From a virus (lineage: Duplodnaviria > Caudoviricetes): a DNA stretch of 24,482 nucleotides. This document shows positions 1-24,482 of the stretch, piece by piece. The stretch spans positions 1 through 24,482 of IMG/VR virus record IMGVR_UViG_3300020042_004628; one strand, written 5' to 3'. Numbering within the stretch: position 1 is the stretch's first letter; the number at the start of each line of letters is the position of its first letter. Position numbers and translations under genes: made by a program. Below the pieces are notes generated by a model. That model was given only the letters and a program-made list of their open reading frames with translations. It had not been told where the DNA came from and ran no database searches.

Positions 1-212
1 GCCATACGGATAAAGACTACATTCATTGATCGGTCTTCAATCGTACCAACTTCTTCACCGCCTGCATATTTACGGAAGACTCCGCCTTTGATAGAGATAC
101 GTTTAGTGACGTTGTTACCGCCGCCACCAGCTACCGCTAGTGTATCTGCATCTAGCCCTGTTTGAAGTAGGGCTGGGTTTTGTTGCATTAATATTGCTAA
201 TTCGTTACTCAT
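1..212 (-). CDS. Conserved phage replication-module protein, probable ssDNA-binding protein (5' part only; runs off window)
   Basis: ATG at 212 with AAGGAG upstream; reads MSNELAILMQQNPALLQTGLDADTLAVAGGGGNNVTKRISIKGGVFRKY..., open to window edge; KRISIKGGVFR is typical of proteins next to SNF2/PolA in such phages; function inferred. Confidence 0.6.
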   Translation of the reverse strand, partial: MSNELAILMQQNPALLQTGLDADTLAVAGGGGNNVTKRISIKGGVFRKYAGGEEVGTIEDRSMNVVFIRM

Positions 213-222
213 AATTTACTCC

Positions 223-630
223 TTAAGTTTTACTAGGTTTCTTAACTACAATACTATATTCTCTAAAAGAACTAACTCCTGGAGGCATACCTTCACCTTC
301 ATGTGAAGTTAAATATTCTTTTAAGTTAGTGTTATGTAATCGTTGTTGCATTAATTCAATCAATCCGTTTTCCATGATGAATGATTTAAGGCCATCCCAA
401 TCACTACATATATAACTTTCTCTTAATGTTTTAACTATTGTACCCGCGCCTGTACGTATTGTTTCGGCGTTCATTTCATTGCACTGCTCTAATAACACTT
501 GTTCTAATTGCGCTTGTTCTGCTTTTAGCTCAGCGTCCTTTAGTTCAAACTCTCTTGCTATGTTCTCACGTTGACCACGTATTGTCAAGTAAGCTTGTAC
601 TATTTCATCTAACTTAATTTGTTCACTCAT
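223..630 (-). CDS. Conserved phage protein (coiled-coil N-terminus) usually found beside SNF2 helicase
   Basis: 135-aa ORF, GAGG RBS, ATGA overlap with helicase stop; function unknown. Confidence 0.7.
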   Translation of the reverse strand: MSEQIKLDEIVQAYLTIRGQRENIAREFELKDAELKAEQAQLEQVLLEQCNEMNAETIRTGAGTIVKTLRESYICSDWDGLKSFIMENGLIELMQQRLHNTNLKEYLTSHEGEGMPPGVSSFREYSIVVKKPSKT

Positions 631-2195
631 GACTCTAATTCCTCTCTATATAAATCAACTAGTTTAGTATGTAAATCTACTTTGCCTTGCAACATCTTAT
701 AAATTCTTTTCTCTACATCTGACCCTTCAAGATGAACAACTGTCATCTTATTCTTCTGACCTACACGATCCATACGGGCAACACATTGTAGGTAAGTTTC
801 AACTCCCATTACAGGTGACCAAAAGACTATGGTATCTGCTCTAGTTAGCGTCACTCCGTGAGAAGCGGCTTGTGGTTGAATAACTAATACACGAGGATCG
901 TCCATATTTTGAAAGCGTTGAATGATATGCGCTCTGTCTGTGGCTGATACTTCCCCGTTAATAACTTCGTTTGATATATCTTGTTTAGTTAAGTATTGAG
1001 ATACAACTCGTATCGTGTGTCGGTAAGGTACAAATACTAATATCTTATTCGTAGTCTCTGCAATCACTTCACTTAACGCGGATAGACGAGGTGAGATATC
1101 AAACTCAATCACTTCTTTTTTATCTGTGTATACTGCGCCACCCGATATTTGTAGTAGCTTATTAAGATTGGCCGCGGCATTCACAGCACTGACTGATTCA
1201 CCAGCGGTTTCAATTAACATCTGTTCTTTTAATTGCTTATAATATTTCTGTACTTGGATTGTGAGTGGTACATCACGCGTTTGATACATAACATCAGGTA
1301 AATCTAAACATTCATTCTTTGCAAATCGTATTGCAGGTTGTAGTGCTTTGAATACTTCGTCTTTAGCATTATGTTTTGGTATCCATTTAAACCTTGTAAT
1401 CTGTTGCATTACTTTATCGCGCCATGCCACACTAAATTTAGGAACTCTCTGCGGGCAGACAAGTTTAGCTAGGCCATAAGCATCGACTGGTGATTGAGCC
1501 GCGGGTGTACCTGTCATCATCCATAATTTAGTTTCAGGTTTAAGAACCTTTGATAAGGTTTTCCACCGAGCCGTTGAAGGACTCTTGTATGCGTTAGCTT
1601 CATCGATCACTACTAAATCAAATCCGCCTTTAATGATCGCATCTTTAACAATAGCAACACCATCATAATTAATAATAACAAATTCATATTCACCATTAAT
1701 AATCTTTTCTCTTTTAGTTGAAGTACCGTGAGCAATACCCACTGACCTATGCATACATGTATTAAAGACATCGCCTTGCCAAGCTGAATACATAATAGAT
1801 AGAGGACATATAATAAGAACGCGTTTAACTTTGCCTTGCTTCATTAAATAATCTGCAGACCAAAGCACTGACGACGTTTTACCTGTACCAGCTTCGTTAA
1901 AACAAAAGGCGCGGTGATTGATAGATAAGAACTCTGAGGTAACACGTTGGTGATCGAAAGGTTTATAGATGCCCGGCCAATCATAATCACGAACGATAGG
2001 TGATGGTAAGTTATTACGAAATGAAATGAGTTGATTAAGGCGGGTCATCTCATCAAGTCCCCAAAATACAACAAGGTCTGTGAGATTGCCTTTATGTTCT
2101 AACACTTCACACTTTTCAATATTGCTTGTGATGTGAGAAACAATGTGCTCAGGCACGGTAAGTTTAACTGCGGTATTATCTATGATTTCCATCAA
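627..2195 (-). CDS. SNF2-family (SF2) helicase
   Basis: Q motif PFDHQ, Walker A EAGTGKT, Walker B VVIDEA, motif III MMTGTP, motif VI QCVARMDRVGQ. Confidence 0.93.
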   Translation of the reverse strand: MMEIIDNTAVKLTVPEHIVSHITSNIEKCEVLEHKGNLTDLVVFWGLDEMTRLNQLISFRNNLPSPIVRDYDWPGIYKPFDHQRVTSEFLSINHRAFCFNEAGTGKTSSVLWSADYLMKQGKVKRVLIICPLSIMYSAWQGDVFNTCMHRSVGIAHGTSTKREKIINGEYEFVIINYDGVAIVKDAIIKGGFDLVVIDEANAYKSPSTARWKTLSKVLKPETKLWMMTGTPAAQSPVDAYGLAKLVCPQRVPKFSVAWRDKVMQQITRFKWIPKHNAKDEVFKALQPAIRFAKNECLDLPDVMYQTRDVPLTIQVQKYYKQLKEQMLIETAGESVSAVNAAANLNKLLQISGGAVYTDKKEVIEFDISPRLSALSEVIAETTNKILVFVPYRHTIRVVSQYLTKQDISNEVINGEVSATDRAHIIQRFQNMDDPRVLVIQPQAASHGVTLTRADTIVFWSPVMGVETYLQCVARMDRVGQKNKMTVVHLEGSDVEKRIYKMLQGKVDLHTKLVDLYREELES

Positions 2196-2235
2196 CTAAG
2201 ACCCCAAGGTCGCTCTTTCATTAACTAGGATAGGT

Positions 2236-2274
2236 AGTTTAGCACACCTATTAGTGCTGTCAAGTATTACTTGA
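2236..2274 (-). promoter_or_regulatory. Sigma70-type promoter for helicase operon with overlapping palindrome
   Basis: TTGACA (2263-2258), 16 nt, TGc-TAAACT (2241-2236); palindrome TCAAGTA-T-TACTTGA (2260-2274) overlaps the -35. Confidence 0.6.
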
Positions 2275-2562
2275 TTATTTCTTTTTACGTTCTTTAGTAC
2301 TAACTTCTGATACTAACTTGTGTTGCGAATTTCTTTTGAATGATCTGTTAGCTGACACAGATTCAACACGTAAACCATCTTTGTTTGAACCGCCTTTAGA
2401 TAAGGCTTTAACATGGGCTACATCTTTACCTTTACGAGATACACCTTCTTTATCTAGCTTACGACGTGCACGTTGTCTTTCCATGCGAGCTTCGTGTTCA
2501 CCACGTTTGATCTCCATGTCGTATTCGTGTTTGTAAGGTCTAGGTTTTTTTGTGTAAGGCAT
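2275..2562 (-). CDS. Small HNH-like endonuclease
   Basis: KDVAHVKALSKGGSN...N motif resembling the HNH beta-beta-alpha core; very basic. Confidence 0.75.
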   Translation of the reverse strand: MPYTKKPRPYKHEYDMEIKRGEHEARMERQRARRKLDKEGVSRKGKDVAHVKALSKGGSNKDGLRVESVSANRSFKRNSQHKLVSEVSTKERKKK

Positions 2563-2573
2563 ACAATATTATA

Positions 2574-3230
2574 TCATGTTCTGTTAAATTCACAGGTCTT
2601 GACAGGGCAGAATTTACATAGAGGCGTAGAGTTTGCAACCCAAGTATTAGTTAAATACGAATTGTCAAGCCTTGCTAAAGACACTGTAAACTTGCCCCAC
2701 GATGATGCTATATCTTCGCGTTTATATTCTTCTGTAATAAATGTATTGTGCATTACAAATAATAATCCCGCTTTAATTTTATTTACCTGAGGGAAGTGAG
2801 CAAAAGCCATAAGAGACATCAAACGTAATTGTTTAGGGTCAGGGTAGCGATTACTTCCGGTCTTATAGTCAACAATGAAAGCATAGTCATTATCAACAAT
2901 AAGCAAGTCAACGATGCCACGTACCCAACGATTAGGATCGTCAAACGCACAGGGCGACTTGTCTTTACCCAAAGCCATCTCATACTCCGGATACTTCTCG
3001 CCAGGAATAGCAATAAGCTCATCAACTGCTCCTTTGAATCTTAAATAATTTAATGCTAATTCTTTGCCGTCTTTAACGTAATCTTCAAGTGCTTTGTGCA
3101 CTTCTGTACCATAAATCATTTTCTCCGACGGAATTACAGTATAAGTTTTTGCTACACGAATCTCGTAATACTTCTTAGGACAATTCTCATACTCTTTAAG
3201 AGCTGAGTACGACCATGTGTATTGAGCCAT
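2574..3230 (-). CDS. Cas4/AddB-like PD-(D/E)XK exonuclease, probable [4Fe-4S] protein
   Basis: SYS..ENCP, GTEVHKALE, RGIVDL...IVDYKTG, QLRLM, and C-terminal CKFCPVKTC (1+3 Cys staple). Confidence 0.88.
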   Translation of the reverse strand: MAQYTWSYSALKEYENCPKKYYEIRVAKTYTVIPSEKMIYGTEVHKALEDYVKDGKELALNYLRFKGAVDELIAIPGEKYPEYEMALGKDKSPCAFDDPNRWVRGIVDLLIVDNDYAFIVDYKTGSNRYPDPKQLRLMSLMAFAHFPQVNKIKAGLLFVMHNTFITEEYKREDIASSWGKFTVSLARLDNSYLTNTWVANSTPLCKFCPVKTCEFNRT

Positions 3231-3442
3231 TATTTTTTATCTACTTTCTGAACGTTCCCCGTCGATTTATTAAGTTCATACTCGGCTAATACCTCAGGAT
3301 TCTCTAACATTTTTTCTACCATTTCTTCATGGGATATAGGTTTCTTCCTAAATATTAAATCAAAATTCTTTTCAAATTGTTCTGAATTTGGTTTACTCTG
3401 TAACCAATCTCCTGTTACATCATTCTGCGCTGTTTTTTTCAT
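3230..3442 (-). CDS. Hypothetical phage protein
   Basis: 70-aa ORF, GGAGG RBS, TAATG coupling to next gene; NDVTGD...NFDLIF motif common in phage ORFs. Confidence 0.7.
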   Translation of the reverse strand: MKKTAQNDVTGDWLQSKPNSEQFEKNFDLIFRKKPISHEEMVEKMLENPEVLAEYELNKSTGNVQKVDKK

Positions 3443-4076
3443 TATCCCTCCTAAAAAATCTATAAGTGTGAAAATTGCTTTTATCTAAATTCCATTTAGC
3501 AGGTACTACTTCTATATTATTATATGCGTTTGTGCCACCTTTAGATATAGGAATTGTATGATCTATATGCCACTCTGCTCTTAGTAATTCTCTTCGCATT
3601 TGTTTTAGTAGGTATGCTTCTTTATATACAAACTTATCAAAATCCGTCATAGTTTTATCAAGGACGCGTTTCTTAGCTTTTCTAGCAGCGATCATAGCTT
3701 TTTGACTAGAGGACTGATTTTTTCGTCGTTGTGCCTCTCTGCCTTTTTCAGTCTTCATCCATTTTTTCCTCCACTCTCGCTTAGCTTCTCGAGCATGGGG
3801 ATTATTTTTTAAGTACCTTTTCTTTATAACATTTCGAATAGCCCTACCTTTTTCAGTTTTGAGATACGCTTTCTTACGCATCTTACGTCTGAACCACGCC
3901 ATTTCTTTTTTAAGGCATCGTCGTTTTAATCTACATTCTTTAACTGCTTGTGCATATAACTTGCGATCAGCAATATTTTGCTTGCGGTCTTCCCTAATCT
4001 TTTCTCGTTCTTCACGAGATAGGGACATAAAGTATCTATGTCTTTCCCGTCTTCGTTCTAGGTTTTTATACGGCAT
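3420..4076 (-). CDS. HNH endonuclease (putative homing endonuclease) with long basic N-terminus
   Basis: WHIDHTIPISKGGTNAYNNIEVVPAKWN HNH motif; Arg/Lys-rich N-terminal region; TAATG-coupled to polA. Confidence 0.85.
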   Translation of the reverse strand: MPYKNLERRRERHRYFMSLSREEREKIREDRKQNIADRKLYAQAVKECRLKRRCLKKEMAWFRRKMRKKAYLKTEKGRAIRNVIKKRYLKNNPHAREAKREWRKKWMKTEKGREAQRRKNQSSSQKAMIAARKAKKRVLDKTMTDFDKFVYKEAYLLKQMRRELLRAEWHIDHTIPISKGGTNAYNNIEVVPAKWNLDKSNFHTYRFFRRDNEKNSAE

Positions 4077-5941
4077 TAGCAGTCCCCGTAACTATCTCCG
4101 AAGTGCGCCTCACAAGCTACAGGTAATCCCGTTGCCCAATCAGGCGGGGTTGACATTGTACCAATAATATACTCCATCGCGCTATCTATCTCTGCCTCAG
4201 GTATGACATTCACTACCGCATCATGCACCGTTAAGACAGGTCGATACTTCTCATTAATCTTTAACATCTGCTCGCCAATAATAATCCGAGCCAATGCTTG
4301 CACCACGTTCTCTACCACAGATCCGCCCCAAATGGATATAAATCCACGTCTTGACTTATAAACAAATTTAGATTTGGCTTCTGATGTATCCCAAGTAAGA
4401 CCAGGATATTTAATATATAAACCATTAGGTAACTTGATGCCTTGAGGTGTAGCGTATAACGCATTATGCTGACCGATAGGATAAGGTTGTTTACCTTCAG
4501 GCCATGAGGCTATATCTCGTAGGGCTTCTTCACATTCACGCCAGAGATCAATCACCTTACTATTAATATTACGATAGACACTTACTAATCTTTTACATTC
4601 ACGTTCATCTAACTCAACACCCGCCGCCAATTTTAAAGTCTGTTGTAGTTTAGCCCACCCTGTGCCATAACCTAATCCTAAAATACAAGTCTTACCCACC
4701 GCACGTTCAGTCTTATTAGCTTTAGTAATAGGGCGTTCATATACAGTTGAAGCAAACTCACAATATACATCTCGTTCTTCTTTGTACCATTGAACGACAT
4801 CGTTCTGTCCCGCTAACCATACTAATACTCGAGCCTCAATCTGTGATGAGTCAGCGTTAATAACTTTGTATCCTTCAGGCGGAATGATTGCGTTCTTTAA
4901 TGCTTTCTTTTTCTTATCTCGTGCGGGTAAGTTTTGAAAGTTAACCTTATCTGAGCCTGCCCATCGCCCTGTATGCGCCCCGTAATATTTAAGAGGAATA
5001 GGTAGCTTACCTTTATTGCGTCCACCAATACCAATGAACCTTTCAATTCTACTCTCCTCAATAGTTGACTTCGTACCTAACCTAACAGTGCAAAGTTGTT
5101 GAATGAACGGGTCTTCATGTTCACATAAATCTATGAAGCCTTGATCGCCTTTAGCTAGTGCATACGTTTCTTTACCTGTTGCTGGACTGATCTTTGTAGG
5201 GACTATAACACCTAACTCTTGTAGTATCTCAGCAAATTGTTTATTAGATGCGAGTTTAGCTCTTACACATTCTTCTGTCTCGCATTCTAACTTAACCATG
5301 AGGCCTTGTAATAACTCTGACTTCTCAAGTTGGACTTCGATGAGTCGGTCTTGTAATAGGGCATCATCGACCTCGAGTAGAGGCTCAGTATACATACGAA
5401 GTGTTAAGTCGATGAGATCAATCTCTGACTGAGGGAACTTAGGTGCTAACACGCCGAATAGTTTATAAGTAAGTTCAACGTCATTTATACAGTAGCCAGC
5501 GTATGCTGACAATTCAGTCTCACTAAAGTCTTCTAACCTTTTACCTTTAGCGTTGACTACTTCTGTACCCTTGACACCTAGATCATAATACTCAACCAAG
5601 AATGCAAGGCTTCCTCCTACTTCAACACCGTTAGTAGCCCGTGCCATAGACAGAGTATCCAAGTAGAGACCAGGAATGATACTAAAGCGGAATGCAAGAA
5701 TAGCCCCGTCGAACTGCGTGTTGTGGCAAAGAAGGGCAGAGTTTTTCCAATCAATTTTGTTAAGAGAATCTTGTATGACTTCGTGAGACCCCGTAACCCA
5801 ATACGTTTCGCCTTCATCAACCTTGATACCCACGCCGATGACTTGAAATCTCGCATCTCTTATATACTCCTCTGTAGTTATACCTGAAAGAGAAAAACCT
5901 ACATCGTAGTAGGTCTCAAAATCTAGTGTGACTAGTTGCAT
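4076..5941 (-). CDS. polA: Family A DNA polymerase with 3'-5' exonuclease
   Basis: Exo I DFETYY, Exo II HNTQFD, motif A DSSQIEAR, motif B RAVGKTCILGLGYG, motif C TVHD. Confidence 0.95.
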   Translation of the reverse strand: MQLVTLDFETYYDVGFSLSGITTEEYIRDARFQVIGVGIKVDEGETYWVTGSHEVIQDSLNKIDWKNSALLCHNTQFDGAILAFRFSIIPGLYLDTLSMARATNGVEVGGSLAFLVEYYDLGVKGTEVVNAKGKRLEDFSETELSAYAGYCINDVELTYKLFGVLAPKFPQSEIDLIDLTLRMYTEPLLEVDDALLQDRLIEVQLEKSELLQGLMVKLECETEECVRAKLASNKQFAEILQELGVIVPTKISPATGKETYALAKGDQGFIDLCEHEDPFIQQLCTVRLGTKSTIEESRIERFIGIGGRNKGKLPIPLKYYGAHTGRWAGSDKVNFQNLPARDKKKKALKNAIIPPEGYKVINADSSQIEARVLVWLAGQNDVVQWYKEERDVYCEFASTVYERPITKANKTERAVGKTCILGLGYGTGWAKLQQTLKLAAGVELDERECKRLVSVYRNINSKVIDLWRECEEALRDIASWPEGKQPYPIGQHNALYATPQGIKLPNGLYIKYPGLTWDTSEAKSKFVYKSRRGFISIWGGSVVENVVQALARIIIGEQMLKINEKYRPVLTVHDAVVNVIPEAEIDSAMEYIIGTMSTPPDWATGLPVACEAHFGDSYGDC

Positions 5942-5953
5942 GTATACCCTCTT

Positions 5954-6229
5954 TTATATGATCGACAATACTACCACGAACACAAAGAATAATCCAAGCA
6001 TAATTCTATTGGTTAGCTTCTCATCTTTTTCTATTCTGTCTTTACTTTCATATGGTGCGCCCCATGCTTCTCTTGCTGAACGAGGTGTAGGTTTATCAAA
6101 TTGATCGGGATTAAAAAATCGCCACCCTTTCTTTGCATTTTTTTTAAATATTTTCATTTGCCAATCTTCAAATACTCGTATTGCTACTCTTGCATGAGGA
6201 TCAAAGTTATTTAATTTTGCGTTTGCCAC
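5954..6229 (-). CDS. Hypothetical protein with C-terminal transmembrane segment
   Basis: Likely GTG start at 6229 after AAGGAG (the longer 6367 start overlaps the TraR-like gene); ends IMLGLFFVFVVVLSII. Confidence 0.65.
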   Translation of the reverse strand: MANAKLNNFDPHARVAIRVFEDWQMKIFKKNAKKGWRFFNPDQFDKPTPRSAREAWGAPYESKDRIEKDEKLTNRIMLGLFFVFVVVLSII

Positions 6230-6242
6230 AATTTTTCTCCTT

Positions 6243-6437
6243 TTATTTTGCGTATTTTTCAAATTCATTCCGGCACTCAATTGAACACCAGCGACGATCG
6301 TCTTTGACAAGTGTTTCACACCATATGCACTTCCCTGTTTGGTTAGAAGGTTTTTTGATTTTATCATGCGCGTTCCTTATACCGACATCAATAGCGTGTT
6401 GCACCAAATCATTAGCCATATCGATGTCATCACTCAT
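6243..6437 (-). CDS. TraR/DksA-like C4 zinc-finger protein
   Basis: N-terminal DxxDxA (MSDDIDMA) as in TraR, plus CxxC...CxxxC. Confidence 0.75.
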   Translation of the reverse strand: MSDDIDMANDLVQHAIDVGIRNAHDKIKKPSNQTGKCIWCETLVKDDRRWCSIECRNEFEKYAK

Positions 6438-6673
6438 CTTATAAATTCTTTATCTTTTGATTGAATATAAAAATACTTACGCCACACCCCGCCTCTAGGT
6501 TGTGCTTTCGGTAAACTAATTAAACCCTTCTTATCGAGATCTCTAATTCTTTGGTGATTACCATGAGAGTGCAGTATGATATGGTTTCTACTTGAGTTTG
6601 GGTGGTCTTGCATATATTTGTTTACTATTGCAATCAGTTCTTCATCAGTTTTCTTTTTATAATCCGCTATCAT
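6434..6673 (-). CDS. Hypothetical protein
   Basis: 79-aa ORF tightly packed with neighbours, GGAG upstream. Confidence 0.6.
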   Translation of the reverse strand: MIADYKKKTDEELIAIVNKYMQDHPNSSRNHIILHSHGNHQRIRDLDKKGLISLPKAQPRGGVWRKYFYIQSKDKEFIR

Positions 6674-6871
6674 TTAATACGTTGCCTCTCCTACTAAATT
6701 AAAAAGTTCTTGTTGAATTTGTGGTTGTGTTTGTTTAGGTTCTTTATCTAGTTTAATTACCTTAACATGAGGATTCTTTTCTGTAAACCATTTCGCTTCC
6801 TTGACAGACCATCGATGTTTACGTATGACTTCGCCCTCATCATCTATAACTGCATAACTAAATGGAATCAC
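6674..6871 (-). CDS. Hypothetical protein
   Basis: 65-aa ORF with GTGA overlap, in gene train. Confidence 0.6.
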   Translation of the reverse strand: MIPFSYAVIDDEGEVIRKHRWSVKEAKWFTEKNPHVKVIKLDKEPKQTQPQIQQELFNLVGEATY

Positions 6872-7050
6872 TTTACTTCTCGTCTCGCAATTTCTTTAGC
6901 AATCTTGGCACGCTTCTTGCCCGGCTCTTGAACCTTGTCGAGCATTTCATATAATACTTTTAATGCTAGTGCTTTTAATCTATCTTTGCCCGTCTTTGTT
7001 TTAAAAGGGTCAGCTTTGCGTTTACTCTTGTGTATCTGTTGTGTTGCCAT
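6868..7050 (-). CDS. Small basic hypothetical protein
   Basis: 60 aa, AGGAG RBS, abuts neighbours. Confidence 0.65.
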   Translation of the reverse strand: MATQQIHKSKRKADPFKTKTGKDRLKALALKVLYEMLDKVQEPGKKRAKIAKEIARREVK

Positions 7051-7257
7051 TTAAAAACTCCTTTGTTCAAAACATTCTAAGTGTGACTTAATAAACATGT
7101 TAGGTTTGATCTCTTCATAGAGTTCGCCTTGTATACATTTAAGACCCGTCTTATGTTTAGTCTGTGTATTATTATACTTCATAATTCCCCAAGTAATGCA
7201 ACACCCTACAATTAATCCCACTAGCACAAACCCCGTGCCTTTATAGTCTTCACCCAT
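7051..7257 (-). CDS. Hypothetical membrane protein
   Basis: N-terminal hydrophobic helix FVLVGLIVGCCITWGI; GAGGAG RBS; TAATG coupling. Confidence 0.65.
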   Translation of the reverse strand: MGEDYKGTGFVLVGLIVGCCITWGIMKYNNTQTKHKTGLKCIQGELYEEIKPNMFIKSHLECFEQRSF

Positions 7258-7517
7258 TACACTCTCCTCATAAGATATGTTCTACTTACTCTACACATTT
7301 TATTACCTTTAATTACATTTATTACATTACACTTGATCATCGGTTTCTTTTGTGATATTAAATACTGCTCTCCTGTATATTGCACCCCTGCTTGAGTAGC
7401 AACACTTGTGGCAACAGTCATACACCCTAAATTAAAGACCACTATAAGCATCAGTAAGACGTTGCGTAGACTCACGATAACTTTTAACTCCTGTAATTTT
7501 TTCAGCTTTTTCTTCAC
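7257..7517 (-). CDS. Hypothetical secreted/lipoprotein-like protein (true start probably downstream, ~7451-7475)
   Basis: Hydrophobic stretch ending FNLG-C (lipobox-like); annotated 5' part overlaps upstream ORF. Confidence 0.5.
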   Translation of the reverse strand: MKKKLKKLQELKVIVSLRNVLLMLIVVFNLGCMTVATSVATQAGVQYTGEQYLISQKKPMIKCNVINVIKGNKMCRVSRTYLMRRV

Positions 7518-7698
7518 ACTTATATAATGGTGTGATCGTTACATAATGTTTCTTATTAGGTAAGTCTCTTATCCACGATAATTCTTTAGGCCTAAATTGT
7601 GTAATCGATGACCACACTAATTCACCATTGATATTAAATTCTTCTGTCGACCATGCGTATGGTTGTTTGGGTAATCCGCTTTTAAGGGTTTCTTGCAT
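7432..7698 (-). CDS. Hypothetical protein
   Basis: ORF 7432..7710; ATG at 7698 after GGAAG is the likelier start. Confidence 0.6.
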   Translation of the reverse strand: MQETLKSGLPKQPYAWSTEEFNINGELVWSSITQFRPKELSWIRDLPNKKHYVTITPLYKCEEKAEKITGVKSYRESTQRLTDAYSGL

Positions 7699-8068
7699 AT
7701 TTACTTCCACCTTGTTTATAAAATATTAGGTTTGACCATTTAACTACGGGTTGCAATCCTATCCATGATCTTGGTTTCTTTATTGTGGTGTCATGGAAGT
7801 GGGTCGCCCCATAACTATAATCTACTTCTAATCTATGTAATACTCTGTAGGCTATGTTCTTATATTCTTGTCGAATCACCGACGGAGGTTTAACTATACC
7901 ATACCAACTAAATTGTGCGGGTCTTTTCATTTGATAGCATATGTTCTTATGTTCAAACTCGGCTCTGCGCAATAAGACATACCCTACTGCAATTTGTGCT
8001 TCTTTTGGTTCATGCGCCGACTCCATGTAAATGGTTGTGGCTAGGCATAACAATGCTTGATCTAGCAT
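7682..8068 (-). CDS. SleB/Hydrolase_2-family cell wall hydrolase
   Basis: CLATTIYMES (catalytic Glu), QIAVGYV, QFSW, GATHFH, LIFYK; AAGGAGG RBS. Confidence 0.88.
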   Translation of the reverse strand: MLDQALLCLATTIYMESAHEPKEAQIAVGYVLLRRAEFEHKNICYQMKRPAQFSWYGIVKPPSVIRQEYKNIAYRVLHRLEVDYSYGATHFHDTTIKKPRSWIGLQPVVKWSNLIFYKQGGSKYARNP

Positions 8069-8094
8069 ATGACCTCCTTGTTTAAGGGACTAAA

Positions 8095-8385
8095 TTATTT
8101 TTTGTTTGAAGTAGCTTCTTTGATGAGGCGTTGTAGATACCAATCTGCTTTACGCAAATCTTCTACGCCGTTTTTAAATTTCCAACGCCAAACATATTTA
8201 ATAATGTTGCCTGTGCATACGGCTTCAATACCAAACAGTCCTTTGGTGGCTTCCTTGATAGCGTCGATACATTCAATCGCGCCTTGTGTATAGTGTGATG
8301 GGTGATTCACATTATCTTTTACTGCTTTTACAATCTTTACTGCTTTACTTTTATAACTATTAAGAATTTTTCTTAGTCGTGTCAT
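8095..8385 (-). CDS. DUF3310 / T7 gp1.7-like (SaV-like) protein, putative nucleotide kinase
   Basis: DNVNHPSHY..IECIDAI..GNIIKYVWR..KNGVEDLRKA.WYL signature. Confidence 0.88.
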   Translation of the reverse strand: MTRLRKILNSYKSKAVKIVKAVKDNVNHPSHYTQGAIECIDAIKEATKGLFGIEAVCTGNIIKYVWRWKFKNGVEDLRKADWYLQRLIKEATSNKK

Positions 8386-8672
8386 TGTATCTCCTTTACT
8401 AGAGCCAATAGTGACTCTATATTATCTTCATTTATCACGATTGCCAAGCCCTGATTGCGTTTTATGTCATCAATGTTGCGTAATTGCAACAAAGTAGGCT
8501 TGTTATCACCTGATTTACACTCAATACCAATGAATTTACCCTTATAACACGCGATAATATCAGGCACGCCACTCCTACCATATCCTGTTGCCATTGGTGA
8601 GAAATGGTATGCGCCTAGATCATCTAATATCTTCTTGACTTTCTTTTTTACTTTACTCTCGGGTGTTGCCAT
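8382..8672 (-). CDS. VRR-NUC domain nuclease (putative Holliday junction resolvase)
   Basis: TPESKVK...GVPDIIAC...IECK...PTLLQ signature. Confidence 0.88.
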   Translation of the reverse strand: MATPESKVKKKVKKILDDLGAYHFSPMATGYGRSGVPDIIACYKGKFIGIECKSGDNKPTLLQLRNIDDIKRNQGLAIVINEDNIESLLALVKEIQ

Positions 8673-8673
8673 A

Positions 8674-8940
8674 TTAAATTACAGGAATGACATTTAATTC
8701 TGATTGGCTTGATGTCCATATAGCACCCGCATCATTACCCTCATCATCACGCATCGCAATAATCCAATGGCCGTCTTCAAACTCAATCACTAAACCTGAT
8801 GAGTCCCATGCAATATCTTCGCGTTCACGATCGTCCAAATATCTTACACGTCGTATTGTTTTACCTACTAAAAAATTACTAGCTAGATTACCCCAATATT
8901 CTCGGAGTTCTGCCTTACCCGCTACTTTAATGTCCGTCAT
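8674..8940 (-). CDS. Conserved phage hypothetical protein
   Basis: LVGKTIRRVRY...DDEGNDAG motif; AGAAACGGGG leader. Confidence 0.7.
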   Translation of the reverse strand: MTDIKVAGKAELREYWGNLASNFLVGKTIRRVRYLDDREREDIAWDSSGLVIEFEDGHWIIAMRDDEGNDAGAIWTSSQSELNVIPVI

Positions 8941-9079
8941 TTTCTGTCCCCGTTTCTTTTAGTTTATGTTGTTCAACACTGCATTTCATACCAAACATAA
9001 TCGCGTCAAAAATATTAAACTTCTCGACCTTATCATGTTCTTCTACTTGTTGCTTTATAGCTTCATCATTAGTCTTCAC
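8927..9079 (-). CDS. Small hypothetical protein (50 aa, not in ORF track)
   Basis: AGGAGG then GTG at 9079; MKTNDEAIKQQVEEHDKVEKFNIFDAIMFG...; fills gap. Confidence 0.55.
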   Translation of the reverse strand: MKTNDEAIKQQVEEHDKVEKFNIFDAIMFGMKCSVEQHKLKETGTENDGH

Positions 9080-9350
9080 ATCGTCCTCCTACACAAGCAC
9101 GTCCGATGATCTCGTTTTCTAAATCGTTATATGCGTCAGCTTGAATTAAATGATCTTGATACTTCTTTAATCGGTCATACAATCTATGCTCGGTCTCAAC
9201 GCTATAAGCATTTACAACAAAGCCTTTCTCTCTTAATGGTTCAGCTAATACTGTATTGACGTGGTCACTAGGTTCAACACCCCATTTAACTACCTCGTCA
9301 TACTTCGCGTCTTCCATTGATACTTCTAACACTAAACTAAACTTTTTCAT
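9069..9350 (-). CDS. Hypothetical protein with C-terminal CVGGRCED
   Basis: AAGGAG RBS, 93 aa. Confidence 0.7.
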   Translation of the reverse strand: MKKFSLVLEVSMEDAKYDEVVKWGVEPSDHVNTVLAEPLREKGFVVNAYSVETEHRLYDRLKKYQDHLIQADAYNDLENEIIGRACVGGRCED

Positions 9351-9359
9351 ATGTTCTCC

Positions 9360-9605
9360 TTATAGAAACCAACTGCCAAGTAATACACCCACTAATAACC
9401 ATGCACCATAACGCACCCAACTCTTTTCTATTTCGACCCATGACTCTGCGCCTAACTTATTTTGTATTTCTTTTTCAATTTTAGCTTGTTCTTTGTTAAA
9501 CTTTGTTAGGTTTTTATCAATCCGTTTTTTACCTAACTTTCTCATGCGTTGATAGTCATGGGTTAAGTCGTTTAACTTGTCTTCAATATTAACTTGTTGT
9601 CTCAT
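9360..9605 (-). CDS. Hypothetical coiled-coil protein with C-terminal TM anchor
   Basis: GAGGAG RBS; ends WLLVGVLLGSWFL. Confidence 0.65.
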   Translation of the reverse strand: MRQQVNIEDKLNDLTHDYQRMRKLGKKRIDKNLTKFNKEQAKIEKEIQNKLGAESWVEIEKSWVRYGAWLLVGVLLGSWFL

Positions 9606-9819
9606 CTTTTTTCTCCTCGAAGTTTTTTAATGATTGCATATACTGATTTGTTGCATAATTAATACCTCGTATTACACCAAGTCGCATCGCATCATAAAAC
9701 ATCTTTGCATGTTTCTCTGACCTTACATCTTCATGCGCCTCGACCCAATGGTAATACTCGGCTACCGCTACTTCTATAATGTCTTGCTCAAACTTGCGTT
9801 TCTTTTCTTCGGGCGTCAT
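9589..9819 (-). CDS. Hypothetical protein
   Basis: GGAGG RBS, 76 aa. Confidence 0.65.
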   Translation of the reverse strand: MTPEEKKRKFEQDIIEVAVAEYYHWVEAHEDVRSEKHAKMFYDAMRLGVIRGINYATNQYMQSLKNFEEKKDETTS

Positions 9820-9983
9820 TGATATATCCTCCCTACTCCGTTTAAAATACTCTGTAAATCTTTTGCATCGAAATCAGTCTTGTTAAATGCAAACGGCGAT
9901 TTTCTACCATTGGCGTGTTTAACGTAGCCTGTCACTACTACTTGCTCGACTATAATTTGTTTCTCTTTTTTCTTGTCTGTCAT
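9816..9983 (-). CDS. Small hypothetical protein (55 aa, not in ORF track)
   Basis: MTDKKKEKQIIVEQVVVTGYVKHANGRKSPFAF...; ATGA overlap with next gene. Confidence 0.6.
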   Translation of the reverse strand: MTDKKKEKQIIVEQVVVTGYVKHANGRKSPFAFNKTDFDAKDLQSILNGVGRIYQ

Positions 9984-9986
9984 TTT

Positions 9987-10187
9987 TTATTCCCTATCGT
10001 ATTTATAGTATTTTAAATCGGCCATGTAATCGTCTATTAATTTGTAATACTTTAATGTTGCTGGATTTACACCCGCTTTTATTAATGTTTCATGCAAGAG
10101 CAAAGCCAATGTAGTCTTTTTTTGATGTTTACCAAACCACTTATTTTTTTTATGCCATGCTAATGCTTTCTTACTAGTAGTCACCAT
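9987..10187 (-). CDS. Small protein resembling a phage head-scaffold C-terminal domain
   Basis: Start probably ATG 10187 (GGAG 6 nt upstream); motif KALAW..KNKWFG....T.LAL.LHETLIKAGVNP....YY..ID..M. Confidence 0.6.
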   Translation of the reverse strand: MVTTSKKALAWHKKNKWFGKHQKKTTLALLLHETLIKAGVNPATLKYYKLIDDYMADLKYYKYDRE

Positions 10188-10422
10188 CGGGGTCTCCATA
10201 TTTTTGTGCTTGGTTTTCTAGTATATCACGATTGACTTCGTATTCAACCTCATCTAACACGCCCTCGATGTCACTTCTTGCTTGTCTAAAATGATCTTCT
10301 AGGTTAAGCGTATCTTCTGTGCCGTCTTCCCAACGGAAGCCTATCCACCATGATTTAATTCTCAACGGCTCTTGCGGTGAGGGCGGGTCTAAGTCGCGTT
10401 CTAATCTATCTATATCGCTCAT
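10174..10422 (-). CDS. Acidic hypothetical protein
   Basis: GAGGAG RBS, 82 aa. Confidence 0.65.
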   Translation of the reverse strand: MSDIDRLERDLDPPSPQEPLRIKSWWIGFRWEDGTEDTLNLEDHFRQARSDIEGVLDEVEYEVNRDILENQAQKYGDPDGDY

Positions 10423-10528
10423 TTATTTTCTCCTCTAATTGTTTTAATAATGCCTTGTTCTCGTCTTTTAATGTAGCAACCTCGTTTGTTGCCGTCACAT
10501 ATAACTCATACAATTCATCAAAGGTCAT
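10406..10528 (-). CDS. Small coiled-coil hypothetical protein (40 aa, not in ORF track)
   Basis: GAGGAGG RBS, ATGA overlap; MTFDELYELYVTATNEVATLKDENKALLKQLEEKINERYR. Confidence 0.55.
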   Translation of the reverse strand: MTFDELYELYVTATNEVATLKDENKALLKQLEEKINERYR

Positions 10529-10707
10529 CTTACTTCCTCCTCGATGTGATCTTTATAAAATTGTTCTACCACTTCATTAGGCATATTATTCCAACCTTTC
10601 CAACCATCTCTTATAATATACTCCATGTCTTGACGACCCGCGCCGTCTTGCAACCAATCGGTTTCATACTTAATACACGCTTCACGTTTTTCTTCGATCG
10701 TAATCAT
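10525..10707 (-). CDS. Hypothetical protein
   Basis: AGGAGG RBS, ATGA coupling. Confidence 0.65.
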   Translation of the reverse strand: MITIEEKREACIKYETDWLQDGAGRQDMEYIIRDGWKGWNNMPNEVVEQFYKDHIEEEVR

Positions 10708-10889
10708 TTGCTTGCCTCCTGTTCGTTTATATAACTTTCCATGTTAACGATTGTGACTTGTTCTTTACCCTCATCAAACAATTCACTTGCCATTCTGAAT
10801 GCCCCCTTGCGTGTTAAGTAGTAAGCATTAACTTCCATGTCTGCCATTTCTTCTTCGCAATACACGCTATATATTTTTTTATTACTCAT
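10704..10889 (-). CDS. Hypothetical protein
   Basis: GAGGAGG RBS, ATGA coupling. Confidence 0.65.
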   Translation of the reverse strand: MSNKKIYSVYCEEEMADMEVNAYYLTRKGAFRMASELFDEGKEQVTIVNMESYINEQEASK

Positions 10890-11164
10890 CGTCTTGCCTC
10901 CTCGTGCATAAACTTCATTTGTTTATCAATCTCGTCTAGTTCTTTTTCTTCTTCCTTACTTCTCATGCGTCTTTGCATTCGTGCGTTCCACTCATCATTA
11001 TCTTTTTTCCATTCGTCGTAATGATATTCTTTAAACCATTCATCAAAATAAGTCCCGTCCTCTAAGTAATACAATAATGAATCCCCGTTGTTAATGTGAA
11101 AGTCACTATTGGAATACATATACTCTATAAACTCTTTTTCATACTTTTCTTGTGGGTCAATCAT
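10886..11164 (-). CDS. Acidic hypothetical protein
   Basis: ORF 10886..11176; ATG at 11164 after GAGGA is the likelier start. Confidence 0.65.
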   Translation of the reverse strand: MIDPQEKYEKEFIEYMYSNSDFHINNGDSLLYYLEDGTYFDEWFKEYHYDEWKKDNDEWNARMQRRMRSKEEEKELDEIDKQMKFMHEEARR

Positions 11165-11348
11165 CGTATTCCTCATTATTTAAAGTTTTTAAAATAAACT
11201 CTGCCCATGACTTTGCTCGTTTCTCGTCAATCAATGAAACTATATCTATCCCCATATCATCGGCGACCTCGTTAGCTTCTTTTAAGTCTTTACATTTACC
11301 CAAAGAATACATATCGCCCTCATCACTTATGCCATACCATTTACTCAT
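11157..11348 (-). CDS. Acidic hypothetical protein
   Basis: GGAGG RBS, 63 aa. Confidence 0.65.
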   Translation of the reverse strand: MSKWYGISDEGDMYSLGKCKDLKEANEVADDMGIDIVSLIDEKRAKSWAEFILKTLNNEEYDD

Positions 11349-11349
11349 C

Positions 11350-11601
11350 TTAAACCCTCCAAGTATTCTTAATAAATTTTAAACATCTATTTAAGTTTCC
11401 CTTTTCAAAATAGTGTTCAGCTATTGTGTATGATCTCTCTCTGTATCCTAATACCTCATAGCTAACCCCTTCATTACTTTCATCGGCGCGAATAGCATCA
11501 TAAGTTTTATCTAAAGCCCACGATAAGTTTTTTGTGCTAACTTCGCTTGATAATAGGATATTTCTTAACCGCTTACTTATAACCCACTCAAACGTTATCA
11601 T
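11350..11601 (-). CDS. Hypothetical protein
   Basis: AAGGAG RBS, 83 aa. Confidence 0.65.
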   Translation of the reverse strand: MITFEWVISKRLRNILLSSEVSTKNLSWALDKTYDAIRADESNEGVSYEVLGYRERSYTIAEHYFEKGNLNRCLKFIKNTWRV

Positions 11602-11758
11602 TCTTGGTCTCCTTAAAGAATGCCTCTTTTAATCCTTTGCCATATGGGTCTGTCTTTGCTTTGTTTGTTATCCTTACCCATATCTCATGCCTAGCAAATA
11701 GTTCTAGCGCGTCTTCTAAATTATCTATTGACGCCGTATCGTCTTTATACTTAATCAT
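11588..11758 (-). CDS. Small hypothetical protein (56 aa, not in ORF track)
   Basis: AAGGAGG RBS; MIKYKDDTASIDNLEDALELFARHEIWVRI...; fills gap. Confidence 0.6.
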   Translation of the reverse strand: MIKYKDDTASIDNLEDALELFARHEIWVRITNKAKTDPYGKGLKEAFFKETKNDNV

Positions 11759-11966
11759 CTTTGTCCTCCTTATGTTCTGTAATCTCTGCCTCGTCCCAAA
11801 AAGTTTCGTAATTGTCTGAGTCTACTGCTTGATAATCACTTGATACATAACTTCCGTCCATAGCTTTTCTAACTGCTTCATCTTCGTTATCAGCTTCAAC
11901 TATGTAAGTGTGTTTTTCAAATACTCTTGCTACGTTATCCACTAAAACTTTAAACTTCTTCATCAT
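11751..11966 (-). CDS. Acidic phage protein with VEAxxExEA motif
   Basis: IVEADNEDEAVRKA; 20 of 71 residues are D/E; GGAGG RBS. Confidence 0.7.
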   Translation of the reverse strand: MMKKFKVLVDNVARVFEKHTYIVEADNEDEAVRKAMDGSYVSSDYQAVDSDNYETFWDEAEITEHKEDKDD

Positions 11967-12156
11967 TTGCCTCCATTTGTAATAAAGTATCCATAACGTC
12001 CCAACCCAACTCTATAAGTCTGTCGGCTATATGCCTTTCATTGCCTTGTAGCCATTCCTCACACTTTTCTAATGACCATGCACCATTGATAGATTTCACA
12101 TCTTCTGCTCGCCATACTACCTTTGCATACTCATCACCATATAAATTACTCATCAT
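11950..12156 (-). CDS. Conserved phage hypothetical protein
   Basis: GAGGAGG RBS; W.AEDV...GWDV motif. Confidence 0.7.
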   Translation of the reverse strand: MMSNLYGDEYAKVVWRAEDVKSINGAWSLEKCEEWLQGNERHIADRLIELGWDVMDTLLQMEANDEEV

Positions 12157-12347
12157 ACTTCCTCCTCTGCGGGTTCAAATTTTTCTGCCGTCCACATATT
12201 ACTTATGCAATTATTCATGCGTTTAGTGGCTTCTATAGCTATGCTAGACATAAGAAAAACATAGTGGTCATCATCAACGCCCTCTATTTCTTCTGCGTCT
12301 TGCATCGCGTTTAAGACGTTGTTATATATTTCGTTGGCTCTGTCCAT
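12153..12347 (-). CDS. Hypothetical protein, first gene of second early operon
   Basis: AMQDAEEIEG motif; TAGAAACGGGG leader; directly downstream of promoter at 12380-12424. Confidence 0.7.
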   Translation of the reverse strand: MDRANEIYNNVLNAMQDAEEIEGVDDDHYVFLMSSIAIEATKRMNNCISNMWTAEKFEPAEEEV

Positions 12348-12379
12348 ATCAATCCCCGTTTCTATTATTGAGGTCTACG

Positions 12380-12424
12380 ATTATCTCAAACTTGTTTTTA
12401 CGTTGTCAAGTATTATTTTACAAT
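12380..12424 (-). promoter_or_regulatory. Strong sigma70-type early promoter (copy 2)
   Basis: TTGACA (12409-12404), 18 nt, TGa-GATAAT (12385-12380); 22 bp at 12403-12424 identical to 17259-17280. Confidence 0.75.
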
Positions 12425-12434
12425 TATTTTGTAG

Positions 12435-12542
12435 CCCCCGTTTCTAAGCCGACCTGGTTGGTGTCCCCGTTTCTAGTCCCCTTTTCTTAATCGTTCCCGT
12501 TTCTAGCCCCCGTTTCTTTTTCGTAATTTGCCCCCGTTTCTA
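12435..12542. repeat. Array of five CCCGTTTCT(A) direct repeats plus one degenerate copy
   Basis: Cores at 12437, 12466, 12496, 12509, 12533; degenerate CCCCTTTTCT at 12478; no consistent ORF. Confidence 0.85.
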
Positions 12543-12568
12543 ATGAAGCCAGTTCTTTAGATTTTGCA

Positions 12569-12584
12569 CATTAAATATTTAATG
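12569..12584. repeat. Perfect 16-bp palindrome CATTAAATATTTAATG
   Basis: Self reverse-complementary; intergenic. Confidence 0.85.
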
Positions 12585-12618
12585 CGTGGACGAAGTGAGA
12601 GTTTTAGGGTAAAGAGAT

Positions 12619-12643
12619 ATAACCCTATTGTGAGTAGGGTTAT
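12619..12643. repeat. Inverted repeat ATAACCCTA-N7-TAGGGTTAT
   Basis: 9-bp perfect stem. Confidence 0.75.
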
Positions 12644-12649
12644 TCAGTA

Positions 12650-12677
12650 GAAAAGGGACGGGCATGGGTAGCCCGTC
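12650..12677 (-). terminator. Probable intrinsic terminator of the first operon
   Basis: GACGGGC-N7-GCCCGTC stem followed by CCTTTTCT on minus strand, about 35 nt after the peptidase stop; short U tract. Confidence 0.6.
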
Positions 12678-12710
12678 GAGGTTGGAGTCGGTCATTATTT
12701 TGTGGCGGGT

Positions 12711-13742
12711 TTAATAGTGATAAGGTGTGCGGTCGAGTGGTGCGTCGAGGTCGTCGTTCATGGCGTCCATTGGGTAGTATTGCGCCTCCTCCATGTATTG
12801 AATTTGATCGACTAGGTCATAGATCACCCCCGCTATATCGTCGGGCTTGGCACTCTTAACCCATTTTAATAATGACTTAAAATCGGTATATAGTAGATCA
12901 TCATAGGTTGGGAGATCGTGCGACATGGTGCGATTGTGTGCGCCATAAAATGAATATAGTGGACGCGGTTCGGGTTTTCTGACAACGGGGAGGGCTTGGC
13001 GTTTCCAATCATAAGCGAGGATTGTGTCCCTCATTCTTAACACGTGCGCCGTGTCTAAAGTTTCCGCGCTTGTGTGTTCTGACTGATAGCCTATCGAGAT
13101 ATTAAGACACTCGGGGACGAGGTGCGCATATTCGGCGGTGTCTGTATATATGCCCGTCGTGTCGAGTTGAAAGTCTTTTCCGAATAGCTTAATAAGTGCG
13201 TGACCTAGTTCATCAGAGGCGCAACGTCCGCCCCGTTGGTGTGTGATGATCGAGGTTGTCCCGCGTCTATCAAACGCGACCGCGTGTGTAAATTGTTTTA
13301 TATAGTCGGCATGTAGTTCTGCGATCTGTGATGAACCCCACCCCCCGCGTTCCTCTCCTCTGTGAAATATATATGTTCCCTCGACGTTGGCGTCGATCAT
13401 TTCAAGCATTAAGAAAACCCCCGCGCCGTCATCTGCGCCCAAACAATCGGAGGCTTGATCTACGAACGCCGTGCCGAAAGTATCTAGGAAAACTTCTTGC
13501 GTGATAAGTTCGGGCGTTGAGTTGTGCATGGTGTCAATGTGCGCACTCCATAAAATATTCGTCTTTGCTTTTTTATTGTGGTTGTCGTAAATATACGCGA
13601 GTGTTTCGCCGTCCTCGTTGGTTAGCGTTTTGAAGTCTTTAAAATAAGCGTTTATAAAATCTCTCTCGCCCTCGCTTTCATGTTGGCGTCGATAAGTAAG
13701 AATGTTTAAAAGTCTGTCGATTGGTTTGTTAATTGTTTTCAT
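12711..13742 (-). CDS. M28/M20-clan zinc-dependent peptidase/amidohydrolase
   Basis: SAHIDT, LGADDGAG, GEERG, AFDRRG and EH metal-ligand/catalytic motifs; GAGGA RBS. Confidence 0.88.
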   Translation of the reverse strand: MKTINKPIDRLLNILTYRRQHESEGERDFINAYFKDFKTLTNEDGETLAYIYDNHNKKAKTNILWSAHIDTMHNSTPELITQEVFLDTFGTAFVDQASDCLGADDGAGVFLMLEMIDANVEGTYIFHRGEERGGWGSSQIAELHADYIKQFTHAVAFDRRGTTSIITHQRGGRCASDELGHALIKLFGKDFQLDTTGIYTDTAEYAHLVPECLNISIGYQSEHTSAETLDTAHVLRMRDTILAYDWKRQALPVVRKPEPRPLYSFYGAHNRTMSHDLPTYDDLLYTDFKSLLKWVKSAKPDDIAGVIYDLVDQIQYMEEAQYYPMDAMNDDLDAPLDRTPYHY

Positions 13743-15555
13743 TTTGTTTAATGTCCTCTGTTGATGTTGTTGTATTTAGGGCGGTGTCGGAGTTGTCCTC
13801 GTCGTCCTCTGCCTCTGCGTCAATCTCTGCTTGTATTCTTTCCGCGTCGTCGGTGTGACATTTTGTCCCGTCGCTTAATTCGTGGACGTCGTCCGTGTGT
13901 GCTGATTCGTTGCCGTCGGCGTCCGCGTGGTCAATGCTTGTCGTATAGTCACAATAGATAAAACCGCGCAACGTCATAACGAGATCGTCTATGTGGTAAT
14001 AGTCGCCCGACTCCTCACAAGCATAAATATCATGCGCGGATAAATCGCAGTCCTCATGGAAAGCGTCATCATTAGCCCATATAACGTGGTCGTTGTGGAC
14101 GTAGTCTTGATTATTGTTATCGATCCAAGCATAAGAATAATTATTATCACAACAATGTCGGCATATATAGTCGCCGTGTGAAGTGCTTACCATGTCGTCG
14201 TTGTGTTCTATGTCCCCACAGGCGTCGCACTCGCTCATGTCCTCGTCCTCCACGTCGTCCGTCCAGCCGTTCGTCATGGTTAAACTTAAATCGCCGTGCG
14301 TGTTGATCTCGATATAAGTTCTGTTGTCAATGTCCACAAGTTCGCCCGATTGTGCCGAACCCTCCGAGCCGTTGCCGTCCACTCCCGCGTCGATATATGG
14401 TGCGACAAAAATGTCGTCCTCGTCCTCATGCTCGATCATCTGCAACAAACACCCGTCGAGGTTGCCGTGAGTGTATCCGTTTGCTTTTAAATATTGTTGG
14501 AGGTATTTCCCCTCCGTTGAGCCGTTGGCGTCGGGGTAGATTCTAACGTATTGTTTGAAGTCCTCCCGCACTATGCAACGCGCTAAAATTTCACCCGCTA
14601 GGCTTTGAATATATGCCAAGCGTATTACCGATTTGTCATGCGCATAAACTCGAACGGCGTCTGTGCCTTTCATACACGAACCCGCTAAACAATCGCGGTA
14701 TATGCGGACGAACCCCTCGGCGTCGGTGCTTTCAATGTATTTAACTTCCCACCCTGTGCGACTTGCGACTATCGCGTTGTATTTCTCGACGGCGTCCTTG
14801 ATCTCTGTTTCTGTTATGCCGATAAAATCCTTGAACGAGGTTAAATATTTACCCAATTTTGTCACGACCTCGCGCCCGTCCCTCAAGTGTTTTAATGTTG
14901 GATAGTGCGCTATCTGTAGAGGGTTCATTAAACTAACGTGGACGCGGTGCAACCAAAAAAGATAGCTTATGTTTTGGCTTTGCTCGTTGTTTATGCCGAT
15001 CGAGTTCCAAGGCATAAAAACCCACTCACCCGTGTTAAATTCTTGGTCGATCTGTTTAATGCGCGGTTCGAGTTTGTCCCGCACCTTGTCGAGTTGTTCA
15101 ATCCTCTTTATGTATTCACAAGCGCGGAGGGTGTAGTCGAGGTTTTTCCGTTCTTGTTCTACGTCGGGCGGGTTGCGCACGTCGCTGATAGTTTTCGCGA
15201 GTATTGTCCCGTTGATTTTATAATAGGCGTCCGTCCCGCCTAGTCGGTAATAATCCGAGCGCGAGTATTTAGTTTTGCGTAGTTGTTCGCGTTTCGCTCT
15301 TTCGTCTTTCTCGAGTTGATCGTTTAAGAATAGGCGGACGTTGTTTTGTCGGTGTTCGCTTTGTTGTTGGTGCATAAGGGCGTAGTCGTTGGCGTTCGCA
15401 TAGAATAAAGGCACTCGCGCCCAAAATGTATCGCCGTTTTGAAACCCTTTTGTTATGCCGTGATATTTTAAAAGGCTAGGGGTGCGAGGCGTGTTTATGT
15501 TTAAGTTAGTTTCTATTATGCGTTTGAAGTCCGTTTTAGTTTGTTCCAAGTTCAT
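13729..15555 (-). CDS. Large phage protein with central 'SCM...ARCIV...RIY...PYID' domain and acidic Cys/His zinc-ribbon C-terminus
   Basis: ORF 13729..15573; ATG at 15555 after GCGAGG is likelier; CDAC..ICRHCC..CEES motifs; function unknown. Confidence 0.75.
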   Translation of the reverse strand: MNLEQTKTDFKRIIETNLNINTPRTPSLLKYHGITKGFQNGDTFWARVPLFYANANDYALMHQQQSEHRQNNVRLFLNDQLEKDERAKREQLRKTKYSRSDYYRLGGTDAYYKINGTILAKTISDVRNPPDVEQERKNLDYTLRACEYIKRIEQLDKVRDKLEPRIKQIDQEFNTGEWVFMPWNSIGINNEQSQNISYLFWLHRVHVSLMNPLQIAHYPTLKHLRDGREVVTKLGKYLTSFKDFIGITETEIKDAVEKYNAIVASRTGWEVKYIESTDAEGFVRIYRDCLAGSCMKGTDAVRVYAHDKSVIRLAYIQSLAGEILARCIVREDFKQYVRIYPDANGSTEGKYLQQYLKANGYTHGNLDGCLLQMIEHEDEDDIFVAPYIDAGVDGNGSEGSAQSGELVDIDNRTYIEINTHGDLSLTMTNGWTDDVEDEDMSECDACGDIEHNDDMVSTSHGDYICRHCCDNNYSYAWIDNNNQDYVHNDHVIWANDDAFHEDCDLSAHDIYACEESGDYYHIDDLVMTLRGFIYCDYTTSIDHADADGNESAHTDDVHELSDGTKCHTDDAERIQAEIDAEAEDDEDNSDTALNTTTSTEDIKQNENN

Positions 15556-15925
15556 GTTGAACCTCGCTTTCATGTTTAAGTTGTTCTAGGTTTTTAGAAT
15601 TAACTGCGGGTTCTTGGTCGATCATGTTTTGATCGGTGTGACTAGGTTCTATTAAACTAAATAAATGTGCTTTTTTATGTTTCACGCCGTCGCGCAAGTT
15701 AGTTTCTAGGTTCTTTGTTGCGTGGTGCGCGTTTGCCATGTCCGCCTTTGTGGGTTGGTAGTAAAAAATAAATTTTACTTCGTGGCCGTTCATTGTGCCG
15801 TCGATAATGTTCACACTAGGCGCGGTTGGTTTCGTGACCTCGTAGGCTTTTTGTGGGCGGAGTTGGTTTCGTAAAATTTCTATTGCGTCGTGTCTTTGTT
15901 GCGCTTGGGTTGGTGCGGTTTTCAT
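15536..15925 (-). CDS. Hypothetical early protein
   Basis: 129 aa, ACGAAAGGCACAAAATG leader. Confidence 0.7.
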   Translation of the reverse strand: MKTAPTQAQQRHDAIEILRNQLRPQKAYEVTKPTAPSVNIIDGTMNGHEVKFIFYYQPTKADMANAHHATKNLETNLRDGVKHKKAHLFSLIEPSHTDQNMIDQEPAVNSKNLEQLKHESEVQHELGTN

Positions 15926-15987
15926 TTTGTGCCTTTCGTTTTAGTGTTTTTAAGGTTTTGAGGCTTTCACAATCGCTCTATGAACGA

Positions 15988-16149
15988 TTATTTTTTGGGG
16001 GTTGATGTCTTACTATGTCCCTTTTCGATCGTTTTGTTTGCTTGTTCGAGGTATCGAACGGCGTCTTGGTATGCCCTCGAGGTGTCGGGCGTTAAGTGTT
16101 TTGTAAGTAGTGCGTCGAGGTATCGAGGGTGCGCGTTTTGTTTTTTCAT
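15988..16149 (-). CDS. Small hypothetical early protein (53 aa, not in ORF track)
   Basis: ACGGAAGGCACAAAATG leader; MKKQNAHPRYLDALLTKHLTPDTSRAYQDAVRYLEQANK... Confidence 0.6.
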   Translation of the reverse strand: MKKQNAHPRYLDALLTKHLTPDTSRAYQDAVRYLEQANKTIEKGHSKTSTPKK

Positions 16150-16274
16150 TTTGTGCCTTCCGTGAGTTCGTTTAATTTGTCTTGGAATTCTTCAAGCATA
16201 AGTTCGGTGTCGTAAATTTTCTTGCCTGTGTCCTCGTCAATGTAAAAATAAATTTCTTGCTTGATCGTTTTCAT
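16146..16274 (-). CDS. Small acidic early protein (42 aa, not in ORF track)
   Basis: ACGAAAGGCACAACATG leader, ATGA overlaps on both ends; MKTIKQEIYFYIDEDTGKKIYDTELMLEEFQDKLNELTEGTK. Confidence 0.65.
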   Translation of the reverse strand: MKTIKQEIYFYIDEDTGKKIYDTELMLEEFQDKLNELTEGTK

Positions 16275-16471
16275 GTTGTGCCTTTCGTGAGTTTAGTTTT
16301 AAAGTCGTTGAGTGCGGTTTCGATCTGTCGAATTGATAGACGAAGTTTAAACGCGGTTTCGTAGGTGTTATTAAAAAGCAGAGTTGAGAGAATGACGCGC
16401 TCGGAAGTTGAAAGCGCGTCGGGGTTATTTAATGCCCTCTTTATTTGAGGGCGTAGGTGTTCGAGTGTCAT
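16271..16471 (-). CDS. Hypothetical early protein
   Basis: GAGG RBS, ATGA coupling. Confidence 0.65.
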   Translation of the reverse strand: MTLEHLRPQIKRALNNPDALSTSERVILSTLLFNNTYETAFKLRLSIRQIETALNDFKTKLTKGTT

Positions 16472-16749
16472 AGTGTGACCTCGTATTTTTTAATGAATGC
16501 TTTTAAGGCTCTTACTTCCTGTTGTGCGTTTTTTCTATCCTCTTTTATGTCCGAGTTGAGCCATTCATTGTTCAAGTGTCCGCCCTCATAAAAACACGAT
16601 AAGACATACCGAGCCTCTGCAATTATTTCTTGAGGGGTGTAGTCCTTGATTTCTTTGCCGTCGTCCGTCGATATGTTCTGCATTGAAAACCAAAGTTCGT
16701 ATGACTTGAATGCGTCCCTGTCAAACTCTTTTGAAAAATTGGGTTTCAT
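16468..16749 (-). CDS. Hypothetical early protein
   Basis: TAGAAACGGGGG leader, ATGA coupling. Confidence 0.7.
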   Translation of the reverse strand: MKPNFSKEFDRDAFKSYELWFSMQNISTDDGKEIKDYTPQEIIAEARYVLSCFYEGGHLNNEWLNSDIKEDRKNAQQEVRALKAFIKKYEVTL

Positions 16750-17189
16750 AAAACCCCCGTTTCTATTCTGTGCGCTTGGTTCTTCTCAAATTCTTCAAAG
16801 TCAATTAATGCTATGTAGTCGAGTTGCGCGAGGTCGTTTATATTTTCGTCTTTCCATGCCTCGAGTATCAATTTTCCGTAGTTATTGACAAGTGCCTGCG
16901 CTTTGATTGCGCTTTCTCTGATGTGTAAAATGTCTTGTATTTTGTATAAATCGGGGTTCTTTATTGCCTGTGCTATGTGTTGAACGACAAAAAGTCGGGC
17001 GCAGTCTGCCATAGGTGTTTCATATTTTCTATGTTCCCCGCCGAATGATTGTCTATGCTTTTTCTCGTCTTTGAGGTTCATTCCAAATAAATCCTCGCGG
17101 TATGCCGTCCATGTGATGTTGTTTAAAACTCTTAATTTTGAATATGCTTGGTTGATTGCGTTTATGATTTGTTTTTGTTTCATGTTCAT
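16746..17189 (-). CDS. Hypothetical protein, first gene of first operon
   Basis: ACGAAAGGCTACAAAATG leader, immediately downstream of promoter at 17236-17280. Confidence 0.7.
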   Translation of the reverse strand: MNMKQKQIINAINQAYSKLRVLNNITWTAYREDLFGMNLKDEKKHRQSFGGEHRKYETPMADCARLFVVQHIAQAIKNPDLYKIQDILHIRESAIKAQALVNNYGKLILEAWKDENINDLAQLDYIALIDFEEFEKNQAHRIETGVL

Positions 17190-17235
17190 TTTGTAGCCTT
17201 TCGTTTGTGGTTGATGTTTTGTATTGCTGTCTGTG

Positions 17236-17280
17236 ATTAGATCACGCGGTATTATTGATTGTCAAGTATTATTTTACAAT
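17236..17280 (-). promoter_or_regulatory. Strong sigma70-type early promoter (copy 1)
   Basis: TTGACA (17265-17260), 18 nt, TGa-TCTAAT (17241-17236); shares 22 bp with 12403-12424. Confidence 0.75.
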
Positions 17281-17294
17281 GTATCGTATTTTGT

Positions 17295-17800
17295 TTGAAC
17301 GAGGTTAAAACTAGGTAAAAAAGCCTTTATAATCAATAGGTTCATGCGGTTCATGTTTTGAAACTTTACCTTAAACAAGTGAACGAGGTTTTTATGAACG
17401 CGTGGGAGTTTGTAAGTGCTTGTTATATATATATATTTTATAGTTTATTATTAATATTAATAGATTGGTTCATGGGTTCATGCTCTGCCATAAGAGTGAG
17501 CGGGGTAGAAACTCCACCGCATTAACGAAGTGAACGATCTCTAAACTTCGTCAAACTCCTTTCCCTTTGTCCTATTATTTGGCATGAACTTCGTGAACTT
17601 CGTGAACTTCCGTTTAAAATCAAGGACTTACAACGTGAACGCCGTAAAATAAAACGTGAACTTCATGAACTTCTCAATATAATCAAGGACTTACGCGCGA
17701 ACCGCGCCTTTATGAACCAAGTGAACGAGGTGGACGAAGTTTAACGGGGTTATAACCAAGTGAACGAGGCGGACGCGGTGAACTTCGTGGACGCGGTAGG
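17295..17800. repeat. Non-coding array of ~9-bp (A/G)TGAAC repeats with AT-rich tract; candidate genome terminus/packaging region or origin
   Basis: 14 TGAAC on + and 4 on - by eye, many in 9-bp tandem (catgaactt-cgtgaactt-cgtgaactt); AT tract ~17423-17462. Confidence 0.85.
17618..17693 (+). promoter_or_regulatory. Two IHF consensus sites
   Basis: AATCAAGGACTTA at 17618-17630 and 17681-17693 matches WATCAANNNNTTR; 63 bp apart. Confidence 0.65.
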
Positions 17801-18017
17801 AACTAGGCGCGACGCGGTCGCATACTACGAACCCCACGCACCCCGTATGACCCCGTTTTACAAAGTAGGAGTCCCGTCTCGCCCTACATTGAGCCCAATA
17901 TGAACGATCAGAAAAAAAGTCAAATATAGAAACCCGCCCCCTATCAAATAAAAAGGGTCATCAAAAAATATATTTTGCAAAAATTCTGAAAAGTAAGGGT
18001 AAAGTATTATTTTACAG

Positions 18018-18347
18018 CTAGGCAGCGAAGGAAGAACCACAACCGCAAGTACTAGTTGCAGCGGGGTTTTTTATTTCAAAACCTGAAGTCATTAAAGAAG
18101 TGTTATAGCTTATAACAGACCCAGTTAAGTATTGCATGCTATGAGCATCTACAAGTAAAGACACTTCATCTTGGTCTACTACAAAGTCATCTTCGTTTTG
18201 AGTGTCATCAAAAGTAAAACCGTATTGAAATCCAGAACAACCACCACCGGATACATAGATGCGTAGTTTAAGTCCTATGACATTTTCTATGGCTAACAAA
18301 TCTTTTATTTTTACTATAGCAGAGCTTTCTAGGGTTATCGGATTCAA
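18018..18347 (-). CDS. erpA: A-type Fe-S cluster carrier (ErpA/IscA/HesB family)
   Basis: LRIYVSGGGCSGFQYGFTFD and TCGCGSSF with all three Cys; TTG start coupled to upstream stop. Confidence 0.9.
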   Translation of the reverse strand: MNPITLESSAIVKIKDLLAIENVIGLKLRIYVSGGGCSGFQYGFTFDDTQNEDDFVVDQDEVSLLVDAHSMQYLTGSVISYNTSLMTSGFEIKNPAATSTCGCGSSFAA

Positions 18348-18688
18348 ATTGCTTTAGGGTCAAAGTTGTATAACTCGGAGTAAACGTCTTTAATACGCAT
18401 GAATTTAGCCCCGTGTTGATCGAAGTCATCATCGCCTCGAACGTAGAGAGCTAAGTGAACCATTTCATGGAGGAGAGTTTGGAAAATAGTGATGAAGTGA
18501 CCACAAGAACCAGAACTTATTTCAATAGCCATGTCTACTTCGTCAAAACAACCATATATAGTAGGGTTCTTAATGACACGGAACTTAACTTTGTCTGACT
18601 TAGGCATAGGAAGAGTGTTAAACGGGGCCATTTGGCATGCCATGTTGTAGAGAATCTCTAAGTTCTTCTTAGTTAACGTAGTTTTCAT
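18344..18688 (-). CDS. SprT-like zinc metalloprotease
   Basis: TLLHEMVH (HExxH) followed by HGAKF third-ligand motif. Confidence 0.85.
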   Translation of the reverse strand: MKTTLTKKNLEILYNMACQMAPFNTLPMPKSDKVKFRVIKNPTIYGCFDEVDMAIEISSGSCGHFITIFQTLLHEMVHLALYVRGDDDFDQHGAKFMRIKDVYSELYNFDPKAI

Positions 18689-18784
18689 TTAGACATTCTA
18701 CCAAAAGACTATGCAAATAAGATGAAACTAGGTTAAAATAGTTAAATAAGCTGCAAATTCTACTCAAAGGTGTAACAGCGACAC

Positions 18785-19426
18785 ATGAATGACTTAAATG
18801 TCCAACAAAATCAAGGGGATAACCCCGAACACGACGTTTCTCACGTTATTATGATGCCCAACATCGATGAGGACGTTCCTTTGCCTAAAAATCCTAAAGA
18901 TGCTATGCCAGAACTAGGTATGGAAGAAGAGCTCCAAGTCAGAGTTGAGACTGTTAAGACCATAGCTGATCTAAAAGGTGAACCTATTCCTGAAGCTAAC
19001 CCAAAAGAACAACAAAAAGCAGTTGACTTTGTTAAACAAGTCATGACAGATCCAAACTTTAAACCCGAATATGGTAATTACTCAGATCCTACCATGGCAT
19101 TTTGTGCTGGTATGGTAGCTCAGACACAGGTACTACTCGCAAAAGAACTAGCAGACTACAAACTCTATGTAGTTAACAATCTTATCAAGGTGATAGAGTC
19201 AACAAAGAATCCTAAAGAAAAGACAACAGCATTAAGAGCGTTAGGCGAGGTGGATGGTGTAGATGCGTTCAAGAAGAAGACAGAAGTGACACACAAGATG
19301 GAGTCGATGGAGGAGGTTGAGAAAGAACTTCTTACTATGTTAAACGACTTCAAGCAAAAAGGACTCCTGAAGGAACCAGCACAGACGATAGATGCAGAAG
19401 TGATAGAAGATAAAACAGATGAGTGA
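18785..19426 (+). CDS. terS: Putative terminase small subunit
   Basis: Directly upstream of and overlapping TerL; helical, ALRALGEVDGVDAF motif; mainly positional. Confidence 0.6.
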   Translation: MNDLNVQQNQGDNPEHDVSHVIMMPNIDEDVPLPKNPKDAMPELGMEEELQVRVETVKTIADLKGEPIPEANPKEQQKAVDFVKQVMTDPNFKPEYGNYSDPTMAFCAGMVAQTQVLLAKELADYKLYVVNNLIKVIESTKNPKEKTTALRALGEVDGVDAFKKKTEVTHKMESMEEVEKELLTMLNDFKQKGLLKEPAQTIDAEVIEDKTDE

Positions 19427-20954
19427 GGAGAGGCTAACGCCTGAGAAAGCGGCGGAGTTAATGCAGTTAGTGCCACACATGCCGCCAGAGCAGAAGAGGA
19501 AAGCGTTAGCAGCATTAAGAGTCTTTAAAAAGAATTGGGTACAGGAACATGGCAAGGATAACTTCTTAGACTTTATTATGCACGTGTATCCAGGCTACAT
19601 GATAGGAGATCATCATAGACGGTTGGCTAAGATATTTGAAGAGATTGCGTCAGGCAAGAAGAAACGAGTTATTGTTAATATTGCTCCGCGGCACGGGAAG
19701 AGTGAACTTATCTCTTATCTTGCTCCTGCCTGGTTCCTTGGGAAATACCCTCATAAGAAAGTTATTATGGCGTCGCATACGGCTGACCTTGCTGTTAATT
19801 TTGGTCGTCGGGTTAGAAATTTGGTGGGTAGTGATGCTTACAAAGATATCTTCCCACAGGTAGAGTTGCAGGCTGACTCAAAGAGCGCATCACGTTGGGG
19901 GACAAATTATAATGGAGAGTACTTTGCTATTGGTGTTGGTGGTGCCCTCGCTGGTCGCGGGGCTGATCTGTTTATCATTGATGACCCACACTCTGAACAA
20001 GATGCCAAACTTGGACGACCTGACGTTTTTAAGCCTGCTTGGGAGTGGTTTCAGTCTGGCCCTTTACAGCGTCTTATGCCGGGGGGTGCGATTATTGTAG
20101 TCATGACTCGGTGGTCTAAGTTAGACTTGACGGGTGAAATTGTAAACCAGATGATTAAGAATGACGACGTTGATGACTGGGAGGTCGTAGAATTTCCAGC
20201 AATATTGACGGATAAAGATGGAGAAGAACGAAGTTTATGGCCTGAATTCTGGCCACTAGAAGAATTAAAAGCTAAGAAGGCAGCACTTGATATTAGGTAT
20301 TGGAACTCACAATACTTACAAAATCCAGTTTCAGAAGAAGGTGCTTTAATTAAAAGAGAGTGGTGGAATATATGGGAGAGTGATGATCCACCCGATTGTG
20401 AATTTACAATCATGACACTAGATGCCGCCCAAGAAGCTAATAACCGCGCGGATTACAACGCATTGACTACATGGGGCGTCTTTTTTAACGAAGAAACCAA
20501 TAACTATAATATAATACTATTAAATGCAATTAAAAAACGATTAGAGTTTCCCGAGCTTAAAGAGCTTTGTATACAAGAATATAAAGAGTGGGAGCCTGAC
20601 GCATTCATAGTAGAAAAGAAATCTAACGGCGCTGCACTCTACCAAGAGTTTAGACGGATGGGTATTCCTGTTGGTGAATTTACACCAGGTAAAGGACAAG
20701 ATAAAATCAGTCGTGTAAATGCAGTGTCAGATTTGTTTAGAAGTGGTATAGTGTGGGCCCCAGATCATAGATGGGCGCATGAAGTAATTGAAGAGTGTAA
20801 TGACTTTCCAAGTGGAGCAAATGACGACTTAGTTGACTCAACAACGTTAGCATTAATGAGGTTTAGACAAGGTGGGTTTATTAGATTACCCAGCGATGAA
20901 GCTGAAGACATACCAGGATTTAGAAGTTCTCGAAACAGATTATACGCAATATAA
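19419..20954 (+). CDS. terL: Terminase large subunit
   Basis: Walker A APRHGKSE, Walker B FIIDDP, coupling MTRW, RNase H-like TLDAA...DDLVDS. Confidence 0.95.
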   Translation: MSEERLTPEKAAELMQLVPHMPPEQKRKALAALRVFKKNWVQEHGKDNFLDFIMHVYPGYMIGDHHRRLAKIFEEIASGKKKRVIVNIAPRHGKSELISYLAPAWFLGKYPHKKVIMASHTADLAVNFGRRVRNLVGSDAYKDIFPQVELQADSKSASRWGTNYNGEYFAIGVGGALAGRGADLFIIDDPHSEQDAKLGRPDVFKPAWEWFQSGPLQRLMPGGAIIVVMTRWSKLDLTGEIVNQMIKNDDVDDWEVVEFPAILTDKDGEERSLWPEFWPLEELKAKKAALDIRYWNSQYLQNPVSEEGALIKREWWNIWESDDPPDCEFTIMTLDAAQEANNRADYNALTTWGVFFNEETNNYNIILLNAIKKRLEFPELKELCIQEYKEWEPDAFIVEKKSNGAALYQEFRRMGIPVGEFTPGKGQDKISRVNAVSDLFRSGIVWAPDHRWAHEVIEECNDFPSGANDDLVDSTTLALMRFRQGGFIRLPSDEAEDIPGFRSSRNRLYAI

Positions 20955-20963
20955 GGATAACAT

Positions 20964-23390
20964 ATGGCAGACAATGTAGATAAAAGTTTATCACAAGCAC
21001 CACAAGGAATAGAAGCAATGGCTATGGGTCAACCTGACTTAAGCGTTGAAATTGAAGATCCAGAAAGCGTAACGCTTGATGACGGTAGTATGGAAATTAC
21101 TATTGTGCCTGGTAAAGAAGACGATGATGAGTTTAATGATAACTTAGCAGAAGATATGGACGAAGGTCAGTTGACTGAGTTGTCAGGCGATTTAATGGGC
21201 GAATATGATGCCGATATTAATTCAAGAAAAGATTGGTTAACAACTTATGTAGACGGCTTAGAATTGCTGGGCTTAAAAGTAGAAGACAGAACAGAACCGT
21301 GGCCCGGCGCATGTAATGTATATCATCCCTTAATGACAGAAGCGCTGGTTAAGTTCCAAGCTGAAACTATGATGGAAACATTCCCCGCCGCAGGCCCAGT
21401 TAAAACCGTAATCATTGGCAAACAAACAAAAGAAAAAGAAGATGCTGCTGAACGTGTAAAAGATGATATGAATTATCAACTTACGGATATGATGCCTGAG
21501 TATAGACCTGAACATGAACGCATGTTGTGGGGACTAGGTTTATCTGGTAACTCATTCAAAAAAGTTTATTACGATCCTAACATTGAACGCCAAGTATCAA
21601 TGTATGTTCCTGCTGAAGATATTGTAGTTCCATACGGCGCATCTAATTTAGAAACAGCAGAGCGTGTCACACATGTCATGCGCAAAACAAAAAATGAATT
21701 GCATAAATTACAAGTTGCGGGTTTTTATCGAGATGTAGATTTAGGTGAGCCATACTTAGACATCGATGAAGCTGAAAAGAAAATTGCAGAGAAGTTAGGC
21801 TTCAATCCAACAGAAGATGACAGATATAAAATCCTTGAGATGCATGTTAATATTGATTTAGAAAATGGTGATAGCGAAGATGGCATTGCATTACCTTATG
21901 TAATAACGATTGAAAAAGGCACAGGCACTATCTTAGCAATTCGTCGTAATTGGAATCCAGATGATAAGTTAAAATCTAAACGCCAACACTTTGTTCACTA
22001 CGGTTACATACCAGGCTTTGGTTTCTATTGCTTCGGTTTAATTCATTTGATAGGTGCTTTCGCCAAATCAGGTACTATGATCTTACGTCAACTTGTTGAC
22101 GCGGGTACCCTATCAAACTTACCAGGTGGTTTAAAATCTCGTGGACTTAGAATTAAAGGAGACGACACTCCGATTGCTCCAGGTGAATTTAGAGATGTAG
22201 ATGTACCATCAGGCGCAATACGCGATAACATTTTACCGTTGCCTTACAAAGAACCAAGTCAAGTACTTAATCAATTAATGAATCAAATCATTGAAGAAGG
22301 TAGACGCTTTGCTTCAGCTGCAGATATGAAAGTATCTGACATGAGTGCTAACAGTCCAGTAGGTACTACACTAGCAATTCTTGAACGTACATTGAAAGTA
22401 ATGAGTGCGGTACAAGCGCGTATTTACTATGCAATGAAACAAGAGTTTAAATTACTTAAAGGCATCATTCGTGATTACACACCAGAAGAGTATTCTTATG
22501 ATCCTGAGGTAGGTGATAGAAGAGCTAAACAATCTGATTACGATAATGTAGATGTTATACCGGTTTCTGATCCAAACGCTGCAACCATGTCACAGAAAGT
22601 TGTTCAGTATCAAGCGGTTATGCAGATGGCGCAAGCTAATCCACAAATCTATGACCAAGTAGAACTTAATAAACAAATGCTAGAAGTACTTGGTGTTAAG
22701 AATATTAACAAGCTTATCCCGTCATCTGATGACCAAACACCAAAAGATCCTGTATCTGAAAACATGAATATTATTAATGGTAAACCTGTTAAAGCATTTA
22801 TTTATCAAGATCATCAAGCACATATTCAAGTACATATGACAGCAATGAAAGATCCTAAGATTATGCAAATGGTAGGACAAAATCCACAAGCAGGTGCAAT
22901 TCAAGCTGCAGCTATGGCGCACATTAATGAGCACGTAGCGTTTGAATATAGAAAACAACTTGAAGAACAATTAGGTGTACCACTACCTAAACCTGATGAA
23001 ACATTACCAGAAGATGTAGAGTTTGAATTATCTAAAGTTATGGCTGAAGCGGCTAAGAAACTTTCTGCTAAGTCTGCTTCTGAGGCTCAACAAGAACAAG
23101 CTCAACAACAGCAACAAGATCCAATTATCCAAATGCAACAACAAGAGTTACAACTTAAAGCACAAGACCTGCAAATCAAACAACAAAAAACACAAGCTGA
23201 TATTGCTGTAGAGCAAGCAAAACTTGAGTTAGATAAAATGCGTATTGAATCCCAAGAACGTATTGCCGGTGCTAAGTTAGGTGCAGATTCTGTAATGGCT
23301 AGTAAAGAATTAGAAGCTAAACAATTAATTGAGGGCACTAAAATAGGCATTCAAGCCGTACAAGGAAATAAACAACAACCAAAGGAGTAG
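20964..23390 (+). CDS. Portal protein (long podovirus-type, Q-rich C-terminal coil)
   Basis: 808 aa after TerL; PWPGAC.V.HP, FKKVYYD, GFYCFGLIHLIG, PVGTTLA motifs typical of aquatic podovirus portals. Confidence 0.85.
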   Translation: MADNVDKSLSQAPQGIEAMAMGQPDLSVEIEDPESVTLDDGSMEITIVPGKEDDDEFNDNLAEDMDEGQLTELSGDLMGEYDADINSRKDWLTTYVDGLELLGLKVEDRTEPWPGACNVYHPLMTEALVKFQAETMMETFPAAGPVKTVIIGKQTKEKEDAAERVKDDMNYQLTDMMPEYRPEHERMLWGLGLSGNSFKKVYYDPNIERQVSMYVPAEDIVVPYGASNLETAERVTHVMRKTKNELHKLQVAGFYRDVDLGEPYLDIDEAEKKIAEKLGFNPTEDDRYKILEMHVNIDLENGDSEDGIALPYVITIEKGTGTILAIRRNWNPDDKLKSKRQHFVHYGYIPGFGFYCFGLIHLIGAFAKSGTMILRQLVDAGTLSNLPGGLKSRGLRIKGDDTPIAPGEFRDVDVPSGAIRDNILPLPYKEPSQVLNQLMNQIIEEGRRFASAADMKVSDMSANSPVGTTLAILERTLKVMSAVQARIYYAMKQEFKLLKGIIRDYTPEEYSYDPEVGDRRAKQSDYDNVDVIPVSDPNAATMSQKVVQYQAVMQMAQANPQIYDQVELNKQMLEVLGVKNINKLIPSSDDQTPKDPVSENMNIINGKPVKAFIYQDHQAHIQVHMTAMKDPKIMQMVGQNPQAGAIQAAAMAHINEHVAFEYRKQLEEQLGVPLPKPDETLPEDVEFELSKVMAEAAKKLSAKSASEAQQEQAQQQQQDPIIQMQQQELQLKAQDLQIKQQKTQADIAVEQAKLELDKMRIESQERIAGAKLGADSVMASKELEAKQLIEGTKIGIQAVQGNKQQPKE

Positions 23391-23393
23391 TAA

Positions 23394-23588
23394 ATGATAG
23401 ATCCAACGCTTGAGCTATTAATCAGTAGAATAGCTGAAAGACGCAAAGAAGTATTAGGTTCAATTGCTGAAGGTTCTGCAAAAGATTATGCGCATTACCA
23501 ATCTGCTGTCGGATATATACGAGCTTGCGATACCATACAAGGTATTATTGCTGACATTATAAATACGATGGAGAACTCAGATGAGTAA
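23394..23588 (+). CDS. Conserved small head-module protein
   Basis: GSAKDYAHY...VG motif; AAGGAG RBS; between portal and GroES. Confidence 0.7.
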   Translation: MIDPTLELLISRIAERRKEVLGSIAEGSAKDYAHYQSAVGYIRACDTIQGIIADIINTMENSDE

Positions 23589-24027
23589 ACCAATTCTTAC
23601 AATGAATAAAAATTTAGTTGATGCTAGCGGTCGACCAATTATTATTCCATCGATAGGCGCAGTAGAAGCAGAAGACATACCGATTGAAGAACGGGGTTTA
23701 CAACTACCTGAACCTAAAGGATATAAAATACTTTGCGCAATTCCTGATGCTTCAGAAACATATAAAGGTGGTATTGTAAAAGCAGATTCAACTAGAACTA
23801 TAGAAGAACATTCAACTGTAGTTTTGTTTGTAGTTAAAGTAGGTGATTTAGCTTATAAAGATGAAGTTAGATTTCCTACAGGTCCTTGGTGTAAAGAAGG
23901 TGATTTTGTTTTAACGCGTGCATACGCAGGTACTAGATTTAAAATTCACGGAAGAGAATTCCGCATTATTAACGACGATACGGTTGAGGGGGTTGTTGCA
24001 GATCCTCGCGGCTACACTCGCGCATAA
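23581..24027 (+). CDS. groES: GroES-like co-chaperonin
   Basis: PKGYKIL...KGGIV...VVKVG...KEGDFV..RAYAGT...RIINDD.V.GVV. Confidence 0.85.
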   Translation: MSKPILTMNKNLVDASGRPIIIPSIGAVEAEDIPIEERGLQLPEPKGYKILCAIPDASETYKGGIVKADSTRTIEEHSTVVLFVVKVGDLAYKDEVRFPTGPWCKEGDFVLTRAYAGTRFKIHGREFRIINDDTVEGVVADPRGYTRA

Positions 24028-24037
24028 GGAGTAATAT

Positions 24038-24482
24038 ATGGCTGACGTAAAAGATGGAGATATTGTCTTTGAATATCCAGATGACGATGAAGTACTAGGT
24101 AGTAAGTTACCTGAAGAAAAAGAAAAAACCGAAGTTAAAATAGAAACAAAAGCAGACGATATTGATCTTGAAATTGAAGATGACATCCCCGCTGCTGATA
24201 GAGGTAAAGAACCTTTACCCCAAGAAAAAGTCGAAGAGCTAGAGAATGATACATTAGAAGATTATTCTGAACGTGTTAAACAACGTATGGCCCAGCTTAA
24301 AAAAGTTTGGCATGACGAAAGACGTGCTAAAGAATCTGCTGATCGTGAAAGACATGAAGCTATTAAGTTTGCTCAACAAATTTCCGAAGAAAATAAAAGG
24401 TTAAAAACAACTTTAACAAGCGGAGAAGAAACTTATATTCAAACGCTTAAAAATGCATTAGAACAGCGATTAGATTCAGCCA
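24038..24482 (+). CDS. Putative head scaffolding protein (5' part; runs off window)
   Basis: AAGGAG RBS; acidic N-terminus, EDYSERVKQRMAQLKKVWHDERRAKE coiled coil; open to edge. Confidence 0.65.
   Translation, partial: MADVKDGDIVFEYPDDDEVLGSKLPEEKEKTEVKIETKADDIDLEIEDDIPAADRGKEPLPQEKVEELENDTLEDYSERVKQRMAQLKKVWHDERRAKESADRERHEAIKFAQQISEENKRLKTTLTSGEETYIQTLKNALEQRLDSA

Follow-up and report, generated by a model that had tools for sequence, protein, structure and literature searches.

Avoidance of restriction sites in the leading region of a phage genome has precedents in the accessible parts of PMC12455610 and PMC10644984. In T5 and BF23 (Tequintavirus), sites are inferred to be costly in approximately 10 kb of early DNA, the FST DNA, and to be tolerated elsewhere, as described in the accessible text of PMC10644984 and bioRxiv 10.1101/866236. 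The FST DNA is bordered on one side by non-coding DNA rich in repeats, and a repeat-rich stop signal marks its end. In Murciavirus (Autographiviridae), a T7-family phage, experiments on one Type I motif showed that motifs matter in the leading region alone, which is also where the genome varies most (partial text of PMC12455610). Avoidance can also be genome-wide: the depleted words are then palindromic and of Type II type, and GCNGC is often over-abundant in phage genomes (excerpts of PMC6286503). Plasmid leading regions are likewise first-entering DNA with anti-defence genes (PMC13478746, PMC11541004), although palindromes are not consistently depleted there according to the accessible portion of PMC13478746.

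The window analyzed here is the whole 24,482-nucleotide stretch of IMG/VR record IMGVR_UViG_3300020042_004628. It belongs to a clade of uncultured freshwater phages of 59-78 kb that carry polA and an SU10-type adaptor, a genome type that differs from T5/BF23. The closest isolates by terminase (49-51%) are the HTVC023P-type podophages, which share polA and the terL-portal-GroES-capsid order but differ in early-gene layout. No purged block of the kind described below was found in HTVC023P or in the scanned 50 kb of DSL-LC04 or MinM2.

The window contains a block purged of restriction-type words at 5700..18010 (change-point fit, 5700/18000). Exact counts of GTAC were 20 in 1-5568 (last at 5565), 0 in 5569-18048, and 17 beyond (first at 18049). 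These counts confirm the gap described in a sequence-only reading of the window, which had ~16 for the last interval and expected several dozen sites in the gap from base composition. The expectation was 25.0 using a maximal-order Markov model and 44.7 using a dinucleotide product. The GTAC-free gap of 12,484 nt has P ~1e-10, as compared to P = 2e-4 for the runner-up 4-mer gap. The same reading had CCGG absent from ~6925 to ~18246 and CCAG/CTGG scarce. Indeed, CCGG occurs at 6270, 6921, and next at 18247, and CCAG and CTGG together number 11 before, 6 inside, and 35 after the zone.

The purge of the block affects about a dozen words, GTAC among them, a breadth that the sequence-only reading missed. 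GCNGC, GGNCC, GGNNCC, and GGATG are at zero in 5.7-18.0 kb, and ACNGT, CCNGG, CTNAG, and CCGG are almost absent. Four-fold depletion (O/E < 0.25) was observed for 11 of 48 palindromic words and 2 of 360 others. Using an 11-pattern panel picked after the zone had been seen, site densities per kb were 11.9 (1-5.7 kb), 2.5 (5.7-9.3 kb), 1.6 (9.3-12.5 kb), 0.0 (12.5-18.0 kb), and 17.6 (beyond 18.0 kb). The words thus resemble those avoided genome-wide in phages, but the depletion is regional: GCNGC is frequent beyond the limits of the block and almost missing within them. Whereas the Murciavirus case concerns one motif, the purge here spans about a dozen Type II-type words over 9-12 kb, with sequence as the only evidence.

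A compositional or codon-usage artefact would draw on the codon use of the zone, which differs from that of the flanks (GCT and CCT are rarer), and on a general scarcity of CAG/CTG (110 vs 180). However, the depletion persists against a control that keeps the codons of the zone: in 500 synonymous-codon shuffles of 36 hand-picked zone ORFs, GTAC numbered 26.8 ± 4.4, with a minimum of 15, versus 0 observed. In the flanks, GTAC matched the codon-shuffle expectation (19 vs 20.2 and 17 vs 18.0). Moreover, the depletion is palindrome-specific, with CATG, CTAG and, in the window, GATC spared. The artefact is refuted, its probability being negligible, and lower-order codon bias fails as the explanation that the sequence-only reading had named as able to overturn its claim. 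The regional depletion of recognition-type words exceeds codon and composition effects. The CAG/CTG deficit is not fully accounted for by the named palindromes, which counts against the model favoured below.

The sharp edge of the purge coincides with a non-coding hexamer-repeat array (17378..17783; 17.4-17.8 kb) of nine GTGAAC and several CATGAAC copies. The array carries two IHF-like sites (17618 and 17681) and an AT-rich tract; it is a candidate genome end or terminal repeat, or an origin. The edge tracks the array in 31 of 35 loci, and the array itself is purged, with 6 core sites within 31 arrays. A conserved T-tract/T-tract/G-run motif (17936..17990, minus strand), found by eye in the window, has a single match per record in 123 of ~265 records that were not dereplicated, and is a candidate terminase-loading element. 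As a candidate for the purge edge it was rejected: in relatives, sites continue 0-3.3 kb past the motif. Between motif and array, 207 sites were counted in 39.8 kb (5.2/kb), versus 40 in 93 kb (0.43/kb) past the array.

The block has a polarity: on the side away from the array, its border is gradual and falls within uninterrupted coding sequence near polA. In the window, sites return gradually through the DNA polymerase A gene (4076..5941, minus strand; family match), with the graded edge within its 5' part; in pooled loci, the return is graded over 8-16 kb. No repeat-rich injection-stop region was found at this border, and none of 52 window ORFs had a PHROG or Pfam match to T5 A1/A2. The repeat-rich non-coding region at one border is a likeness to T5/BF23, but here the array and the sharp edge would mark the beginning of the block, as opposed to the FST end. 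For the staged entry proposed in the sequence-only reading, as in T7/T5, the graded far edge differs from a T5-type stop.

The block holds approximately 36 early-type ORFs (5954..17189, minus strand), mostly small and unannotated, as judged by annotation and comparison with relatives. Here, "early" refers to gene type and predicted promoters. The ORFs are hypervariable close to the array and conserved nearer polA. A predicted sigma-70-type early promoter, the AATAATACTTGACA repeat (D4), lies at 17222..17280 (minus strand), with a second copy at 12366-12424 and a third near 2260. The copy at 12409 scores 11/12, but the window-wide promoter scan was at chance level (50 vs 51.8). An M28 peptidase and a 614-aa phrog_6980 protein, both family matches (12711..15573, minus strand), occur in only 7 of 33 loci. 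Weak homologues of the 614-aa protein (24-33%) occur in Klebsiella/Escherichia phages of ~43 kb, in many cases 4-5 kb from where the record begins; in a protein atlas the 614-aa protein matched viral clusters only, and the 147-aa first ORF matched nothing. No ORF scanned matched an RNA polymerase family. Outside the block, site density is normal in the erpA and sprT-like genes (18018..18688, minus strand) and in the small terminase, large terminase, and portal genes (18785..23390, plus strand), the putative small terminase being assigned by position as it had no family match.

All ten long relatives, G001-G005 and G006-G010, carry a single purged block of the window type at an equivalent position. 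Density was under one third of the late-side value in 33 of 34 dereplicated loci, the window included. In the first 9 kb of relatives, GCNGC numbered 0, 0, 5, 1, and 3, versus 29-38 scaled from the remaining genome. The earlier claim of depletion from a repeat-rich region over the early operons is strengthened by the edge that follows the array in 31 loci and by the one block per complete relative. The region, with its variable, predicted early-type genes, is positionally conserved among relatives. The span is 9-12 kb for about a dozen words and exceeds 20 kb for single words.

The purged words vary by lineage. A single GTAC system, as first suggested, is too narrow because the clade-wide words are GCNGC, CCNGG, and GGNCC, and GTAC is retained in G005, G009, and G010. 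GATC is at 0 in the orthologous zone genes of G004, G007, and G008 and at 5-10 in those of the window, G001-G003, G006, G009, and G010; G005 avoids it genome-wide. These data bear on a mosaic origin, by which the early arm was taken from phages that avoid these words throughout their genomes. The arm is indeed hypervariable, and distant relatives avoid single words genome-wide (MinM2 has no GTAC in 50 kb; GATC in G005). Nevertheless, conserved orthologues purged of different words in each lineage largely refute this reading. The edge tracks a cis-element, and the purge fades within core genes, while an apparent new insert is unpurged: in the block of G002, 12 panel sites fall in the 1.2 kb of a C5 methyltransferase gene and 8 in the remaining 10.2 kb, as would be expected if the gene was inserted recently. 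We consider a mosaic origin very improbable.

The case is strong that restriction-type words have been selected against in an early arm beginning at the repeat-rich region. We propose, with a probability of about 0.6, that the block is the first-injected arm of a linear genome with a fixed end at or beside the array, purged by selection from host Type II enzymes, and that an early function shields later DNA. The arm would be purged because it enters first, before these enzymes have been disarmed. The products of early genes, transcribed from host-type promoters, would next curb restriction on a broad front, and DNA arriving later would tolerate sites as a result. If entry is progressive, sites would reappear by degrees along polA and helicase, and each lineage would lose the words of the systems present in its own host population. 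DNA packaged last leaves first. If packaging begins at the same junction and proceeds towards terS/terL, the block arm would be packaged last and ejected first; the erpA/sprT side would be the trailing end. Observed are the purge with its polarity and its edge and the word sets particular to each lineage, whereas the genome end, the order of entry, restriction as the cause, and the protective gene belong to the model. According to the accessible text of PMC12455610, headful packagers should not show a leading-region pattern, a point counted against this model.

Evidence for a physical end was sought in the assemblies. All 23 listed runs consist of contigs, and the four runs examined for termini gave no start or end signal, with depth confounded by relatives. 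Forty-six loci continue across the full length of the array, and there is no accumulation of contig ends within it, which also weighs against a first-injected arm. Of 80 contigs, 15 end within 1 kb of sprT on the array side and 0 on the opposite side, a difference confounded by variability. Inverted repeats, IHF-like sites, and an AT tract are also features of origins, and this origin-like character of the array counts against the favoured model too.

The lack of a visible end in assemblies and the origin-like features also fit an alternative in which need, and not entry, sets the order: the genome would enter all at once, the array would be an origin or control region, and cuts in early genes would be lethal, while cuts elsewhere would be repaired, or would no longer occur once early products are present. 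The gradient along the early operon in the direction of transcription agrees with this possibility. It is less easily reconciled with the purge of the non-coding array itself, or with the stretch that separates the junction motif from the array, where TTGAC-type promoters and small ORFs on the same strand are unpurged. We regard this alternative as possible but rather unlikely.

Chemical protection of virion DNA everywhere but in this arm, by an unrecognised phage enzyme or host methylases, would leave the unmodified arm as the sole part under selection. Some marine relatives by terminase have been proposed to hypermodify thymidine (accessible part of PMC9599517), and G002, alone, has a C5 methyltransferase. 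However, PF00145, PF01555, and PF02086 were each found in 0 of 5 near-complete relatives, and no DNA-modification family occurred among the 85 non-zone ORFs scanned, a subset of all ORFs. The methyltransferase data do not fit clade-wide self-protection, and the sparing of one arm has no known mechanism; this explanation is improbable.

The first-injected-arm model calls for a protective gene. No early ORF of the window matched a known anti-restriction family (Ocr, ArdA/B/C, Dar); PADLOC returned 0 of 30 zone ORFs, and NCBIfam nothing relevant. ArdC leads the early genes in 5 of 33 related loci, including G002, where it is first after the array. For the view of the small early ORFs as anti-defence candidates, ArdC in these relatives contrasts with the lack of a family match in the window. 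The ArdC placement recalls plasmid leading regions, although the phage arm is strongly depleted of palindromes. No zone gene is universal, which also tells against the favoured model. The most widely shared is a 93-aa ORF (9069..9350, minus strand; comparison across loci) with a C-terminal CxxGxC[ED]D, present in 25 of 33 loci. The protein (predicted structure with pLDDT 83.9) had no PDB match by sequence or fold, nothing significant in PHROGs, and only an uncharacterised phage protein in BFVD; it is a candidate host-takeover or protection factor. A 55-aa ORF (9816..9983, minus strand) is second (22 of 33 loci) and has no family. More speculatively, and doubtful at present, DNA of this widespread clade, which is unrelated to T5 and has no recognised RNA polymerase, may feed in gradually from an IHF-bound repeat end under a new broad shield that acts on many unrelated Type II enzymes simultaneously and is the product of a small conserved early gene, such as that of the 93-aa protein.

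An ErpA search returned near-identical proteins only, with no host assignment, and a first genome scan gave no match. A second (1/64 parts) gave 50-59% matches, mostly in Beta- and Gammaproteobacteria, a weak hint of the host.

We found no description of such a block in this clade in a literature search of openly available main texts. In T5-like phages, how late DNA is protected from diverse restriction enzymes is still open, according to the accessible part of PMC10644984. A T5-like genome division also appears to operate in this widespread freshwater clade, which is unrelated to T5, in dozens of natural variants. From sequence alone, the purge would predict where the genome of an uncultured phage ends and in which direction it enters, and the list of purged words in each lineage may reveal the restriction specificities of the uncultured host. 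Finally, the search for a broad anti-restriction factor is narrowed to a few small conserved ORFs that could be expressed in laboratory E. coli.

Using exact counts, we found 20 GTAC sites up to position 5565, none in 5569-18048 and 17 from 18049 onward. This bears out the GTAC-free interval reported by the sequence-only reading, for which models predict 25.0 (maximal-order Markov model) or 44.7 (dinucleotide product) sites. The gap was the most extreme among all 4-mers (P ~1e-10; next 4-mer, 2e-4). It also survived a check for codon bias: synonymous-codon shuffling of the 36 zone ORFs gave 26.8 ± 4.4 GTAC sites and never fewer than 15 in 500 runs, versus 0 observed, and the flanks agreed with the shuffled expectation. 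Exact counts likewise upheld the noted absence of CCGG and scarcity of CCAG/CTGG.

The GTAC purge stood, but its attribution to a single GTAC-recognising system did not, since about ten other words were depleted too. Specifically, GCNGC, GGNCC and GGNNCC were absent from the zone (0 versus 6.7, 9.0 and 12.0 in shuffles), and ACNGT, CCNGG and CCN7GG were nearly gone (2, 1 and 1 versus 18.6, 7.7 and 8.7). CTNAG (5 versus 24.3), CCNNGG (2 versus 11.4), GCNNGC (5 versus 20.7) and GGCC (4 versus 12.8) were also depleted; the zone shuffles revealed no depletion for GATC, GCGC, CGCG, TCGA, CATG or CTAG. The depleted palindromes are presumably targets of Type II restriction systems. A compositional cause fits poorly and has a negligible probability, as GTAC loss persists against the shuffles and depletion falls mainly on palindromes: among words of two bases, a gap and two bases, O/E was <0.25 for 11/48 palindromes and 2/360 non-palindromes. 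CAG/CTG numbered 110 in the zone versus 180 shuffled, most strongly in CCAG, CAGC and CAGG, and was deficient in 6/6 zones tested (O/E 0.66 versus 1.13 outside; 5942-17783 in the window). The named palindromes explain this deficit only in part. Change points of panel density, for a panel chosen post hoc, fell at 5700 and 18000. Panel sites per kb were, from left to right, 11.9, 2.5, 1.6, 0.0 and 17.6; thus, the right edge is sharp and the left graded.

The window spans its entire record. The leftward arm of this phage fragment contains small ORFs, polA, an exonuclease and an SNF2 helicase, and the rightward late arm terL, portal and GroES. Zone ORFs matched a peptidase, a cell-wall hydrolase, Hjc, DUF3310 and a DksA-like zinc finger. 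A phage-borne ErpA (18018-18347; NCBIfam match above cutoff) would lie at the trailing end. It belongs to a large phage-like group of at least 89% identity, with 50-59% identity to the cellular ErpA sampled. ErpA is also a weak hint of a host among the Beta- or Gammaproteobacteria. Parts of the window occurred in 20 runs among the matches listed, mostly from freshwater, lake or drinking water.

Related loci were collected using a peptidase query (10) and terminase, Hjc-like and SprT-like queries (the best 80 of more for each). The purge is real, clade-wide and well delimited. Five long records with terL 82-94% identical (G001-G005) all carried the block between polA and sprT/terS, with 1 GCNGC per block versus 97-225 outside. 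Five genomes rated 94-100% complete (G006-G010), rotated to the array start, each had one purged block, situated at that start. Their first 9 kb held 0, 0, 5, 1 and 3 GCNGC sites, versus 29-38 scaled from the remainder. GTAC in the same 9 kb numbered 2, 0 and 0 in G006-G008, 22 in G009 and 31 in G010. In G004, G007 and G008 the GATC purge was regional; in G005 it extended over the whole genome. Orthologous zone genes contained no GATC in G004, G007 and G008 and 5-10 in seven others, indicating that the purge happens in place; a mosaic origin of the arm therefore fits poorly and is very improbable. GGCC was missing genome-wide from G006 and across ~24 kb of G010 late genes (~44-68 kb from the array). 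Among 35 dereplicated junction loci (window included; partial overlap with the G records), site density was below one third of the late side in 33 of the 34 that were long enough. Farther loci with the same replication module had blocks purged of other words (GTAC in L178, AGCT in L186). No block was found in HTVC023P, DSL-LC04 or MinM2 (terL 43-52%), the latter two scanned over 50 kb only. GTAC was missing throughout the 50 kb scanned of MinM2 (69% GC).

A T-tract/T-tract/G-run motif, present in one copy each in 123 of about 265 records and located by eye at about 17936-17990 in the window, was rejected as the purge edge: sites continue up to 3.3 kb beyond it. The edge tracks the dense hexamer array (17378-17783 in the window), which had at least 8 copies in 31/35 loci and was chosen without regard to site positions. 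In these 31 loci, core sites numbered 5.2/kb from motif to array versus 0.43/kb in the 3 kb from the array start. Several loci (L139, L151, L205, L227, L238) had 20-23 core sites between motif and array, and G009 had 12 CCNGG in a single 2-kb bin of the last 4 kb before its array; sites are possibly enriched there. Sites resembling the IHF consensus occurred at 3.2/kb in arrays versus 0.15/kb elsewhere, and in 28/31 arrays. Replication origins resemble a cosB-type layout of repeats plus IHF site. In lambda cosB, terminase repeats occur together with an IHF site (PMC4669245). Of 80 contigs, 15 end within 1 kb of sprT on the array side, versus 0/80 on the other side, a comparison confounded by variability. 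Overall, 46 loci span the entire array without a pile-up of ends inside it. This pattern is compatible with a terminal repeat, concatemers or permutation; contigs mapped to the window gave no genome-end signal.

We consider it probable, at roughly 60%, that the array is a fixed genome end from which the purged arm would enter the cell first, exposed to many Type II enzymes; early products would next blunt restriction while the remaining genome enters progressively. The main rival, whole-genome entry at once with cuts lethal in early genes only, is unlikely: ORFs directly before the array are unpurged and the non-coding array is purged, which favours entry order, although not decisively. Selective modification of virion DNA fits poorly and is improbable: each methyltransferase family (PF00145, PF01555, PF02086) was found in 0/5 near-complete genomes, and a scan of 85 ORFs from outside the zone in G003, G005 and G002 matched no DNA-modification family.

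In G002, ArdC is the first gene after the array (L095:14569-15408), within the purged block; it is present in only 5/33 loci and was not found in the window, whose zone ORFs matched no anti-defence family. The G002 block also contains a C5 methyltransferase gene (L095:10066-11265) with 12 panel sites in 1.2 kb, versus 8 in the block's other 10.2 kb. The most shared zone gene without an assigned family (9069-9350; 25/33 loci) encodes a 93-aa protein with 206 homologues, invariant C-terminal cysteines and a helical predicted model without a PDB match. Its CxGGxCED C-terminus may resemble the dithiol tail that class II ribonucleotide reductases carry. A series of small acidic ORFs at 10174-12347, most with 20-28% D+E, resembles DNA mimics in composition only. 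A DUF2201 VWA, AAA ATPase and ~309-aa gene trio occurs in G004 (L102:9038-12237), G005 and MinM2, where it may take the place of the peptidase and 614-aa pair as early cassette.

The block is not T5 two-step injection because its far edge revealed no stop-like border and the window ORFs no A1/A2 match. It is regional, unlike the genome-wide site avoidance described in PMC6286503, and strongly depleted, unlike plasmid leading regions, which PMC13478746 presents as not consistently palindrome-depleted. Among the papers listed by the literature searches, none described such a block in this clade. Leading-DNA site avoidance is already described for T5/BF23 (PMC10644984; bioRxiv 10.1101/866236) and Murciavirus (PMC12455610). 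The block may be a further case of this principle, with a putative early factor that would protect the rest of the genome.

Follow-up and report, generated by a model that had tools for sequence, protein, structure and literature searches.

Detached copies of a single domain from a probable phage head scaffold appear, judging from their sequences, to constitute a real, selected and unnamed gene family that has also, unexpectedly, been captured by host chromosomes. One such copy lies in the window analysed here, a stretch of 24,482 nucleotides from an uncultured freshwater phage of the Caudoviricetes (IMG/VR record IMGVR_UViG_3300020042_004628, positions 1 to 24,482). The residues quoted in an earlier, sequence-only reading of this DNA were located within a 70-codon ORF on the minus strand, the mini-gene (Table 1). 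Its product, the mini-protein, is homologous to part of the protein encoded directly after GroES, referred to here as the parent; this homology is confirmed. The shared region is a three-helix domain, termed WFG.

Table 1. Positions in the window of the mini-gene, its signals and the genes discussed with it.
Feature	Position	Strand	Remarks
Mini-gene ORF (P0001)	9987..10199	-	70 aa from first ATG; closed by stops on both sides
GGAG, likely ribosome-binding site	10194..10197	-	6 nt before Met5; seen in sequence
Core homologous to parent residues 214-262	10023..10169	-	
Accessory cassette	9975..10175	.	Skipped in empty-site contigs of close relatives
Sigma-70-type promoter	12380..12409	-	11/12 consensus with TG; heads the small-ORF run with the mini-gene
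Stand-alone DUF3310 (SaV-like) gene	8095..8385	-	Same co-oriented run, 1.6 kb downstream of the mini-gene
Portal protein gene, head module	20964..23390	+	phrog_1216, E 4.9e-26
GroES co-chaperonin gene	23581..24027	+	Directly 5' of the parent
Parent gene, 5' part	24038..24482	+	phrog_28737; cut by contig end; 334 aa in contig L001

In PHROGs the mini-protein has a single matching family, phrog_28737, aligned over positions 219-273 of the 341 in the profile (E 2.8e-6); the truncated ORF at 24038 also belongs there, with a match at 31-152 (E 1.1e-7). Window positions 17177-24482 are 97.6% identical to contig L001, which extends this ORF to a full-length protein (P0004), an orthologue of HTVC027P gp56 (QGZ17837.1) that matches 14 phage records, including HTVC023P, CRP-901 and CRP-902. 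Homology of mini-protein and parent, which the sequence-only reading had proposed, is borne out by alignment to this completed product: residues 11-59 of the mini-protein pair without gaps with P0004 residues 214-262, 25 of 49 being identical (51%; pairwise E 8e-19). The local score is 147, whereas shuffled sequences averaged 29 and never exceeded 54 over 2000 trials. Identity to HTVC027P gp56 is 41%, and the DNA of mini-gene and parent is 62% identical (61/76/49% by codon position). Of 80 loci fetched by the parent N-terminus, 78 contain the WFG domain, the remaining two contigs ending too early, and 61 of 61 domain rows match phrog_28737. The copied part had been described as the C-terminal domain of the parent. 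More precisely, it is the penultimate WFG domain; the alignment stops at parent residue 262, and the extreme C-terminal helix-turn-helix (302-332) is missing from the mini-protein, as are the acidic N-terminus and the coiled coil of about 105 residues. The mini-gene is also not at the phrog_28737 position, lying about 14 kb from the GroES-capsid interval on the opposite strand.

The sequence-only reading had called the post-GroES product a putative scaffold. Its position directly 3' of GroES holds and the label is plausible; from this position and a P22-like architecture we infer that the parent is probably the head scaffold. In the group, genes follow one another in the order portal, GroES, parent, 149-aa gene, gene of about 200 aa and 303-aa capsid, the last being of the Phage_capsid_4 / Mu gpT type and having no scaffold domain of its own. 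The predicted model of P0004 is an elongated helical protein with a small basic C-terminal module, in which a disordered acidic N-terminus (-20) precedes helices at 78-183 and a confident three-helix domain at 213-265, followed by a loose linker and a basic helix-turn-helix at 302-332 (charge +4). P22 gp8 (PF09306) is described with the same layout, namely a disordered N-terminus, long helix, small helical domain, linker and helix-turn-helix (10.1101/2022.12.13.520362), although its 'hatchet head' has five helices and the WFG domain three. By analogy, the terminal helix-turn-helix of the parent likely binds coat. The 149-aa gene (L003:1509-1958) is conserved and, in relatives, overlaps the stop codon of the parent; neither Pfam nor NCBIfam has a match for it, and its product is a possible scaffold partner.

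Searches of named families gave little more. No family match of the parent reaches the cut-off, neither parent nor mini-protein has a PF09306 sequence match, and a PDB fold search of the parent returned coiled-coil matches alone and no PDB scaffold. Judged by language-model features, the nearest named clusters are those bearing PF09306, the parent scoring 0.86 and the mini-protein 0.79, values that serve as leads only. The C-terminal helix-turn-helix of the Mu-like prophage I/Z protein (PF10123) weakly resembles the parent tail, which the mini-protein lacks, with the match below cut-off and found in 3 of 63 members; the capsid of the group likewise matches Mu-like gpT. A likeness to T7 gp9 found no support in hhalign of the WFG domain against the single T7 sequence (probability 0.1). 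A basic portal motif, considered as a scaffold-binding site, was dropped, a role that a discussion heading of PMC13386823 denies. Passages of the two genome papers do not name the parent gene as scaffold (10.1101/2019.12.14.876532; PMC10149686). Phages of the HTVC023P type rank with the most abundant of the ocean, and most of their structural genes lack names; a probable identity is now given to their scaffold.

Translation of the mini-gene likely starts at Met5 (position 10187), giving 66 aa, because GGAG lies 6 nt upstream of this codon, within the 3' end of the upstream ORF, and no such site precedes the first ATG. The relative P0003 has the same 66-aa length. The predicted model has helices at 10-18, 26-41 and 49-64 (mean pLDDT 82), so that the mini-protein is modelled as a stand-alone three-helix WFG domain with the fold that it has in the parent. 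Fold searches returned no clear match in the PDB (Foldseek, best E 5.3) or in a wide VIA search (best Z 5.6, rmsd 3.8 over 62 residues), and the top rows in BFVD were uncharacterised phage proteins of 276-335 aa with E above 0.1. Pfam, NCBIfam and PADLOC held no match for the mini-protein; pentatricopeptide matches, being sums of 4-9 bit repeats, were dismissed.

The mini-gene sits inside a run of co-oriented small ORFs headed by a consensus promoter, in agreement with the earlier description of a detached copy among early genes. The promoter is the best site, and the one used, from a scan that found 25 sites against 18 expected; it supports the suggestion that the mini-gene would be expressed early. 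Two RNA runs barely touched the region and left the mini-gene uncovered, and so are uninformative on expression. The gene is clearly optional. Empty sites were found in three studies, with joints from 9974 to 10176 in run X12 and from 9968 to 10178 in X1 and X2; joint depth was 113 (X1) and 118 (X2) with a short side of only 23 nt, the X12 side being 54 nt. In public freshwater runs X1, X2 and X4, identical contigs of 311-317 nt that carry the gene bridge both flanks, at depths of 21.5, 13.8 and 10.2, respectively; X18 holds part of the stretch and X8 has no cover. The mini-gene is probably a minority allele in the sampled populations, with the caveat that contig depth is no copy number. More skip joints occur in public contigs at window positions 10395-11075, for example 10716 to 10914 and 10417 to 10914 (X12), and mark the small-gene run as a hotspot of gene swapping and insertion.

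Minority status would be expected if the mini-gene were a duplicated fragment of the scaffold gene that has no function or is decaying. This explanation is nonetheless very improbable for the mini-gene and is largely refuted at the level of the family. The reading frame is intact and has a ribosome-binding site, contigs of separate studies carry it without a sequence difference, and both the 62% DNA identity to the parent and its pattern over codon positions speak against it. In a quick tree (190 rows, 56 columns; 18 fragment-like or tandem rows excluded), the mini-gene falls in a 15-row clade of stand-alone copies only (SH-aLRT 99), and a careful tree (46 rows, 56 columns) gives the stand-alone clade support of 98/96. 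With these 46 rows, a tree uniting every detached copy in one clade is rejected (p-AU 0.023), as is a sister relationship of the mini-gene to the parent of its own phage (p-AU 0.033), tests of moderate weight as the rows were picked after the first tree and the alignment is short. Detached WFG domains therefore likely arose more than once, and the mini-gene is, on this phylogeny, no fresh duplicate of its own parent.

Estimates of selection also run counter to decay. For the mini-gene itself, dN/dS is 0.29 in one distant pair, the window against L285 (dS 1.18, near saturation), and its clade gives 0.29 and 0.47 for 2 usable of 6 pairs. Medians in other detached lineages are 0.43 (1 pair), 0.37 (20 of 21 pairs), 0.43 (10 of 10) and 0.06 (3 of 3), and 0.085 for copies in SAR11 genomes (36 usable of 136 pairs). 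Since dN/dS stays below 1 throughout, selection appears to keep the wider detached family.

Stand-alone versions, which the sequence-only reading had proposed to seek, occur in both phages and SAR11 chromosomes. A search of 1.84 billion cluster representatives gave 192 matches. Among the best 150 of these, five without the motif were dropped, and the 145 classified comprise 77 parents, 12 parent fragments, 10 fusions with DUF3310 and 46 others without coiled coil, about 5 of which are probable fragments. Other fusion partners are XRE-HTH (P0235), GIY-YIG (P0237) and Sel1/membrane (P0254). Pattern scans place the stand-alone phage copies among small non-structural genes, the two large scans covering 120 of about 490 and 120 of about 580 stretches and giving no frequencies; scanning viral contigs directly with the mini-protein found no further locus. 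A DNA pattern for charge-reversed copies gave 259 matches; these included 125 parents of full length, 68 sequences truncated at the 5' end, 14 chance matches and 8 without the upstream motif. Most short matches were acidic parent fragments and were excluded as stand-alone genes.

In 43 detached copies, a set that excludes 13 bacterial, tandem or fragment-like rows, residues A12, W15, N19, W21, F22, G23, T29, A32, H36, L39, Y51, Y52 and D56 (mini-protein numbering) persist at 86-100%. By helix periodicity these residues would lie on core faces, so that what is conserved would be the fold rather than a surface for binding. Lost from the detached copies are the parent-specific M28, G34, D49/E50, R60 and an FP..F arm. 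The Met before the invariant Thr tracks this arm, which is present in 74 of 86 rows with Met versus 9 of 59 without.

A more basic copy had also been claimed, and the core of the mini-protein does carry a net charge of +7 versus -2 for the homologous parent domain, a basicity that only 4 of the region's 33 small ORFs reach. On average the domain carries -1.6 in parents (n=77), +1.1 in detached copies (n=46) and +1.3 in DUF3310 fusions (n=10), a comparison whose p-value overstates the case as rows are related and the query is basic. The WFG fold may have been reused as a basic module that binds nucleic acid or another polyanion, its link to head assembly gone. Such a module would serve to cover or protect phage DNA or RNA, or else to assist the DUF3310 protein. 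The shift in charge, the loss of the parent-specific surface and the fusion partners, XRE-HTH, GIY-YIG and HTH-DUF3310 proteins with net charges of +5 to +30, favour this possibility. Strong basicity is, however, not required, since the domain ranges from -1 to +7 within the clade of the mini-gene, and P0123, the top match among the representatives, has -1. Secreted bacterial versions also exist, and drift to Lys in AT-rich genes can explain part of the shift. We regard this use as improbable on its own, yet nearly as likely as the reading that we rank first, in which the mini-protein deceives a host guard.

According to that first-ranked reading, which is tentative and still rather doubtful, the mini-protein is a putative harmless look-alike of the scaffold that occupies a host guard against head assembly. 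Made early, it would intercept a host protein that senses head assembly, the presumed partner thus being a host sensor. The coiled coil, terminal helix-turn-helix and acidic patches would have been shed so that the decoy neither enters nor disrupts the procapsid of its own phage, and the change of Met to Lys before the invariant Thr, together with loss of the FP..F arm, might keep the lone domain soluble. The mini-gene is in any case unable to build heads. This reading is ranked first because of the accessory early position, the loss of all assembly-active parts, the fusions with a SaV-like domain and the occurrence of host copies next to nucleases. SaV, a member of DUF3310, is made early and confers sensitivity to AbiV (PMC8306868), and defence systems that sense capsid, portal and terminase are described in two studies (10.1101/2023.04.06.535777; 10.1101/2025.06.06.658234). 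Several points stand against a decoy. The parent-specific surface residues are exactly those lost, which weakens strict mimicry; a charge of +7 makes the copy a poor mimic of a domain at -2; and SAR11 copies with signal peptides (L354, L356, P0213) and the membrane/Sel1 protein P0254 are at odds with a cytoplasmic decoy. A literature search found no scaffold-sensing defence system.

Copies of the domain are also carried by bacteria. A search of 401 genomes of the SAR11 family gave matches in 14, of which 2 are whole phage head modules and 12 are short or signal-peptide forms; three of these 12 genomes are search seeds and two match weakly. The complete head modules of this phage group (L369, L371, L380) lie inside two SAR11-family assemblies and suggest infected cells or prophages. 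Some SAR11 copies adjoin dnaG and rpoD, or pilin-like genes. In a lineage of about 120 aa from SAR11 islands, a nuclease-type or DUF2779 gene lies directly downstream in 15 of 21 loci, a count made without a background control and including several near-copies that are not independent. The next gene encodes a TM0106 RecB-like nuclease-helicase in 6 loci, a GxxExxY nuclease in 4, a DUF2779 protein, which we take to be nuclease-like, in 5 and another product in 6, and the spacing to the nuclease-type or DUF2779 gene is 2-7 nt in all but one locus. Loci of this lineage include L350:9809-10171, L351:9731-10171, L353, L363, L259, L274, L301 and L306. The WFG gene and the downstream gene constitute a possible two-gene defence unit; PADLOC HMMs (2023 library) gave no match for two SAR11 copies, the parent or the mini-protein. 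A different form, seen at L354:9689-10150, L356 and L366 and in P0131 and P0213, has a signal-peptide-like start and a C-terminal WFG domain and is encoded just before pilin-like genes. By eye, the N-terminal half of these signal-peptide proteins resembles a second, degenerate WFG copy.

Rival capsids offer another potential target. The mini-protein could compete with scaffold for coat or portal, as CpmB and Rcm do though with no structure of its own to build, and spoil the heads of co-infecting related phages, and hosts would then keep captured WFG copies as anti-phage genes; we consider this unlikely. In P22, the helical domain before the terminal helix-turn-helix carries a second coat-binding site (10.1101/2022.12.13.520362), and P0004 has the same predicted layout as the P22 scaffold. 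The capsid (-13, in relative L003) and the portal (-45, in the window) are acidic, which could let a basic copy attach with higher affinity. The terminal helix-turn-helix is retained in some detached lineages, and purifying selection on the SAR11 copies is strong. The mini-protein itself, however, lacks that terminal element, the main coat-binding one in P22 and 80alpha, and the mini-gene is far from the late module. Capsids of the group are 62-84% identical (28 aligned), so self-poisoning would be hard to avoid. Of the two functions raised by the sequence-only reading, interference with competing capsids and a decoy for a host sensor, the sensor variant fits the context better, but the surface residues specific to the parent are the ones lost.

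Comparison with known systems also sets the mini-gene apart. We know of no detached copy of the scaffold domain in P22. Relative to gp56 of HTVC027P and its phrog_28737 counterparts in HTVC023P- and CRP-901-type phages, the mini-protein has the same three-helix WFG domain at one fifth of the length, without the acidic N-terminus, coiled coil, FP..F arm or terminal helix-turn-helix; it is basic and accessory, and is encoded on the opposite strand among small non-structural genes. SaPI CpmB and Rcm, the nearest known kind, are likewise small helical proteins of scaffold-like sequence encoded apart from the scaffold, and CpmB shares a terminal element with its target scaffold (PMC5644958; PMC12409344). 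Both are satellite-borne, retain the terminal motif for binding coat and give rise to small capsids. The mini-gene is instead on the phage itself and has no terminal motif; it fails the defining features of CpmB and Rcm and is set apart from them. Gpi is another satellite inhibitor of assembly (10.1101/2024.04.22.590561). Passages of PMC12409349 and PMC11445458 hold nothing specific to detached scaffold domains, and no report of detached WFG copies was found in the literature outside subscription journals. Phage genes of about 100 aa that combine WFG with a terminal helix-turn-helix and have no coiled coil (L233, L251, L138, L149, L235, L271) are better candidates for CpmB-like competitors than the mini-gene. 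Three DUF3310 fusions (P0132, P0136, P0146) carry the scaffold terminal helix-turn-helix before or after WFG, and both elements appear from these sequences to be undergoing shuffling into non-structural genes.

Taken more broadly, WFG might be a head-protein-recognition module contested by both sides, with captured SAR11 copies serving as bait or sensor coupled to nucleases and copies repeatedly split off by phages serving as early decoys to mask or titrate the recognition, although we hold this to be a rather slim prospect. If true, one scaffold domain would have given a pair of defence and counter-defence in a very abundant aquatic phage group. The chance that the partner of the mini-protein lies outside all the readings considered is minor but appreciable. 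The evidence points to one scaffold domain with more than one detachment, which selection has maintained and which has been joined to other modules and captured by SAR11 chromosomes. As known scaffold mimics are satellite-borne, early copies on phages and copies in hosts would imply an unrecognised conflict over head assembly. It is testable, the proteins being small and soluble and HTVC027P with Pelagibacter HTCC1062, and CRP-901 with its Roseobacter host, being in culture. Besides portal and parent, the window itself encodes a polymerase, a helicase and a terminase. At 12711-15573, before the small-gene run, lie a gene for an M28-like peptidase (phrog_4191) and one of 614 aa whose tail is rich in Cys, His and Asp (phrog_6980), and a gene for Fe-S cluster biosynthesis (IscA/ErpA-like) occupies 18018-18347 on the minus strand beside an SprT-like gene.
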